Assembly (NCBI GenBank): GCA_041609995.1
Contig: JBFIPU010000002.1
Span: forward strand, 3,733 to 67,732
Source of the DNA: Acidimicrobiia bacterium
GTDB lineage: Bacteria > Actinomycetota > Acidimicrobiia > Spongiisociales > SHLN01
DNA: 64,000 nt
Reading direction: 5' to 3'
The notes under the pieces were generated by a model. That model was not told the origin of the DNA. It ran no database searches and saw nothing but the letters and a program-made list of their open reading frames with translations. Below, piece by piece: positions 1 through 64,000 of the stretch (positions are counted from its first letter, which is position 1; every line of letters begins with the position of its first letter). The position numbers and the translations under genes are program-made.

Positions 1-136
1 CGAGACATCGCAACAGCGTCGACTTGCCGGCTCCGTTCGGGCCGACCACCACCAGGGTCTCGTCGGCTATCTCGAATTCCACCTCGAGGGCAAATCCGTC
101 GCCCCGCTCGAGCCGGATGTCGGCACGGAAGGTCAT
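1..136 (-). CDS. modC: Molybdate ABC transporter ATP-binding protein, N-terminal fragment (runs off window start)
   Basis: Reverse-complement translation: MTFRADIRLERGDGFALEVEFEIADETLVVVGPNGAGKSTLLRCL with Walker A GPNGAGKST. ATGA overlap with modB stop at 133-136. Confidence 0.8.
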   Translation of the reverse strand, partial: MTFRADIRLERGDGFALEVEFEIADETLVVVGPNGAGKSTLLRCL

Positions 137-893
137 TGCGACATCCAGCCGAGCCTCGTCAATGCGGCAGCCACGGCCGCCAGCGCCACCGCCAGCAAGC
201 TGAGCGCCACGGCCTGATCGATCCCACGCTCGAGCCCCAAGAACACGGCCAGCGGCAGCGTCTGGGTGATCCCGGGGCGGTTGCCGGCAAACGTGATCGT
301 CGCTCCGAACTCGCCGATGGCCCTCGCCCACGTGAGGGCGGCTCCGGCCATGATGGGTACTTTGGCGAGCGGCAGAGCGATGCGCCGAAATCGCTCCCAG
401 GCCGAGAGACCCAACGTGGCGCCGAGGTCGAGAAAGTCGGGGTCGACCTGCCGAAACCCCGCCTCTGCGGCCAGTACGGCGAGTGGCGAGGACACGAACA
501 GGACGGCGATGATGGCTCCGGCCGTGGTGAACGACAGCGTGATCCCGAGAGAATCCAGCCAGGTGCCGAGCAGTCCCCGGCGCCCGAAAGCGGCGGTGAG
601 GGCCACCCCGCTGACAACCGGGGGTAGCACAATCGGTACCAGCAGCAGTCCCCGGACTCCCCGCACCCATCCGCCCTTTGCGCGGGCAAGCATCCAGGCC
701 AACGGCAGGCCGAAGAGGAGTGCGATCAGGGTGGCCGCCGTGCTCACCAGTAGCGAAAGAACAAGCGGCGTCCACCCGGTTTCCAACTGCCCGGTCAACG
801 AGGACCAGGGGGCGCGGGCGATGAGAGCGATGACCGGCAGCGCCAGAAACGCAAGGGTGGTACCCGCCAGCAGCCGGCTGACATGTCTCATCG
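133..893 (-). CDS. modB: Molybdate ABC transporter permease
   Basis: C-terminal 253 aa of the 469-aa track ORF from MRHVSRLLAG...; multi-TM, ABC type-1 permease (EAA-like region ALPLAKVPIMAGAALTWARAIGEFGATITFAGN). Upstream part of the track ORF is Arg-rich noise; start set at the ATG at 893. Confidence 0.85.
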
Positions 894-1589
894 GACCGGC
901 TGCAATCCGGAGAGGGCGAACGCTCTCTGGCCGTCGGGTCCGTAGAAGTAGTCGACAATGATCTCCCGATCGGGCACCTGAGGGGACAGCCCCAGCCAGT
1001 AACTCGTGTCGGCATCGAGCGGAATAGCGGTCACGCCCACCAGCCGGCCGTCCGACTCGTACGCGATCGCAGCGTCCGCCTCGCCGGTGGCGACCTTGGC
1101 GACCACCGCCCTTGCCGAAGTCTCCCAACTCAGCGGTTGAAGGCCCACCCCCCGGTCGGCGAGCAGCTCTGCGGTATAACGACCGAGCGGCACCTCTGGT
1201 GCCGCCAGCACCAATCGCTCGACCGAGGCGAGGGATGCGAGCGAATCCAAGCCGGCCGGGTTGCCGGCGGGAACGATCATCGCAAGTCGGTTGTAGGCGA
1301 CAGGCTGCGGTAGCACGGTGAAAGCGCCGGTCAATTCGAGCGGTCGGAGTGTGGCACGATCGGCTGCGATGAGCACGTCGACGGGGGCACCCGCCTCGAT
1401 GGCGGCCACCAGAGTCTGGGTCCCGGCGATGTTGGTCTCGACCTCGGCGCCCAACCGCAACTCCAGGTCGTGTGCGATCGTCGTGAGAGCGTCGGTCAGC
1501 GACGACGCACCGGCGACCACTGTCACGTCCCTGCTCGCGCAACCGGCCAAGAGGAACAGGGCGAGGGCCGTCGCAGCAAGACGGCTCAC
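888..1589 (-). CDS. modA: Molybdate-binding periplasmic lipoprotein
   Basis: ModA-like sequence (..VLIAADRATL..PVAYNRLAMIVPAGNPAGL..AIAYESD..). Lipoprotein signal VSRLAATALALFLLAGCAS from a GTG start at 1589. 4-nt overlaps with flanking genes. Confidence 0.85.
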   Translation of the reverse strand: MSRLAATALALFLLAGCASRDVTVVAGASSLTDALTTIAHDLELRLGAEVETNIAGTQTLVAAIEAGAPVDVLIAADRATLRPLELTGAFTVLPQPVAYNRLAMIVPAGNPAGLDSLASLASVERLVLAAPEVPLGRYTAELLADRGVGLQPLSWETSARAVVAKVATGEADAAIAYESDGRLVGVTAIPLDADTSYWLGLSPQVPDREIIVDYFYGPDGQRAFALSGLQPVR

Positions 1590-1975
1590 CCGCTTCCTTC
1601 CACGATGACGTTGGTCGCCTTCACGACGGCGGTCGCCCGCATCCCCGGCTCGAGCCCGAGTTCGCGCACCGCCTCCGCAGTATGCAGGCTCACCAGCCGG
1701 TGCGGGCCGGCCTGGATCTCGACCGTTGCACACACGTCGTCGATGTTGACGCCCGTCACGATCCCGGAAAACCGGTTGCGGGCCGAGAGGCGAGCCCTCC
1801 AGGGATCGTCGCGGCCGCGCAGGGCAACGATGAAAGATGCCAGGTCTGCGCCGTCCACCTCGCGGTGGCCGGCCTTCGTGCGGGTGGCAGGCAGGCGCCC
1901 GCTATCGACCCAACGGCGAACGGTGTCGGGGCTGATACCCAGGAATTCGGCTACCTCGCTCATGCGATATTTCAT
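1586..1975 (-). CDS. Molybdate-responsive transcriptional regulator (MerR/excisionase-type HTH + TOBE/Mop molybdate-binding domain)
   Basis: N-term MKYRMSEVAEFLGISPDTVRRWVDSGRLPA (HTH_17-like); C-term ..NRFSGIVTGVNIDDVCATVEIQAG..ATAVVKATNVIV (TOBE fold). First gene of the mod operon. Confidence 0.8.
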   Translation of the reverse strand: MKYRMSEVAEFLGISPDTVRRWVDSGRLPATRTKAGHREVDGADLASFIVALRGRDDPWRARLSARNRFSGIVTGVNIDDVCATVEIQAGPHRLVSLHTAEAVRELGLEPGMRATAVVKATNVIVEGSG

Positions 1976-1984
1976 GGTGATTAC

Positions 1985-2000
1985 CTTAGCAAACGCTAAG
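1985..2000. promoter_or_regulatory. Perfect palindrome CTTAGC-AAAC-GCTAAG in the divergent promoter region between the mod operon and yitT; candidate operator for the ModE-like regulator
   Basis: 6-bp inverted repeat with 4-bp spacer read directly at 1985-2000, 10 bp upstream of the regulator start codon (1975, minus). Confidence 0.35.
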
Positions 2001-2002
2001 AA

Positions 2003-2989
2003 ATGGCAGAGAAAACTCTCAGCGGAAAGCGGCGCCGCACCAGCCCTCGACGACGTATACTCCGGCGTTTCGCAGGAGCCGCCTTGACCAACAACCTGTT
2101 CCCAATCGACGAATGGCGTCCGAGTCGCGCCGTGATGCTCAAGCTGGTGGCCGACTACGGCCTCCTCACCGTCGGCGCCGTGGCGATGATCTACTCGTAT
2201 CGAACCTTCATGCTGCCCTTCGGCATCGCCGGCGGGGGAGTGGGAGGTCTGGGCCTGGTAGTCAACGAGTGGACGGGCTTTCCCCCCGGGTTGGCCATGC
2301 TGGTGGCGAACCTACCGGTCCTGTTCCTCGGGTATCGCAAGCTCGGGGGACCGCAGTTTCTGGTGCGCACGGCGTACGTGGTGGTCCTGTACAACCTGGG
2401 AGTCGATGTCATCGGTGACATCTTTCCTGACCGGATCTCCGATGACCTCTTGCTGATTGCGCTCTTCGGCGGTGTTCTTTCAGGTCTCGGGGGCGGGCTG
2501 GTCTACCGGGCGGGTGGAACCGCGGCCGGTACCGGCGTCATCAGCCGGGTGGTGCAGATCAGGACGGGGATCCCGGTGAGCCAGCTCTATCTGGTGATAG
2601 ACGGTTCGATTCTGACGCTTCAGGGCCTGACGTTCGGGTGGGAGAAAGCGCTCTACGGTGTGATCCTCCTCTTCGTCGCCGGCCTGGCGCTCGATTACGT
2701 GCTCGAAGGCCCCAGCGTTGTTCGCACGGTGACGGTCGTCACCGACCAGGCCGAGGAGCTGGCCGACTCCGTGTTCGCCACGATGAACGTCGGGGTGACC
2801 GGGTGGCGTGCGACGGGCATGTACACCGACGAGGAACGCGGTGTTCTCTTCTGCACCATCAGCCGCTCCGAGGCCCACCGGCTGGTCGACGCCGTGCGTG
2901 CGGTCGACCCCGATGCGTTCACCGTCATTGGCGTCGGCCATCAACGGCGCGGCGGATTGGTGCGCCCGGACGTGCCGGTCGACGTGTAA
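2003..2989 (+). CDS. YitT-family (DUF161/DUF2179) membrane protein
   Basis: Multi-TM N-terminal region with Gly-rich IAGGGVGGLG helix followed by C-terminal DUF2179-like soluble domain (..VVTVVTDQAEELADSVFATMNVGVTGWRATGMYT..). True start may be the internal Met at ~2135. Confidence 0.7.
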   Translation: MAEKTLSGKRRRTSPRRRILRRFAGAALTNNLFPIDEWRPSRAVMLKLVADYGLLTVGAVAMIYSYRTFMLPFGIAGGGVGGLGLVVNEWTGFPPGLAMLVANLPVLFLGYRKLGGPQFLVRTAYVVVLYNLGVDVIGDIFPDRISDDLLLIALFGGVLSGLGGGLVYRAGGTAAGTGVISRVVQIRTGIPVSQLYLVIDGSILTLQGLTFGWEKALYGVILLFVAGLALDYVLEGPSVVRTVTVVTDQAEELADSVFATMNVGVTGWRATGMYTDEERGVLFCTISRSEAHRLVDAVRAVDPDAFTVIGVGHQRRGGLVRPDVPVDV

Positions 2990-3001
2990 TAGCCTGGCCG
3001 G

Positions 3002-4600
3002 ATGGACGAACCATGGTGGAAGACGGGGGTCATCTACCAGATCTACCCGCGCAGCTTTCAGGACACGACCGGCAACGGCATCGGCGATCTCGCCGGCGTC
3101 ACCCGCCGGCTCGACTACGTCCGCGATCTGGACGTCGACGCCATCTGGCTCTCGCCGTTCTATCCGTCGCCCATGGCCGACTTCGGATACGACGTCGCCG
3201 ACTACACCGATGTCGACCCTCTGTTCGGGACGCTGGGAGACTTCGAGGAGCTGGTGTCCCAGGCCCACGGACGCGGGCTGAAGGTGATTGTCGACTACGT
3301 GGGCAATCACACCTCCGACCAACATCCCTGGTTCCAGGAGTCACGACGCGATCGCTCCAACCCGAAAGCCGACTGGTACGTGTGGGCCGATCCGGGGCCC
3401 GGCGGAGCTGTTCCCAACAACTGGCTCTCGATCTTCGGGGGGAGTGCGTGGCAGTGGGATGAGCCTCGGGGCCAGTTCTATCTGCACAGCTTTCTGAAGC
3501 AACAGCCGGATCTGAATTGGCGCAACCCCGGCGTCGAGCAGGCCATGATGGATGTGCTGCGGTTCTGGTTTGATCGGGGCGTGGACGGGGTCCGTATGGA
3601 CGTCATCCACATGATCCTGAAAGACCCAGATCTGCGGGACAATCCGCTCGGGGATCACTTGTCGGTCGAGACCTTCTATCCCGAATATGAAGCCCAGCAG
3701 CACATCCATGACAAGCTGCACCCAGACATCTACGACGTCTTTCGACGCATGCATGCATTGGCAGCTTCGTACGATGGCGACCGGGTCCTGATCGGCGAGG
3801 TTGAGCCGCTTCCATTCGATCAGTTCGTCAAGTTCTATGGCGGCGGCGCCGGCCTGCACCTGCCGTTCTCGTTTCACATGATCTACTCCGCCCGCGATTG
3901 GAAAGCGGTGGACGTCCGATCACTGGTCGACGAGTACGAGCGCTCGGTCGGCCCGTCGGATTGGCCGAACTATGTCCTGGGGAATCACGATGTGGATCGT
4001 CTCGCATCCCGGATTGGTCGCGACCAGGCCCGGATCGGGGCGTTGCTGCTGCTGACACTGCGGGGAACTCCCACCCTCTACTACGGGGACGAGCTGGCGA
4101 TGAGCAACTCCACCATTGCCGATCATCAGGTCCAGGATCCCCGCGCCCACGGGGTTTGGGGGACCGGACGGGACGGTTGCCGCAGTCCTATGCAGTGGGA
4201 TGCCGGGCCTCACGGGGGGTTCACGCACCACACCGCAGAGCCATGGCTGCCGCTGAACGAGGACAGCGCACTCTACAACGTGGCGGTCGAGTCGGAAGAT
4301 CCAGGCTCGATGCTGAACTTCTATCGACGGGTCCTCCGGTTTCGCCGCAGCCACCCCGTCATGCAGCTGGGCGCATACGAACCCCTCGACGTAGGCGAAA
4401 GTGTGTTCGCCTACACGCGCTCGCTCCCAGACGTCGAAGCCGTGATCGCCCTGAATTTCTCGGATGATCCCATCACGATCCGCCATCGTGCCCTGCTGGG
4501 AAAGGCGGCTGTCGTCGGGACGAGCACCCGGCCCAGCCCGGCGGTCGGCGACGCGCTGACGCTCGATGCCAATGAGGGGGTCATCCTCCTGGAGGGCTAG
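3002..4600 (+). CDS. GH13 alpha-glucosidase / oligo-1,6-glucosidase-type (alpha-amylase catalytic domain)
   Basis: MDEPWWKTGVIYQIYPRSFQD..GDLAGV..LDYVRDLDVDAIWLSPFYPSP..DFGYDV.DY..VDP.FGT...F..LV...H..G.KVI.D.V.NHTSDQHPWF: canonical GH13 subfamily signatures. Confidence 0.9.
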   Translation: MDEPWWKTGVIYQIYPRSFQDTTGNGIGDLAGVTRRLDYVRDLDVDAIWLSPFYPSPMADFGYDVADYTDVDPLFGTLGDFEELVSQAHGRGLKVIVDYVGNHTSDQHPWFQESRRDRSNPKADWYVWADPGPGGAVPNNWLSIFGGSAWQWDEPRGQFYLHSFLKQQPDLNWRNPGVEQAMMDVLRFWFDRGVDGVRMDVIHMILKDPDLRDNPLGDHLSVETFYPEYEAQQHIHDKLHPDIYDVFRRMHALAASYDGDRVLIGEVEPLPFDQFVKFYGGGAGLHLPFSFHMIYSARDWKAVDVRSLVDEYERSVGPSDWPNYVLGNHDVDRLASRIGRDQARIGALLLLTLRGTPTLYYGDELAMSNSTIADHQVQDPRAHGVWGTGRDGCRSPMQWDAGPHGGFTHHTAEPWLPLNEDSALYNVAVESEDPGSMLNFYRRVLRFRRSHPVMQLGAYEPLDVGESVFAYTRSLPDVEAVIALNFSDDPITIRHRALLGKAAVVGTSTRPSPAVGDALTLDANEGVILLEG

Positions 4601-5652
4601 ACCTCCTGGAACAGGTATGGACGGAGGACGTCGACGCGTTCTTCGAAGCCGTCCGGGTGCAGATACCACAGCATGGCGGTGACAGACGAGAGCAACGCGT
4701 TGCCATCCTGGGGGGTGAAGCAGAATCCGATGAGCTCGTTGCCGTTACGGACGGCCAAGGTTTCGATCGGGATCACCGTCTGGCTGAGGATGCGGCCGTA
4801 CCATCCATGATCGCGCCCGAAGGAGAAGATCTGGTTGGCCGATTTCTTGTACGTTGTCGCCATGCGGGTGTTGGCGGCGATCCGCTCCATCGCCTCGTCC
4901 ACACTCGTTTCGTGGTCAAGTTCGAGGCTGAACCAGAGGGAGTGCATGTATTGGGTGGGGACCTTCATGGCCGATGACCACAGGTTCAGATCGTGGCCCA
5001 GCGTGGCGAAGAGATCGTGGGCGTCGCGAGCATGGTGAGTGCCGAACCGCTCATCGGCGTGGCCACCCACAGTGGGGGCCGGAATGAAAGAGCCGTCCTG
5101 GCTGATGTCGTTGGCGCGCCGCATGCACAAGAATCTTCCGGAAATGAGGCGGCTCGTCCCGTCCCCGTCCAATGCCAGAGTCTTGATGAGCGAAGAGATG
5201 TTGTGGGTGTTGCACGAAACGATGTGGATGAACTTGTCCTCACCCTTTACCAGAGCTTGATCGTTGATGCCGCGGGCGTACATCTTGCCGAATCCATACT
5301 CAGAGCCCTGGGCCAGGAATCCCAGCGGACCGTCGATCGACTCGTAGAGGGCGTCCTTGTTCTTGTTTCCGACGGGCGTGCAGTCGATGACGACCGAGGA
5401 GCGGGCGACGGCGTCGAACGCGCTCCATTTTGGTGTCACTCCAATGGCCTCAAAGCCGCTCCACCGATCCTCGTCCACTGCCAGGCCGGCTCCGCGCCGG
5501 ATCAGGTCATCGATCTTCGAACGTTCTTCGACGAGCGGGGTGCGTTTGTGAAAGGTGACCTCATCGATGCCAAACGCTTCCCGGTTGTCGACGAGCAGAC
5601 CGATGAGTGGCTCGCCGATGGTCCCAGTCCCGACCACGTGGACGATGTTCAT
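4597..5652 (-). CDS. Type II (archaeal-type) glyceraldehyde-3-phosphate dehydrogenase-like NAD(P)-dependent dehydrogenase
   Basis: MNIVHVVGTGTIGEPL (Rossmann), VVIDCTPVG, IVSCNTHNISSLIKTL, cf. archaeal GAPDH IDCTPEG / VVSCNTTGL active-site Cys region. Start set at MNIV (5652). Confidence 0.5.
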   Translation of the reverse strand: MNIVHVVGTGTIGEPLIGLLVDNREAFGIDEVTFHKRTPLVEERSKIDDLIRRGAGLAVDEDRWSGFEAIGVTPKWSAFDAVARSSVVIDCTPVGNKNKDALYESIDGPLGFLAQGSEYGFGKMYARGINDQALVKGEDKFIHIVSCNTHNISSLIKTLALDGDGTSRLISGRFLCMRRANDISQDGSFIPAPTVGGHADERFGTHHARDAHDLFATLGHDLNLWSSAMKVPTQYMHSLWFSLELDHETSVDEAMERIAANTRMATTYKKSANQIFSFGRDHGWYGRILSQTVIPIETLAVRNGNELIGFCFTPQDGNALLSSVTAMLWYLHPDGFEERVDVLRPYLFQEV

Positions 5653-5659
5653 GTTCTCC

Positions 5660-6670
5660 CTACTCCTGCGTTGCGGCCGGACGGCCGGCCAAAAGCGCAC
5701 TGATTTTACGAAGTCGTCCGAGGTCGTGCCGGGCGCTCATCCGGCGAATCGCTCCGGTTTTTGACCGCATGACCATTGACTCCGTCAACACTTGGCTTCC
5801 TCGATACTGTACCCCCGACAACCACTCTCCGTCGGTTACGCCCGTGGCGGCGAAGTACACATTATCGGAGTTCACGAGGTCCGAGTGGGACAGAACCGAC
5901 GAGATGTCGCGACCCGTTTCGCGGGCGTAGGCCTCCTCTTCGGGCGAGCGGGGCCACAGCCGACACTGGATGTCTCCACCGAGACATTTGAGGGCGGCGG
6001 CCGACAACACGGCCTCGGGCGATCCGCCGATTCCGAACAGGATGTCGATGCCGGAGTTCTCGATGGACGTGGCGATCGCCCCCGCCACGTCACCGTCTTG
6101 GATGAGGCGAATCCGGGCGCCGGCCGCCCGCACATCGGCGATGAACTTCTCGTTACGCGGCCGCTGCAGGATGATGGCTGTCACGTCCTCGATGGACTTC
6201 TCGCGCGCTTTGGCCACCCGGGCCAGATTGTGGGCCACCGGCGCGTCCAGGTCGATCATGCCGGCCGCCTCCTGCCCCACAGCGATTTTGTCCATGTAAA
6301 CGAGACTGCCGGGCGAGTACATGGAACCTGCATCCGACAAGGCAATCACGGAAACGGCGCCTGGCATGCCGTTGGCGGTCAGCGTCGTTCCGTCGAGCGG
6401 ATCGACCGCCACATCGAGCTTGGGCCCCTTGCCGGTTCCGACCCGCTCGCCGTTGGCCAGCATCGGGGCACCGTCTTTTTCCCCTTCGCCGATGACGACC
6501 ATTCCGTCGATGTCTACATAGTCGAGAATCAACCGCATGCCATCGACCGCTGCCTGATCCGCCGCTTCTTTGTCACCGCGGCCCTGATATCGGGCGGCGA
6601 GGATCGCAGCTGTCTCTGTCACCCGGGCGAGGTCAAGCCCGAGGTTGCGCTCTGGTGCTTCCGCCATCAT
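5660..6670 (-). CDS. glpX: Fructose-1,6-bisphosphatase class II
   Basis: Full-length GlpX-like sequence (..DGMRLILDYVDIDGMVVIGEGEKDGAPML..VDPLDGTT..IDILFGIGGSPEAVLSAAALKCLGG..). Confidence 0.9.
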   Translation of the reverse strand: MMAEAPERNLGLDLARVTETAAILAARYQGRGDKEAADQAAVDGMRLILDYVDIDGMVVIGEGEKDGAPMLANGERVGTGKGPKLDVAVDPLDGTTLTANGMPGAVSVIALSDAGSMYSPGSLVYMDKIAVGQEAAGMIDLDAPVAHNLARVAKAREKSIEDVTAIILQRPRNEKFIADVRAAGARIRLIQDGDVAGAIATSIENSGIDILFGIGGSPEAVLSAAALKCLGGDIQCRLWPRSPEEEAYARETGRDISSVLSHSDLVNSDNVYFAATGVTDGEWLSGVQYRGSQVLTESMVMRSKTGAIRRMSARHDLGRLRKISALLAGRPAATQE

Positions 6671-6751
6671 CCTCCAGAATAGGAAGGGGAGAGGGACGGT
6701 GCTGGCCCATCTGGTCCAATTTGTCCTGGTCCCCCCGGTCCCATTGTTGTC

Positions 6752-8032
6752 CTAGAACTGTTCCTCTTCGGTGGAGCCGACCAGAGCCAGGGTGGAGGCG
6801 TTGCTCCCAGAGGCGATCACCTGGGCGACCTGATCGAAATAGCCCGCCCCGACTTCCCGCTGGTGGCGGGTTGCCGTATATCCATCCTCTTCCATGGTGA
6901 ACTCGTGCTCCTGCAGCTGGACGTAGGCGGGCATGCCTTCGGCCGCATACCCGCGGGCGAGCTCGAACATCCCGGCGTTGAGGGCATGGAAGCCGGCCAG
7001 CGTGATGAACTGATACTTGTAGCCCATGGCGCCCAACTCCTTCTGAAACACAGCAATCGTGGCGTCATCGAGATGCCGCTTCCAGTTGAAGGAGGGCGAG
7101 CAGTTATAGGCCATCATCTTTCCCGGGTGCTCGGCGCCGAGCCTCTCGGCGAACTCCCGAGCGATGTCGAGGTCGGGTGTGCTGGTCTCGCACCACACGA
7201 GGTCGGCGTACGGAGCGTAGGCCACGCCTCGGGCCACCGCCTGATCCATGCTGTTGTCGACCCGATGGAAGCCCTCGGCAGTCCGCTCTCCGGTCAGGAA
7301 GGGGCGATCGCGCTCATCGATGTCGGAGGTCAGCATGTCGGCTCCGAGAGAGTCGGTGCGGGCGACGATCACCAGATCGACTCCAAGGACGTCGGCCGCC
7401 AGCCGCGCCGCCACCAGGCTCCGGATGTGCTGCTGGGTGGGGATGAGGACTTTCCCACCCATGTGGCCGCATTTCTTCTCGGAGGCCAGCTGGTCCTCGA
7501 GGTGGATGCCGGCTGCGCCGGCTTCGACGTAGGCCTTGACCAGCTCGTATACATTGAGCGCGCCCCCGAACCCGGCCTCGGCGTCCGCCATGATCGGCAG
7601 CATCCAATCGCGTGAGACCTTGCCCTCCGACCATTCGATCTGATCGGCGCGCATCAAGGCGCTGTTGATGCGCTTGACGAGCTCGGGTCCGCTGTTGACG
7701 GGGTAGAGGCTCTGGTCGGGATAGACGTTGCCGCTGAGGTTGGCGTCGCCCGCCACCTGCCAACCGGACAAATAGATCGACTGCAGCCCTGCCTTGGCCA
7801 TCTGGACGGCCTGGCCGCCTGACATCGCGCCGAGAGATCGGACGAAGTCGCCGGAGGTGATCATCTTCCACAGCTTCTCCGCGCCGGTGCGGCTGATGAC
7901 ATGATCCCGGCGGATGGAACCCCGGAGCCTGACAACGTCCTCGGCGCTGTACGGCCGGGTGATACCGTTCCAACGTGGGTTGGTTTCCCAGTCCAGCTGG
8001 AGCGCTTCGATTTCCTGCTGCATGGTTGTCAT
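6752..8032 (-). CDS. aceA: Isocitrate lyase
   Basis: ICL signature [11 protein letters not shown], ..ARTDS..; 426 aa. Confidence 0.95.
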
Positions 8033-8050
8033 GTGTCTCCTTCTCGGGAT

Positions 8051-9640
8051 CTAGGTGCTGACGGCCTGGGGGAGCAGCTCTTGGGCAGGGATCGTGAGGA
8101 ACTCTTCGAAGTTCTCTGATAGGGCCACCTGCAGGAACACCGATGAGGCGCGGGCGACGCCCAGCTGTTCGTAGGCGTCATCACCCATCTCTTCCCGCCA
8201 TCGGGCGAGCTCCTCCGCTGTCAGCTCATGGACCAGTTCGGTCGTGACGGCCCGGCCGTCGTCGAGGCTGGCCCCGTGGCGGACCCACTGCCAGATCTGG
8301 GAGCGGCTGATTTCGGCGGTCGCCGCGTCCTCCATGAGGTTGAAGATGGCGGCGGCTCCGGTCCCGTTTATCCAGGAGGTGATGTAGCGAATACCGACCG
8401 AGATGTTCTTGCGAAGGCCCGCCTCGGTGATCGTTCCGGTGGGCACGGCGAGCAAGTCTGCCTGTGTGATCCAGCCGACCGGTCCCGGATTGGCGATCTG
8501 GTTCGGTGCGCCGCCGAGGACCCGGGCGAAAGCATCCATGGCGACGTCGATCAGGTCCGGGTGGGCAACCCAGGTGCCATCGTGACCCTTGTGGGCCTCC
8601 TTGTCCTTGTCAGCCTTGACCTTGGCCAGCGCCCGATCCGTGATGGTGGGGTTGGACCGATCCGGGATGAATGCCGCCATGCCCCCCATGGCGTGTGCTC
8701 CCCGGCGGTGGCAGGTGTGAACGAGGAGATCGGTGTACGCCTCCATGAACGGCACCGACATCGTCACCTGGTCCCGATCCGGCATCACGAACGCCGGATC
8801 ACTCCGGAGCTTCTTGATGACCGAAAAGATGTAGTCCCAGCGGCCGGCGTTGAGGCCGGCGGAGTGATTCCTCAGCTCGTAGAGGATCTCGTTCATCTCG
8901 AAAGCAGCCGGCAGTGTCTCGATGAGGACGGTTGCCTTGATTGTGCCCTGCGCGATGTCGAGGTGATCCTGGCTGAAGACAAACACGTCATTCCAGAGGC
9001 GAGCTTCGAGGTGTGACTCGAGCTTGGGAAGGTAGTAATACGGTCCGGTGCCGCGAGAGATCAGTTCTCGCCCATTGTGAAAGAGATACATCCCGAAATC
9101 GAACAGCGACGCACTCAGAGGCTCGCCGTCGATCGTGACGCTTCGCTCTTCTAGGTGCCATCCCCGCGGTCGGACCATCAGCACTGCCAGCTGCTCTCCG
9201 AGCTGGTAGATCTTGCCGTTCTGCTCGAGCTCGATCGATCGTCGCACGGCGTCCTTCAGGTTGATCTGGCCGCCGATCGTGTTGGCGTAGGTGGGAGAGT
9301 TGGAATCCTCGAAATCGGCCATGAACGCCTTGGCCCCACTGTTGAGAGCATTGATGATCATCTTGCGATCGACCGGGCCGGTGATCTCGACCGTGCGGTT
9401 CTCGAGGTCCGGCGGAATCGGGGCGATGGTCCAGTCGCTCGTCCGGATCGACTCGGTGGAAGGAAGGAAATCGGGTTTCACGCCCCGATCAAACGCCTCC
9501 TGGCGACCGCGGCGGGTATCGAGCAGCGCAAGGCGCCGGTGATCGAACCGTCGGTGGAGCTCCGCCACGAACGCAAGGGCGTCTTCTGTGAGGATTTCGG
9601 AGGCTCGTGGGTGGTCCGACGGGGTGTGATGGATGTTCAT
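8051..9640 (-). CDS. aceB: Malate synthase A
   Basis: 529 aa; malate synthase A-type sequence (..[63 protein letters not shown]..). Directly upstream of aceA on the same strand. Confidence 0.95.
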
Positions 9641-9915
9641 ACGCTCATAATTATTGATAGATTTTCGACCGCCGACAGATTCGCCCGGTAAGAATGAGTG
9701 ATATTATCAATAGGGCAAGATCTGCACAGTCGCGAGCGGGCGAGCAAACGAGCATCGGGCGCGACTCGCCAATGGCGGGCCCGACCGTGACGAGGCAGGT
9801 CAGAAACCACCGGAAGAAGCCGATCGAAAGCAAAAGACGACCGATCCCGGACATGAGATCACGGGGTTCGGGTGGCAGCCACCCGAACCATCGGACCCGG
9901 ATAGGAGACACAGCA

Positions 9916-10016
9916 CACGTGAACACGGACACATGAACACGGACACATGAACACGGACACATGAACACGGACACATGAACACCGACACATGAACACCGAC
10001 ACATGAACACCGGGAC
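9916..10016. repeat. Seven tandem copies of a 14-bp unit (GAACACGGACACAT; last copies GAACACCGACACAT / GAACACCGGGACAT) in the aceB-ramB divergent promoter; the final copy contains the ramB-like ATG
   Basis: Read directly: ..acacgtGAACACGGACACAT x4, GAACACCGACACAT x2, GAACACCGGGACATtt.. Generates spurious repeat-derived ORFs on both strands (9651..10127, 9800..10018). Confidence 0.9.
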
Positions 10017-11448
10017 ATTTGGCCGAAGAGTTCGCCACTTCCGGAAGGAAGCGGGACTCACCCTCGAGGAATTGGGGGCGCTGGTCGGCAGGCCCGCACC
10101 GTACCTGTCCAACATCGAGACCGGCAAGCGGGAGCCGAAGCTGGGCGTAGTTCAGGACCTGGCAAATGCGCTGGGGATCAGCTCACAAGCGCTGCTGGAG
10201 GAGACCGCGCCCACCGAACGCGACCGCCTCGAGCTCGAGCTGGAGACGGCCCAACGCCATCCGTTGTATGCCGAGCTCGGCTTGCCACACCTCAAGCCCA
10301 CGGCCAGGATGCCCGACCTCGCCCTCCACCATCTGGTGGAGCTGTTTCGGGGGATGGTTTCGTCACGCGAGCTCGCCCCGGACGCGATGCGGGTGGCGAC
10401 GACCCAGCTTCGTTCCGAGATGGCGCGCCGCGACAACTACGTCGGCGAGATCGAGGACGTTGCCAGCGCCACGCTGGCCAAGTCCTCTTACCAGGGAACC
10501 GGGCCGGTGGCGCAAGCGCAGCTGTTGGAGATCCTCGATGCGTTCGGCTTCTCGATTGCCCGGGTGTCCGACCTTCCGCGGACGACGCGCTCGGTCGCCG
10601 ATCTCGCCAACCGAACCATCTACCTTCCCCAACGGGACGCTCTTCGGACCCGTGACGCCCGGTCTGTCCTGCTGCAGACCCTCGCCCATTTCGCGCTGGA
10701 GCACGTCGACCCCGAAGACCTCGAAACGTTTCTTCGTCAGCGTATCGAGGCCAACTACTTCGCCGGAGCGGTGCTGGCGCCGGAAGAGGCCGCCGTGGCG
10801 TTTCTGCGGGCCGAGCAAGAGGATCGGAACCTGTCGGTGGGCGATCTGAAAGAGGTCTTTTACGTGTCGTATCAGATGGCGGCCCACCGATTCACCAACC
10901 TCGCCACCCGCCACCTCGATATCCCGGTTCACCTCGTGCGGAGCGACGAGGCCGGGATCATCTGGCAGGTCTATGAGAACAACGGCGTACCGCTGCCCCG
11001 GGCGGCCGATGGCAGCGTCGAGGGCCAGCGGCTGTGCAAGGAGTGGGGAACGCGAGCTGTCTTCAAGTCACCCGACAAATACTCGCTTCACTACCAGTAC
11101 ACCGACACCACCAACGGCACCTACTGGTGCGCGTCGCACATCATCGTCGACAGTGAGCCGTTGCATGCGGTCACGGTCGGCACCGACTTCGAGCATGTTC
11201 GGTTCTTCCGCGGAAGGGAAACCGAGCGCCATACGGCCAGCGGGTGCCCGGACGGGCCGTGCTGCCGGACGCCTTCGCCGGGCCTGGCGGAGCGCTGGGC
11301 GGGGCACGTGTGGCCGTCCGTGATCGGACGCTCTCATCCTGGAGCACCGGTTCCTGGTGTCTTCGCCGGTGTCGACATGGTCGAGATCTACGAATTCCTT
11401 GAAACACATGCACAAGACGAGAATCAGATATCGGATCGGGTAGAGTGA
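10003..11448 (+). CDS. ramB: RamB/ScfR-like transcriptional regulator (XRE-family HTH + ImmA/IrrE-type DUF955 domain)
   Basis: N-term HTH GRRVRHFRKEAGLTLEELGALVGRPAPYLSNIETGKREPKLGVVQDLANALGIS. Long C-terminal short-chain-fatty-acyl-CoA-regulator-type domain. Divergent from aceB/aceA, the arrangement known for ramB-icl in Corynebacteriales. Confidence 0.8.
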   Translation: MNTGTFGRRVRHFRKEAGLTLEELGALVGRPAPYLSNIETGKREPKLGVVQDLANALGISSQALLEETAPTERDRLELELETAQRHPLYAELGLPHLKPTARMPDLALHHLVELFRGMVSSRELAPDAMRVATTQLRSEMARRDNYVGEIEDVASATLAKSSYQGTGPVAQAQLLEILDAFGFSIARVSDLPRTTRSVADLANRTIYLPQRDALRTRDARSVLLQTLAHFALEHVDPEDLETFLRQRIEANYFAGAVLAPEEAAVAFLRAEQEDRNLSVGDLKEVFYVSYQMAAHRFTNLATRHLDIPVHLVRSDEAGIIWQVYENNGVPLPRAADGSVEGQRLCKEWGTRAVFKSPDKYSLHYQYTDTTNGTYWCASHIIVDSEPLHAVTVGTDFEHVRFFRGRETERHTASGCPDGPCCRTPSPGLAERWAGHVWPSVIGRSHPGAPVPGVFAGVDMVEIYEFLETHAQDENQISDRVE

Positions 11449-11767
11449 TTCCTGCGTGACCACGGCGCGCGCTGCGTGGTGGTCTCGCATAACCCGAATG
11501 CCGGCGCCATTCCGATGCCGCGGCAGAAGGCTGATGCAGCGAGGGCAACAGAGCCGGGCAAGAAACGGGAGAAACGGTTACGCGTTGAGAGGCTGCGCAG
11601 CCATGCGGGGAAAAACCAGGCGGGTCAAGATTGGGCGGGGCACCCGGGCGCCAGCGAGCGCGCCATCGCCCACCCCCACCCCCACCCATCGTGATGATGC
11701 AGGGCTGAATGATGCAGGGCCGAGCGACGTTCCCGCAGGCGCCTTCAGCGGCATCTTCCAGAGCTGG

Positions 11768-12430
11768 GTGGTGGGTGTTTCCACGATCGCCATGGTCCTG
11801 CTGTTCTTCCTGGCTCGCGAGAGCCTCGAATCGTTGGCGATCGAGGACGGTCCCCTGGAGAATCTGACGGCGCTCCTCTATGGAGTGGCGACGGTGGCCT
11901 TCCTGGTGGCGGTCCGCCGCCGCAGCGCAGGCGTGGTGTGGCTCTTGATCCTGGCTGCCGCCTCGCTATTCGTGGCAGGCGAGGAGATCAGCTGGGGGCA
12001 GCGGATATTCGGCTGGTCGACGCCCGCCGGCATGGCCGAGATCAACGTGCAGGACGAGACGACGATCCACAACATTGAGGGTATCCACGGCAACATCCGG
12101 GCACTGGCGGTGCTGTTCGTCGCCGCCTTCTGCGTGTTGTTACCCCTGACGAATCGGTACCTGTCACCGTTGCGAGCCGCATATCGGCGGCTGGCGATCC
12201 CGATCTTTCCGGTGTCGGCTCTGCCCTGGGTCGCCATGGCCATCGGTTTCATGCTGGTGCCGCGCTTGGTCGCCGAGCACGTGGGATCCCTCGACGAGAT
12301 CGGCGAGACCGCCTTGGGTGTGGCATTTGCGATGTTCGGCTGGGTCTACGCTGTCAAACCCAGGATGCGGGAAGCGCCGCCGTCGATCGGATCGGCGGCC
12401 GATCCTTCGAGGTTCTCGCAGGCGAGCTAG
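11768..12430 (+). CDS. Hypothetical polytopic membrane protein
   Basis: Hydrophobic helices (..VGVSTIAMVLLFFLARESL.., ..VVWLLILAAASLFVAGEEISWGQRIFGW.., ..IRALAVLFVAAFCVLLPL..). The track ORF begins at 11456, but 11456-11760 shows poor GC3 bias, so a GTG start near 11768 was chosen. Start is uncertain. Confidence 0.4.
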   Translation: MVGVSTIAMVLLFFLARESLESLAIEDGPLENLTALLYGVATVAFLVAVRRRSAGVVWLLILAAASLFVAGEEISWGQRIFGWSTPAGMAEINVQDETTIHNIEGIHGNIRALAVLFVAAFCVLLPLTNRYLSPLRAAYRRLAIPIFPVSALPWVAMAIGFMLVPRLVAEHVGSLDEIGETALGVAFAMFGWVYAVKPRMREAPPSIGSAADPSRFSQAS

Positions 12431-12434
12431 CCGG

Positions 12435-12920
12435 CTAGTCGCGGAAATTCGTGTACTGAAGCGGGAGCGGCACGTCCATTTCTTTGACGGCGGCAATGGC
12501 GGTCTGGAGGTCATCGCGCTTCTTGCCCGTCACCCGCAGCTGGTCGCCCTGGATCTGTACCTGCACTTTCAGCTTCAGATCACGGACGTGCTTGGAGATC
12601 GCCTTGGCGTGTTCTTGCTCGATGCCTGAATTCAATCGAAACACGGCCTGCGACCGGCCCCCGCCGATTTCGGTCGGGTCGCCACCGCTGAGGGCCTTGA
12701 GGGACACCCCGCGCTTGATGAGCTTGCTCTGGAGGACGTCGATCGCTGCCCTGACCCGGTCTTCGGTCGAAGACCCCACGGTGATGGTGTCGTCGCCCAG
12801 CGAAAGGCTCGTGCCGGTGTTCTTGAAGTCGTAGCGGTTGACGACTTCCCGATTGGCCTGGTCGACGGCGTTGCGGACCTCCTGCAGATCGATCTCACTC
12901 ACGATGTCGAAGCTGGGCAT
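12435..12920 (-). CDS. YajQ-family (UPF0234) nucleotide-binding protein
   Basis: [33 protein letters not shown]..; ~161 aa from the ATG at 12920. Confidence 0.85.
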
Positions 12921-13003
12921 GCGGGCAGAATAGCCACCGGTCAGGAACAGTTTGTTGCCGGCCGCCGTTAAGAAAGTGCTTGCCACATGAAGGAGACCGT
13001 GCG

Positions 13004-13399
13004 ATGGAGAGCTTGACCGAAACCGAATGGCGCGAGCGCCTCACACCCCAGCAGTTCGAGGTACTCCGCAACGCTGCGACCGAACCCCCGTTCACGGGGA
13101 TCTACTGGGACGAGAAGGCTCCGGGTGTCTACAAGTGCGCTGGGTGCGGGTCGGAGCTCTTCGTCTCGGATACCAAGTTCGAGTCGGGGAGCGGTTGGCC
13201 CAGCTTCTGGGAGCCGATCTCCGACGACGCGGTGGCGCTGAAAGAAGACCGGTCCCACTTCATGGTGCGGACCGAGGTCGTCTGCGCCACCTGCGACGGT
13301 CACCTCGGACACGTCTTCGAGGACGGCCCGGCTCCGACCGGACTGCGGTACTGCATGAACTCGGTGGCGTTAGAGCTCGAAGCGGCCGAGGATGCCTGA
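13004..13399 (+). CDS. msrB: Peptide-methionine (R)-S-oxide reductase
   Basis: Two CxxC pairs (CAGCGSELF ... [16 protein letters not shown]) and the RYCMNS catalytic motif. Confidence 0.9.
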
Positions 13400-13424
13400 G
13401 GGTGATGCATCCCCTCGCTGACGG

Positions 13425-13446
13425 GACCCCGTGAGCGTGCGGGGTC
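13425..13446. terminator. Putative bidirectional stem-loop (GACCCCG-tgagcgtg-CGGGGTC) between convergent msrB and the PRTase-RRE gene
   Basis: Perfect 7-bp GC-rich inverted repeat with 8-nt loop, read directly. No U-tract, so weak as an intrinsic terminator. Confidence 0.3.
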
Positions 13447-13448
13447 GA

Positions 13449-14600
13449 CTACGAATCGTCGGACTGATCGACCAGCAGCCCGGCGGTGATCAGCTGAGCG
13501 ATCAACTCATCGACGTCGGAACCGGCAGTACCGACGTCGATGTTGTAGGAGCTGACGACAGCGGCCACGGTTTCTGACCGCTCCCGCCCGTTCGCCACCT
13601 GGTCCCAGATGAAGGCAGAGGTTCCTGTCAGGCGAACAACCTGTCCGCCGGCCGTGTCGGCCACCACGACAGATTCCTCGTCCTGGGCGTACAGCGTGGA
13701 CGGAGCCAGCCGCATCCAGCCGCTCCATTCGCTGATGGTGCGGATCGGCGTATCGGTCGCCTGGTTCTTGAGACACAGCTCGGGCGGCACCAACCGCCAT
13801 CCGCTCTCGCTCGTATCGAGAGCTCGATTCCAGAATCGGATATCTGGCTCGTTCCACGGAAACACGACGTGGTCCGGTTGGCCGTCCCAGTAGCGGTCGT
13901 CGTGCTCGGTCCACCGCTGCTCCCAATCACCGTGGTCGTCCCCCAGCCGCTCCGGAGCGTGATCCACGAGGTCGACGCCACTCACCACCGAAACCACCCT
14001 GGGCTCGGCTGCAGTAATGGCGGACCGCAGCTGCGGGGTCGAGAACAGCGGCGCGAACACGATTTCACTCGCCTCGAGCCTCGCCAGATGACGCCGGAAC
14101 TGATCTCCCGAGTAGGCGACGTCGTCGAACACGACCAGCGGCCGGGCCTCCGCCTCCGGCTCCGGATCCCCTTGCCCGAGCAGGTACGACATGACCCCGA
14201 GCACGAACCAGCCGCCGCGGGGGATGGCACTCAGCGGCCAGTGCGTGATCCCAGCCCCCAACTCCTCACGCAATCGCCCGGCCAGCGAGCGGCAGGCAGC
14301 CTCGACGCCCGGATAGTCCACATAGCGGGTATGAGGCGCCACGTGGGCCAGCATCCAGTGCAGGGCTGTCAAGCGTTGGAGATCGGCTTCGTCGAAGCGG
14401 CCGGCGATGCCCGCGAGGCCGGTGGCGGGCCTCACCACGAGCTGCGGCTGGTTCATCTGCCGGAGAAGCGGGCTCGACTGGATTCCACGACACGCAGCCA
14501 CTGTTGGGGGCGCGCCGATCCTCTCGCTCATCGGTGAGAAGAACGCGAGGGCAGGGGAGAGGTCTAGAGGTTCGAGGTGTAGCGTTTGGGCTGAGGCCAC
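13449..14600 (-). CDS. Fusion protein: N-terminal type-I phosphoribosyltransferase-like domain + C-terminal PqqD-like RiPP recognition element (RRE); putative leader-guided lasso-peptide tailoring enzyme
   Basis: Central PRPP-loop-like motif RPLVVFDDVAYSGDQFRRHLARL. C-terminal ~85 aa (ESVVVADTAGGQVVRLTGTSAFIWDQVANGRERSETVAAVVSSYNIDVGTAGSDVDELIAQLITAGLLV) has the PqqD/RRE pattern. Begins 9 nt after the precursor stop. Track start is GTG at 14600; internal Mets at residues 24 and 48 are alternatives. Confidence 0.6.
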   Translation of the reverse strand: MASAQTLHLEPLDLSPALAFFSPMSERIGAPPTVAACRGIQSSPLLRQMNQPQLVVRPATGLAGIAGRFDEADLQRLTALHWMLAHVAPHTRYVDYPGVEAACRSLAGRLREELGAGITHWPLSAIPRGGWFVLGVMSYLLGQGDPEPEAEARPLVVFDDVAYSGDQFRRHLARLEASEIVFAPLFSTPQLRSAITAAEPRVVSVVSGVDLVDHAPERLGDDHGDWEQRWTEHDDRYWDGQPDHVVFPWNEPDIRFWNRALDTSESGWRLVPPELCLKNQATDTPIRTISEWSGWMRLAPSTLYAQDEESVVVADTAGGQVVRLTGTSAFIWDQVANGRERSETVAAVVSSYNIDVGTAGSDVDELIAQLITAGLLVDQSDDS

Positions 14601-14609
14601 CCGGGCAAA

Positions 14610-14747
14610 CTAGTTGCCCATTCCTTGCCCCATACCGCTGCCGAAGTTGGCGTCAAAGCCCGGGTTACTTGGCCCGTTCTGTGTGAGCTCGGCAATCGAG
14701 CCCAGCCGCTCCACCTTCGGTTTGGTGTATTCCAGCTTCTTGTCCAT
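14610..14747 (-). CDS. Lasso peptide precursor (45 aa), absent from the ORF track
   Basis: Hand translation of the minus strand: MDKKLEYTKPKVERLGSIAELTQ-NGPSNPGFDANFGSGMGQGMGN*. Leader matches the lasso consensus Y-x2-P-x-L/V-x3-G-x5-T-x with Thr at -2. Core has an Asp at position 9 (8 if Gly is residue 1) for the macrolactam. RBS AAGGGG 7 nt upstream of the ATG. Sits between the cyclase and the RRE-fusion gene on the same strand. Confidence 0.8.
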   Translation of the reverse strand: MDKKLEYTKPKVERLGSIAELTQNGPSNPGFDANFGSGMGQGMGN

Positions 14748-14837
14748 GTCTTACCCCTTGAAGAGCACTCTGTGTGTCAGGATCGACACTGTAAGTGTTC
14801 AGATTAGCGAGAACTTCGCGACCTGCAACCCCTTGCG

Positions 14838-16610
14838 CTACCAGTGATTGCGCAACCACAACTCGAGCGTCACCAGGGCCCAGAAATTGCTATCGAGGGG
14901 TCGGCCCTGACGGAATGCGGCGACGTGTTCGCGCACGCCTTGCGGTTGCGCGTATCCGGCCCGTACCGAGGACATGTCCGTCGTCAGATCGTCGAGCCTG
15001 CGGTTGGGATCGTGGCGAAGATGCTGGTCGAAGAAGGCCACCGGGATCACCTTCGCCAGGGGTTCCACCACCGCCGGAGGGGCCATGGTCTGCAGAGCGA
15101 GCCGGGTCAGGCGTTTGGGACAGCTCGGAGTCTGGACCAGGTGCTGGGGGATGCTGACCACGAGACGGGCGATCCGCAGGTCGCTCCACGGGTCGACCAT
15201 CCGTACGCCCCGGGCCGCATGCATGCGTTGGGACCAGGATGCCACCCGCATCTGAAATGGCGACAGAATCGTCCGCTGCCGTCGACCCGCAGGGCCTCCC
15301 AGGTCTGCGGGCGCGGAGAATCTGGTGAGGAACTGGCCCATGTTCGTCGCCTCTGCGAAGTCGGGGTTCACCCATGATTGCCAGGGCCTCTTGCGGTGCT
15401 TGGCCAGTTCCAGCCGGACGGGTTGGGGAAGCTTGTCCACGAGGAGGGGCCGTACTGCCTCCTTCCAGGCCGACGCCAAGGCCGAGCGACGACCGAATGA
15501 AGCCAGTTCAGACCATGTGCGGCGGATACCCAGATCGGTCAGCATGCCCGACCAGGCGTAGACCTCGGATCCCGTCATCAGATCACCCCGGTTGCCCAAC
15601 ATCATCGCCTCGACGCCTCCATCGGCCGCCCGGCCGACCGTCGCGTGCAGCAGCGGCTCGTAGTGGCCATAGAGCGGATCGTTCAAATCCGGACCCGCTG
15701 GGAATTCGGCCAGCGGCGGCGACGAGTCGGCGTCGATCTCGGTGACGGGGATCTCGAGCGCAGCCGCCAGAGGGTCGCTGAGGTGGCGCTCGTCCACCGT
15801 GGGAGTGGTCGGGAAGGCGAAACTGAATGCTCGCACCGACGTGTCATTCCGGACCTGGGCGGCGGCTGCTGCCAGCGACCCGCTGTCGAGTCCACCGCTC
15901 AGCATGATGCCCGCCGATCGCGGCGGCAGTCGTACTCGCACAGCCTCCTGGAGGAGGTGCGCCAACTCGGCTGTTGCATCGTCGGGGACCGCCCCCGGTT
16001 CGAGGTCCCAGAACCCGGCGCTCGCCACCCCCCGGGGCGAGACCGTCACTACGTGGCCGGGGGGGACCTGCTCGATCCCTTCGAAGAACGTCCACGTTGG
16101 GTCGAAAACGCCGCCCGCCAGATGTCCGGCCACTGCGCGCTCGTTGATCCTCTTGTCCACCAGCCCCGATGCCAGGAGATGGCTCGGCTCGGACGCAAAC
16201 GCCACCAGGCCATCCGAGTGCCAGAAGACCAGCGGACGCAGCGACATCGGGTCGCGGCCCAGGAGGATTGCCCTGGCATCGAAGTCGATGACCGCGAAGG
16301 CGTAGTCGCCCAGGCAACCAGAAGCAGCAGACGTTCCCAGCTTCTCATAGCCGGACAGAATCATCGCAGCAGGGGGTTCGTCGGCGTGGTCGAAGCGAGC
16401 ATCCGCCACAACTAGACGCCGCCCGTCTGCCGACCAGCCAAGGCCAGCAGACTCCCACTGGAGTGGCAGCGAATAGACCCGAGCCGATTCGTTGCCATCT
16501 GTGACCGGATCGCCATCGCGATCACCGGCCGCCGCCCGAGCCATGGCGGACACGGTTCCCGGATCAACGGGTCGACCGTTCAGGTCCACGATGCCGCCGA
16601 TTCCGGGCAT
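14838..16610 (-). CDS. Lasso peptide cyclase (asparagine synthetase B-like, C protein)
   Basis: N-term vestigial glutaminase-like MPGIGGIV..RPLVFWHSDGLVAFASE; PP-loop ATP-binding motif SGGLDSGS; 590 aa. Confidence 0.9.
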   Translation of the reverse strand: MPGIGGIVDLNGRPVDPGTVSAMARAAAGDRDGDPVTDGNESARVYSLPLQWESAGLGWSADGRRLVVADARFDHADEPPAAMILSGYEKLGTSAASGCLGDYAFAVIDFDARAILLGRDPMSLRPLVFWHSDGLVAFASEPSHLLASGLVDKRINERAVAGHLAGGVFDPTWTFFEGIEQVPPGHVVTVSPRGVASAGFWDLEPGAVPDDATAELAHLLQEAVRVRLPPRSAGIMLSGGLDSGSLAAAAAQVRNDTSVRAFSFAFPTTPTVDERHLSDPLAAALEIPVTEIDADSSPPLAEFPAGPDLNDPLYGHYEPLLHATVGRAADGGVEAMMLGNRGDLMTGSEVYAWSGMLTDLGIRRTWSELASFGRRSALASAWKEAVRPLLVDKLPQPVRLELAKHRKRPWQSWVNPDFAEATNMGQFLTRFSAPADLGGPAGRRQRTILSPFQMRVASWSQRMHAARGVRMVDPWSDLRIARLVVSIPQHLVQTPSCPKRLTRLALQTMAPPAVVEPLAKVIPVAFFDQHLRHDPNRRLDDLTTDMSSVRAGYAQPQGVREHVAAFRQGRPLDSNFWALVTLELWLRNHW

Positions 16611-16624
16611 GGTCTCAGACTAGG

Positions 16625-17599
16625 TTGCGCTCGGAAACCTGCTGGGCGGGAGCTATGAACGATTATCGGATCTACGGCCGCAATCTCCGGTCTTCATTCC
16701 GTTTCGAAAACCGGCTGCTCCCGGCTGCCGGCGAGCCCGAGCTCTATTTTGGGGCGGTGGCAGGACCGGCCTTTGACGCCTCGGTCCACAAACTGGTCTA
16801 TCAAACCGAACCGCCCATCTACGACGGGAAGGCCGAGTTGTACCTCTTCAAGGGAGACGACGAGTTCGTCTTTGAATTCACGGGCGCCAGCCGCTTCCAT
16901 GTGAAGAGTCAGGAGATCCTCTTCGAGGTCACCCATCCCGAGTATTCGTTTCTGACCGAGATCTATTTCCTGGGAATCATCATGAGCGCCTGGCTGGAAC
17001 TCCAGGGTGTCATCGCTCTCCACTCGGCGGCGGTGGCGGTCGGTGACAGGGCGGCGGGGTTCGTCGGGCTCAACCAGGCGGGCAAGAGCACGCTGGCGGC
17101 GTCCCTCATGAACAGAGGTCATGGCCTGATGACCGATGACGTGTTGGCCGTCGAGAAAGTCGAAGGCCGGTTCGTGGCCCACCCCGGCTATCCCCAGATG
17201 CGCATGTGGCCGGAAATGGCGATGGCATTCGGCCTCGATCCCGGGTCGCTGCCCAGGGTGCATCCAGAATTCGACAAAGTGCGCGTGCCGGTCGGGGAGG
17301 GAGGATTCGGGCGCATGCGCCGCGAGGCAGCAGAGCTCTCTCGCATCTATGTCGTGAACCGCGATGACCGTGCAGACGCGCCGGCGGTTCAACCGATGAC
17401 TTCGTCCGAGGCGATGTCCGAGTTGTTGCGCACCTCCTTCGCCGGTCTCGTGCTGGGGGGGATCGAGGTCAGCCACACGAGGTTGCCGGTCGTAGCACAA
17501 TTGGTGGGAGAGGTTCCGGTGCGTCGCCTGACGTATCCGGCCAACCGGTTCGAAGCGGCGTTGGAGATGATCGAGGAGGATGTGCGTGGCAGGCTATAG
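16625..17599 (+). CDS. HPr kinase/phosphorylase C-terminal-domain-like kinase (lasso-peptide kinase family)
   Basis: P-loop region LHSAAVAVGDRAAGFVGLNQAGKSTLAASLMNRGHGLMTDDV typical of HprK-like kinases reported in phosphorylated lasso peptide clusters. Start may be the Met at 16655. Confidence 0.7.
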   Translation: MRSETCWAGAMNDYRIYGRNLRSSFRFENRLLPAAGEPELYFGAVAGPAFDASVHKLVYQTEPPIYDGKAELYLFKGDDEFVFEFTGASRFHVKSQEILFEVTHPEYSFLTEIYFLGIIMSAWLELQGVIALHSAAVAVGDRAAGFVGLNQAGKSTLAASLMNRGHGLMTDDVLAVEKVEGRFVAHPGYPQMRMWPEMAMAFGLDPGSLPRVHPEFDKVRVPVGEGGFGRMRREAAELSRIYVVNRDDRADAPAVQPMTSSEAMSELLRTSFAGLVLGGIEVSHTRLPVVAQLVGEVPVRRLTYPANRFEAALEMIEEDVRGRL

Positions 17600-18524
17600 C
17601 CTCGTTCAGTACGGCGAGATGTTGGCTGATCGAGTTCGAACCTCTGCCTACGTCCGGGCCATGGAGGAGACCATCAAGGCGGGTGACGTCGTGCTGGATC
17701 TGGGGGCCGGCCCCGGCTTCTTTGCGATCAAAGCGGCTTTGATGGACGCCAGGAAGGTCTATGCCATCGAGCCCAATCCCAGCATCGCGCTCGGGCGAGA
17801 GCTGGCCCACACAGCCGGGGTCACCGAGCGGGTCGAGTTCATCCACGCGCTCTCGACCGAAGTCGAATTGCCAGAGAAGGCGGATGTGATCGTGGCCGAT
17901 TTGCGCGGTGCGCTGCCGCTGTACGACGGCTCCATCACGACGATTGCCGACGCCCGCGATCGACTCCTGGCGCCGGGCGGTACATTCATCCCGCTGCGAG
18001 ATGACCTCTACTGCGCCCCCACCTCCGGGGCCCTGAGCCGGGGCTACTCGATATGGACCTCCGAGGAAACCGGGCTCGATCTCACTCCGGGAGCCAAATA
18101 CGCCCTGAACACGTGGGATGCGAGACGCGTTGATCCGTCAATGCTCGCCGCCGGCCCGAGGAAATGGGCGAGCATCGATTATCTCTCGGTCGACAGTGCC
18201 GGGATCAGCGGTCGCGCCGTTTGGAAAGCCGACCATCCTTTCGAAGCGGATGGTTTGTGCCTCTGGTTCGAAACCGAGCTGATCCCGGGCATCGGATACT
18301 CGAGCGGACCGTTGGGGGAGGCCACCACGTATCGCATGGCGTTCTTTCCTCTTAGCGAGACCCTCCGCGTCGATGCCGGTGGACAACTGGAGGTGGAGAT
18401 CGAATCGAGCCCAATTGGCGACTCCCCAGCCTGGACCTGGCAGGCGCGGACGGTCGACGCTGCTGGAGCAATACACGAGCCGGCCAAGCAGTCGAGCCTG
18501 CTGTCCATGCCCATTCCCCGCTGA
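17580..18524 (+). CDS. PRMT-like (protein arginine N-methyltransferase fold) class I SAM-dependent methyltransferase
   Basis: RTSAYVRAMEETIKAGDVVLDLGAGPGFFAIKAALMDARKVYAIEPN..VEFIHALSTEVELPEKADVIVADLRG..RDRLLAPGGTFIP aligns motif-by-motif with the PRMT1 core ([53 protein letters not shown]), plus a C-terminal beta-barrel-like domain. Confidence 0.65.
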   Translation: MCVAGYSLVQYGEMLADRVRTSAYVRAMEETIKAGDVVLDLGAGPGFFAIKAALMDARKVYAIEPNPSIALGRELAHTAGVTERVEFIHALSTEVELPEKADVIVADLRGALPLYDGSITTIADARDRLLAPGGTFIPLRDDLYCAPTSGALSRGYSIWTSEETGLDLTPGAKYALNTWDARRVDPSMLAAGPRKWASIDYLSVDSAGISGRAVWKADHPFEADGLCLWFETELIPGIGYSSGPLGEATTYRMAFFPLSETLRVDAGGQLEVEIESSPIGDSPAWTWQARTVDAAGAIHEPAKQSSLLSMPIPR

Positions 18525-18800
18525 TCAAACGACCCGGATCAGGCCCTTCTGGTGAAGATCCGACAGCAGTTCGTGCAGGTCTTGGCGGAGCGTCTCGTCA
18601 TCGACGTCGAACTGACCCGCCAGCTGCTCACGCGCTGCCGCAATGGAATCAGCGCCGCCGACCGCCTTCCACATCGCGAGCGCAACCGGGTCGAGCGAGT
18701 AATACACCTCGGTTCCGAGATGCAAGATGACAGCCTCGCCATCGGCCAGCTCCTGGACCAGTGCGTCGGGTGCCAGCTCAACCCGTCTCGTCTCATCCAT
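18525..18800 (-). CDS. Lasso peptide biosynthesis B1 protein (PqqD-family RRE)
   Basis: 91 aa, MDETRRVELAPDALVQELADGEAVILHLGTEVYYSLDPVALAMWKAVGGADSIAAAREQLAGQFDVDDETLRQDLHELLSDLHQKGLIRVV: classic PqqD-like pattern. Confidence 0.85.
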   Translation of the reverse strand: MDETRRVELAPDALVQELADGEAVILHLGTEVYYSLDPVALAMWKAVGGADSIAAAREQLAGQFDVDDETLRQDLHELLSDLHQKGLIRVV

Positions 18801-18809
18801 GGCAACCTC

Positions 18810-19268
18810 TCAGTCGAACCGTTTGCCTTCTACCGGACCGGCAAAGGGAGCGTACAGCGTTGCGACGTCGTCATCGTCATTCACAACGGAGCCGTCGACC
18901 TCCACCCAGGCGTGAAAAAGGATCGCACCCTCCTCCTTCTTGACCCCGAAGCGCACGTCGGCGGGAATACCATGTTTTCGCAGGAGCGCCAGTGCCGCTG
19001 TCGACCGGGCGAGACAGTTCGGGCGGCCGATCGAGTATTTGGCAGCCAGAGAAACCAGAGATGCGATATGACGAGCTTCCTCGATTGTCGCCGACCTGGG
19101 TGCGGGTCGCCGGGCCAGCAAATCGTGCATTCGCTGAAATCCCGCCAGGCGGAAGCCGATACGGGTTATATGGAGCAGCCACCAGGCGCGAAACAACAGA
19201 CGACGGTCTCTGCCGGTGAGATCTCTGACGAGGATTCGAATCCGATTGGCCCAGACGGAGCGCAGCAT
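18810..19268 (-). CDS. Lasso peptide biosynthesis B2 protein (transglutaminase-like leader peptidase)
   Basis: Catalytic Cys/His/Asp region RPNCLARSTAALALLRKHGIPADVRFGV..GAILFHAWVEVDGSVVNDDD. Start chosen at Met-29 (19268); the track ORF extends to 19352. Confidence 0.85.
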   Translation of the reverse strand: MLRSVWANRIRILVRDLTGRDRRLLFRAWWLLHITRIGFRLAGFQRMHDLLARRPAPRSATIEEARHIASLVSLAAKYSIGRPNCLARSTAALALLRKHGIPADVRFGVKKEEGAILFHAWVEVDGSVVNDDDDVATLYAPFAGPVEGKRFD

Positions 19269-19324
19269 GCTCCAAAGCGTATCGGCTATGGCCGGCACGG
19301 GTCCGCCGCCATCGCACGGTTTCG

Positions 19325-20455
19325 GTGGGCGACAATGACATGGTGACCGCAATGCCGCGCCACGTGCCCCCCTTCTGGCCGGACGAGACGGAACTCGGCC
19401 TGTTGCGGGCTGCCCTCCTCCCAGATCAGCGGGCGATCCACGCCTGGCGGCAATTGGACCTGAGCTCGGTCGGTGCGCGTCACGAAACCTGGAGCCTGCT
19501 TCCCCTGGCGTTTTTCAATCTCAAGGATCTGGGGGTCCCCATCAACGACATGGCCGAGGCGGCCGCCGCCTACAACCGGACACTCGATACCAATCGCGTG
19601 CTTGCTCAGGCGGCCTCGGAGACGATGGCGTCTTTTCTTCGCGAGGGCATCGATCACGTCGCCCTCAAGGGCCTGGCGTTGTTGACGACGGTGTATCCGG
19701 ATCTGGGAACGCGTCCGATGTTCGATGCCGATGTGATGGTGCGAAGTCTCGACGTGAAACGGGCTGCCCGGGTGTTGGGCCGGGCCGGATACCATCCCGC
19801 CACCCCACTCGAGGATGCCCTTCTGGCCACCAGAGCGAGTGCTCAGTTCGTTAATGCGGACGGGATCGACATCGACCTCCATTGGCACGCCCTCGGCGGA
19901 TACGTGGCCGAGCCATTCGACGATGCGCTGTGGCAGGGGCGGGTCACCACCACCTCGCCGCTGGGGATGGAGATGAAGGTGCTGAGCCGGGCCGAGCAGC
20001 TCACCCAGGTGATCGGGCATGCACTCCGCGCCGGGTGGCCAGGCACGCGATGGTGGGCCGATATCGCCCTGCTTCTCAGATCGTCCTGGACCGATGACCA
20101 GTGGTCACGTCTCGGCGAGTTGGCTTCTCTGTTCCAGATGACGCTTCCCATGTCGGGAATCCTGACGTACCTGCGTGACCATGTCGGCATCGATGTTCAG
20201 CGTGAGGCCTTCGAAGTCCTAGAACGCAACCGCCCGTCTCGATCAGAGAGGATTCAACGCCGGGCGCTCAGCAGGCTCGATCCGGGTTCTACGACAGCGG
20301 CCTTGCTGCGGTCATGGGCCACGTATGCCGCCGTGCAAGCCGCCGGGGAACGCCGCCGGGGGCCGGTTGGCTTCACGCGCTTCACATGGAGGTACCTCGG
20401 ATCGGGCTCTGATGCCGGCAATGCACTCGAAGCCATACGTCGCAAACTCAGCTGA
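19325..20455 (+). CDS. Nucleotidyltransferase-family protein (NTP_transf_5/pfam14907-like)
   Basis: ..VALKGLALLTTVYPDLGTRPMFDADVMVRSLDVKRAARVLGRAGYHP.. matches the 'uncharacterised nucleotidyltransferase' family commonly found in kinase-containing lasso clusters. Divergent from B2; the true start may be a few codons downstream. Confidence 0.6.
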   Translation: MGDNDMVTAMPRHVPPFWPDETELGLLRAALLPDQRAIHAWRQLDLSSVGARHETWSLLPLAFFNLKDLGVPINDMAEAAAAYNRTLDTNRVLAQAASETMASFLREGIDHVALKGLALLTTVYPDLGTRPMFDADVMVRSLDVKRAARVLGRAGYHPATPLEDALLATRASAQFVNADGIDIDLHWHALGGYVAEPFDDALWQGRVTTTSPLGMEMKVLSRAEQLTQVIGHALRAGWPGTRWWADIALLLRSSWTDDQWSRLGELASLFQMTLPMSGILTYLRDHVGIDVQREAFEVLERNRPSRSERIQRRALSRLDPGSTTAALLRSWATYAAVQAAGERRRGPVGFTRFTWRYLGSGSDAGNALEAIRRKLS

Positions 20456-20486
20456 GCCCTACGCCAAAGCGGTCGGGGAGCGCGGC

Positions 20487-21617
20487 TCAGAAGAACGAAG
20501 AGTTTTTGTATTCGGTGAGCTGTTCGAGGTTTTCCTGGATGAAGCGGCTCTCGAATTCGGTCCGCACCTCGTCCTGGATCTCCTTGAGCGGCGCCTGGCA
20601 CTCGTGGTCGGCCACGGCCGTGCGGATCTCTTCTTCGCTCAACGCCCGGATCTCGGCAGTGGTGGCCTCGTCGAACTGGGGGCCCTGATTGAACTGATTG
20701 AAGAAGTCCTCCTGCTCCTCAGGGGTGGTGGTTTCGAAGAACTCCTGGATCTCTTCTTCCGACCAGCCCGCAAACGGGTCGACGTAGGCCTCCTCCATCT
20801 TCCTCCAGAAGACTTCGGCCGCTTGATAGAAATACTCCGGCGGCTCCCGGGGGCTGTCGTAGGAGAACCCCTTGTCCGCCATGCACGATGACCAGGCGTT
20901 CTCGGCCTCGACCATGCGGGGATCGGCGCTGATCTGCTGCTCCAGACGGTCGAAAGCCTCGAAAATCTCCTCGTAGTCGAACTCGTCGTTCTCTTCGAAG
21001 TTCCCATAGATCTCGGTGTGAGCTCGGTTGTAACAACCGTTATCGGGATCGAACTCGTTGACCTGTTCGTCCACGTACTCACCCGTCTCCGGGTCGAGCG
21101 CCGGCTCCTCCCAGACTCCATAGAGGTCTTCGTAGTACTGCTCACGCTCGATCTCGGTGAGAGAGTCGACGTACTCCTGATTGGGATCCACGAACTCTTG
21201 CGCCGGCTGTTCGACGTCAGACCACGGATCATCGAGGATGAATGTGGTGGCCCCGTAGCCGAAACGAGCAGCCCGTTCCTGTTCCGTCAGGTCTCCGAAG
21301 GGATCGAAGAACTCGGCCTCGCCGTAGTCGACCGGCCGGTATTCCCAACCGAATTCGGCCATGCAACCCGCAACGACCTCTTCGACCTGGCGCTGCCGGT
21401 CCCGCTCGGCTGCGGGATCGTATCCGTCTCCCCACCCGAAGAACTCCTCGAGCGTGGCAGCCGGGCTCCCGGGATCTTCGCCGTTCTCCGGCGCGGTCGA
21501 AGCGGCTGTGACGTCCGCCTCCGGCTCTCCGTCGTCCGGCGAGGTCGATCCTCCTCCGCAAGCCGCCATGGCCAGCGCTGCCAGCAGCAGGATTGCCGGC
21601 ACCAGCCAACGCGTCAT
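20487..21617 (-). CDS. Highly acidic, aromatic-rich secreted lipoprotein of unknown function
   Basis: Lipobox LLAALAMAACGGGS. Very Asp/Glu/Phe/Tyr/Trp-rich with repeated E-x-F/E-E-F motifs; no recognisable catalytic domain. Confidence 0.6.
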   Translation of the reverse strand: MTRWLVPAILLLAALAMAACGGGSTSPDDGEPEADVTAASTAPENGEDPGSPAATLEEFFGWGDGYDPAAERDRQRQVEEVVAGCMAEFGWEYRPVDYGEAEFFDPFGDLTEQERAARFGYGATTFILDDPWSDVEQPAQEFVDPNQEYVDSLTEIEREQYYEDLYGVWEEPALDPETGEYVDEQVNEFDPDNGCYNRAHTEIYGNFEENDEFDYEEIFEAFDRLEQQISADPRMVEAENAWSSCMADKGFSYDSPREPPEYFYQAAEVFWRKMEEAYVDPFAGWSEEEIQEFFETTTPEEQEDFFNQFNQGPQFDEATTAEIRALSEEEIRTAVADHECQAPLKEIQDEVRTEFESRFIQENLEQLTEYKNSSFF

Positions 21618-21700
21618 GGAATGGAACCGGTCGTCCATCGTCCTCTCCTATGGAAGGTCAGTCAGGATACGCCGGGATACCACCTGGTGCGGGGCTGTGC

Positions 21701-22087
21701 TCAGGCGTCGTAATCGGTGTCGGAAACCTTCTCGTCGAGCCATTCGGTCGGCCCACCGGTCGTGAGCGACAGGTGCATCATGTGCGTGTGGGCCGTCGAG
21801 CCGTGCCAGTGCACTTCACCTGCGGGCGAATACACGACGTCGCCGGCCGACACGCGCACCGTGTGACCGTCTTGGGTCTGGACCTTGCCGGCGCCAGAAG
21901 TGATGTAGAGGACCTGTCCATCAGGGTGGGTGTGCCAGTCGGTGCGAGCACCGGGAGCAAAGTGCACTCCGAGCGCATTGAGGCCGGGGTCGGGGACCCG
22001 GGAGAGGGCTCCGAACCAGACCTCGCCGGTGAAATGCTCAGCCGGAGCGGGCTCCCACTCGATCTGTCCCGCGGGCTTGTGGTCCAT
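21701..22087 (-). CDS. Cupin-domain protein
   Basis: Metal-binding His motifs WHTHPDGQVLYITSGAGKV ... GEVHWHG. RBS GAGGAG upstream of the ATG at 22087; only the last 128 aa of the 243-aa track ORF. Confidence 0.75.
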   Translation of the reverse strand: MDHKPAGQIEWEPAPAEHFTGEVWFGALSRVPDPGLNALGVHFAPGARTDWHTHPDGQVLYITSGAGKVQTQDGHTVRVSAGDVVYSPAGEVHWHGSTAHTHMMHLSLTTGGPTEWLDEKVSDTDYDA

Positions 22088-22250
22088 GTTGCTCCTCTCA
22101 GTCTCTTGACGTGACGTCATCGGGTCGTATGCCGACACTAGCTCCAGAGCGCGATTTCTTCCCGAGCAACCAAACGCGTTCAGGGGTACCATCCCGCCCG
22201 CTGGACGAGGGTCTCGAAAGGGGAAGATCATCGGCAAAAGGAGGCGGGCA

Positions 22251-24305
22251 TTGGTGGCTCGGGATGGTCTACCCGGCTCGGTGGCGGGGACGCTGGTGGC
22301 AACGGGGCCGGTGGCGAGGGCGCTGGCAACGGCGGCAGCCCTGGCGTGCGCTGCGTTGATTCTCATGGTTCTGGGGTCCGGCGACGCAGCAGCGTCGGAA
22401 GCAACCCCGGTGACCTTCGTCGACCTGCGCACCGGCCAGTGGTTCTTACAGCATTCAGACGGAACCGAGGTCGCTTTGTACTACGGAGCGCCCGGCGATC
22501 AGCCCCTGATGGGTGACTGGGATTGCGACGGAACCGCCACGCCCGGGGCCTACCGGGCGAGCGACGGCTTCGTGTACCTGAGAAATACACTCGACACCGG
22601 TCCAGGGACGATCCGGTTCTTCCTCGGCATGGCCGGAGACGTCGCTCTGGCAGGGGACTTCAATGGCGATGGCTGCGATAGCGTCTCGATCTATCGACCG
22701 TCGGAAGGACGGGTGTACGTCTCCAACTCACTCGGGTCCGAGGAGGGATACTTCACTGCCGAGGCCGACTACTTCTTCGGTGTGCCGGGGGATAGAGCTT
22801 TCGTGGGTGATTTCGACGGCGACGGCATCGATACCGTGGGACTGCACCGCGCCTCGACCGGGTTCGTCTATTTCACCGACGAACACGCTCCCGCCGGTTT
22901 CGCTGAGACCTCCGATAGCTTTTTCTACGGGGATCCGGGCGACCTCATCACGGCCGGCGATTGGAGCGGCGACGGGACGGACACCGTGGCGATCCTCCGC
23001 CGGGGCGACGGGCGTTTCTATGCACGCAACACGAATTCGCAGGGGCCCGCCGACGTGGTCGTGTCGGTCCCGGGGGATGGGTTGTGGGTGGCTCTGTCCG
23101 GAGCGGGTGTCGGCGGGTCGATCGGATCCCCGTCCCCATCGCCCCCATCGCCGACTCCGCCGCCGGCCCCGCCGCCTCCGCCCCCACCGATTCCCACCGG
23201 CCCGATCGAGATCTTCCCTGGTGACCCCCTGGCGGACCTCGTCGGCGCCAGCCCGCCCGGTACCGAGTTCATCATCAAGGCGGGTGTTCACGTCGGCCAT
23301 GTGATGTATCCGGCGGCGGACATGAAGTTCCTGGGCGAGCCGGGAGCGGTCCTCGACGGGAATGGCGTGCAGCTGAATGCCTTCGCCGGGGATACCGGGA
23401 GGGACCGGGTCGAGATCCGGGGCCTCGAGATCAGAAACTACCGGGTGGGTGTCTTCGACGGCGCCATCAGCGCCCGCCAGATCGGAGATCTGTCAGCCGA
23501 GGGAGTCGGCTGGATCGTTGCCGACAACAACATCCATTCCAACGGGGGCGCCGGCATCAACCTCGGCACCGGAATGACGGTCGTCAACAACTCGATTCAC
23601 GACAACCAGCAGATCGGAATCAGCGGCCTGGGGAGCGAAGAACACCCGATCACGGACGTCACGATCACCGGAAACACCATCTTCCGGAACTCGACGAACC
23701 CCGATTTCGTGTTCGAGCACCACGAAGGCGGGATCAAGACCACGTTCACCAGCAGCCTCGTCGTGGAGGACAACGAGATCTACGACAACGGCGGGGTCGC
23801 CATGTACTGCGACATCCTCTGTAACTCGGTGGTGGTCACCGGCAACCGGATGTACGACAACTGGGGCCGGGCCAACGGCGGCGGCGTCTTCCTCGAGATC
23901 TCGGACGGGCTCGAGGTGACCAACAACTATTTCGGTCCCGGGGGTCACCTCACCTATCCGTACACGATCTACTTCTTCGGCGGGATCACCATCGGCGAAT
24001 CGCACAACGGGTACATCTCCGGCAACGAGGTGGAAGTCGACACTGCGGCCGGCATCGTGGTGCGCAACTGCTGCTCGCACGAGCGGGAGCCTTCCAGCGG
24101 GATCGTGATCGAGAACAACGTCGTGCGGTCGATCAACGGGGGACCCGTCACGGTCGGCTTGACCGACGGGAACTCCAATGTGGGCGACATCTCGTATCGG
24201 GGCAACACCTACCAGGGCGATATCCGGTTTTACTGGAATGGTGGGTGGCTCGGTTTCGACCAATGGCAGGGAATGGGCCAGGACACCACTGGTAGTTTTG
24301 GCTGA
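22251..24305 (+). CDS. Secreted multi-domain protein: FG-GAP/VCBS-like 'GDW/FDxDGxDT' repeat region, Pro-rich linker, right-handed parallel beta-helix domain
   Basis: Signal/TM near ALATAAALACAALILMVLG. At least 5 repeats of [FY]-[FY]-G-x-[PA]-GD-x-[PA]-[LF]-x-GD[WF][DN]-[GC]DG-x-D-[ST] ... GF[VA]Y. Linker SPSPSPPSPTPPPAPPPPPPPIPTGP. C-terminal NxxIxxN/G-rich beta-helix repeats (ADNNIHSNGGAGINLG..VVNNSIHDNQQIGISG..TGNTIFRNS..EDNEIYDNGG..TGNRMYDNWG). Confidence 0.7.
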   Translation: MVARDGLPGSVAGTLVATGPVARALATAAALACAALILMVLGSGDAAASEATPVTFVDLRTGQWFLQHSDGTEVALYYGAPGDQPLMGDWDCDGTATPGAYRASDGFVYLRNTLDTGPGTIRFFLGMAGDVALAGDFNGDGCDSVSIYRPSEGRVYVSNSLGSEEGYFTAEADYFFGVPGDRAFVGDFDGDGIDTVGLHRASTGFVYFTDEHAPAGFAETSDSFFYGDPGDLITAGDWSGDGTDTVAILRRGDGRFYARNTNSQGPADVVVSVPGDGLWVALSGAGVGGSIGSPSPSPPSPTPPPAPPPPPPPIPTGPIEIFPGDPLADLVGASPPGTEFIIKAGVHVGHVMYPAADMKFLGEPGAVLDGNGVQLNAFAGDTGRDRVEIRGLEIRNYRVGVFDGAISARQIGDLSAEGVGWIVADNNIHSNGGAGINLGTGMTVVNNSIHDNQQIGISGLGSEEHPITDVTITGNTIFRNSTNPDFVFEHHEGGIKTTFTSSLVVEDNEIYDNGGVAMYCDILCNSVVVTGNRMYDNWGRANGGGVFLEISDGLEVTNNYFGPGGHLTYPYTIYFFGGITIGESHNGYISGNEVEVDTAAGIVVRNCCSHEREPSSGIVIENNVVRSINGGPVTVGLTDGNSNVGDISYRGNTYQGDIRFYWNGGWLGFDQWQGMGQDTTGSFG

Positions 24306-24361
24306 CCCGGTTAACGTCTTTCGGGTGATGAGTGGTCGATACGCTTCTGCCTGGTGACGCC

Positions 24362-29841
<5,480 letters not shown>

Positions 29842-29845
<4 letters not shown>

Positions 29846-30318
29846 CCGTCCCGCCCTTGCACCCCGAGCTGACGGACCTCGGGTTCCTCCTCGGGACCTG
29901 GGTGGGGTCGGGAGTGGGGGAGTACCCGACGATCGAAGATTTCGCCTATCAGGAGACGGCCGAATTCACCCACGTGGGAAAGCCGTTCATCGCATACCGT
30001 CAGAAGACCAAGCGGGCCGGTTCGAATGAACCGCTGCATGCCGAGAGCGGGTATTTTCGACCCACTACCCCCGGGTCGATGGAGCTGGTGATCGTCCAGC
30101 CCAGCGGCATTCTCGAGATCCACGAGGGGGCGATCGACCGAGGCGAACTCAGTCTGCGGTCGAGCGTTGTCCTCACCACCCCTACTGCAAAAGAGGTCTC
30201 GACGGTCGAGAGGTGGATCAACGTCGAGGGGGACGTGATGACCTACCGGCTGCTCATGGGGGCGGTGGGCCAGCCTCATCAGATCCATCTGCGGGCGCGG
30301 TTAAATAGAACCGGCTGA
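29842..30318 (+). CDS. Nitrobindin / FABP-like beta-barrel protein (DUF1794, UPF0678 family)
   Basis: LGFLLGTWVGSGVGEYPTIEDFAYQETAEFTHVGKPFIAYRQKT..LHAESGYFRP is the nitrobindin signature. ATGA overlap with the carboxylase stop. Confidence 0.75.
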
Positions 30319-31324
30319 TGGCGTTGGGGGCGTACGACCGCAGGGTCTTCATGTAGTTGGCACGCTCGTATCCGGCCGGGTCGGCCACCGCAGCGTGGCT
30401 GACGCTTCCGCGGGCCTGGGCGATCGATTCGTAGTCGTGGTCGGTGAACCATTCGGTCAATGTCGCCAGCACCTCGGAGACGTGATACGGCCCGTTCTCC
30501 AGCAGCGCCGAGGTCATCATCGCCACGTCGGCGCCGGCCAATATCAGCTTGACAGCGTCCTCTCCGGTGTGGACGCCCGACGTGGCGGCCAGGGAGGCTG
30601 TCGTCGTCGGTCGAAGGATGCCAATCCAACGCAGGGGCAGCCGTGACTCGATCGACGTACTCAGTTGCAGGTTGGGGGCCACGCTGAGGTCATCGAGGTC
30701 GATATCCGGCTGGTAGAAGCGGTTGAAAAGAACGAGCCCATCGGCCCCCGCCGATATCAGGCGGTGCGCCATGTGCCCGGGGGAGCTGAAGTAGGGACCG
30801 ATCTTGACCGCCAGCGGAATGGACACCGACGCCTTGACTTCTTCGACGAGCTGCACATACCGGTCTTCGATCTCGGCTCCGGACACCGAGACCTCAGCGG
30901 CGACGAGATAGATGTTGAGCTCGAGCGCGGCGGCACCGGCCTCCTCGATCTGGCGGGCATAGGAAGTCCATCCACCGACGCTCACGCCGTTCAAACTGCC
31001 GATCACGGGGATCGAGAGCTCCCCGGAGGCCTGGCGGACCAGGTCCAGGTATTGATCCGGGCCTGTGTTGTAGGTGTCGGGCTCGGGGAAGTAGCCGGTG
31101 GTGGCTTCGGGGTGGTGCTCGGCACCGTGCTCCATCCCCAGGTGGACCATCATCGACTCGGCTTCGATTTGTTCCTCGAAGAGGGAGGGGAGCACGACTG
31201 CCGCCACCCCGGCCGCTTCCAACTCGCGCAAGGAATCGGTCTTTCCGGTGAGCGGTCCGGCGGACGCCACCAGGGGATTGGCCAACTCGAGCCCTAGGTA
31301 GGTGGTGGATAGGTCGGTCTTCAT
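30254..31324 (-). CDS. Dihydroorotate dehydrogenase-like / PreA-like TIM-barrel flavoprotein (DHOD family 1-like)
   Basis: MKTDLSTTYLGLELANPLVASAGPLTGKTDSLRELEAAGVAAVVLPSLFEEQ... ATGA overlap with nifJ stop (31321-31324). The upstream 216 aa of the 572-aa track ORF are Arg-rich noise. 3' end overlaps the convergent nitrobindin-like gene by ~65 nt. Confidence 0.75.
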   Translation of the reverse strand: MKTDLSTTYLGLELANPLVASAGPLTGKTDSLRELEAAGVAAVVLPSLFEEQIEAESMMVHLGMEHGAEHHPEATTGYFPEPDTYNTGPDQYLDLVRQASGELSIPVIGSLNGVSVGGWTSYARQIEEAGAAALELNIYLVAAEVSVSGAEIEDRYVQLVEEVKASVSIPLAVKIGPYFSSPGHMAHRLISAGADGLVLFNRFYQPDIDLDDLSVAPNLQLSTSIESRLPLRWIGILRPTTTASLAATSGVHTGEDAVKLILAGADVAMMTSALLENGPYHVSEVLATLTEWFTDHDYESIAQARGSVSHAAVADPAGYERANYMKTLRSYAPNAISRFYLTAPADGSDEAGPPPP

Positions 31325-34300
31325 TCGTGTTCCTCCAGATCTCCGAACCGGGCGGTTCGCTCGACCTCGACCATCTGTTCGTAGAGGTGCCAGCGGTCGT
31401 CGATGTCTCGCTGTGCGGCGTCGAACAGTTTGGCGGCGACGTCGGGCTTCGCTCGGGCCAGCATCGCAAACCGCCCTTCGGTGGCGGCGAAGTCCTTGAA
31501 CGGTACCTTGGGTTTGCGGCTGTCGAGGTGCAGGGCGTGATCTCCGTGCGCTTCCCGGCCCGGGTCGAACCGATACAGGGGCCAGTATCCACTGTCGGCG
31601 GCCATTTTCTGATGGGAGGCCATGTCGGTCAAGTCGTAGCCGTGGGCGATGCAGGGGCTGTAAGCGATGATGAGCGACGGCCCCGGATGGGCTTCGGCCT
31701 CGGCGAACGCCTTGACTGTCTGGGTCATGTTGGCGCCCATGGCGATCTGGGCCACGTAGACGTCTCCGTAGGCCATGGCGATCATCCCCAGGTCCTTCTT
31801 CGGCGTGGTCTTGCCACCTGAAGAGAACTTGGCGGTAGCGGCCCGAGGGGTGGCCTTGGAGGTTTGTCCGCCCGTATTGGAATAGACCTCGGTGTCGAGC
31901 ACGAGGATGTTGACATCCCGTCCCGACGCGAGGACGTGATCGAGCCCGCCGAACCCGATGTCGTAGGCCCATCCGTCACCCCCTACGATCCACACATCCA
32001 TCTTCACGAGGTACTCGGACAGCTCAGACAGCCGGCCGGCCTCAGGGCGGTCCAGCCTCGTCAGGATGGCGTCGAGTTCTTCGACCCTCCGGCGTTGCTG
32101 GTCGATGCCGCTCTCGCTGCTCTGGTCGGCATCGAGAATGTCGCGAGCCAATTCGCCGACGTCCGCCGCCAGATGTTCGAGCAGCCGCCGGGCAGCCGCT
32201 GCGTGGTGATCCAGTGCCAGGCGCATCCCCAGCCCGAATTCGGCGTTGTCCTCGAACAACGAGTTCGACCACGCCGGTCCGCGACCGTCGCCGTTCTGGG
32301 CCCATGGCGTGGTGGGCAGGTTGCCCCCATAGATCGAGGAGCAGCCGGTGGCATTGGCCACGAGGATCCGGTCTCCGAACATCTGGCTCATCAACTTCAG
32401 ATAGGGGGTCTCACCGCACCCGGCGCAGGCCCCGGAGAACTCGAAGAGGGGTTCTGCCAGCTGCGAGCCCTTCACCGACTCGAGCCGCAGTTCACTGCGG
32501 TCATATTCTGGCAACGACAGGAAGAAATCGAAGTTCTCCCGCTCGGTCGCGAGGTGGTCGAGGATTGGTTCCATGTTGATCGCCCGGTGCTTGACCACCT
32601 CTTTGCTCTTGGCGGGGCAGATGCTGACGCAGACACCACAGCCGGTGCAATCATCCGGTGCCACCTGAACGATGAGCTGCTCCTCGCTCGTCTTTTCCCA
32701 GTCCTTCGTCTTGAAGCCGGCCGGCGCCCCCACCACATCACCGGCATCAACGACCTTCAGCCGTATGGCGGCGTGGGGACAGACCAGGGCGCACCTGGCA
32801 CAGTCGATACAGATCGCCGGATCCCAGATCGGGATCTCGGTGGCAATGGTGCGTTTCTCCCACTTGGCGGTGCCGGTGGCGAAGGTCCCGTCAACCGGTA
32901 GGGCGCTCACCGGTAGCAGGTCACCGTTGCCCGCCAGAATCTGACTCGTTACGCGCGACACGAGGGAATCGGCCGGCACATTCGGCCGCATGGGCGGGCC
33001 GGCCGTCGGTTCATCGGGCACCGCCAGTTGCTCGAGTCCGGCCAGCGCGGCATCGACCGCGGCGCTGTTGCGTTCGACCACCGCCGGGCCACGTTTGCCA
33101 TAGGTCTTGGCGATCGTGTCCTTGATCGCGGCGATCGCCGCATCCCGTTCGATCACGTCGGCCAGACCAAAGAAGCAGGTTTGCAGGACCGTGTTGATGC
33201 GTCCGCCCAGCCCGGCCTCGCGTGCGACCCGGTTGGCGTCCACCACCCAGACGTCGAGATGCTTGTCGATGATCTGGCGCTGCACGCCGGTGGGAATGCG
33301 GTGCCAGGTCTCGTCGGCCGGGAACGGGCTGTTCAGGAGGAATGTGGCGCCCGGGTTGGCCACGCCCAGCATGTCGAATCGGTCGAGAAACCCGAAATTG
33401 TGGCATGCGACGAAGTTGGCCGCTGTGATCAGATATGTGGAGTCGATCGGGTCGGGGCCGAACCGGAGATGGGAAGTGGTGCGCGAGCCCGACTTCTTGG
33501 AGTCATACACGAAATACCCCTGGGCATACAGAGGGGTTTGCTCTCCGATGATTTTCACCGAGTTCTTGTTGGCACCCACGGTTCCGTCGGCTCCCAGGCC
33601 GTAAAACACGGCACGGGTCACGTGTTCGGGCTCACTCCACGATTCGTCGTCGTACGGCAGGCTGAGATGGGATACGTCGTCGGTGATCCCGACGGTGAAA
33701 TGGCGGGGAGGCTGGTCGGCTGCCAACGCGTCGAACACTGCGTTGACCATCGGGGGAGTGAACTCCTTCGATGACAGTCCGTACCGGCCCCCAATGACCT
33801 CGACCGCGGACCGGCCCGCTTCAGACAAGGCGGTGACGACGTCCTGGTACAGGGGCTCACCGATCGATCCGGGCTCTTTCGTGCGATCCAGAACGGCGAT
33901 GCGTCGCGTGGAGGCGGGGAGTGCGGCGGTGAAGGCCGCGACGGAGAAGGGACGATAGAGTCGCACGAGCATCGCCCCCATGCGCTCGCCTTCCCCTGCT
34001 CGCGCCTCGACCACCTCGCGAACCGGACCGGCTCCGGACCCCATGATCACGAGCACCCGCTCGGCTTCAGGGTGGCCGACGTAATCGAAGAGCCGATAGT
34101 GGCGGTCTACCAGGGAGCCCAGCTTGTCCATTTCGGCCTGGACGATCTCGGGGACAGCGGCGTGGAAGGGGTTGGCGGCCTCGCGGGCTTGGAAGAACAC
34201 GTCCGGGTTCTGGGCGGTGCCGCGCAACACCGGGGCATTGGGATTGAGCGCCCGGTCCCGGTGTTCGGTCACGAGGGCGTCATCGATCATCGAGGCGAGC

Positions 34301-34860
34301 GTTGCGTGGTCGAGGAGGCTGATCTTCGCAACCTCGTGGCTGGTGCGGAACCCATCGAAGAAATGCACGAATGGGACCCGGGAGCGGAGGGAGGCGGCGT
34401 GGGCCACCAACGCCAGGTCGTGCGCCTCCTGGACAGAGCCCGATGCCAGCATGGCCGCGCCCGTCTGGCGGATCGCCATCACATCGCTGTGATCTCCGAA
34501 GATGCTCAAGGCGTGGGTGGCCACCGACCTGGCCGCCACATGAATGACCGCCGGAGTCAGCTCTCCTGCGATCTTGTACAGATTGGGGATCATGAGCAGG
34601 AGGCCTTGGGAGGCCGTGAAGGTCGTGGTCAGCGCCCCTCCCTGCAGCGACCCGTGGAGGCTCCCGGCGGCCCCGCCCTCGCTCTGGAGCTCGATGACGT
34701 GTGGAACGTCGCCCCAGATGTTGGCTTCCCCCGACATCGACCAGGCATCGGCCAGCTCGCCCATGGGCGACGCCGGGGTGATCGGGTAGATGGTGATTAC
34801 TTCCGAGACGGCGTGCGCCACGCGCGCCGCCGCCTCGTTACCGTCGATGGTGACTTGCAT
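31321..34860 (-). CDS. nifJ: Pyruvate:ferredoxin (flavodoxin) oxidoreductase, single-polypeptide NifJ type
   Basis: ~1180 aa. N-term MQVTIDGNEAAARVAHAVSEVITIYPITPASPMGE. Two 4Fe-4S ferredoxin motifs (CIDCARCALVCPHAA..; CTGCGVCVSICPAK). TPP-binding C-terminal domain (GGDGWAYDIGFGGLDH). Confidence 0.9.
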   Translation of the reverse strand: MQVTIDGNEAAARVAHAVSEVITIYPITPASPMGELADAWSMSGEANIWGDVPHVIELQSEGGAAGSLHGSLQGGALTTTFTASQGLLLMIPNLYKIAGELTPAVIHVAARSVATHALSIFGDHSDVMAIRQTGAAMLASGSVQEAHDLALVAHAASLRSRVPFVHFFDGFRTSHEVAKISLLDHATLASMIDDALVTEHRDRALNPNAPVLRGTAQNPDVFFQAREAANPFHAAVPEIVQAEMDKLGSLVDRHYRLFDYVGHPEAERVLVIMGSGAGPVREVVEARAGEGERMGAMLVRLYRPFSVAAFTAALPASTRRIAVLDRTKEPGSIGEPLYQDVVTALSEAGRSAVEVIGGRYGLSSKEFTPPMVNAVFDALAADQPPRHFTVGITDDVSHLSLPYDDESWSEPEHVTRAVFYGLGADGTVGANKNSVKIIGEQTPLYAQGYFVYDSKKSGSRTTSHLRFGPDPIDSTYLITAANFVACHNFGFLDRFDMLGVANPGATFLLNSPFPADETWHRIPTGVQRQIIDKHLDVWVVDANRVAREAGLGGRINTVLQTCFFGLADVIERDAAIAAIKDTIAKTYGKRGPAVVERNSAAVDAALAGLEQLAVPDEPTAGPPMRPNVPADSLVSRVTSQILAGNGDLLPVSALPVDGTFATGTAKWEKRTIATEIPIWDPAICIDCARCALVCPHAAIRLKVVDAGDVVGAPAGFKTKDWEKTSEEQLIVQVAPDDCTGCGVCVSICPAKSKEVVKHRAINMEPILDHLATERENFDFFLSLPEYDRSELRLESVKGSQLAEPLFEFSGACAGCGETPYLKLMSQMFGDRILVANATGCSSIYGGNLPTTPWAQNGDGRGPAWSNSLFEDNAEFGLGMRLALDHHAAAARRLLEHLAADVGELARDILDADQSSESGIDQQRRRVEELDAILTRLDRPEAGRLSELSEYLVKMDVWIVGGDGWAYDIGFGGLDHVLASGRDVNILVLDTEVYSNTGGQTSKATPRAATAKFSSGGKTTPKKDLGMIAMAYGDVYVAQIAMGANMTQTVKAFAEAEAHPGPSLIIAYSPCIAHGYDLTDMASHQKMAADSGYWPLYRFDPGREAHGDHALHLDSRKPKVPFKDFAATEGRFAMLARAKPDVAAKLFDAAQRDIDDRWHLYEQMVEVERTARFGDLEEHE

Positions 34861-35051
34861 CAGAGCACCCTGCCTGACGCGACCCGGCTCCATGTGGCTG
34901 TATTCATAGGCGTGAAGCTATTCGGGGGCCTGTTCACCAAACAGGGTCGATGGTCACCCTGGCTACGGACCAGGCCGGTGGCAGGGCCACAGCGAGCCAT
35001 TTGGAGGTGCGGATCGGCTGAAACCAGGGGCCCGCTACGTACGATTAGGCC

Positions 35052-36056
35052 ATGACACGACAGCGGAGACTGTTTGCGGGCCTGGGGCTGGTGGCGATGG
35101 CCATCGCCGTCGGCACGATCGCCTACATGATCGTCGAGAACCTAGCGTTTCTCGACGCCCTCTATCTGTCCGTGATCACCATCTCGACGGTGGGGTTTGC
35201 CGAACCGGCCGGAGGGTTCTCACCCATCGGCCAGATCGCCACCATCGTGCTCGTGATCCTCGGGGTCGGCGCCGGCTTTTATACGGCCACTGTCGGCCTC
35301 GAATACCTGCTCGAAGAAGTTGTGGCGGGTAGGGCGCTCTCGCGCTTCCAGGGAAGGAGAATACGCTCGATGCAGAACCACGTCATTGTGTGCGGATACG
35401 GACGCGTCGGTCAGGCGGTTGCCCGCCGCCTGGCCGCGAGTGGAAGCGGCGTGGTCGTGATCGAGATCGATCCCCACGTCGCCGAAGCTCCGGTACCGGC
35501 GGACTGGGTGGTGCTCGAAGGGGATGCGACCCTGGACGAGGTGCTCGACCGCGCCGGGATCGATCAGGCGGCGGTGCTGATCGCCGCTGTCGAGGACTCG
35601 GATAATCTGGCGATCGTGTTGTCGGCTCGGGCGCGACGCCCCGATCTTCGCATCATCGCCCGGGCGGCGGCGCCGCAGTCGGAACGAAAGCTCAAGCTGG
35701 CGGGTGCCGACCGGGTCGTCTCGCCGGTGGCGGTGGGGGCGGAACGCTTGGCGGCGATGGCCGTCGACCCCGAGCTGAGCGAGTTCATCGACATCGCCGT
35801 GCATGGTGATCTCGTCGATTTCAAGATCGAGGAGATCAACGTGAAGCCGGACTCGGCCATCCGCGGCCGTACGCTGGCCGACTCCACGATTCGCGAGAGC
35901 ACCGGAGCGCTGATCCTGGCGTTACGTAGACGCGACGGAATGGTTGACGTCAACCCGGACGGGGACGCGGCCCTGTTGGACGGAGATACGTTGGTCGCGA
36001 TCGGCACCGAGGATCAACTCGAGCGGCTGGAGGCCTTGGCGAACCCGTCGGGGTAG
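35052..36056 (+). CDS. Ion (K+-type) channel protein with RCK/TrkA-N and TrkA-C domains
   Basis: Two TM helices flanking pore-like TISTVGFAE (non-canonical filter, not TVGYGD). Rossmann GYGRVGQAVARRL (TrkA-N) and C-terminal TrkA-C. Confidence 0.75.
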   Translation: MTRQRRLFAGLGLVAMAIAVGTIAYMIVENLAFLDALYLSVITISTVGFAEPAGGFSPIGQIATIVLVILGVGAGFYTATVGLEYLLEEVVAGRALSRFQGRRIRSMQNHVIVCGYGRVGQAVARRLAASGSGVVVIEIDPHVAEAPVPADWVVLEGDATLDEVLDRAGIDQAAVLIAAVEDSDNLAIVLSARARRPDLRIIARAAAPQSERKLKLAGADRVVSPVAVGAERLAAMAVDPELSEFIDIAVHGDLVDFKIEEINVKPDSAIRGRTLADSTIRESTGALILALRRRDGMVDVNPDGDAALLDGDTLVAIGTEDQLERLEALANPSG

Positions 36057-36090
36057 GAGAGCGGCGGTACGAAGCTGCCAGCAAGAGCCG

Positions 36091-37092
36091 CTAGTCGTCC
36101 TCCCGGTCTGCTGCGGCCTGGCGGCGGGCGATCTTGTCGAGCGCCTCGCGAGCATTCCGGAGATGGCCGGAAACCGACATGCCGTGGCTCATGGCTCGGT
36201 CCACGTCGGCGTCCCGGATGAGCTTGACGGCCTCACGGGCGGCAGCCGCGCCTCGTTCGAGCTCTTCGGCCAGCTTCTTGAATCCGGCTTCCGTCTTCGC
36301 CCGGGATTTGGGCACCCGCGGCGCGATCACGGCCTCGGGGGACTCCATCTCTGCGGGGATCTCTGACAGGACCTTCTTGGCCTCCTCGACCGTGAATCGA
36401 CCACTCGTGACCTCCCGGCCCACGACGACACCCTCCAGCCGGCGGCCCCGGGCCTGCAGACGAGCCAGGTCGCGCAGGTCGTCGAGATTACGAACTCCAC
36501 CGCCGGCGATCAATGGCACGTCGACGTCCTCCATCGCCTCGAGATGCATTCGGAGGTCAGGCCCGTCCTCGAGTGCGTCCCGGCCTGCTTCGGCCAAGAG
36601 GATGGCGGCCGCCCCGGCTGACGACATCTCGATCAACACCTCTTCCAGGTACCGGCCCGAGTTGATGGTCCAGCCACGCGTGGCGATTTCGCCGTCGGGT
36701 CGAACGTCGAGTGACACGACGATCTTGCCCGGGTAATCCCGGCACAGATCCCAGACCATGTTCTGGTCCTCGATGGCGGCCGTCCCCATGACAATCCGCC
36801 AGGCACCGGCCTCGATGATCCGCTGGGCCTCCATGGGGGATCGGATGCCGCCGGCCACCTGCACCGGGACGTCGACGGCGGCGATGATCTCGTCGATGAG
36901 CGGCCGATTTCCATATTCCCGGAACGCGGCAGCGTCCAGGTCGACGAGGTGGATGCGATCCGCTCCGGCTTCCACCCATGCCAGGGCTCGCGCCTTGGGA
37001 TCGGCGTCCAGGACGATGGCATCGGCGACGTTACCGTGCGGCAGGCGCACAGACCGTCCGTCCATGATGTTGACTCGCGCATATAGGTCCAT
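36091..37092 (-). CDS. HisA/PriA-family (ProFAR isomerase-like) TIM-barrel protein with ~95-aa charged C-terminal extension; stand-alone, not in a his operon
   Basis: LYARVNIMDGRSVRLPHGNV.., VPVQVAGGIRS, GTAAIED, LIAGGGVRNLDDLRDL, VVVGREVTSGRFTVEEA all match HisA motifs. Extension EEAKKVLSEIP...ARRQAAADREDD. Confidence 0.65.
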   Translation of the reverse strand: MDLYARVNIMDGRSVRLPHGNVADAIVLDADPKARALAWVEAGADRIHLVDLDAAAFREYGNRPLIDEIIAAVDVPVQVAGGIRSPMEAQRIIEAGAWRIVMGTAAIEDQNMVWDLCRDYPGKIVVSLDVRPDGEIATRGWTINSGRYLEEVLIEMSSAGAAAILLAEAGRDALEDGPDLRMHLEAMEDVDVPLIAGGGVRNLDDLRDLARLQARGRRLEGVVVGREVTSGRFTVEEAKKVLSEIPAEMESPEAVIAPRVPKSRAKTEAGFKKLAEELERGAAAAREAVKLIRDADVDRAMSHGMSVSGHLRNAREALDKIARRQAAADREDD

Positions 37093-37166
37093 GATCCACA
37101 CACCTTATTGGATCCCTCATCGAATGGCGCACGCCATACCCGGCGACCCCGCGTAGAGTTTGGGCC

Positions 37167-37466
37167 ATGACGGCTTCATCCGAGCACAAACGGGATCAGT
37201 CCGATTCAGCTGAGCCCGTCAAAGGAGACGCGGATCCCGACCTGTTGCGGAAGGTGGTGGTAGGGGCCGCCGGCGGCGCATTGACGGCCGCCGGGGTGGT
37301 GATGCTCGTGACCCCCGGCCCCGGGGTTCTCGTCACGCTCGGCGGGCTGGGAATTCTCAGCACCGAGTTTCCGATCGCCCAACGCGCCCTTCACGGATTG
37401 CGCCGGCGCGTCATCCCGACACGCGACGATGAAAATAGAGGCGACAGGCGATCGAGCAATTTCTAG
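37167..37466 (+). CDS. PGPGW-family small membrane protein
   Basis: ..VVGAAGGALTAAGVVMLVTPGPGVLVTLGGLGILSTEFP.. is the PGPGW motif. Confidence 0.6.
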   Translation: MTASSEHKRDQSDSAEPVKGDADPDLLRKVVVGAAGGALTAAGVVMLVTPGPGVLVTLGGLGILSTEFPIAQRALHGLRRRVIPTRDDENRGDRRSSNF

Positions 37467-37535
37467 AGTGAAGAGTGGGAATTCTCTCACTAGTGTCTCC
37501 CGCTCAGAACGCACTCGACCTACGGATGGAGGACC

Positions 37536-38081
37536 GTGGAGTTGGAAAACCGGAACATCTGGGTGGTCGTTTCCTTGGCGATCATCTGGCTCGTTGTCAT
37601 CGTCACGAGCCTCCAGGCCCCGTCGCTGAGCTTTGGCGATGGGGAACCGGTGGTCATCCGGGTGGCGGCGCTGGCCAACTGGTTCTGGGGCCTGGCCGGC
37701 AGCGTCTATGTCCTGCGCGCAACGATCTTCCGCCGACCCACCGAGCCCGGATGGGGAGAAGACACTGCGTGGCCGTGGATCGCCGTCGCGGTTGGTGTGA
37801 TCTGGGTGGTGGCCTTGATCGTCAGCCTCACATTTCCCGACATCGTCATCGACGGCGGCTTTGCCGTGGTGCCGTTCGGATCGATCGCAGCTCCCGTCAT
37901 CGCGGTTGCCTTGACCTCCTACGTTGTCGATTTCCTCGTCACGGGGTTCGCCGCCCGCAACGCCGGCCGGATGGTGGCTCCGGCGCCGGTGGTGCCAGCC
38001 AGCACCGGCCCGACCGACGTGCCGGAGGCCGCAGAAGAAGTCGCCTATGCCGAGGAGTACTACGAGGAGGGGTACGAGTAG
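37536..38081 (+). CDS. Hypothetical membrane protein with acidic C-terminal tail
   Basis: Four predicted TM helices; C-term EAAEEVAYAEEYYEEGYE. No family assignment. Confidence 0.5.
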   Translation: MELENRNIWVVVSLAIIWLVVIVTSLQAPSLSFGDGEPVVIRVAALANWFWGLAGSVYVLRATIFRRPTEPGWGEDTAWPWIAVAVGVIWVVALIVSLTFPDIVIDGGFAVVPFGSIAAPVIAVALTSYVVDFLVTGFAARNAGRMVAPAPVVPASTGPTDVPEAAEEVAYAEEYYEEGYE

Positions 38082-38098
38082 CGCCGAATCGGTTCTGC

Positions 38099-38446
38099 TC
38101 AGTCCCCAAAGGGTCCCGACCGGGACGGGGTCGGATCCACGCCCCGGCTCCACCGGAATGGGCGGCGCGCGAGATCGATCCCGCGCCACGTGTCGGCGTC
38201 GGCTTCGGTGAGAATCAGGGCCGGGCCGGATCGGAGGTCCTCCGGGATTCCGGGTTCGAACCGCCACCATGCCTGCGGCATTCCCCACAGGTTCCAACGC
38301 TCGAGAAACTCGTCGCGTATTGCCATCCACGCCAGCTCGGCATCTTCCAATGAGCCGTAGCCGGCGATCAGTTCCTCGTCACTTCCGAAGGTGAAGACCT
38401 TGAAATCGATGAACGTGATCGAGTCGTGTCGCTTCTTGCCGAACAT
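38099..38446 (-). CDS. Hypothetical protein
   Basis: 115-aa ORF with good GC3 bias, preceded by an unusually AT-rich segment (38505-38560). No recognisable motifs. Confidence 0.4.
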   Translation of the reverse strand: MFGKKRHDSITFIDFKVFTFGSDEELIAGYGSLEDAELAWMAIRDEFLERWNLWGMPQAWWRFEPGIPEDLRSGPALILTEADADTWRGIDLARRPFRWSRGVDPTPSRSGPFGD

Positions 38447-38557
38447 GTGGTTCCAGTCTGGCCGATCGACGGGTGAGACGCAGCCCGTTTTCCGACATCT
38501 CGATCAATCCGCCGTGCATTGCGCCCATAATCACCGTTATGTCAAGTAACTCCATTC

Positions 38558-39256
38558 TCACTGACTGTGGGGCACGATGACCTGGTCCGCCACTTCCTCG
38601 ACGTCGGGGAAGAGCCACCGGATGAACCCCACTGCGATCCCGACTCCCACCAGTTCCGCGATCACGAACCCGGGAGCAGAAGACGGAGCAATGCCGGCAA
38701 AGGTGTCAGAGAAGGTGCGGGCAATGGTGACGGCAGGATTGGCGAAGCTGGTCGACGAGGTGAAGTAGAAGGCTCCGGCGATATAGGCACCGACGGCGAA
38801 CGCCGCCGCCGAAGCGCGTCCCGATCGGACGAGCCCGAAGATCACCAGGAGCAGCCCGATGGTTGCCACTACCTCCGCCAGCCACAGATGCGGACCGGAT
38901 CGCGAAGTGGTCGACCAGGTGACCGCAGAGAGGTCGAACATCAGGTTGGCCACAACCACCCCGGCGATGCCTCCGGTGATCTGGGCGGCGATGTAGCCCA
39001 CCGTCTCGCGATTGGTGAGGCCCCCGAACACCCGATCGGCGAGCGTGACGGCCGGGTTGATGTGCGCTCCCGAGACCGGTCCCAATGCCAGGATCACCGC
39101 TGTGAGGACCCCCGCCGTCGCCAGTGCGTTTTGTAGCAGGCGCAGTCCGGGATCGGTCGACAGGTTCTCTGCCATGATCCCCGACCCGACGATCGCTGCC
39201 AGCAAGAAGGCGGTGCCGATGAATTCGGCGGCAACCCGCCTCCCCAGCGATGCCAT
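38558..39256 (-). CDS. Aquaporin / MIP-family channel
   Basis: Two NPA boxes (SGAHINPAVT and ANPAVTIART), six TM helices. Start at MASLGRR (39256). Confidence 0.9.
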   Translation of the reverse strand: MASLGRRVAAEFIGTAFLLAAIVGSGIMAENLSTDPGLRLLQNALATAGVLTAVILALGPVSGAHINPAVTLADRVFGGLTNRETVGYIAAQITGGIAGVVVANLMFDLSAVTWSTTSRSGPHLWLAEVVATIGLLLVIFGLVRSGRASAAAFAVGAYIAGAFYFTSSTSFANPAVTIARTFSDTFAGIAPSSAPGFVIAELVGVGIAVGFIRWLFPDVEEVADQVIVPHSQ

Positions 39257-39582
39257 CACACGAAGCAAACATCGAGGGCCATCAGCGCCCGACCCTGATG
39301 GCGGGGGCATCGCGGACCATCTCCCCCGCCGCCGACAAGCTTCGCGATCGCGCCTCAACATCCATCGGCCCGGGAGGCTATCGCTCGAGGACCGTTGAAT
39401 CAAAACAGGGGACCCGAGTCACCGTGCGCGCGCATTCGATCACCGTCGGATCTCGAGTTGTCGACCGGGTGGACTGTCAGGTGCTCGACCCTCGCCTTCG
39501 AGATCCTCACGGGCACCTGGATCGCCGGCCGTCAGGTGGATGCTCGACTCTGTGACCGGGCCAACAAAAAACGAGCAGCAGC

Positions 39583-40647
39583 GTGAGCACTCCCCGGGCC
39601 CAGCGGCGATGGCTGGGCCCGGTCGCCTACCATGGCCTCGTCTCGACTTGGACGAAGATGGACGAAATGCCCGGCCCTGATAGCCCTCACCCCCCGCAGA
39701 AGACGATCGCGTCGGAGCTCGCCAAACCGTTTCGGCGTGTGCCCAACGTGACGTACGGGCCGATCTCGCTACGGTTCATGCGGCCGCTGGTCCGACATGC
39801 CGCCGGTTTGTTGATCCCCGACGTCGACCTCTCGGGCATTTCGATCGAGACGATTCCGACTCCGGGTACCACGGTGACGATGCGGGTCTACCGCCGCGTC
39901 GAGTCGAATGGATCCGTGCCGGTGGTTTTCTGGATTCATGGGGGCGGTTACATCATCGGCGACAACGAGGAAGATCGGTGGGCCAAGTTGTTCTGTGATA
40001 CCGGGGATGTGGCGGTGATCTCGGCCGGGTACCGGCTGGCGCCGGAGCATCCCTTTCCAGCGGCACTCGATGATCTCGTGGCCGCAGTCGAGTGGCTGCG
40101 CGATCACGGGGCCGGTCGCGGGCTCGATTCGGACCGAATCTGTATCGGCGGCGAGAGCGCCGGTGGCGGCCTGGCGGCCGCGCTGGTGCAGCAGCTCCAC
40201 GACGCCGGCGTCCCCATGAAAGGCCAGTTGCTGGTCTACCCGATGCTCGATGATCGAACCGCGGTCGATGAGGCGATCGACCGCAAAGAACACCTCGCCT
40301 GGAACAACGGATCGAACCACTTTGGATGGTCGAGCTACCTCGGGGCAGAGCCCGGCCGTGACACGGTTCCGCAGTATGCGGTACCCGCCCGGCGGGAGGA
40401 TCTGAGCGGTCTCCCGCCCGCCTGGATCGGTGTGGGCGACCTCGACCTGTTCCTCCGCGAGAACACGGCTTACGCCCGGCGGCTGCTCGAGGCCGACGTG
40501 CCGACCTCATTCGAGTTGGTCGAAGGAGCCCCGCACGGCTTCCCGAGCATCGTGCCCGGGGCGCAGCTGTCGCAAGCATTCACAGCCTCCGCCGCTTCGT
40601 TCGTGATGGATGTCCTCGACGTGGACGGCAGCAGCGACGATCGTTGA
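39583..40647 (+). CDS. Alpha/beta-hydrolase fold-3 esterase/lipase (HSL family)
   Basis: Oxyanion-hole HGGGY in VVFWIHGGGYIIGD; nucleophile elbow GESAGGGLAAAL. Start may be the Met at ~39655. Confidence 0.8.
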   Translation: MSTPRAQRRWLGPVAYHGLVSTWTKMDEMPGPDSPHPPQKTIASELAKPFRRVPNVTYGPISLRFMRPLVRHAAGLLIPDVDLSGISIETIPTPGTTVTMRVYRRVESNGSVPVVFWIHGGGYIIGDNEEDRWAKLFCDTGDVAVISAGYRLAPEHPFPAALDDLVAAVEWLRDHGAGRGLDSDRICIGGESAGGGLAAALVQQLHDAGVPMKGQLLVYPMLDDRTAVDEAIDRKEHLAWNNGSNHFGWSSYLGAEPGRDTVPQYAVPARREDLSGLPPAWIGVGDLDLFLRENTAYARRLLEADVPTSFELVEGAPHGFPSIVPGAQLSQAFTASAASFVMDVLDVDGSSDDR

Positions 40648-40751
40648 GCCCCGGCAGGGGCTTCCCGAATCCGTTCGAGTCTCAATCCAGATGGTGGCGG
40701 AAGCGTGGACCCGGCCTGGTAGGGTCGGTCGGCGTTGCGAGGAGGTGTCCG

Positions 40752-41114
40752 GTGCCAGGTGGATCCAAATATGAGGGGCCGGCCGAGAAGCTCGAGCAGT
40801 ATGCCGCCGCAGTCGAGGAGAGCGAGAGCGGGGCGGAGGTGAAGGGCGCCAAGAACCCCTATACGTCGCGCAACGGGCACATGTTCAGCTTCCTGGCCGC
40901 CGATGGGACCATGGCGTTGCGACTCCCCGACGATTTGACGGATGAGTTCCGCTCACAGTACGACAGCGGGGACGTGATGCAGTACGGCGCCACCATGCGG
41001 GGCTACTCCTCGGTACCGGCCGAACTGCTGGCCGACACCGGCGAGGTGGCCGGCTGGTTCGACAAGTCGTGGAACTGGATCGGCACACTCCCACCCAAGC
41101 CGACCAAGAAGTAG
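40752..41114 (+). CDS. Hypothetical protein
   Basis: GTG start with RBS GAGGAGGTG; ..NPYTSRNGHMFSFLAADGTMALRLPDD..; no family assignment. Confidence 0.4.
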   Translation: MPGGSKYEGPAEKLEQYAAAVEESESGAEVKGAKNPYTSRNGHMFSFLAADGTMALRLPDDLTDEFRSQYDSGDVMQYGATMRGYSSVPAELLADTGEVAGWFDKSWNWIGTLPPKPTKK

Positions 41115-41207
41115 GAGTCCATTCGATCGCAGCGGGTAGAACCACGATCTGAGACCACACCCCTCCCCTGGCAACGAGCAGCAGTGATCACGTTGGGCGC
41201 TACCGAC

Positions 41208-43550
41208 TCAACCGGCGGTCAGCCAGATCGGATGTTCACGGAGGAAGATCTTGCTCCCGTCGTTCGCCGAGATCTCGAAGACCATCAGCGTGCCGACCTG
41301 GTCGAACGACACGTCGTAATCGACGGTGAAGGCGAACCGACCCCAGGCGGGGCCCCCTTCGGTCGTCATCGCAAACCCGGAGGCCAGCAGTGTTCCGTCG
41401 TTGTCGTAGAGCTCCCAGTCGAGGGCGGCCTCGAAGACGCGGGCGAGTCCGGTCACCTGCAGCGGTCGCCCGGCTGTGGCGAACCAGGCGGGTGTGTCGG
41501 CGAAGACCTCCGGGATGATCCCGGTGTCATTGAAGTAATCGCGGTTGATGGTCTCACCGAGGACGATCCCCTCCCCCGAGAAGACGGTGATGGGGACGCC
41601 ATCGATCGAATAGGCCACCTCGGTGGTTTGGAGGGTCTGGGTGAGGGTGAAGGTCATCTGCGCCAGACGGGCGAACATCGTCGCAGACCCACCCCCCGAC
41701 TCGAACTCCCCCGACAGGTCCACCTCGACCACGCCCGGGGCGGTGTGCTCGAGGCCGAGCAGGCGTGTGCCAGTTGGGATCTCGGTCCAAAGTGCCGGCG
41801 ACCCGTTCATCTCGGCAACGGTGGGCCCCTCCAATAATGCCGTGACGGTCGCTTCCAAGAGGTCGCCGTCTGCCGGCACGGTGCGCGTGACCGGAATGAG
41901 GAACGGCCCACCGTCGGGCTGGTCGTTCACGAAGTAGACCGATACGTTGCGCGTGGCGGCTAGGTCGAACGCTCCCGCCACCGGCCGGTGGGCGGCGGTT
42001 CCCCACCGGAAGCTGGTGGCTGCCTGAGAAGTCACATTGGCGCCCGACAGGTAGAACTGTGCCTCAGCAGGCCGGAACACGCCCACCGTATCGAGGCCGT
42101 CCGCATCCCAGTCCCCGGCCAGCACGACGTCCGAGGGTTCACCAAAGAAGAACTGGTGATCGGCGAATCCCGTGTCGAGGGTGTTGCGGAGATACGCAAA
42201 CCCGGTCGTGTCGCGATACAGGCCGATGGTGTCAATGCCGTCGCCGTCGAAATCGCCCGCAAACGGTTCGTCGCCCGGCACCCCGAAGTAGAAGTCGAAC
42301 TCGGCAACGCCGGTGTCCAGCGTGTTGCGGACGAAGACGCGATCGTTGCGGTAGATGGCGAGGGTGTCGCACCCGTCGTTGTCCCAATCCCCGGCGAGGG
42401 GAACATCCCCCGCCATCCCGTAGAAGAACTCGATGTCGGCCACGCCGAAGTCATTCGTGTTGCGCAGGTAGGCGAAGCCGTTGGAGGGGCGGAACATCCC
42501 AACGGTGTCGACCCCGTCACAGTCCCAGTCTCCCATGAGGGGGATGTCACCGCCGACCCCGTAGAAGAAGCTGGTGACATCTCCCGAAGCGTCGATCAGG
42601 CGCCACTCGGCGCTGTTGGGGTTGACGAGCGCCAGCGAGGTGCCTGGCACAGGCTGCCAGTCGGCCTCACTCCCCTCGACCGGGAGCGGGCCGAGGTCGG
42701 TGCCATTGGGCCGCACGCGAAACAGTTCGGACGTAGAGCCCGACACGTCGAAAAACGTGATCCACTCCCCGTCCGGTGACCAACGGGGATCGAACTTGCC
42801 TCCCCCTGCGGTCGTGACCACGGAGGCGTTGTTGCCGTCGGCGTCGGCGACCCACACCTCATACCCGTCGAGGCCCGGCCCCGGCATCGTGAAAGTGAGC
42901 TTGCCTTCGTGGAACTCCGGTCCCAGCGCTGTGCCCGACAAGGGCAGGGCCGTATCGCCGGTCCCGTCGGGTTTGATGGTGTTGATGCCCGAAAACCCAT
43001 CCGGCGCGAAGTAGTCATAGGCCAGCAGGTCGGCCTGGTGGCTCCATGTGATCCGACCCGGGGCCAGCGTTCCTTCCAGCTGTACGAGCTGTCTTTCTAC
43101 GCCGCTCCGTAGATCCACGATCCAGTAAGCGGCCCCGTCCTCGGAAATCGAGCCGTAGGCAAGCTGTTGACCGTCGGGAGACCAGGCGGGGGAACCGATC
43201 TGGGTGTTGGCATTGAAGTTGACCCGTCGCTGATCGCTGCCGTCGGCATTCATCACGTACAGCTGCCACACGCCCCCATCCCGGTTTGAGACGAATGCAA
43301 TGCGCTGACCGTCGGGTGAAAACACCGGCGCCCGGTTGGTGCCGGCCGTCAGAGGACCCAGCGGGTAATACGTATGGGTGAGCTGTCTCGCCTCCCCTGT
43401 TTCGAGGTCGGTCGTCCAGATCTCGCCGTCGATGACCGACACCACCAACCCGTTCTCCCCCGACGCGGTCGCCGCGAGGGCAGCCGCCGTCCCGATTGCC
43501 ACCATCAGCGACACGAACAAGCCCACCATGAACAGTCGTTTCCCGATCAC
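41208..43550 (-). CDS. Secreted TolB-like beta-propeller (PD40 repeats) protein fused to the same 'GDWDxDGxDT' FG-GAP/VCBS-like repeat module as 22251..24305
   Basis: Signal peptide MIGKRLFMVGLFVSLMVAIGTAAALAATA. PD40-like blades (FSPDGQRIAFVSNRDGGVWQLYVMNADGS; WSPDGQQLAY; WSPDGEWITFF). Six repeats (..GDIPLMGDWDCDGVDTVGMFRPSNGFAYLRNT.. etc.). Confidence 0.75.
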   Translation of the reverse strand: MIGKRLFMVGLFVSLMVAIGTAAALAATASGENGLVVSVIDGEIWTTDLETGEARQLTHTYYPLGPLTAGTNRAPVFSPDGQRIAFVSNRDGGVWQLYVMNADGSDQRRVNFNANTQIGSPAWSPDGQQLAYGSISEDGAAYWIVDLRSGVERQLVQLEGTLAPGRITWSHQADLLAYDYFAPDGFSGINTIKPDGTGDTALPLSGTALGPEFHEGKLTFTMPGPGLDGYEVWVADADGNNASVVTTAGGGKFDPRWSPDGEWITFFDVSGSTSELFRVRPNGTDLGPLPVEGSEADWQPVPGTSLALVNPNSAEWRLIDASGDVTSFFYGVGGDIPLMGDWDCDGVDTVGMFRPSNGFAYLRNTNDFGVADIEFFYGMAGDVPLAGDWDNDGCDTLAIYRNDRVFVRNTLDTGVAEFDFYFGVPGDEPFAGDFDGDGIDTIGLYRDTTGFAYLRNTLDTGFADHQFFFGEPSDVVLAGDWDADGLDTVGVFRPAEAQFYLSGANVTSQAATSFRWGTAAHRPVAGAFDLAATRNVSVYFVNDQPDGGPFLIPVTRTVPADGDLLEATVTALLEGPTVAEMNGSPALWTEIPTGTRLLGLEHTAPGVVEVDLSGEFESGGGSATMFARLAQMTFTLTQTLQTTEVAYSIDGVPITVFSGEGIVLGETINRDYFNDTGIIPEVFADTPAWFATAGRPLQVTGLARVFEAALDWELYDNDGTLLASGFAMTTEGGPAWGRFAFTVDYDVSFDQVGTLMVFEISANDGSKIFLREHPIWLTAG

Positions 43551-43712
43551 GTGCCCCTCTTCTGATCGACCTCATTCGATCCTACCGGTGGTTCCCAGCC
43601 ACGGCTCTCTGACTCGAAATCGACGTTTTCGGGAGCGGGAGCGCGTTCATCTGTAGACCTGCCCTGCCTCCGCCAGCGTCGCCCGTGGTCCGAGTGGGCG
43701 AGAGAGGACGAC

Positions 43713-43860
43713 ATGCCGACCAGAGATTCTTACGACCATGGGATCCCATCGTGGGTGGACCTCGGGACCACCGACGTCGATGGGGCCAAGGACTTCTACA
43801 CGGCTTTGTCCCGTCAGGACCGGGGAGCCCGACAGCACCGGGGAGTAGGAGCCGATCTGG
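43713..43860 (+). pseudogene. Remnant of a VOC/glyoxalase-family gene (first ~30 codons only)
   Basis: RBS GAGAGAGG + ATG, then MPTRDSYDHGIPSWVDLGTTDVDGAKDFYTAL (typical actinobacterial VOC N-terminus). The frame then degenerates into Arg-rich text and overlaps a convergent ORF. Confidence 0.35.
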
Positions 43861-44064
43861 TCAGGCGTTCTCCGACGCGGCCATCAACTCGAGCCGCCGC
43901 CGGATGTGCTCGCGCGTCATGTAGGCGCTGACCAGCTCGTCGTGGGCGGCCCGGGTCGCCGGCCGACTGAGCTGAACGGTGTCGAGCACCTCGTTGAGCT
44001 GGCGAATTCGTGCTTCCACGTACGCCAGCCGTGCATTGACCCGCTCTTGGGGAATCGAGCTCAT
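43861..44064 (-). CDS. Small hypothetical protein (67 aa)
   Basis: Track ORF only; helical/charged sequence, no motifs. Confidence 0.25.
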   Translation of the reverse strand: MSSIPQERVNARLAYVEARIRQLNEVLDTVQLSRPATRAAHDELVSAYMTREHIRRRLELMAASENA

Positions 44065-44123
44065 GGACTCGATGGTAGACCGGGAGAAGACGACGACAGT
44101 GGGGGTCCGCCCTGGCGGACCGT

Positions 44124-45029
44124 CTACTGTGTGAATTTGCCCTTCCGGATGCGATCCCGGCGCATGTTCCCCAGCTCGACCGCGCCGTCCAAAACGACCT
44201 CCGGGTCCGGCATGTAGTCGAGATCCGGGTTGCGGTCTTCATAGGGAACCGAGTTGAGGAGCACCTTGATGGCGTTGAGGCGAGCCCGACGCTTGTCCTC
44301 AGACCTGATGATGGTCCAGGGAGCCATCGACGTGTGCGTGCGTTTCAGCATCGCGTATTTCAGCTCGGTGAAATCGTCCCAGTGCTCTTGCGCCTGAACG
44401 TCGATTTCGCTCAGCTTCCACTGGCGCAAGGGGTCGTCCCGCCGCCGCTCGAAGCGCCGGGCCTGTTCGTCTTTGGTCACGCTGAAGTAGAGCTTGACGA
44501 GCACGGTGCCCTGCCGCACCAGGTCTTTCTCGAATCCCACTACGCCCCGCATGAAGTCCTCGTATTCGGTATCCGTGCAGAAGCCGAACACCTTCTCCAC
44601 GATCGCCCGGTTGTACCAGCTGCGGTCGAACAAGACCATCTCTCCCCCCCGCGGAAACTCGGTGACATAGCGCTGGAAGTACCACTGGGTGTTTTGCTCC
44701 TCTGTCGGCTTGCCGAGCGCGACCACCCGGTAGTGCTTCACATTCATATAGCGCGTCACACGCCGCAGCGTCCCGCCCTTGCCGGCTGCGTCCCGGCCTT
44801 CGAACAGAACGATCATGCGGCGCCCGCTCGCCTCCAGGTAGCGCTGCAGCTTCAGCAGCTCGACCTGGAATGGTCGGATGGTCTCTTCGGCGCTGAGCTT
44901 CTTCAGGGCGCGCCTGGCGTCGACGCGAAGCGCTCCTACTTCTTCCTGCAATTCCAGGTGCTGGGTGATCAGCTTTGACAGAGACATCGTCTCGTCACCA
45001 ACCACCACCTGGGGATCGTCGTCCGCCAT
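44124..45029 (-). CDS. ppk2: Polyphosphate kinase 2 (PPK2 family)
   Basis: Walker A FEGRDAAGKGGT, PPK2 motifs ..LFDRSWYNRAIVEKVFGF.. and lid region. Start at MADDDPQ. Confidence 0.9.
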   Translation of the reverse strand: MADDDPQVVVGDETMSLSKLITQHLELQEEVGALRVDARRALKKLSAEETIRPFQVELLKLQRYLEASGRRMIVLFEGRDAAGKGGTLRRVTRYMNVKHYRVVALGKPTEEQNTQWYFQRYVTEFPRGGEMVLFDRSWYNRAIVEKVFGFCTDTEYEDFMRGVVGFEKDLVRQGTVLVKLYFSVTKDEQARRFERRRDDPLRQWKLSEIDVQAQEHWDDFTELKYAMLKRTHTSMAPWTIIRSEDKRRARLNAIKVLLNSVPYEDRNPDLDYMPDPEVVLDGAVELGNMRRDRIRKGKFTQ

Positions 45030-45087
45030 GGACTCCAAGGTACCATCCCGCCGCCGGCAGGGCCATTCGATTCTGCGCCGTGCTGCG

Positions 45088-46119
45088 CTATCTCCGACGG
45101 CCAAACCACCCGATCGCGACGCCTACGAGCACGGCCAGTACCCCTTTGTCCCGAACGGACGCAGCGGGGCGAGAAGGGCGGGCGTCGGGCCGGGCGGCGA
45201 CCGGCGGCTGGATGTGCCGGTCCTTCACTTCGCGTTCGTCCGGCTGGACGATGTCGCCGTGCTCCAGATAGTCGCTATAAACCTTGGTCACCTCGGCCCC
45301 GAACACGAACACGAGCCACATCAGGTTGAAGAAGAAGAGCAAAACCGCCACCCCGCCCAGTGCCCCGAGTGTTCCGGTGGTTCCGGCCTGGCTGAGATAG
45401 ATGCCGACGCCGAACGCCGCCGCCAGGCCGGCGATGGCTGTGGCGCCGCCGCCTCGAATGGCTGCCTTCCAGGGGATGGTGATCGACGTGAGGCCTTGGA
45501 ACGTCAAGCCCACGACGACGCTCAGCATCAGCAACGAGACAACGGGCACCCCGAACTGCACGACCGGCCGCAGCCACGACAAAGCGCCGGGCAGTAGCGA
45601 CGCCAGCCAGCCGATCGCGCCGACCGCCAGCACCGGTACCAGCACCAGCACCGCCAATATCAGGGCGGACACCAGGGCGATCCCCCGTTTGATGAGCCAT
45701 CCCGTAACGCCCGACGGTCGCTTGTCCTGCGGAACGTGAAACAGGGCGTTCAAGACCCCCTGGACTTGCTGAAAGATGCCCGAGGCCGAGAACGCCGCCA
45801 GCACCAGACCGATTCCGAGTGCGCCGCCCCGCTGTTCCCGTACAGTCTCGAGAAGGTCGCCGATTATGGAGCCGATCTCGTCGCCGGCCACGGCCGCCAC
45901 CTGATCGACCACCTCGTTGACCGCCGAGGGCTCGTCGAACACGAAGCCGGCGATCGCCACCATCAAGAACAGCGCCGGTACCAGGGCGAATACGGAGTAG
46001 TAGGTGAGGGCGGCGGCCTGCCGGCCGCCGTTATCGACGCCGAATTCCTTGCCGGCTGCCTTCAGCATCTCGAACACCTGGCGGGGCGTCAGTCGCCGGG
46101 TGCGCTGGTCAGCGGCCAC
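45088..46119 (-). CDS. YihY/BrkB-family membrane protein
   Basis: ..GGRQAAALTYYSVFALVPALFLMVAIAGF.. is the YihY signature; six TM helices. Confidence 0.8.
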   Translation of the reverse strand: MAADQRTRRLTPRQVFEMLKAAGKEFGVDNGGRQAAALTYYSVFALVPALFLMVAIAGFVFDEPSAVNEVVDQVAAVAGDEIGSIIGDLLETVREQRGGALGIGLVLAAFSASGIFQQVQGVLNALFHVPQDKRPSGVTGWLIKRGIALVSALILAVLVLVPVLAVGAIGWLASLLPGALSWLRPVVQFGVPVVSLLMLSVVVGLTFQGLTSITIPWKAAIRGGGATAIAGLAAAFGVGIYLSQAGTTGTLGALGGVAVLLFFFNLMWLVFVFGAEVTKVYSDYLEHGDIVQPDEREVKDRHIQPPVAARPDARPSRPAASVRDKGVLAVLVGVAIGWFGRRR

Positions 46120-47878
46120 GAATCAACACCTCCGGTATCGGTGCGGTACGAGCCCGGAGCCATTCACCCAGGCTCTTTGCCTGGGCATCCTGGCGGGTAG
46201 CGGCCGCCACGCCTTCTTGCAGTAGGCCGCGGATGACGAAATTCAGTGCACGTAAGTTGGGTAGACGGTAGCGCTCGATCACCAGGTCCGCTGTCTCCGG
46301 TAACAGCTCTCGCAACCGGTAGGTGGTGAGGAAGCCGTCGAGCCAGACGAACGCCGGATCCGAACGGGTGAACACACCGAGGTTGGCGTCTCCCCCCTTG
46401 TCGCCCGACCGGGTCCCGATCACGCGTCCGAGGGCCGCTTCCACCGTCGGACCCGTGGGCGCCGCGTCTTGCGGTTCCGGGGGCGCAACGATCACGACAC
46501 GGCCTGGGGGCGCCTCCGATCCGACTTCGAACGACTGACCGCCAATCGCAACCTGGGCAGGTACGTGCTCAGCCGAAATCAGCGCCGGGCGAAACACCCC
46601 GAAGGGCTCGCCGTCACCGGGACGGCCGCTCAGGGCGTACATGCCGGGGATCGAGGCCAGGAACGTCTGGACGACGGCGTCGGAAAAAGCGCGCCCCACC
46701 TTGTCGGCGTCGGCGTCTTTGACCGTCAACCTCCAGCTGGCAGTCGCTCGCTCGTTGGTGTCGGGGTCCGGGTGTTCGGTGCGCACGACCTGGCTGGAGA
46801 CGACGTCGAAGTCCGCCGGGTCGAGTGGACAGCGGTCCCAGAAAGAGGCCTGGACGAACTCCGCTTTTTCGGCGATGTCGAGCCCGGTGAGCGCGATGGA
46901 GAACGAGTTGCGGTACCCGCCCAATTCGTTGATCCCGACCTTGAGCGTCGGCGGCGGCGGTTCGCCCTTGACGCCGGAGATCAAGACGCGGTCGTGGTCG
47001 ATGTGGTCCAGAGAGATGGTGTCGAAACGGGCAGTGACATCAGGACCTGGGTAGGCAGGGGCACCGATCTCGTAGAGCAGCTGAGAGGTGACCGTGCCGA
47101 TGTTGATCGCTCCCCCGGTTCCGTGGTGTTTGCCGATCACGCTGGTGCCGTCGGCCGCTACGTCCGCCCAGGGAAACCCGAAGCGGGCACGCGCCGGGTC
47201 GGCGTATCCTTCGATCTCGGTGAAGAACGAATAGTTCCCACCGGTCGCCTGCGTCGAACACTCGAGGACATGGCCGGCCACCACCCCTCCCGCCAACGCA
47301 TCCCAATCGTCACGCCGCCACCCATGGTGCCAGGCGGCCGGCCCGCACACCACGGCCGCGTCCGTCACCCGTCCGGAGATCACGATGTCCGCCCCCCGTT
47401 CCAGCGCGTCGACGATTCCCCAGCAACCGAGGTAGGCGTTGGCCGTGAGATAGCGATCCGGATCGCCCAGGCCAGAGTCCTCGTCGAACGGTTCGAGAAA
47501 CGGGGCGAGCTCGGCCAAGCGAGGCATCAGGTCGTCGCCGGAAACAGTGGCGATGGACGGGCTCAAACCGAGCTGATCTGCCACCAATGCCACCGCCTCG
47601 GCACACCCGGCCGGGTCGAGGCCGCCCGCATTGGAGACGACCTTGATCCCCCGTTCCAGGCAATCGGCCATGACCTCGCCCATCTGCGCCACGAACGTGC
47701 GGGCGTATCCGCCCCCCGGGTGCTTGGCCCGTGTGCGGGACAGGATCAGCATGGTGAGCTCGGCCAGCCAATCCCCGGTGAGAACATCGATCGGGCCGCC
47801 GGTCACCATCTCGCGAGCGGCCGACAGCCGGTCGCCGTAATAACCCGAGCAGTTGGCGATCCGAATCGGATCAGCCAC
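46109..47878 (-). CDS. AtuA-family (DUF1446) acyclic-terpene-utilisation-type protein
   Basis: N-term IRIANCSGYYGDRLSAAREMV.. and overall DUF1446 pattern. GTG start at 47878; GTGA overlap with carboxylase alpha stop. Confidence 0.75.
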   Translation of the reverse strand: MADPIRIANCSGYYGDRLSAAREMVTGGPIDVLTGDWLAELTMLILSRTRAKHPGGGYARTFVAQMGEVMADCLERGIKVVSNAGGLDPAGCAEAVALVADQLGLSPSIATVSGDDLMPRLAELAPFLEPFDEDSGLGDPDRYLTANAYLGCWGIVDALERGADIVISGRVTDAAVVCGPAAWHHGWRRDDWDALAGGVVAGHVLECSTQATGGNYSFFTEIEGYADPARARFGFPWADVAADGTSVIGKHHGTGGAINIGTVTSQLLYEIGAPAYPGPDVTARFDTISLDHIDHDRVLISGVKGEPPPPTLKVGINELGGYRNSFSIALTGLDIAEKAEFVQASFWDRCPLDPADFDVVSSQVVRTEHPDPDTNERATASWRLTVKDADADKVGRAFSDAVVQTFLASIPGMYALSGRPGDGEPFGVFRPALISAEHVPAQVAIGGQSFEVGSEAPPGRVVIVAPPEPQDAAPTGPTVEAALGRVIGTRSGDKGGDANLGVFTRSDPAFVWLDGFLTTYRLRELLPETADLVIERYRLPNLRALNFVIRGLLQEGVAAATRQDAQAKSLGEWLRARTAPIPEVLIRGR

Positions 47879-49886
47879 GATCCTCGTCCCGGGCGATGGC
47901 CTCGAGCCGGACCAGCAGATCACCAGTCTCGACCCGGTCGCCCACTGAGTACCGTACGTCGGCAACCGTGGCGGGTATGGCGGCCGTGATCCGATGTTCC
48001 ATCTTCATGGCTTCCACCACCATCAGCACCTCCCCGTCCTGAACGACCTGGCCCGCGGTGACGTGGACGGCGATCACCGTCCCCGGCAATGGAGACACCG
48101 GGCCCTGGCCGGCTTCCTCGAACTCGGGTGCGACGAACCGGGGCACGCGCGTGAAGGTGACGGCGCCGCTGGGTCCGGTCGTGTGGGCCCGGTTGCCGTC
48201 GAGGTCGACGCCAATGAGACGTCGCTCCCCGTCGATTACGACCGCCTGGCCCGTGAGGGAGCGTTGGAACAATCGAACCGAGATTTGGCGGCGCCCATCC
48301 GGGGTCAGGCTGCCATCCTCCGTGGCTTGGGGCCATGGCCCATACCAGACGTCGGCAGCTGACGGTCCCTGCATCACGTACTCGACCGCGTGCTCGCCGC
48401 GGGCGTCTCGCCACAACTGTCGCTGGCCGGTCGTGAGCAGATTCCGCCAGCCTGAGGGGGCGAAGCCGGTGACATCGTCCGCCAGCCGATCGTTGAGCTC
48501 GGTGGCGAACACCGCGCCCAGCAACAACGCCAACCGATCGTCGCCGTCGGGACCGGGCGGATCGAGCACCGCCGGGTGGTCGTCGAGGTAGGTCGTGGGT
48601 GTCTCAGCAGCGAGGAATTCATCCTCGGACAAAACCGCGATGAGGGTGTCGATGTTGGTCGTCACCCCGGTGATGCGGGCGGCCCGCAACGTCCGGGCCA
48701 GCACCCGCGCAGCAGAAGGGCGATCGGGACCGTGGGCGATCACTTTGGCGAGCAGCGAGTCGTAGTCGCTGGAGATCTGGCTGCCGGCTCTGGTCCCGGT
48801 GTCGACCCGCACGTCGCCTTCGATGTCGAAGGAGCGAACGGTGCCCGTCGACGGGAGCCACTCCTGCGATGGATCCTCGGCGACCACCCGCGCCTCGATG
48901 GCGTGTCCTTCGAATGTCACGTCGTCCTGGGTGATCGGGAGCGGTTCGCCGTCGGCCACCATCAGCTGGAGCGCCACCAGGTCGAGGCCGGTCACGGCCT
49001 CGGTCACCGGATGTTCGACCTGGAGCCGCGTGTTGACCTCGAGGAAGTTGATGGCGCCGTCGGCCCCGACCAGGAACTCGACGGTTCCGGCGCCCACGTA
49101 TCCGACGTGCCGGCCGAGCGCCACAGCCCCCCGCAGGAGTGTGCCGCGCATCTCGTGGGTGATGCCGGCCGACGGCGCTTCTTCGAGGATCTTCTGGTTG
49201 CGGCGCTGGATCGAGCATTCCCTCTCCCCCAAGTGGATCACGTTGCCGTGCCGGTCGCCGATGATCTGCACCTCGACGTGCCTTCCCTTCTCGAGGAAGG
49301 GCTCCACGAACACCGAGCCGTCTCCGAAGGCGCTCTCAGCCTCCCGCGAGGCGGCGACGATGGCCTCGGCGAGGTCCGAGCGGTTTCGCACGACCCGCAT
49401 GCCCCTCCCCCCGCCACCGGCGGCCGCTTTCACGAGGGCCGGCATCGGGACATCATCGGGCGGCTCGGTGCCGGGCGTCACGACGATGGCGGGCGTGGTC
49501 TCGACCCCGGCTTCCTCCGCTGCCCGCTTGGCGGCGACTTTGTCGCCCAGCAGGCGAATGTGATCGGGGTCGGGGCCCACCCAGAGCAGGCCGGCATCCA
49601 TCACTGCCTGTGCGAACTCGGCGTTCTCGGCCAGAAAGCCATATCCGGGGTGTACAGCATCACAGCCGGTTTCGAGCGCGGCCTCAATCAGCAGATCCCC
49701 GCGAAGGTAGGTGTCGTTGGGGCTGGATCCGGGGAGCGATACCGCCACGTCGACGACGTCGGTGTGCATTGCCCCGGCGTCGGGATCCGCATACACCCCG
49801 ACCGTATCGATCCCGAGCCGATGGGCGCCCTCGGCGATGCGGACAGCGATCTCGCCCCGGTTGGCGATCAGCAGACGTCGCATCAT
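47871..49886 (-). CDS. Acyl-CoA carboxylase biotin-containing alpha subunit (BC + BCCP; MCC/GCC-type)
   Basis: MMRRLLIANRGEIAVRIAE.. (BC). C-terminal biotinyl domain VEAMKMEH. 671 aa from the ATG at 49886; upstream part of the 880-aa track ORF is noise. Confidence 0.9.
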   Translation of the reverse strand: MMRRLLIANRGEIAVRIAEGAHRLGIDTVGVYADPDAGAMHTDVVDVAVSLPGSSPNDTYLRGDLLIEAALETGCDAVHPGYGFLAENAEFAQAVMDAGLLWVGPDPDHIRLLGDKVAAKRAAEEAGVETTPAIVVTPGTEPPDDVPMPALVKAAAGGGGRGMRVVRNRSDLAEAIVAASREAESAFGDGSVFVEPFLEKGRHVEVQIIGDRHGNVIHLGERECSIQRRNQKILEEAPSAGITHEMRGTLLRGAVALGRHVGYVGAGTVEFLVGADGAINFLEVNTRLQVEHPVTEAVTGLDLVALQLMVADGEPLPITQDDVTFEGHAIEARVVAEDPSQEWLPSTGTVRSFDIEGDVRVDTGTRAGSQISSDYDSLLAKVIAHGPDRPSAARVLARTLRAARITGVTTNIDTLIAVLSEDEFLAAETPTTYLDDHPAVLDPPGPDGDDRLALLLGAVFATELNDRLADDVTGFAPSGWRNLLTTGQRQLWRDARGEHAVEYVMQGPSAADVWYGPWPQATEDGSLTPDGRRQISVRLFQRSLTGQAVVIDGERRLIGVDLDGNRAHTTGPSGAVTFTRVPRFVAPEFEEAGQGPVSPLPGTVIAVHVTAGQVVQDGEVLMVVEAMKMEHRITAAIPATVADVRYSVGDRVETGDLLVRLEAIARDEDRG

Positions 49887-51493
49887 CAGTGCCGCCAGAC
49901 GCCGTATTCGCTGGCGCCCTCGATCACATTGCTGTGAGCAGCCGATAACGCCAGGCCCAGCACCGTGCGCGAATCCGCCGGGTGGATGATGCCATCGTCC
50001 CACAGGCGCCCGGTGGAGAACAGGGCAGTCGATTCGTCTTCGATCTGGGCTTCCAGTTCGGCTGTCTTGCGGGCCAGTTCGTCTTCGTCGACCTCGACGC
50101 CTTTGCCGGCCGCAGCATTGCGGGCGACGATTTCCATGACGCCGGCCAGCTGCTTGGGTCCCATCACTGCGATCTTGTGGTTTGGCCAGCTGAAGACGAA
50201 CCGGGGCTCGTAGGCTCGCCCGGCCATCCCGTAGTTGCCGGCGCCGTAGCTGGCCCCGACCATCAGGTTGAAGTGGGGCACCGTGGAGTTGGAGACGGCG
50301 TTGATCATCTTCGCGCCGTTGACGATGATCCCGCCCTGCTCGGCTTTCGAGCCGACCATGAAGCCCGTGATGTTGTGGAGGAAGACCAGCGGTGTGTCCG
50401 TGCGGTTGCAGAGCTGGATGAACTGGGCCCCTTTGCGGGCTTCCTCCGAGAACAGGATCCCGTTGTTCCCGAGCAGGCCCACCGGAAAGCCGTGAATGGA
50501 GCCCCAGCCGCATACGAGCTTGTCACCAAAGAGCGGCTTGAACTCCTCGAAACGGCTGCCGTCCAGGATGCGGGCATAGATCTCACGGATTTCGAACGGG
50601 ATCCGTACGTCGGCCGAGGCACAGCCGATCAGCTCGGCGGGGTCATACAGTGGGTCGTCGTCGGGCTGAGACGGACCGGGGCCGAGACGGCGCCAGTTGA
50701 GGTGGCGGACGATTTGGCGGGCAAGCCGGAGCGCATCCATCTCGTCCACTGCCAGGTAGTCGGAGAGCCCGCTGGTGCGGGAGTGCATCTCGGCTCCGCC
50801 CAGTGTCTCCTCATCCACGATCTCGTCGATCGCCATCTTCACGAGCGGGGGGCCGCCCAGGTAGGCGGTACCGCGGCCCTTGACGAACACGGTGTAGTCG
50901 CTCATCCCCGGCACGTATGCGCCGCCTGCAGTGTTGGGCCCAAAGGCGACGGTGATGGTGGGAATCCCGGCCCGGGACATGCGGGTGAGCTCCTTGAAGC
51001 TCGCTCCCCCACCGATGAAGAGGTCGGCTTGCCGGGGAAGGTCGGCGCCTGCCGATTCGTTCAGCACGATCAACGGCAGGCGGTTGTTGTGCACGATTTC
51101 CCACAGGCGCTGTTGTTTCCGCCACGACGTGGGGTTCATGGAGCCGCCACGGTAGGTCATGTCCGAGCCGGTGATGGCACACTGGACCCCCTCCACCACC
51201 CCGATGCCGGTGACCAGGCCCACCCCGACCGGGTCCCGGGTGCCCCAGCCGGCCAGCGGGCTCAGCTCGAGAAACGGCGTGTTGGGGTCGACCAGGTGCT
51301 CGATGCGGTCCCGCACCAGCATCTTGCCTCGCTTGCGGTGCCGGTTGACGTACCGTTGTCCGCCGATGCCGGGGACGCTCGCGAGCTCGGCCGCCACCTC
51401 TGCCCACAGCTCCTCCATCGCCGCCAGGTTGGCGGCGTACTCCTCGGACCGGGTGTCCAGCCGGCTGACGAGTTGCTGTCCGATTCCGCTCAT
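49886..51493 (-). CDS. Acyl-CoA carboxylase carboxyltransferase beta subunit (MccB/AtuC-type)
   Basis: 535 aa from MSGIGQQL (ATG 51493, RBS GGAGGGG); CT crotonase-fold dimer sequence. ATGA coupling to the alpha subunit. Confidence 0.9.
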   Translation of the reverse strand: MSGIGQQLVSRLDTRSEEYAANLAAMEELWAEVAAELASVPGIGGQRYVNRHRKRGKMLVRDRIEHLVDPNTPFLELSPLAGWGTRDPVGVGLVTGIGVVEGVQCAITGSDMTYRGGSMNPTSWRKQQRLWEIVHNNRLPLIVLNESAGADLPRQADLFIGGGASFKELTRMSRAGIPTITVAFGPNTAGGAYVPGMSDYTVFVKGRGTAYLGGPPLVKMAIDEIVDEETLGGAEMHSRTSGLSDYLAVDEMDALRLARQIVRHLNWRRLGPGPSQPDDDPLYDPAELIGCASADVRIPFEIREIYARILDGSRFEEFKPLFGDKLVCGWGSIHGFPVGLLGNNGILFSEEARKGAQFIQLCNRTDTPLVFLHNITGFMVGSKAEQGGIIVNGAKMINAVSNSTVPHFNLMVGASYGAGNYGMAGRAYEPRFVFSWPNHKIAVMGPKQLAGVMEIVARNAAAGKGVEVDEDELARKTAELEAQIEDESTALFSTGRLWDDGIIHPADSRTVLGLALSAAHSNVIEGASEYGVWRH

Positions 51494-51602
51494 GTCCCCT
51501 CCGGGGCGGGTGGTCTTGATCGAGGAACGGTAGCGAATGGCACGGTGCGCTGTCACTTTAAGCTCAGGCCACGGCGAGACCCGGGAGGTTGCGAGGTACC
51601 CC

Positions 51603-52400
51603 ATGAAGACAACGGAGATCGCCGGCGATCTGGCGGCCGAACAGCAGGAGCTCGACGTCATCGTCTCCCGGATCCCGGACGCCGACTGGGAGGCTCCGAC
51701 CCCCAGTCCGCGCTGGGCGGTACGCGACCAGATCGCCCACCTCGCCTATTTCGATGAGACAGCGGTTGTGGCCATCACCGATCCGATACGGTTCGCGGAT
51801 CACGTGTCCGAACTCGGCGGCATCATGGCTGAGGGGCCCGGAGCAGTCGACGATGCCACCATCGGACCCATGCGCACGCTGCCACCTGCCTCGCTTCTCG
51901 ACCGCTGGCGGGCGGCCCGGGCCTCGCTCGCCGAGGCCGCCTCCGGCCTGGACGGCGATACCCGCGTGAACTGGTATGGCCCTGCCATGTCGGCCAACTC
52001 GTTCTTGACTGCCCGCTTGATGGAAACCTGGGCCCACGGGCAGGACGTTGTCGACGCCCTCGGGGTTCGGCGGCAGCCGACCAACCGTCTGCGGCACATC
52101 GCCCGGCTCGGCTATTTGACCCGTTCCTGGTCGTACCTGAATCGGGGACTGATGGTGCCTGAAGGCGACGTATTCGTGCAACTGCAAGGGCCGTATGGGG
52201 ACCGTTGGGTCTTTGGGCAGGAGGAGGCCGCCGAATCGGTGTCGGGCCCTGCCGAGCACTTCTGCCTCGTGGTCACGCAACGACGCCATCTCGACGACAC
52301 CGAATTGCACGTCACCCCCGGCGCCCGCGAGTGGCTGCTCATCGCCCAGGCCTTTGCGGGTGGGCCCACCGAGGGGCCCGAACCCGGGAGCCGGCCGTGA
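51603..52400 (+). CDS. Maleylpyruvate-isomerase-N-terminal-domain (DinB/MDMPI, TIGR03084-type mycothiol-dependent) family protein
   Basis: MKTTEIAGDLAAEQQELDVIVSRIPDADWEAPTPSPRWAVRDQIAHLAYFDETA.. ; RBS GGGAGG. Confidence 0.7.
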   Translation: MKTTEIAGDLAAEQQELDVIVSRIPDADWEAPTPSPRWAVRDQIAHLAYFDETAVVAITDPIRFADHVSELGGIMAEGPGAVDDATIGPMRTLPPASLLDRWRAARASLAEAASGLDGDTRVNWYGPAMSANSFLTARLMETWAHGQDVVDALGVRRQPTNRLRHIARLGYLTRSWSYLNRGLMVPEGDVFVQLQGPYGDRWVFGQEEAAESVSGPAEHFCLVVTQRRHLDDTELHVTPGAREWLLIAQAFAGGPTEGPEPGSRP

Positions 52401-53146
52401 AGGTCGAAACCGGGTTCGAGGCCGGCGTCTTCACCATCACCCTGGCGGATCAGGAAAACCGCAATGCTCTGAGTTCGGCAATGGTGGACGAGCTGCACGA
52501 CGCCCTCGACGAGGTAGATCGACGCCTTGATGTCCGGGTGGTCGTGGTCACCAACCGGGGCCGGGTGTTCTGTGCCGGGCGTGATCTTTCGGAGCAGACC
52601 GACGGCACGGTCCCGGCGGACGAAGACGACCCTTCCCGGGTCTTTGCCCGGATCCTCCGCTCCCCCAAGCCGTTCGTCGGCCGCATCGCCGGCCACGCCG
52701 TGGCAGGAGGAACCGGGCTGGTCGCCGCCATGGATCTCTCGGTGGCCGTGGATGATGCCAAGTTCGGCTTCACGGAGGTTCGCCTGGGCCTGGCCCCGGC
52801 CATCATCTCCACGATCTGTCTGCCAAAGATGCGCCGCTCCGAAGCGCTCGAGGCGATGCTCCGGGGGCGCCGTTTCGACGCCACCGAGGCCGCCCGGCTG
52901 GGCATCATCAACCACGCGGTGCCCGCCGAACAACTGGATGCAGCGGTCGAGGAGATCGTGGGCGACCTCTTGTTGGGTGGACCCAACGCGCTGGCCGCAA
53001 CCAAGGCCTTGTTCGGCTTCGACGACGAGTTCGAGGAACGGATCTCGGAGATGGGCCGGCTGTCGGCCGCCCTGTTCCAGTCGGAAGAGGGGCAGGAGGG
53101 GATGCGCGCCTACCTGGAGAAGCGCCCGCCGGATTGGGCCGGCTGA
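52397..53146 (+). CDS. Enoyl-CoA hydratase/isomerase (crotonase family)
   Basis: VFCAGRDLSE (oxyanion hole), ..GHAVAGGTGLVAAMDLSVAVDDAKFGFTEVRLGL.. GTG start overlapping the upstream stop. Confidence 0.85.
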   Translation: MKVETGFEAGVFTITLADQENRNALSSAMVDELHDALDEVDRRLDVRVVVVTNRGRVFCAGRDLSEQTDGTVPADEDDPSRVFARILRSPKPFVGRIAGHAVAGGTGLVAAMDLSVAVDDAKFGFTEVRLGLAPAIISTICLPKMRRSEALEAMLRGRRFDATEAARLGIINHAVPAEQLDAAVEEIVGDLLLGGPNALAATKALFGFDDEFEERISEMGRLSAALFQSEEGQEGMRAYLEKRPPDWAG

Positions 53147-53353
53147 GCCGACCCGAATCTGGTCGTTGATCCCATCTGGCTCGTGGGTGCGTACCGACGC
53201 ACACCGGTGGAGATAGGTCGATGGTGTGACGGAAGACTCTGGCGTCACCCCTTTCAGGTCCGGCACCGTAACGACGTGGATTGGCAGGGGCGGTGCGTGG
53301 GTTGGTATGTCTCCGGTGTGCCCGTGCGTACCGTCACCATGAAAGGAGGCACG

Positions 53354-53920
53354 ATGCGTAGATCGATCACCATGATCGTCGCGACCATGGCGGCTTTGGG
53401 CCTGGTGCTGGCGGGCCCGGTGGGGGCGGCTCCCGCCGAAAAGACCACTTACGAGTTCTTTGAGTGCTTCACCGTGTTCGGTGAGCCCGATCGTTCGTGG
53501 TTCAGCGGCAAGGACGACAAGAACTGGCACGTGCGCGGAGCAGGGAACCAAGCCGATGAGTACCGGTGGGACGATAACGATGAGGTATGGGCAAACGTCG
53601 GCTCCAACGCCACGGTAGTCAACTGGAACGTCCGCTGGATGTTGGTTGGACCCCCGGACGCACCGATGCCGGTGCCCACTGCGGGCACGCTGTGGGGTAC
53701 GTTCGATTTCGAATCGGACATCGGCGATTTCAGCGGCCACTGGACCTGGGCGGGTTGGCCCGATGCCGAGGGAAAGGGGTCCGGCAAATCGGACTCCGGT
53801 CAGATCGCCAAGGTGACACTGCTGAACGAGGATCCCGGATTCGCCGGAGGAGACTTTCTTCCGGAGTGCGGCTTCGATGCCACTTTCGTGGTGCTGGAGG
53901 TGATCGACCCCAGGACGTAG
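53354..53920 (+). CDS. Secreted hypothetical protein
   Basis: Strong RBS AAAGGAGG 4 nt before ATG; signal peptide MRRSITMIVATMAALGLVLAGPVGAAPA; Trp-rich mature region. Confidence 0.6.
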   Translation: MRRSITMIVATMAALGLVLAGPVGAAPAEKTTYEFFECFTVFGEPDRSWFSGKDDKNWHVRGAGNQADEYRWDDNDEVWANVGSNATVVNWNVRWMLVGPPDAPMPVPTAGTLWGTFDFESDIGDFSGHWTWAGWPDAEGKGSGKSDSGQIAKVTLLNEDPGFAGGDFLPECGFDATFVVLEVIDPRT

Positions 53921-53969
53921 GCGCCAGATCTTTCCTGTACCCAGGGTTGTAGGTGGCGAAAATCGCCGC

Positions 53970-55157
53970 CTACAACCCTGGGTATGAGTCGCGACCGAGC
54001 ACCTCTTCGGCGATGATCATCTTGCGCACCTCGGTGGTTCCGGCGCCGATCTCACCGAGTTTGGTGGCCCGGAACAGCCGGTTGATCTCGGTCTCCCACA
54101 GGTAACCGGAGCCGCCGTGGATCTGCACGGCGTGGTCGAGGATCTGGTTGAGGGTGTTGGCGTTGTACATCACGACTGCGGCGGTGCGGGCGTGCACCTC
54201 ACCCCGGCCGGCCCGGGTTTCATCGACCCCGGCCAGCTCGGCCAGCACCTCGTAGGTGAATGCGCGCATCGTCTGGATCCCCGTGTACATGTCGGCGATG
54301 CGCGACTGGATCATCTGAAAGCTGGCGATCGGCTTGCCGAACTGCTCCCGGCTGTTGGCGTACTCGACCGACAGCTCCAGCGCCCGCTCGGCGATCCCGA
54401 GGCTGATGGGGGCCAGGGCGGCTCGTTCGATGTCGAGGCCGCTCATCACGACCTGGTGACCCTCGTGCTCGACGCCGACGATGTTGGCGACGGGCACCAC
54501 CACGTCCTCGAGTACCAGCTCGGCGGTCGGGCTTCCGCGGAATCCCATCTTGGTGAGTTTCTGGGCAACCGAGAACCCGGGCGTCGCGGTCTCCACCAGA
54601 AAGGCGGTCACGCCTTTGCTTCCCCGCTGCGCTTGGGACTTGGCATAGAGGAGCACCACGTCGGCCACCGGACCGTTGGTGATGTACATCTTGGCTCCGT
54701 TGAGCACATAGGTGTCGCCGTCGCGGACCGCCCGGGTGCGCATGGAACCGAGGGCGTCGCTGCCGGCGCCCGGCTCGGTGAGGCCGAGGGCACCGATGTA
54801 CTCCCCCGAACACAGCTTGGGCAGGTACCGGCGCTTGAGCTCCTCGGAGCCGTTGTTGCTGAGATTGTTGGCACACAGGTTGTCGTGGGCGCCCCAACTG
54901 AGGGCAAAGGCGTGGTTCCAGCGGGCAAACGCCTGGATCACCAGGCCGGCCTCCAGCAACCCCATCCCGGCGCCGCCATATTCTTCGGGGATCGTGGCAC
55001 CCAGGTAGCCGTTGGCTCCGAGTTTGGCCATGATGTCGGGCGGCCACCATTCCTCGTTGTCCATCTGCTCGGCGAGGGGGTACAGCTCGTTGCGGGCAAA
55101 GCGGTCCGCTTCGTCCAGCAGCGCCCGCTGCTCGTCGGTGAGAGAGAACTGTGACAT
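53970..55157 (-). CDS. Acyl-CoA dehydrogenase (isovaleryl-/short-branched-chain type)
   Basis: Acyl-CoA dehydrogenase family motifs, including LTEPGAGSD and the C-terminal catalytic region GGSGY.. ; 1-nt TGATG overlap with the upstream PhyH gene. Confidence 0.9.
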   Translation of the reverse strand: MSQFSLTDEQRALLDEADRFARNELYPLAEQMDNEEWWPPDIMAKLGANGYLGATIPEEYGGAGMGLLEAGLVIQAFARWNHAFALSWGAHDNLCANNLSNNGSEELKRRYLPKLCSGEYIGALGLTEPGAGSDALGSMRTRAVRDGDTYVLNGAKMYITNGPVADVVLLYAKSQAQRGSKGVTAFLVETATPGFSVAQKLTKMGFRGSPTAELVLEDVVVPVANIVGVEHEGHQVVMSGLDIERAALAPISLGIAERALELSVEYANSREQFGKPIASFQMIQSRIADMYTGIQTMRAFTYEVLAELAGVDETRAGRGEVHARTAAVVMYNANTLNQILDHAVQIHGGSGYLWETEINRLFRATKLGEIGAGTTEVRKMIIAEEVLGRDSYPGL

Positions 55158-56149
55158 CAGGCGCACACCGGGTTGTCACGGTTTCGCAGCCAGCGATCCT
55201 GCTCATAGAGCGCACCGTCCACGCGTCCGGACAAAACGCGTTCGCGGGCGTCCCACCATCCTTTGCGATAATCGTCAGCGGTCGCCACCGGCCTGTGCGA
55301 GCTCCGCAGGACAAACGACGGGAATGCGGGACGCCCGGTTGGCTGGCCGCTCTTCTGATACCGCAGGTCGAAGCTCCACCGGAGCCGATCCGAAGTATTG
55401 GGCAGAGCCCCGTGCTCGGTGAACTTGGTGAGGAGCACGAGCGAGCCGCGGCTGACCGGAACCGGCATCGGGTCGACCCCGTGCCGTTCCAGCAGCGCCT
55501 GCGGTATGTAGTTCTCGGCGGGGTTCGACCTGCCCGGACAATGCAGTGTGAGCTCGTGGTCTCGGTGAGAACCCGGCAAAACCTGGAGGCAGCCCATCTC
55601 CTCGGTGGTGTCCATCATCGCCACCCACACCGTGATCATGTCGGTGTCGGCCGCCTCGTCCATCACCGCACCGAAATCCTGGTGCCAGGTGGTGGCTCCC
55701 ACGTTGGAGTAGGTCGCCACGGCGCCGGTCAGCAGGTGCTGGGGCGGTTTGAGGCGCGTTTGCTGCACAGGGTTCGTGCTGATTTCGGGGCCGAGCACCG
55801 ACTCCACCACGTCCAACAGCTTCGGGTTGGCCAGCAGTCCGAAGAACGCCGGACCGGCATGGGCGCGTACCAGATGCGGCGGGAGCCCCTGGTAGTCGAG
55901 GGGCAGCGAGATGCCCAAGTAATAGAAGATGTCCGGGTTTTCGCTGAGCAGGGCGATGTACCGATCGGCGAACGGGAGATCGGCATACGTGGACGAGACC
56001 TCTCCCCGTCTGAACATCTCGGCACCGGCATCCCCGAGGGCGGCGGCATACTCGTCGACCACCGGGTCCAGGTCATCGTCGTCAAGAACGTCGGGCACCA
56101 CCAGAAAGCCCTGTTGGTCGAACAACTCCAGCTCGGCGGCCGTCAGCAT
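55157..56149 (-). CDS. Phytanoyl-CoA dioxygenase (PhyH) family Fe(II)/2-oxoglutarate-dependent oxygenase
   Basis: ..TWHQDFGAV.. (HxD) and ..HGALPNTSDRLRWSFDLRY.. typical of the PhyH family. Confidence 0.75.
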   Translation of the reverse strand: MLTAAELELFDQQGFLVVPDVLDDDDLDPVVDEYAAALGDAGAEMFRRGEVSSTYADLPFADRYIALLSENPDIFYYLGISLPLDYQGLPPHLVRAHAGPAFFGLLANPKLLDVVESVLGPEISTNPVQQTRLKPPQHLLTGAVATYSNVGATTWHQDFGAVMDEAADTDMITVWVAMMDTTEEMGCLQVLPGSHRDHELTLHCPGRSNPAENYIPQALLERHGVDPMPVPVSRGSLVLLTKFTEHGALPNTSDRLRWSFDLRYQKSGQPTGRPAFPSFVLRSSHRPVATADDYRKGWWDARERVLSGRVDGALYEQDRWLRNRDNPVCA

Positions 56150-56189
56150 GACGAAAGCCTATCAAGCGGCCCCCTGGTAGTTTGGCGTC

Positions 56190-56423
56190 ATGAATCACTA
56201 CCTGGTGCTGGGGGTCGACCGGAACGCCACCCAGGCCGAGATCGAGAACGCCTTTCGGTTGCGCAGCACGATGACGTACGGTCAGTTCGGGGGCGGCGGA
56301 GCCGGCGGCGCCCGCACCGCCGAACTCGAGGCTGCCTACGTGGCCCTCTCAGACCCGGCCAAACGGGCCGAGTACGACCGGCAGCTCGACCAGGAACTTT
56401 CCCGGCGAGCCAACGACCGCTAG
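56190..56423 (+). CDS. Small J-domain-like protein (degenerate DnaJ N-terminal domain, no HPD)
   Basis: HYLVLGVDRNATQAEIENAFR.. then Gly run GGGGAGGA. Lacks the HPD tripeptide. Confidence 0.4.
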   Translation: MNHYLVLGVDRNATQAEIENAFRLRSTMTYGQFGGGGAGGARTAELEAAYVALSDPAKRAEYDRQLDQELSRRANDR

Positions 56424-56427
56424 AGCC

Positions 56428-57732
56428 GTGGAGCGGCGCCACCAGTCGAAGATCGGTGCCCACCAGCGGGTTTCAGACGAGACGCGGGCGGCCGCCCGCC
56501 TCAACCTCCACATGCTCGGCCCGGGCGAGCCGGTGCTGACCGAATGGGCTGGAGCCGGCCTCCAACCTCCGGAACTCGATGCGATCCGGGCCTACCGGCT
56601 GCGGCGGGTTCGCCAGACGCTGCTGAACCTGGGTTACGCCGGGATCGTCTTGTATGACCCGGTGAACATCCGCTACGCCACCGACAGCACCAACATGCAG
56701 CTGTGGGTGGCTCACAACCCCACGCGGTACGCCCTGGTCCTCGCCGAGGGCCCGGTCGTGATCTGGGACTACATGACGTCCGAGCACCTGTCGGCCCACC
56801 TGGATTTGGTCGACGAGAGGCGCACTGCAGTCCAATGGATGTACCAGTTCGCCGGCGAGGAAACCGATCGCAACGTCAGGCGCTGGTCGGACGAGATGGC
56901 CGACATGGTCGATCGGTATGGAAACGGCAACCGGAGGCTGGCGATCGACCGGGCCAATCCGCTGGCGGTCCTCGCTCTGGACCGGCTCGGGGTCGAGGTC
57001 GGCAACGGTGAAGAGGTGATGGAACATGCACGCGCCGTCAAGTCAACGGACGAAATCGTCGCGATGCGCTGTGCCATCCACGCCTGTGAGACCGCCATGG
57101 ACAAGATGTACGAGGCCCTGGAGCCGGGCATGACGGAGAACCAGGTCTGGGCGGTCTTGCACGCCGAAAACATCATCCGCTTCGGCGAGTGGATCGAGAC
57201 GCGGCTTCTGTCGTCGGGTCCCCGCACCAACCCCTGGTTCCAGGAGAGCTCCAGCAAGGTCATCGAGGCCGGCGAACTGGTGGCCTTCGACACCGATCTG
57301 ATCGGCGCGTATGGCTATTGCGTGGACATCTCCCGCACTTGGATCGCCGGGGGCCGGAAACCGCTTCCCCACCAGCGGCACGCGTGGGAAATGGCCGCCG
57401 ACCAGATCCACCACAACACCGAACTGCTTGGGCCTGGCGTCACCCTCAAGGAGCTCACGTTCAAGGCGATGAGCTTTGATCCCGATGAGTACCGCCGCTA
57501 CTCGGTCCAGTACCACGGGGTGGGGCTGGCCGACGAGTGGCCATCGGTGTTCTTTCCTGATTCCTGGGACGAAACGGGGTTCGACGGCGTCTTGGTGCCG
57601 GGTCAGGTCATCTGTGTCGAGTCATACGTCGGAAGGCGCGACGCCCCCGAAGGGGTCAAGCTGGAGGAGCAGGTCCTGATCACCGACACCGGGTACGAGA
57701 CTCTGTCGAACTATCCGCTGGAGCTCCGCTGA
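56428..57732 (+). CDS. M24-family metallohydrolase (creatinase/prolidase-like), paralog 1
   Basis: Creatinase-N-like domain + pita-bread domain (..SGPRTNPWFQESSSKVIEAGELVAFDTDLIGAYGYCVDISRTW.. ; ..QYHGVGLADEWP.. ; ..ESYVG..GVKLEEQVLITDTGYE). Start may be the Met at 56509. Confidence 0.8.
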   Translation: MERRHQSKIGAHQRVSDETRAAARLNLHMLGPGEPVLTEWAGAGLQPPELDAIRAYRLRRVRQTLLNLGYAGIVLYDPVNIRYATDSTNMQLWVAHNPTRYALVLAEGPVVIWDYMTSEHLSAHLDLVDERRTAVQWMYQFAGEETDRNVRRWSDEMADMVDRYGNGNRRLAIDRANPLAVLALDRLGVEVGNGEEVMEHARAVKSTDEIVAMRCAIHACETAMDKMYEALEPGMTENQVWAVLHAENIIRFGEWIETRLLSSGPRTNPWFQESSSKVIEAGELVAFDTDLIGAYGYCVDISRTWIAGGRKPLPHQRHAWEMAADQIHHNTELLGPGVTLKELTFKAMSFDPDEYRRYSVQYHGVGLADEWPSVFFPDSWDETGFDGVLVPGQVICVESYVGRRDAPEGVKLEEQVLITDTGYETLSNYPLELR

Positions 57733-58259
57733 GCCCTGAAATCGTCAGCGAGCAGCTCCATCAACAACCCGGCATGGAAGGTGCCGTCGGAGCCGCGCTC
57801 GTACTGGCGCATGACGCCCACCACCCGGAAGCCGACCTTCGAGTAGCACCCGATGGCGGCGTGGTTGTCGGTAGCCGGGTCCATCGTGAGCCGGTGGTGG
57901 CCCACCTCATCGAACAGGTAGGCCGACAGCGTGCGGACCGCGTCGGTGCAATATCCCTGGCCGTGGGCCGATGGGTGGAGGTAGACATCGATCGATGCAT
58001 GGGCATGATCGGGATCCTCTTCGGCTTCCCACTGGATCCCGCCGATGATCGAGCCGTCCTCGTTTTCGATGGCCAGGTACTGCACGTTGTCCATCTCCAC
58101 GGCTGCCCACACATCCGCCGCGACGTCATCGCCGGGCCAACGTGACCGGACCTCGGGCGTCGACCGGATCGCCACCTGGGCTGCGACGTCTACTGCGAGT
58201 TGGTCCGGACCCTGGGTGCGCTCCAACGGTCGGAGCCGGATGCGATCGCCCTGCAACAT
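57711..58259 (-). CDS. GNAT-family N-acetyltransferase
   Basis: ..HRLTMDPATDNHAAIGCYSKVGFRVVGV.. (acetyl-CoA binding motif A region). Start at MLQGDRIRLRP. Confidence 0.7.
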   Translation of the reverse strand: MLQGDRIRLRPLERTQGPDQLAVDVAAQVAIRSTPEVRSRWPGDDVAADVWAAVEMDNVQYLAIENEDGSIIGGIQWEAEEDPDHAHASIDVYLHPSAHGQGYCTDAVRTLSAYLFDEVGHHRLTMDPATDNHAAIGCYSKVGFRVVGVMRQYERGSDGTFHAGLLMELLADDFRAQRSSSG

Positions 58260-58323
58260 CCCACGAATGTAGCCAGGCGATTGGGCCGGACGCTTGCCGC
58301 CTGTCCCGGGTATCCTCCCCGCG

Positions 58324-59343
58324 ATGGAATCTCCCATCATGGAACTGGTCGAGCTCGGGTTTCCCTGGGATGGCCTCGATCCGTTCATCTTCACCGTTCA
58401 TCACCTCGATCACTACCCGGCCGGAGCGGACGATCTCGGCCCGGCCGACTCGCTGATCGGCCGCAACATCGGCTCGGACTTCTCTTACATGGACGGCTGG
58501 AGCATGTACCACGGTGATCGCGTTCCCGGGTTTCCGCAGCATCCGCACCGGGGATTCGAGACGGTGACGGTGGTGCGGCGCGGATACGTCGACCACTCCG
58601 ATTCTCTCGGGGCCACTGCCCGATACGGCGGCGGCGATACGCAGTGGCTGACGACCGGCTCCGGGATCATGCACGCCGAGATGTTCCCGTTGCTCGAAAC
58701 AGACCGCGACAATCCGCTCGAGCTCTTTCAGATCTGGCTCAATTTGCCACCGGAGTCCAAGATGGTGCCGGCCCACTTCTCGATTCTCTGGAGTGAGGAC
58801 ATCCCCACGGTCGAGCCGGGCGCAGGTATTTCGATCGACGTGATCGCGGGGCGGTTGGAAGGGGATCGGGCACCCGCTCCCCCGCCCGACTCATGGGCTT
58901 CGCAGGCTGACTCAGAGATGGCCATCTGGCTGATCCGTATCGAGGAGGGATACCGCTGGGATCTTCCCACCGCTTCGTCCGGCGTCAACCGGATGTTGCA
59001 CTTCTACCACGGCTCATCGGCCGAGGTGGGCGGCACCACCATCGGCGCCCCCACCGGCGTCCGTCTCCGGCCCGACGCCAAGGCTTTGATCACGAGCCAC
59101 GACGGAACCTCGGAGTTTTTGCTGCTCCAGGGCCGCCCGATCGGGGCGCCCGTGTATCAGATGGGGCCCTTTGTGATGAACACGCCGGAACAGCTGCAAC
59201 AGGCCGTGCGGGATTACCGCCTGACCCAGTTCGGGGGCTGGCCCTGGCCATCGCCCAGCCACGTGCACGACAGATCCGAAGGGCGGTTCGCAGTCCACGC
59301 CGACGGACGGATCGAACGACGGGACATGCAGCGGGTCCGTTGA
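58324..59343 (+). CDS. Pirin-family bicupin protein
   Basis: ..GFPQHPHRGFETVTVV..GVDHSDS.GA....GG.QWLTTGSGIMHAE.. matches the pirin N-cupin metal site. Confidence 0.8.
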   Translation: MESPIMELVELGFPWDGLDPFIFTVHHLDHYPAGADDLGPADSLIGRNIGSDFSYMDGWSMYHGDRVPGFPQHPHRGFETVTVVRRGYVDHSDSLGATARYGGGDTQWLTTGSGIMHAEMFPLLETDRDNPLELFQIWLNLPPESKMVPAHFSILWSEDIPTVEPGAGISIDVIAGRLEGDRAPAPPPDSWASQADSEMAIWLIRIEEGYRWDLPTASSGVNRMLHFYHGSSAEVGGTTIGAPTGVRLRPDAKALITSHDGTSEFLLLQGRPIGAPVYQMGPFVMNTPEQLQQAVRDYRLTQFGGWPWPSPSHVHDRSEGRFAVHADGRIERRDMQRVR

Positions 59344-59350
59344 CTTCGCG

Positions 59351-60529
59351 CTAGGAAAGCAAAGCCGGTTCGAACGGGAACGTCGACAGGGGTTCAGCCC
59401 CGGTATCGGTGACCAGGTACATCTCCTCGAGCTTCACCCCCGGCCCGCCCTTGTCGGAGCCGACGAAGCTCTCGACCGACAGCACCATGCTGGGCTCGAT
59501 CAGCCCGTCATAGCCGTGGCGGTCCCAGTCCTGCCGATAGTAGATCTTGGGGTACTCATCGGTCATCCCGACGCCGTGTGCCAGGCAGGCGTAGCGGTGG
59601 GCGACGAACTCCTCTTCCTGTCGATACGCCTTTTCCGACAGTTCGCGGAACGAGACTCCGGGGCCGAGCAGAGCGGCGTTGTGCATGATCTCGGCATGCG
59701 CCCGCTGGTACCGGTCCCGCTGGGCAGCGGAGGGCGCACCGGTCCCGACCAGCCACGTTCGCGAGATGTCGGCGCAGTAACCGAATGGTCCGATCATGTC
59801 GGTATCGAGCGCCACCAACTCCCCCTCCTGGAGATGGCGTCCCGAGGCCTCTTGATACCAGGGATTGGTGCGGGGGCCGCTGACGAGCATGCGGCCGTCG
59901 ATCCAATCCCCGTCGTTGGCGATGTTGGTCTGGTGCAGCATCGACCACAGCTCGTTCTCGCTCATGCCCGGCTGCAGCGAGGAGCGCATCCAGGCGAGGG
60001 CCGCCTCTGCCACGCCGATGGAGTGGCGCATACACTCCAATTCCACCTCCGACTTGATCGAGCGTGCACGCTCCATGTGCGGCTCGGCATCGATGACGCG
60101 GAGCCCGGCCTGCTGGAGCGCGGCCAGCGCGCTGGGTGCCAACCTGTCGACGGCTACTGTGGCGGCCGGTCCGATTTCGGCCAGGATCGAGTTGGCGAAC
60201 GCCGCCGCGGTCGGCTCCGGATCGAGTCCGGCATCGAAGCAGCTCAGGTAATCGGCCGGGCGGAATTCGTCGATCGTCGGGTGGGCACCCGTGTAGGCCC
60301 CATGCATGATGAGGCGCCCGTCGGGCCGCACGAACAGGTAATACGTCGGAATGCGGGACTGGAACATGGCGTACTCGCGCCAGTCGGCCACGTAGCGCAG
60401 GCTGGCCGGGTTGGTGAGCACCAGGAGCGAGATGTCAGCGGACGCCATCTGACCGATGGTCCGGTCGAGCCGGTGTCTCCGGAGAGAACCCGATTCGACT
60501 GCCGGAGCCGGCAGTACAGGAGCGTCCAT
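59351..60529 (-). CDS. M24-family metallohydrolase (creatinase/prolidase-like), paralog 2
   Basis: About 50% identical to 56428..57732 over the catalytic domain (..SGPRTNPWYQEASGRHLQEGELVALDTDMIGPFGYCADISRTW.. ; ..VESFVGSDKGGPGVKLEEMYLVTDTGAE..). Confidence 0.8.
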   Translation of the reverse strand: MDAPVLPAPAVESGSLRRHRLDRTIGQMASADISLLVLTNPASLRYVADWREYAMFQSRIPTYYLFVRPDGRLIMHGAYTGAHPTIDEFRPADYLSCFDAGLDPEPTAAAFANSILAEIGPAATVAVDRLAPSALAALQQAGLRVIDAEPHMERARSIKSEVELECMRHSIGVAEAALAWMRSSLQPGMSENELWSMLHQTNIANDGDWIDGRMLVSGPRTNPWYQEASGRHLQEGELVALDTDMIGPFGYCADISRTWLVGTGAPSAAQRDRYQRAHAEIMHNAALLGPGVSFRELSEKAYRQEEEFVAHRYACLAHGVGMTDEYPKIYYRQDWDRHGYDGLIEPSMVLSVESFVGSDKGGPGVKLEEMYLVTDTGAEPLSTFPFEPALLS

Positions 60530-60586
60530 GTGCCGAATCTACCGGTCGCGCAGGTTGCTAGTGTCCACGATGGACGAAGGAGGCAG

Positions 60587-61525
60587 ATGGCGGCTCGTGC
60601 TGATGTCGGCACACCCACAGTAGAGGTCCCGCGGCCTGGTGTTCTCAAGAGAGCCTTCAAGGGCAGCTCGGCGTATCTCTATCTGGCGCCGACCTTCATC
60701 ATCCTGGCCATCTTCGTCTACTTTCCGATCGTGTCTTCCCTCCGACTGTCCCTCAACCGGGTGGCGCCGTTCGGGAGCCAGGAGATCTTCGTCGGAGCGG
60801 AGAACTACTCGCGCCTGTTGGGCAGCGATGAGTTCTGGAATACCGTGAAGGTGTCGCTGTGGTTCATGGTCGGGACAGTCCCGGTCGGGATCGTCGTGGC
60901 GGTCGCTATCGCCCTGCTGCTGTCGTACCCGGTGCGGCGCATGTCGTGGCTGCACCGCATGCTCATCTTCGTGCCGGTCGTCATCAGCAGCGCCATCGCC
61001 GGCGTTCTGTTCAGGCTCCTCTACAACCCGGTCGTCGGTTTCATCAACCATTGGCTCGGTTTCATCGGCATCGACGGGCCTAATTGGTTGACCGACCGCA
61101 CGTTTGCCCTGGTGGCAGTCATCATCACTGTGACGTGGCGGCAACTCGGTTTCAACGTCATCATCGCATTGGCCGGGCTGCAATCGATCGACGACACGCT
61201 CTACGAAGCTGCCAAAGTCGATGGCGCCACGGCATGGCAGCGGATCCGCCACATCACACTGCCCATGCTCTCGCCCACCCTGTTCTTCCTGGCGGTGATC
61301 AATGTGATCATCAGCTTGCAGGCCTTTGGCGAGATCAACATCCTCACGGACGGAGGCCCGGGGCAGGCGACCACCAACCTCGTGTATTCGGTGTTCGTCG
61401 ATGCGTTCGTGGGCACTTCGTTCCGGGGCCTGGCCTCTGCCCAGGCGTTCATGCTGGCGATCATCATCATGATCTTCTCGTTCCTTCAGTTTCGAGGGCT
61501 TGGTAAGAAAGTGCACTACCAGTGA
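60587..61525 (+). CDS. Carbohydrate-type ABC transporter permease (MalF/UgpA-like)
   Basis: RBS GAAGGAGG + ATG 60587; six TM helices; EAA loop ..YEAAKVDGATAWQRIRHITLPMLSPT.. The 669-aa track ORF extends upstream, antisense to the M24 gene. Confidence 0.85.
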   Translation: MAARADVGTPTVEVPRPGVLKRAFKGSSAYLYLAPTFIILAIFVYFPIVSSLRLSLNRVAPFGSQEIFVGAENYSRLLGSDEFWNTVKVSLWFMVGTVPVGIVVAVAIALLLSYPVRRMSWLHRMLIFVPVVISSAIAGVLFRLLYNPVVGFINHWLGFIGIDGPNWLTDRTFALVAVIITVTWRQLGFNVIIALAGLQSIDDTLYEAAKVDGATAWQRIRHITLPMLSPTLFFLAVINVIISLQAFGEINILTDGGPGQATTNLVYSVFVDAFVGTSFRGLASAQAFMLAIIIMIFSFLQFRGLGKKVHYQ

Positions 61526-62445
61526 CCAGCGTCGACGAGGTAGCGACGGGAGCCGATCAGGCGAGTCCACCGTTCGAGCGAGAGGCGGACGAGGTCGCCC
61601 GACCCCAGCGCTCGGCCCGATTCAGATGGGGTGAGATACCGGTGCACGTCATCCTGATCGGCATCGGGTTGCTCGTGGCCGCCCCGATATTCATCGCCTT
61701 CTTCATGAGTTTCACGCCGCTCAAGGAGATCGTTTCGCGGCCTGACCCCAAGCTGCTGCCCGACACGTGGGTATTCGAGAACTACCGGACGGCGTGGAAC
61801 GCCACGCCGTTTGGCCGCTACATGCTCAACAGCTTCGTCCAAACCGGTTTGATCACCGCGGGCCAGGTGCTGTTCAGCATCCTCGCCGCGTACGCATTTG
61901 CCATGTTCGACTTTCGGTTCAAGAACGCTTTGTTCGCCATCGTCATCGGCAGCCTGTTCGTCCCCTTCGAGCTCATCTTCATCCCCAACTTCATCACGAT
62001 CAGCGACCTGGGGTGGGCCAATACCTACGCCGGGCTGGCAGTGCCGTTCCTGGCCAGCGCCTTCGGTGTCTTCATGCTCAGACAGTTCTTTCTGACGCTT
62101 CCGCGCGACCTCTTCGATGCGGCCAAGGTGGATGGTGCCAGCAACTGGTACTACCTCTGGAAAGTGGTCGTGCCTTTGAGCAAGGGTGGAATTTCCGCTT
62201 TCACGATATTTGCATTCCTCGGCGCTTGGAATCAGTACTTGTGGCCGCTCATCATCACCAACGACGAGAGCATGCGGACCGCCCAGATCGGCATCCGCTT
62301 CTTCCTCGTCAACCAGGAGCGCGCCACCGACTGGGGTGCGATCATGGCCGGAGCCATGATCGTTATGGTGCCGACCCTCATCGTCTTCCTCGTCGCTCAG
62401 AAGCAGTTGGTCAAAGGAATTGCCATGTCGGGCCTGAAGGGCTGA
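61522..62445 (+). CDS. Carbohydrate-type ABC transporter permease (MalG/UgpE-like)
   Basis: EAA loop ..FDAAKVDGASNWYYLWKVVVPLSKG..; GTGA overlap with the preceding permease. Confidence 0.85.
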   Translation: MTSVDEVATGADQASPPFEREADEVARPQRSARFRWGEIPVHVILIGIGLLVAAPIFIAFFMSFTPLKEIVSRPDPKLLPDTWVFENYRTAWNATPFGRYMLNSFVQTGLITAGQVLFSILAAYAFAMFDFRFKNALFAIVIGSLFVPFELIFIPNFITISDLGWANTYAGLAVPFLASAFGVFMLRQFFLTLPRDLFDAAKVDGASNWYYLWKVVVPLSKGGISAFTIFAFLGAWNQYLWPLIITNDESMRTAQIGIRFFLVNQERATDWGAIMAGAMIVMVPTLIVFLVAQKQLVKGIAMSGLKG

Positions 62446-62504
62446 CGGCGAATCGGTGAAATGAAAGAGAAAGACCGGGTTCGCCCGGAGGAGGTAGAGA
62501 AACA

Positions 62505-63932
62505 GTGAAAATGCGCAAGATATTGGCGCTGTTGCTGGCGCTGGCCATGGTGGCCACCGCCTGCGGCAGCGACTCGGAAACGGGGGGGACGGAGGCCACC
62601 GAGGCCACCACGGCAACCACGGCCGCCCCCTCCGACGACGGAGGAACCGATAGTGGCACCGACGACGGCGAAGCGATGGCCGACGTCATCGAGATCGACT
62701 TCTGGCATGCTATGGCAGATGATCTCGGCGCGGTCGTCGACACGCTGGTGGACCGGTACAACTCCAGCCAGGATGCCGTAAAGGTCAACTCGACGTTCCA
62801 GGGTTCGTACGACGACACCTACAACGCATTACTGGCGGCGTTCGAAACCGGCACCGAGCCCAACATCGTCCAGAACTTCGATCTGGCTGCCCAGACGATG
62901 TTCGACACAGGACGACTGGTTCCGGCGCACACCCTGATGGCGCCTGGTGACGCCGACGCCTATCTGGCGGCGCCGCGGGACTACTACTCGGACGAGACCG
63001 GCATGGTGGCGCTGGCCTTCAACTCCAGCACCCCCATCGTGTACTACAACGCCGATATGTTCGAGGCGGCCGGCCTCGACGCCCCTGCGCCGGACTGGAC
63101 GTTCTCGGACTTCCTGTCCACGTGTGATGCCCTCGAGGCGAACGGCGTGGAGTTCTGTGTGACATTCGGGACCGTCGGGTGGTTCTTCGAGCAGATCCTC
63201 GCCAACAGCGGCGGGTTGTATTTCAACAACGACAACGGACGTACGGCGCGCGCAACCGAAGCTGTGTTCAATCAAGGCCAGGGTGTGGAGGTCTTCGAGT
63301 TCCTTACGGGCCTCATCGCCGACGGCCATGCGCCAAATCTCGGCAACACCTGGTCGGATACCGACAGCGTGTTCTTTGCCGGACAGGCGGCTATGAACTT
63401 CGACTCCACGTCGGGTGCTCGTGGCATGCAGGACGGCGCTGATTTCGAGGTGAAGACTGCCTTCATCCCGCACAGCGACTCCAGCGAACGCAACGGAGTG
63501 GTGATCGGCGGCGCGGCCCTATGGTTGATCGACTCCGGTGACGACGCAGAAAACGCGGCGGCGTGGGACTTCATGAAGTTCATGACCGAGGCGGACCAAC
63601 AGGTGACCTGGCACACGGGCACGGGATATTTCCCGGTCCTGGCCAGCCTGCAGGACTCGCCTCCGGCCGAGCTCAATACGTTCTGGCAGGAGAACCCGAA
63701 CTTCGTGACGGCGATCGAGCAGTTGGCGACCACAAAAACGGTCAACGACGACCTGACGATCAACTACCCGGTGCTGGGAGGACGTGCCGGACCGTTCCCG
63801 GAGATCCGCCGGATCATCGTCGAGGCTTACGACGCAGTCCTGAATGGTGGATTGAGTGCACAAGAGGCGCTCGACGAGGCGGCAGCCAAGGCCAACCAGG
63901 CACTCGCCGACTACAACGCCTTCTTCGAGTAG
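62505..63932 (+). CDS. ABC transporter extracellular solute-binding lipoprotein (family 1, sugar/oligosaccharide type)
   Basis: Lipoprotein signal MKMRKILALLLALAMVATACGSD, Thr/Ala/Gly-rich linker, SBP fold sequence. Confidence 0.85.
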   Translation: MKMRKILALLLALAMVATACGSDSETGGTEATEATTATTAAPSDDGGTDSGTDDGEAMADVIEIDFWHAMADDLGAVVDTLVDRYNSSQDAVKVNSTFQGSYDDTYNALLAAFETGTEPNIVQNFDLAAQTMFDTGRLVPAHTLMAPGDADAYLAAPRDYYSDETGMVALAFNSSTPIVYYNADMFEAAGLDAPAPDWTFSDFLSTCDALEANGVEFCVTFGTVGWFFEQILANSGGLYFNNDNGRTARATEAVFNQGQGVEVFEFLTGLIADGHAPNLGNTWSDTDSVFFAGQAAMNFDSTSGARGMQDGADFEVKTAFIPHSDSSERNGVVIGGAALWLIDSGDDAENAAAWDFMKFMTEADQQVTWHTGTGYFPVLASLQDSPPAELNTFWQENPNFVTAIEQLATTKTVNDDLTINYPVLGGRAGPFPEIRRIIVEAYDAVLNGGLSAQEALDEAAAKANQALADYNAFFE

Positions 63933-64000
63933 GCCGTACTGCGAGGCAATCGGGCCAAACGGGAGCAACCGGTCGGCGTCCTGGTGACGCCGGCCGGTTC

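Follow-up and report, generated by a model that had tools for sequence, protein, structure and literature searches.

The gene at 17580..18524 on the forward strand of the window (the whole stretch of 64,000 nucleotides of Acidimicrobiia DNA analyzed here) encodes a tail-less, divergent member of the SDLRG family of SAM-dependent methyltransferases, as homology, fold and family-invariant residues indicate. Judged from its sequence and structural model, this enzyme, referred to below as MT, is most likely an active methyltransferase that contains both domains of the fold of type I protein arginine methyltransferases (PRMTs) and yet is not an arginine methyltransferase. The gene neighborhoods indicate that the SDLRG family is dedicated to lasso peptide clusters, in which it forms a module with an HprK-like kinase and a PF14907 nucleotidyltransferase. 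We consider it very probable that MT is a lasso tailoring enzyme coupled to the kinase and that it does not methylate a core arginine. A link of the acceptor to phosphate is proposed more tentatively, and the explanation taken as a whole (a kinase-coupled, non-arginine methyltransferase with a phosphate-linked acceptor) has, in our estimate, an even chance of being correct.

Fold and active-site loops of MT

The MT open reading frame was confirmed and comprises 314 codons. A GGAGG box located 6 nt 5' of GTG 17586 is the gene's own Shine-Dalgarno box, and the database copy of the protein (P0001) has 312 aa, so translation likely begins two codons downstream of the start of the open reading frame; the real start is probably GTG 17586, giving a protein of 312 aa. 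Both candidate starts overlap the stop codon of the kinase gene at 17597-17599. A pseudogene or a truncation by frameshift was considered and rejected, as the stop codon abuts the B1 gene and the MT gene ends in the same way in locus L001.

The PRMT fold, including the C-terminal barrel, which the preliminary description had deduced from the sequence, was borne out by three lines of evidence. A phmmer search of the PDB returned solely PRMTs as top matches, led by PRMT6 (E=2.9e-23, residues 10-283) and followed by PRMT8, PRMT1, CARM1 and others. The AlphaFold2 model (pLDDT 94.8) consists of a Rossmann domain followed by a PRMT_C-type beta-barrel, the strands of which span residues 140-305 with pLDDT >90. 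With this model as the query, the best 50 Foldseek matches in the PDB were all PRMTs (E down to 1.6e-27, TM 0.78-0.87), with TM values of 0.80-0.87 over about 320 aligned columns for PRMT1 and PRMT6. The eukaryotic type I enzymes PRMT6, PRMT1/Hmt1 and CARM1 share with MT the N-terminal helix, the Rossmann domain, motif I and post-I, and the C-terminal barrel, in which MT has a helical insertion where PRMTs have the dimerisation arm; the sequence identity amounts to 20-26%.

The best Pfam match of MT was PF06325 (36.9 bits, cut-off 22), which had initially been taken for a PRMT-type model and is in fact that of PrmA; it covers the Rossmann half only (profile positions 148-256 of 296), whereas the Pfam PRMT_C profile scored 19.3 bits, under its cut-off of 27. 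MT shares the Rossmann core with PrmA but has the PRMT barrel instead of the L11-binding N-terminal domain. An identity of MT as PrmA was rejected on account of this missing domain, the partial Rossmann match and the sub-cut-off equivalog scores (33.7 bits for TIGR00406 against a cut-off of 183; NCBIfam equivalog cut-offs are 183-269).

The proposal that MT resembles PRMTs motif for motif held for VLDLGAGPGFF, ARKVYAIE and the barrel, but not for the double-E and THW loops. VLDLGAGPG (residues 38-46) and YAIE (61-64) correspond to motif I and the acidic post-I and align without gaps to PRMT6, and G42, G44 and A62 are invariant in the family. The double-E loop of PRMT6, SEWMGYGLLHES, aligns with ADLRGALPLYDG of MT; the loop of MT reads ADLRGALPLYD, with D107 and D116 at the two Glu positions. 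Position 107 is Asp in 125/125 homologues, position 116 is variously Q, G, E, D or R, and R109, G110 and P113 show little or no variation, which gives the family SDLRGxLP in place of the SEWMGY...E of PRMTs. THW aligns with TTY in MT, and the loop of the family reads x-I/V/T-Y, with His and Trp gone. The second Glu and the THW His and Trp, which PRMTs need for guanidinium binding, are thus absent family-wide; D107 and R109 are presumed to line the pocket from the alignment and from the structures of CARM1 and PRMT1. Apart from the ADLRGALPLYD loop and TTY, MT is also unlike the eukaryotic PRMTs in being bacterial, encoded in a RiPP cluster and associated with a product without arginine.

All 13 family-invariant residues (W229-F230, P244 and W287 among them) and all SAM-binding motifs are intact in MT, which deviates from the family at S106, replaced by Ala. 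Three further changes, G221F, H224D and G252R, are private to its clade, one of them in the equivalent of the THW loop. Most relatives carry a helical C-terminal extension of about 65 aa that is missing in MT (314 aa) and in its relative P0002. This extension is made of three helices; in the model of P0010, residues 330-380 are helical and the tail has no beta-sheet. A comparison of 20 tails with 56 B1 sequences in hhalign placed the tails in register with the PqqD helices at a probability of only 15%, and so did not identify them as RiPP recognition elements (RREs). The missing tail and the private substitutions would suit a catalytically dead protein, a prozyme-like kinase scaffold left after the loss of the C-terminal domain, and inactive PRMT paralogues are known, with the TbPRMT1 prozyme present among the fold matches. 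We regard such a role as highly improbable, given the intact SAM motifs and 13/13 invariants, the very confident AlphaFold2 model, the retention of the gene at 49% identity with the same neighbors in another lineage, and the occurrence of another tail-less MT (L158, 332 aa) in a typical cluster.

The lasso cluster and the kinase-methyltransferase pair

The location of MT inside a lasso cluster, recognized in the preliminary description, was confirmed by the identification of a precursor, cyclase, B1, B2, kinase and PF14907 nucleotidyltransferase. The 45-aa precursor (14610..14747, -) matches the lasso leader profile NF033521 (21.7 bits, cut-off 19) and reads MDKKLEYTKPKVERLGSIAELTQ|NGPSNPGFDANFGSGMGQGMGN (leader|predicted core), with the leader motif Y-x-x-P-x-V-x3-G...T(-2) and a predicted N1-D9 ring; cores of the same architecture occur at related loci. 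The asparagine-synthase-like cyclase C (14838..16610, -) matches PF00733 (4.6e-26) and, best among NCBIfam models, the lasso isopeptide cyclase NF033535 (4.9e-46). B1 (18525..18800, -) is a stand-alone PqqD-like RRE of 91 aa that is annotated as PqqD in the identical contigs L005-L008 and has tblastn relatives in most loci. The transglutaminase-like leader peptidase B2 (18810..19352, -) matches PF13471 (6.2e-23) and NF033537 lasso_biosyn_B2 (5.6e-26, 91.5 bits against a cut-off of 33). The leader motif with Thr(-2), the B1 RRE, B2 and the cyclase that define a lasso cluster are therefore all found in the window. A second RRE is provided by a fusion protein (13449..14600, -) composed of a phosphoribosyltransferase (PRTase)-like N-terminal part, with a weak PRTase-CE match, and a lasso B1/PqqD C-terminal part (PqqD 1.7e-11 at residues 311-376) that matches TfuB1 and TbiB1; in some 28 related metagenome loci, the gene that immediately precedes the kinase encodes a full-length relative of this fusion. 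The cluster is completed by a PF14907 nucleotidyltransferase-like protein of the PsmN type (19325..20455, +; 2.2e-32) and by the HprK-like precursor-peptide kinase (16625..17599, +), which matches Hpr_kinase_C (5.9e-5) and TIGR04352 HprK_rel_A (3.2e-8), both below cut-off. A homologue 49% identical to MT, from an Acidimicrobiia MAG, sits in the same type of cluster.

The kinase retains His133, the GKS P-loop (153-155) and DD (171-172), conserved in the multiple alignment, and so keeps the His, Lys and Asp-Asp residues of kinase-type lasso clusters; the conserved His, P-loop Lys-Ser and Asp-Asp motif of HprK-like kinases have been described (PMC10368454). It is 58% identical to the kinase of L001. 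According to published work, HprK-like kinases phosphorylate leader-bearing lasso precursors, RREs speed up the reaction, and PsmN adds a hexose to the phosphate. The clusters of paeninodin (PadeK), ThcoK/SyanK, pseudomycoidin (PsmK/PsmN) and BsfK have in common with that of the window the split B1/B2, the cyclase, the HprK-like kinase and the PF14907 nucleotidyltransferase. In contrast to the window, they lack a methyltransferase, and their cores terminate in Ser, a residue conserved in the characterized phosphorylated type according to a review, or are phosphorylated at Ser3 as in BsfA. The core of the window ends in Asn without such a conserved C-terminal Ser, the MT gene begins before the kinase gene has ended, and the PRTase-like-RRE fusion is an additional component.

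Bacterial PRMT homologues had been thought rare, which proved incorrect: the MT family comprises 873 clusters (50% identity, E<=1e-30), and relatives are encoded in >278 species genomes. In the databases, members of the family are usually named PrmA. Among 80 MT loci, one per species, lasso genes were found at 67 and an HprK-like peptide kinase at 68, in 54 of these directly upstream on the same strand; the two genes of the pair often overlap. The PF14907 nucleotidyltransferase is present at 53/80 loci, usually just downstream of MT, and the three loci picked via the kinase all showed the order B1-B2-C-A-K-MT-(ABC)-NT. The kinase-MT pairing, the main feature of the gene's context and one that the preliminary description had overlooked, is kept across phyla, and the window MT, which adjoins the kinase and carries all family invariants, belongs to the SDLRG family despite its exceptional Ala106. 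The coupling to the kinase is weakened by 11/80 loci at which neither a kinase gene nor lasso genes lie less than 10 kb from MT; a detectable kinase is missing at 12/80 loci, and several of these contigs end upstream of MT.

The reverse situation is common in the kinase subfamily of the window. Around 63 of 65 loci, obtained in a metagenome scan with the kinase pair, lack MT; only L138 carries an MT of the SDLRG family and L139 encodes a different PRMT-fold enzyme, while a protein search for further MT-positive members of the window clade returned only P0002. Contigs L138, L154 and L155 do not extend far enough to include a precursor gene. The frequency of kinase-only loci and the lower number of MT loci without a kinase fit the view that MT acts after the kinase. 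At L139 (metagenome contig Ga0126313_10003228), the PRMT-fold enzyme is accompanied by a kinase of the same subfamily and by the PRTase-RRE fusion. Unlike MT, its enzyme has retained SE...EE and NHW, scores above the PRMT_C cut-off and has an N-terminal extension of about 105 aa, for which a profile comparison with RREs was not significant. Its gene does not lie beside the kinase, and the core of L139 contains Arg (EIGRSTPGS); the 'NAC...GRSTP' core type was found both with and without a PRMT-fold enzyme.

Core peptides and the methyl acceptor

The sole precursor of the window has a core, NGPSNPGFDANFGSGMGQGMGN, without Lys or Arg, in agreement with the preliminary description, and two regex screens over six frames of the 64-kb window revealed no second precursor with these residues. 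A core arginine thus cannot be the acceptor, as the preliminary description had argued, and the only Arg available in the precursor is R14 of the leader. Of the acceptors which that description listed instead, a phosphate or sugar, an Asn/Gln amide and a leader Lys/Arg are still reasonable candidates. The core of L081 likewise lacks Lys and Arg, and the single Lys of the L001 core aligns with a Gln in the window core, which together argue against core Lys/Arg as the acceptor. The core of the window has only two serines (S4 and S14) and five Asn/Gln residues (N1, N5, N11, Q18 and N22). Across the family, a hydroxyl residue occurs in 62/62 predicted cores, in 59 of them within the last 7 residues, and [KR][ST] lies within the last 7 residues of 45/62 cores, the window and L001 being without it. 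With regard to a possible dependence of [KR][ST] on MT, MT was present at all three main-family kinases sampled.

In the pathway whose order of steps, phosphorylation site and methyl acceptor we infer from these data, one of the two RREs (B1 or the PRTase-like-RRE fusion) would bind the precursor leader, and the kinase would phosphorylate a core serine, likely Ser14 of the G-S that is conserved in this core type with or without MT. MT, presumably produced from the same message as the kinase, would then add one or more methyl groups at the modified site, after which B2 and C would remove the leader and close the N1-D9 ring. The favored acceptor is an appendage of phospho-Ser14, followed by a Gln/Asn amide; it would be the phosphoryl group itself or, if the nucleotidyltransferase works like PsmN, a phospho-glycosyl group. 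Accordingly phrased for the family, the idea that SDLRG enzymes left arginine chemistry and methylate a phosphate or phospho-sugar placed by the kinase, yielding a methyl-phosphoester, is possible though doubtful.

Several observations speak against a phosphate acceptor. The PRMT-fold enzymes characterized so far are all N-methyltransferases, and the fold is not known to catalyze phosphate O-methylation. The invariant Asp predicted to lie in the pocket would be awkward for an anion, and a phosphate also decorated by the nucleotidyltransferase would be chemically crowded. Additionally, a Lys or Arg stands beside the C-terminal Ser/Thr in most family clusters (the 45/62 cores mentioned above), hence the whole family could consist of Lys/Arg N-methyltransferases, with the window clade having switched its substrate. 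The three private changes of this clade and the loss of its tail were noted alongside this possible switch.

The acceptor could also be a nitrogen independent of phosphorylation. A side-chain amide of a core Gln or Asn, with Gln18 in G-Q-G as the best candidate, would conform to the N-methylation chemistry of PRMTs, being the closest planar, hydrogen-bond-donating nitrogen to guanidinium in an Arg-free, Asn/Gln-rich core; one acid (D107) and one base (R109) might clamp the amide NH2 and C=O, and position 18, flanked by Gly on both sides, is occupied by Q in the window and by K in L001. We nevertheless find this acceptor unlikely, as related clusters without MT conserve [QK]18-G19 to the same degree, the tight linkage to the kinase would be left unexplained, and it would be unusual for one enzyme to accept a Lys amine as well as a Gln amide. 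Some MT-associated cores, e.g., AASPRTMMDSPAGPAMSK and ALSGAPMEGLAGGMMTM, contain neither Asn nor Gln, so an amide cannot be the acceptor throughout the family.

Methylation of Lys or Arg outside the core, either in the leader (K3, K4, K9, K11 or R14) or in another protein of the pathway, for instance to regulate processing, appears more improbable than that of an amide. The PRMT fold and the first acidic residue are kept, the leader offers five basic residues, of which R14 (in ERLGS) is retained in both the window and L001, and most family cores contain Lys/Arg. Yet the second Glu and the THW His and Trp are missing from the family, while the enzyme of L139 proves that a lasso-associated PRMT-like protein may keep them, and the conserved [KR][ST] sits in the core and not in the leader. 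The leader is discarded, so its methylation would leave the product unmarked.

Slightly less probable again is another core acceptor that does not depend on phosphorylation, namely the C-terminal carboxylate, for which lassomycin is a precedent, the sulfur of Met, the oxygen of Ser or a nitrogen of the backbone. C-terminal methyl esters are a known lasso methylation, the conserved R109 could bind a carboxylate, and the two MT-positive cores of the clade end in G-N and share M16, absent from MT-negative relatives, with Met frequent near [KR][ST] in other cores. These Met and G-N correlations come from two sequences, and the conserved kinase-MT gene pair would find no explanation. Moreover, the known C-terminal O-methyltransferases belong, according to the reviews, to different fold families.

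The 2021 and 2022 reviews support the earlier statement that known lasso methylations are performed by unrelated O-methyltransferases, i.e., StspM/LasF, which methylate the C-terminal carboxyl (StspM acting on the linear precursor), and the aspartimide-forming PIMT type. All of these are, like MT, SAM-dependent tailoring enzymes of lasso clusters; StspM/LasF resemble small-molecule O-methyltransferases and the PIMT type resembles PIMT, whereas MT has no Pfam match to either and adopts the PRMT fold.

Implications for lasso peptides and the PRMT fold

Lasso peptides are a heavily mined class of natural products. Around nine tailoring chemistries have been described for them (reviews), and our literature search for a lasso or RiPP link to PRMT- or PrmA-type methyltransferases found no description of the SDLRG family, which as a whole is apparently unstudied. 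This PRMT-fold family, tied to a peptide kinase in lasso clusters, comprises hundreds of clusters and extends over Acidobacteriota, Gemmatimonadota, Cyanobacteria, Chloroflexota, Proteobacteria and Acidimicrobiia.

The SDLRG family, MT included, probably decorates lasso peptides with a novel type of methylation. Whichever acceptor is used, the repertoire of lasso modifications would grow and the PRMT fold would acquire a new reaction or specificity; the candidate products are methyl-Lys/Arg beside phospho-Thr, a methyl phosphate and a methyl amide. If real, a methyl-phosphoester would be without a described precedent among the post-translational modifications of ribosomal peptides. The absence of Lys and Arg would make the core of the window a natural experiment, especially useful for separating phosphate methylation from Lys/Arg methylation. 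The abundance of bacterial relatives with the full barrel domain also means that the SDLRG family bears on the origin of the eukaryotic PRMTs.

The methyltransferase and its lasso cluster

The open reading frame at 17580-18524(+) is real, with a product of 314 aa. The true start is probably two codons downstream, since a GGAGG box lies 6 nt 5' of the GTG at 17586 and P0001, the identical protein in the database, has 312 aa; with either start, the gene overlaps the stop codon of the preceding kinase gene (17597-17599). The PRMT fold assigned in the preliminary description was confirmed. All of the top ~55 matches among sequences of solved structures are protein arginine methyltransferases (PRMTs), the best being PRMT6 (2.9e-23, residues 10-283, barrel included). 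A very confident AlphaFold2 model with 120 homologues as input (pLDDT 94.8, pTM 0.91) gave PRMTs as 50 of the 50 best Foldseek matches in the PDB, with PRMT6 at E=1.6e-27 and TM 0.80, and PRMT1 (6nt2) and yeast Hmt1 at TM 0.87. In the profile comparison proposed earlier, the best Pfam match is PrmA (3.8e-9), generic class I methyltransferase models also match, and PRMT_C stays below threshold over residues 154-278 (19.3 bits vs. a cut-off of 27). A PrmA identity was rejected, as that match is confined to the Rossmann core and the NCBIfam scan returned nothing above cut-off.

The flanking genes make up a complete lasso cluster, so the setting recognised from sequence stands. They encode a fusion of a phosphoribosyltransferase (PRTase)-like with a lasso B1/PqqD domain (13449-14600(-)), the precursor (14610-14747(-)), the cyclase C (14838-16610(-)), an HprK-like kinase (16625-17599(+)), B1 (18525-18800(-)), the leader peptidase B2 (18810-19352(-)) and a PF14907 nucleotidyltransferase (19325-20455(+)). 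The precursor consists of the leader MDKKLEYTKPKVERLGSIAELTQ, of standard type (Y-x-x-P-x-V-x3-G...T at -2), and the core NGPSNPGFDANFGSGMGQGMGN, which indeed lacks Lys and Arg; no second precursor was found in the 64 kb window. The core as originally predicted is reasonable, because Asn-first cores with a nine-residue ring closed on Asp9 are common in related clusters. The fusion protein (335-383 aa; N-terminal VVFDDVAYSGDQF motif, weak PRTase-CE match) carries its own B1/PqqD domain, so the cluster has two RiPP recognition elements (RREs). In about 28 related metagenome loci, a full-length relative of this PRTase-RRE fusion immediately precedes the kinase gene, pointing to a dedicated partner of the kinase or to another tailoring enzyme.

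The cluster is closely followed by 20487-21638(-), which encodes a predicted lipoprotein of 383 aa, very acidic and without any match in Pfam, and then by 22251-24305(+), whose secreted product of 684 aa combines a Pro-rich linker and a right-handed beta-helix domain. The 1837-aa product of 24332-29845(+) joins biotin carboxylase, biotinyl domain, ACC central region and carboxyltransferase, and is a eukaryote-style fused acyl-CoA carboxylase. Glyoxylate-shunt genes (window 6752-11448), isocitrate lyase (6752-8032(-)) and malate synthase (8051-9640(-)), are divergent from an XRE-HTH/IrrE-peptidase-type regulator (10003-11448(+)) in a RamB-like arrangement.

Active-site loops

The methyltransferase has the build of a type I PRMT but lacks its two defining features, the double-E and THW loops, and the motif-for-motif correspondence reported earlier does not hold. 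In gap-free, high-confidence stretches of the alignment, PRMT6 SEWMGYGLLHES corresponds to ADLRGALPLYDG and THW to TTY. All 125 homologues have Asp at the first acidic position, and Q, G, E, D, R or N at the second; the family consensus for the loop is SDLRGxLP, in which R109, G110 and P113 vary little or not at all. Both signatures defining arginine recognition are therefore absent from the whole SDLRG family, and because of these loops we do not class the enzyme as a protein arginine methyltransferase. Pocket roles for D107 and R109 are inferred from the alignment and from CARM1 and PRMT1 structures.

A different PRMT-fold enzyme occurs in metagenome locus L139 (contig Ga0126313_10003228, about 735-1972(-)), whose kinase belongs to the window kinase subfamily. 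It is extended by about 105 aa at the N-terminus, passes the PRMT_C cut-off and has CARM1 as its best PDB match (3e-23). Whereas the SDLRG family has lost the arginine-binding loops, this enzyme keeps them (SEIIGNDPLGEE and NHW), and its cluster core contains Arg (…EIGRSTPGS…); intact loops thus go with Arg in the core, which makes it a candidate true peptide arginine methyltransferase.

A lasso-associated methyltransferase family

Bacterial PRMT homologues had been considered rare; this is not so, as hundreds of family clusters exist: 778 proteins at E<=1e-5 (90%-identity clusters) and 873 clusters at 50% identity when an exhaustive HMMER scan was cut at E<=1e-30, with a relative encoded in at least 278 species genomes. 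We searched 80 loci, one per species and picked solely by presence of the methyltransferase, by tblastn with the window's proteins. Lasso genes were found in 67 and an HprK-like kinase in 68, the latter directly upstream on the same strand in 54; an HMM search placed a PF14907 nucleotidyltransferase in 53, mostly just downstream. All three further loci reached via the kinase (one cyanobacterium, Argonema, and two metagenome-derived contigs) have the operon B1-B2-C-precursor-kinase-methyltransferase-(ABC)-nucleotidyltransferase. A conserved kinase-methyltransferase-nucleotidyltransferase module in lasso clusters is established. In eleven of the 80 loci, mostly from Chloroflexota and Cyanobacteria, no kinase and no lasso genes lie nearby. 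This minority, outside any recognisable lasso cluster, includes L061 (9998-14601), with methyltransferase-ABC transporter-PF14907-ABC and no kinase, and L042 (9995-11164), with a methyltransferase beside CorA and a two-component system.

Family members are usually ~380 aa long owing to an added C-terminal three-helix domain (~65 aa, residues about 315-380 in loci L010-L088 and L156-L158; consensus VPxLxExGxxDxxILxxMDGxxSLxEIAxxLxxxFPxRF), the pattern of which resembles PqqD helices without significant similarity. It is missing in the window enzyme, in L158 and in P0002, the sole close relative of the window enzyme (49% identical, Acidimicrobiia MAG, same cluster). The window enzyme and P0002 also share G221F, H224D and G252R, the last in the THW-loop equivalent, a combination found in 0 of 118 other homologues. 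In the literature searched, no paper connects a PRMT- or PrmA-like methyltransferase with lasso peptides or with RiPPs, and the only enzymes of this function in reviews from 2021 and 2022 are the StspM/LasF carboxyl O-methyltransferase and the PIMT type. The description that fits the window enzyme best is that of a divergent member, without the tail, of a PRMT-fold family dedicated to lasso clusters and, as far as this literature shows, uncharacterised.

Cores, kinases and the methyl acceptor

It is established that a PRMT-fold SAM enzyme here accompanies a core free of Lys and Arg. Of 62 cores predicted from methyltransferase-containing clusters, 60 contain Lys, Arg or both; the two without either are those of the window and of L081 (ALSGAPMEGLAGGMMTM). 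Ser or Thr lies within the last seven residues in 59, and [KR][ST] in 45 (e.g., ...AGPKTGT, ...NNLKT, ...TMDKT, ...MRKTG). Met is frequent just ahead of this motif (M-x-K-T, M-R-K-T; L016, L019, L053, L066, L082 and others), and the tails of the two Lys/Arg-free cores are rich in Met: GMGQGMGN in the window (core at 14610-14678) and GGMMTM in L081.

The window kinase is divergent, 58% identical to that of the P0002 locus and about 27% to the kinases of typical methyltransferase clusters. A metagenome scan with this kinase pair yielded 65 loci of the subfamily (hallmark YPQMRMW), almost all without the methyltransferase; in many, the PRTase-RRE fusion immediately precedes the kinase, and many have a window-type core, DLTQ/TGQTNPGxD(G/A)KxGSxxS(Q/K)Gx (slash, leader-core junction). 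M16 occurs in both methyltransferase-positive cores of this type and is absent from the negative relatives. Since G13-S14 and [QK]18-G19 are conserved with or without the methyltransferase, the kinase probably acts at G13-S14, and position 18 is not methyltransferase-specific. In the P0002 core (NGTTNPGADPSFGSSMGKGDPGGGN), the single Lys aligns with Gln18.

According to published work, HprK-like kinases phosphorylate the leader-bearing lasso precursor, the RRE speeding the reaction, and the PF14907 protein PsmN attaches a hexose to the phosphate. On our best reading, the methyltransferase would follow the kinase directly and act at, or on, the residue that has been phosphorylated; as acceptor in the window cluster we tentatively favour a phosphoryl or phospho-glycosyl group on Ser14. 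Of the candidate acceptors tied to the kinase, only a hydroxyl or phospho site could be common to all 62 cores, this reading would account for the kinase in most methyltransferase loci and for the many kinases without a methyltransferase, and the nearly invariant Arg two residues past the Asp could bind an anion. The invariant Asp in the pocket speaks against this, as does the fact that, to our knowledge, PRMT-fold enzymes are N-methyltransferases. Moreover, [KR][ST] could make Lys/Arg the usual family acceptor, the window clade having switched substrate. Foremost among the rival readings, though unlikely, is N-methylation of the Gln18 or an Asn amide. Methylation of a leader or protein Lys/Arg is distinctly unlikely, that of some other atom of the core (the C-terminal carboxylate or a Met sulfur, for instance) slightly more so, and an inactive scaffold is the least likely.

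The enzyme works like a tailoring enzyme of kinase-type lasso clusters. Tailoring methylation of lasso peptides is already known; the novelty lies in the PRMT fold, the coupling to a kinase and the probable chemistry. A RiPP or PRMT specialist would be surprised to find so large and consistent a family, and the Lys/Arg-free window core makes the acceptor question directly testable.

Follow-up and report, generated by a model that had tools for sequence, protein, structure and literature searches.

A putative internal-site kinase of the HprK type in a lasso peptide cluster from an Acidimicrobiia bacterium

Ribosomal peptides are seldom tailored by phosphorylation. The HprK-like lasso tailoring kinases PadeK, ThcoK, PsmK, and proteobacterial SyanK act on the linear precursor, as is proposed here for a related protein, and require a C-terminal Ser. 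In the 64,000-nucleotide stretch of DNA analyzed here (the window), an HprK-like kinase gene lies 1.9 kb from the gene of a lasso precursor that ends in Asn, so that the kinase cannot use a C-terminal Ser. Which residue, then, would it phosphorylate? The original prediction started from the characterized paeninodin-type systems, in which the C-terminal Ser is phosphorylated; the premise that every characterized lasso kinase depends on such a Ser is now outdated. BsfK, from the bsf cluster of Bradymonas sediminis, targets Ser3 in a precursor whose last residue is Asp (Duan et al. 2023; PMC10368454), and in a linear RiPP Ser3 is likewise the residue phosphorylated by LppK (Popov et al. 2026; PMC13381572). 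The lack of a C-terminal Ser is unsurprising in view of these two precedents. The site types of HprK-like RiPP kinases so far number three, namely the C-terminal Ser, Ser3 of a lasso peptide, and Ser3 of a linear peptide. On balance, we favor the reading that an intact kinase tailors the lasso precursor of the window at an internal Ser in a leader-dependent manner, with Ser14 as the favored residue.

The lasso cluster and the kinase clade

The region from 13.4 to 20.5 kb of the window is a full lasso peptide cluster, with genes for the precursor, cyclase, B1, B2, kinase, methyltransferase, and nucleotidyltransferase and for a 383-aa fusion protein (Table 1). The assignment follows from the Pfam and NCBIfam scores of an L3-leader precursor, a B2 peptidase, a PqqD-type B1, and an asparagine-synthase-like cyclase. 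The precursor scores 21.7 bits against NF033521 lasso_leader_L3 (cutoff 19), and its ORF is the sole leader-like one in the window, in which the leader pattern detects no second precursor. The first 20 nt of the methyltransferase gene overlap the end of the kinase gene, and a methyltransferase gene is also immediately 3′ of the kinase gene in the related loci L011, L014, L023, L032, and L050. For B2, public assemblies carry a shorter, 162-aa call.

Table 1. Positions of the cluster features within the window
Feature	Position	Strand	Details
Phosphoribosyltransferase-like/leader-binding fusion	13449..14600	-	383 aa; PRGG at 14211-14222, FDDVAYSG at 14106-14129
Lasso precursor	14610..14747	-	45 aa; leader MDKKLEYTKPKVERLGSIAELTQ, core NGPSNPGFDANFGSGMGQGMGN
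C-terminal Asn22 codon	14613..14615	-	AAC, then TAG
Ser14 codon	14637..14639	-	G13-S14 motif; favored candidate site
Ser4 codon	14667..14669	-	ring residue; alternative candidate site
Lasso cyclase (C), asparagine-synthase-like	14838..16610	-	590 aa; Pfam Asn_synthase 92.8 bits; NF033535 E 4.9e-46
Putative HprK/PEPCK-fold RiPP kinase	16655..17599	+	314 aa
Catalytic core of the kinase	17021..17140	+	His123 17021-17023; Walker A GLNQAGKS 17066-17089; Asp161-Asp162 17135-17140
SAM methyltransferase, PrmA/PRMT-like	17580..18524	+	Pfam PrmA 36.9 bits, Methyltransf_25, PRMT_C
B1, stand-alone PqqD-type leader-binding protein (RRE)	18525..18800	-	91 aa; Pfam PqqD 60.9 bits
B2 leader peptidase, transglutaminase-like	18810..19352	-	NF033537 lasso_biosyn_B2 91.5 bits (cutoff 33); Transglut_core3
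NTP_transf_5 nucleotidyltransferase-family protein	19325..20455	+	PF14907 113 bits (cutoff 31.2)

As originally described, the core has no hydroxyl residues besides Ser4 and Ser14. The leader has the spacing Y(-17) P(-14) V(-12) G(-8) T(-2), which is common to the precursor-like ORFs recovered by the pattern in 45 of 57 loci. Thr(-2) keeps its canonical distance from Y(-17), which makes the ring serine Ser4; leader cleavage one residue further on would turn it into Ser3. The precursor differs from those of both paeninodin-type and BsfK-type kinases: its core ends in Asn and not in the phosphorylated Ser of paeninodin-type precursors, and it combines Thr(-2) with Ser4, while BsfK-type precursors have Ser/Thr at core position 3 after an Ile/Val(-2) leader.

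The alignment of the kinase with BsfK spans the entire catalytic domain (BLASTP: 28% identity, 203 aa, E 5e-13; hhalign: probability 98.3%, 198 columns), and the homology to this validated kinase extends beyond the P-loop. The bsf cluster resembles that of the window in its HprK-like kinase with the same catalytic residues, its B1, B2, C, and nucleotidyltransferase, and a precursor without a terminal Ser. It differs in the low kinase identity, in the lack of both a phosphoribosyltransferase-like fusion and a methyltransferase, in the Ile(-2) of its leaders as against the canonical Thr(-2) of the window clade, and in the place of the conserved hydroxyl residue, which is core position 3 in bsf and positions 13-15 in the window clade.

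The closest relatives of the kinase, with 57-59% identity and the same gene set, are from Acidimicrobiia. Other clade members belong to Acidobacteriota, Gemmatimonadota, Chloroflexota, Cyanobacteria, Deinococcota, and Salinivenus. Genome loci were scanned for with an alignment of 15 sequences, and a cyclase or precursor-like ORF adjoins the kinase gene in most of the 51 loci. Internal-site kinases of this type are known, but neither this RiPP-kinase clade nor its phosphoribosyltransferase-like partner is described in the literature searched.

Candidate phosphorylation sites

We collected 84 distinct cores located beside kinases of the clade, in genome and metagenome loci, with a strict leader pattern of our own design (Y..P.L...G.....T.); a looser pattern gave mostly noise. 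A C-terminal Ser is found in eight of the 84, which is the background frequency, so the clade as a whole lacks the residue that PadeK, ThcoK, PsmK, and SyanK require. In contrast, Ser or Thr occupies core positions 13-15 in 73 cores, where 44% would be expected (p about 7e-16, a value that overstates the evidence, since related cores are not independent and the pattern is self-designed). Position 14 alone is Ser or Thr in 60% of the cores. The residue is mostly preceded by Gly, and in the window core it is Ser14. These frequencies agree with the earlier proposal of an internal rather than C-terminal target, and the precursor is quite likely to be phosphorylated by the kinase at an internal Ser or Thr. 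Judging from the conservation, we give Ser14 even chances of being the main site. The clade, which is widespread and comes from uncultured lineages, would then point to a fourth site type, a mid-tail Gly-Ser/Thr. If true, this site and the fusion protein that accompanies it would broaden the chemistry for lasso peptide engineering and permit testing whether a modification can lock the lasso fold.

The conserved Gly-Ser/Thr could instead be a target of the fusion protein or be needed structurally by the lasso fold. Four loci with the gene order C-A-K (L018, L049, L054, and L055) lack the phosphoribosyltransferase fusion and keep Ser/Thr at positions 13-15, indicating that the motif is independent of the presence of the fusion. 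Eleven cores have no Ser/Thr at positions 13-15, and one of them has a GS motif displaced by seven residues. This core and the NAC...C group weaken the idea that spacing from the leader alone fixes the site.

It is possible, if doubtful, that Ser4 in the macrolactam ring region is the main site and that Ser14 serves another purpose, as substrate of the fusion or as a structural residue. Both characterized internal-site RiPP kinases of the HprK-like type, BsfK and LppK, act at core position 3, which is in favor of Ser4. The window core read from Gly2, GPSNPGFD, also resembles GTSGNEVD of BsfA. In the subfamily of the window (x[GA]xxxP[GA]x[DE], 26 cores), Ser/Thr4 is present in 23 cores; most relatives have Thr4, which fits the tolerance of BsfK for Thr. 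However, Ser/Thr4 is conserved in this subfamily only. Ser/Thr at positions 3-4 occurs in 42 of the 84 cores (32% expected), and among 28 cores outside the subfamily it occurs in 11, against 24 with Ser/Thr at positions 13-15. Several kinase-linked cores have no ring hydroxyl residue at all (e.g., GPMGGIED, GPGGFLPD, and GPLNGLQD), and the conserved spacing from Y(-17) to T(-2) gives Ser4, not the Ser3 on which BsfK and LppK act. Within the subfamily, where 22 of the 26 cores have Ser/Thr at positions 13-15, conservation does not separate Ser4 from Ser14 even with the metagenome loci added.

Partner enzymes and proposed order of modification

The fusion protein consists of an N-terminal domain, a type I phosphoribosyltransferase-like domain, a conserved middle domain, and a C-terminal PqqD/B1-type RRE. 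The RRE is detected by Pfam PqqD (44.7 bits). The AF2 model (pLDDT 94.1) matches TbiB1/FusB1 (TMt 0.87-0.90) and XGPRT/HGXPRT (TMt about 0.55, E 1e-4) in Foldseek. In homologues of the fusion, PRGG, DD, and G are invariant and VVDDxxxSG is conserved. Pfam Pribosyltran matches four of 25 members of the family, the window fusion being among those without a match. The fusion gene adjoins the kinase gene in 37 of the 51 genome loci and in L058 as well. We found no paper describing the fusion, or a phosphoribosyltransferase in a lasso or RRE context, in the lasso-biosynthesis literature searched.

The position of the nucleotidyltransferase should be considered next to that of the fusion. The original prediction named an adjacent nucleotidyltransferase at 19325..20455 as the enzyme that could elaborate the phosphate. 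The enzyme is there, as its NTP_transf_5 match shows, and a regular partnership with the kinase does not hold up: among the 51 genome loci it occurs only in the closest relatives and in L011, L031, and L036. The most consistent neighbor of the kinase is the fusion, not the nucleotidyltransferase, which is an optional accessory and no regular partner. Some clusters of C-terminal-Ser kinases also carry a nucleotidyltransferase, and PsmN of the pseudomycoidin cluster adds hexose to the phosphate. LppK cooperates with a separate leader-binding protein and with an NTP transferase (PMC13381572). These partners and its internal Ser make LppK similar to what is proposed here; LPP clusters nevertheless have no lasso cyclase, use a signal-peptidase-like leader peptidase, and come from Bacillota, whereas the window has the full lasso set.

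We infer the kinase activity, its site, the dependence on the leader, and any later elaboration from fold, catalytic residues, genomic context, and conservation. By analogy with BsfK, ThcoK, and LppK, the kinase would act on the linear, leader-bearing precursor. BsfK needs the leader, is stimulated by B1, and accepts Thr (PMC10368454). A PqqD-type leader-binding domain, that of the fusion, the stand-alone B1, or both, would present the precursor of the window. Phosphate would then be transferred from ATP to an internal Ser, with Ser14 of the Gly-Ser/Thr motif as the first candidate and Ser4 as the second. The phosphoribosyltransferase-like domain, the nucleotidyltransferase, and the methyltransferase may extend or cap this phosphate.

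A bolder reading, which we hold to be rather unlikely, is that the clade represents an undescribed lasso subclass, in which kinase and fusion jointly build a bulky group of the phospho-ribosyl type on the Gly-Ser/Thr near position 14. The group might sometimes be modified further by the methyltransferase, which would be linked to a neighboring Met, or by the nucleotidyltransferase. Since bulky residues are scarce in many tails of the clade, which are Gly-, Ala-, and Ser-rich, the modification itself could act as a steric plug and hold the tail threaded inside the ring.

The original prediction also considered that the kinase modifies a group which a different enzyme has attached, and nothing was found that points to it. 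The group might be a ribosyl or phosphoribosyl moiety added by the fusion; alternatively, the kinase might only lengthen a phosphate already present or produce a small-molecule donor. Such roles would accord with the frequent adjacency of kinase and fusion, with the fusion's PRGG and DD...SG motifs, which a PRPP-binding site would be expected to have, and with its phosphoribosyltransferase-like fold. Serial addition of several phosphates is known from related kinases, and one family member weakly matches the model of the phosphonate-monophosphate kinase FomB. Each characterized relative, however, phosphorylates a peptide Ser directly, and the fusion-less C-A-K loci retain the Ser/Thr motif. 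We regard these roles as improbable, and direct phosphorylation of the precursor is preferred.

Integrity of the kinase and of the terminal asparagine

The HprK-like kinase originally placed at 16625-17599 is recognized by Pfam and TIGR04352 matches and by the fold of its AF2 model. The start, however, is probably ATG 16655 and not TTG 16625 of the original ORF call. ATG 16655 is preferred because of a GGGAG Shine-Dalgarno sequence at 16648-16652 and the starts of homologues: public assemblies contain the identical 314-aa protein, and all close homologues begin at the equivalent position. The model (pLDDT 89.7) matches ATP-PEPCK (E 6e-7, TMq about 0.5) and the HprK/P structures 1kkl, 3tqf, and 2qmh (E 4e-6 to 1e-4, TMt about 0.5) in Foldseek, and the protein is accordingly modeled with an HprK/PEPCK-type P-loop kinase fold. 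HprK/P and ATP-dependent PEP carboxykinase share with it this fold and the signature of His, Walker A, and Asp-Asp.

The kinase carries His123, Gly138, Gly143, Lys144, Ser145, Asp161, and Asp162, of which His123, Gly143, Lys144, Asp161, and Asp162 are invariant among 39 homologues. In the alignment they match His148, Gly163, Gly168, Lys169, Ser170, Asp186, and Asp187 of BsfK, all essential by mutagenesis (PMC10368454); every residue proved essential in BsfK is thus present in the window kinase. The signature of His, GxxxxGKS, and Asp-Asp is essential by mutagenesis in both BsfK (PMC10368454) and PsmK (PMC6993621). Judging from the sequence, the kinase is apparently intact in its catalytic residues.

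Low scores against all curated kinase models could suggest a catalytically inactive protein that serves only as a scaffold or as a leader- or core-binding subunit. The kinase scores 23 bits against Pfam Hpr_kinase_C, under the gathering score, and 33.0 and 24.4 bits against TIGR04352 (HprK_rel_A) and TIGR04355, the models of the related proteobacterial systems, for which the curated cutoff is 200 bits; it is therefore outside the NCBIfam HprK-related kinase A and B families. All 39 family members match TIGR04352, with a best E of only 4.5e-11. The Walker A motif, GLNQAGKS, also deviates from GRSGAGKS of BsfK. This inactive state is nonetheless very improbable: the residues essential in BsfK are all there and invariant across the clade, the sole differing position corresponds to Gly166 of BsfK, whose G166A variant has almost wild-type activity (PMC10368454), and the model is confident, without low-confidence segments.

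A sequencing error of AAC for AGC, which would turn the locus into an ordinary paeninodin-type system with a C-terminal Ser, is rejected. The two codons differ by one base, and the database sequence of PsmA did end in Asn until resequencing corrected it to Ser (PMC6993621). However, the ending GGC AAC TAG of the window precursor is shared by two distinct divergent relatives in four assemblies (the core common to L001, L002, and L008, and that of L009; 64% identity to the window precursor by BLAST), which argues against an error of the PsmA type, and C-terminal Ser is at background over the 84 cores. The terminal Asn is real and no sequencing slip.

A genuine HPr kinase/phosphorylase of carbon catabolite control, with the lasso cluster beside it by chance, is suggested only by the weak Pfam and NCBIfam matches to HPr kinase models and is ruled out: the kinase scores 19.5 bits over 38 residues against TIGR00679 (cutoff 240 bits), with no full-length match, and solved HprK/P structures match over about 55 residues only (PDB profile search, E 4.6e-6 to 0.008). 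It also differs from HprK/P and PEPCK in its N-terminal domain, its proposed substrate, and its genomic surroundings. The grouping with lasso kinases that the original prediction expected is borne out by the profile scores and the alignment with BsfK, the validated kinase used for comparison; the protein appears to belong with the lasso/RiPP kinases and not with genuine HprK. Lasso genes adjoin the kinase gene in most related loci, across many phyla.

Kinase gene and its affiliation

The ORF 16625-17599 (+), taken for an HprK-like lasso kinase in the original prediction, is present in the ORF list and lies inside a complete lasso-peptide cluster, as judged from the ORF list and profile matches. 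The gene probably starts at ATG 16655, and the TTG start at 16625 would be 30 nt too early, since a 314-aa protein called in four public contigs (P0001) is identical but starts ten codons later, the Met of ATG 16655 is the start of all close homologues, and GGGAG at 16648-16652 forms a ribosome-binding site ahead of it.

Features of the lasso-peptide cluster and nearby genes (window positions)
Feature	Position	Strand	Remarks
YajQ-family protein	12435-12986	-	outside the cluster; 211 bits
Putative methionine sulfoxide reductase B (MsrB-like)	12980-13399	+	outside the cluster; by reading of the sequence
Fusion protein, 383 aa	13449-14600	-	C-terminal PqqD domain
Precursor, 45 aa	14610-14747	-	
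Cyclase	14838-16610	-	
Kinase	16655-17599	+	probable start
PrmA/PRMT-like methyltransferase	17580-18524	+	20-nt overlap of its start with the kinase stop
B1	18525-18800	-	
B2	18810-19352	-	
NTP_transf_5 protein	19325-20455	+	113 bits
1837-aa ORF	24332-29845	+	putative fused biotin carboxylase, biotin carrier, and carboxyltransferase; by reading of the sequence

Curated models match the kinase weakly (Pfam Hpr_kinase_C, 23 bits; TIGR04352, 33; TIGR00679, 19.5), all far below their cutoffs, and the same applies to the 39 homologues tested. AF2 gives a confident model (pLDDT 89.7), which resembles ATP-dependent PEP carboxykinases and HprK/P structures with similar significance. The kinase carries His123, the Walker A loop GLNQAGKS, and Asp161-Asp162, and His123, Gly143, Lys144, Asp161, and Asp162 are invariant across the family. 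The conserved catalytic positions are those found important by mutagenesis in BsfK, the kinase of the bsf lasso cluster (H148, G163, K169, S170, D186, and D187; PMC10368454). Only Gln141 differs; it is equivalent to G166 in BsfK, whose G166A variant has almost wild-type activity (PMC10368454).

The codon-optimised bsfK sequence printed in PMC10368454 was used as the BsfK query. The whole catalytic domain is aligned with BsfK (28% identity over 203 residues, E 5e-13; hhalign probability 98.3%), whereas the match to solved HprK/P structures is limited to ~55 residues around the P-loop. Thus, these comparisons give no grouping with genuine HprK, the outcome that would have spoken against the original interpretation. 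The gene is real and belongs to the superfamily of HprK-like RiPP kinases, and its product is apparently active. Its clade lies outside every curated model and any paper found in the literature searched.

Loci were collected by a genome scan (51), a metagenome scan (80), and look-ups of individual proteins. The closest kinase relatives (57-59% identity) belong to Acidimicrobiia MAGs that share the gene set of the cluster, and remoter ones (31-44%) in Acidobacteriota, Gemmatimonadota, Chloroflexota, Cyanobacteria, Deinococcota, Salinivenus, and others. Homologues also turn up in MAGs labelled as archaeal methanogens, which could represent genuine transfer or mis-binning: that in Methanothrix (L012) stands alone, with 8 kb around it free of further lasso genes, and that in Methanolinea (L013, 6072-6732) is accompanied by two tandem precursors, a cyclase, B1, and B2.

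Precursor and candidate phosphorylation site

PadeK, ThcoK, SyanK, and PsmK target the C-terminal Ser of lasso precursors (2021 review, PMC8498205). The premise that lasso kinases need this residue has been overtaken, as BsfK targets Ser3 of BsfA, a precursor ending in Asp, with the leader required and B1 speeding the reaction (PMC10368454), and LppK modifies Ser3 of a linear RiPP with several phosphates (PMC13381572). Against this background, a lasso kinase whose precursor has no C-terminal Ser now has precedent, and the missing Ser is no surprise by itself.

The precursor (MDKKLEYTKPKVERLGSIAELTQ followed by NGPSNPGFDANFGSGMGQGMGN) scores above the cutoff of the lasso leader model NF033521, and a leader-pattern search detected no second leader-like ORF in the window. 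As originally described, the C-terminal Ser is missing (the Asn codon AAC stands directly before the stop codon TAG), and the core has no hydroxyl residues other than Ser4 and Ser14. The terminal Asn was checked because the database entry of PsmA, the pseudomycoidin precursor, ended in Asn through a one-base error for Ser (PMC6993621), and AAC and AGC are one base apart. A sequencing error is rejected here, since the ending GGC AAC TAG is common to the window, the precursor shared by L001, L002, and L008, and the L009 precursor, the latter two being 64% identical to that of the window (BLAST) and from different assemblies. The terminal Asn is real.

Leader spacing places the core start at Asn1 (codon 14676-14678, minus strand), not at Gly, with a 9-residue ring closing on Asp9. 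The first core residue is often non-Gly in the clade (T, N, V, S, or A). Since Gly2 is invariant in the subfamily of the window, cleavage could instead occur one residue later, giving a Gly1-Asp8 ring and Ser3 as in BsfA.

A strict leader pattern of our own choice, Y(-17), P(-14), L(-12), G(-8), and T(-2), gave 84 distinct cores, all from beside kinases of this clade and, being related, not independent. A C-terminal Ser is found in 8/84 cores (Asn in 5), about background. Ser/Thr occupies position 14 in 60% of the 84 cores (background 18%) and lies within positions 13-15 in 73 of them (44% expected; p about 7e-16, related sequences counted as independent); among the first 42 cores, 27 have Gly at position 13. 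Ser/Thr at positions 3-4 is found in 42/84 cores (32% expected); almost all of this signal is due to the x[GA]xxxP[GA]x[DE] subfamily, of which the window core is a member. Within this subfamily, Ser/Thr4 is present in 23/26 cores and Ser/Thr13-15 in 22/26. Outside it, Ser/Thr13-15 is kept in 24/28 cores versus 11/28 for positions 3-4, and some rings have no hydroxyl residue at all.

The kinase most likely performs leader-dependent phosphorylation of an internal Ser of the precursor. Ser14 is favoured as the site, since the 13-15 motif is kept clade-wide, also in four loci arranged cyclase-precursor-kinase that lack the phosphoribosyltransferase-like fusion (L018, L049, L054, and L055); Ser4 is a possible alternative by analogy with BsfK and LppK. 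The original observation is confirmed and its interpretation partly supported, the conservation speaking for the internal target proposed there. The cores of L099, L118, L136, and L138 read NAC....[DE]..[SP]C..., in which the two Cys could form a disulfide, and a conserved motif, G-R-S-T-P-G or E-G-T-T-P-G near position 22-25, replaces the position-14 Gly-Ser.

Enzymes encoded beside the kinase

Accessory enzymes may extend the phosphate further. The AF2 model of the fusion protein is confident (pLDDT 94.1). Its C-terminal leader-binding domain superposes on leader-bound lasso B1 (TbiB1, 6jx3; TMt 0.87-0.90), and its middle domain resembles type I phosphoribosyltransferases in fold (XGPRT, HGXPRT; TMt about 0.55). 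The motifs PRGG and VVDDxxxSG are conserved, and Pfam Pribosyltran matches only 4/25 members. Fusion homologues adjoin the kinase in 37/51 genome loci, nearly always directly upstream of it in the order cyclase-precursor-fusion-kinase. The reverse search from fusion homologues gave one intact locus, L058 (3398-8167), with these four genes and again an adjacent kinase; neither B1 nor B2 is found within 6 kb, recalling the cyanobacterial cluster without B proteins that is noted in the pseudomycoidin study (PMC6993621). Two fusion loci without the kinase look decayed, one by a split cyclase and one by a transposase insertion. No paper on lasso or RRE-dependent biosynthesis with such a fusion was found in the literature searched. 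The nucleotidyltransferase PsmN adds a hexose to the phosphate in pseudomycoidin (PMC6993621); purely by analogy, the fusion might transfer phosphoribose onto phosphoserine. The fusion and the conserved tail motif are the features worth testing. The adjacent nucleotidyltransferase, to which phosphate elaboration had tentatively been assigned, is indeed present, but among the 51 genome loci it is confined to the closest relatives and three others.

The methyltransferase also lies directly downstream of the kinase in L011, L014, L023, L032, and L050, from distant phyla. Met occurs within two residues of Ser/Thr13-15 in all seven distinct cores of methyltransferase loci versus 0/35 from loci without the enzyme (Fisher p 3.7e-8, uncorrected for relatedness). 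No Arg or Lys, the expected PRMT/PrmA target, is common to the cores of methyltransferase loci. The co-occurrence of the MsrB-like neighbour and the Met-rich core is probably a coincidence, since the MsrB-like/YajQ neighbourhood is not kept in relatives.
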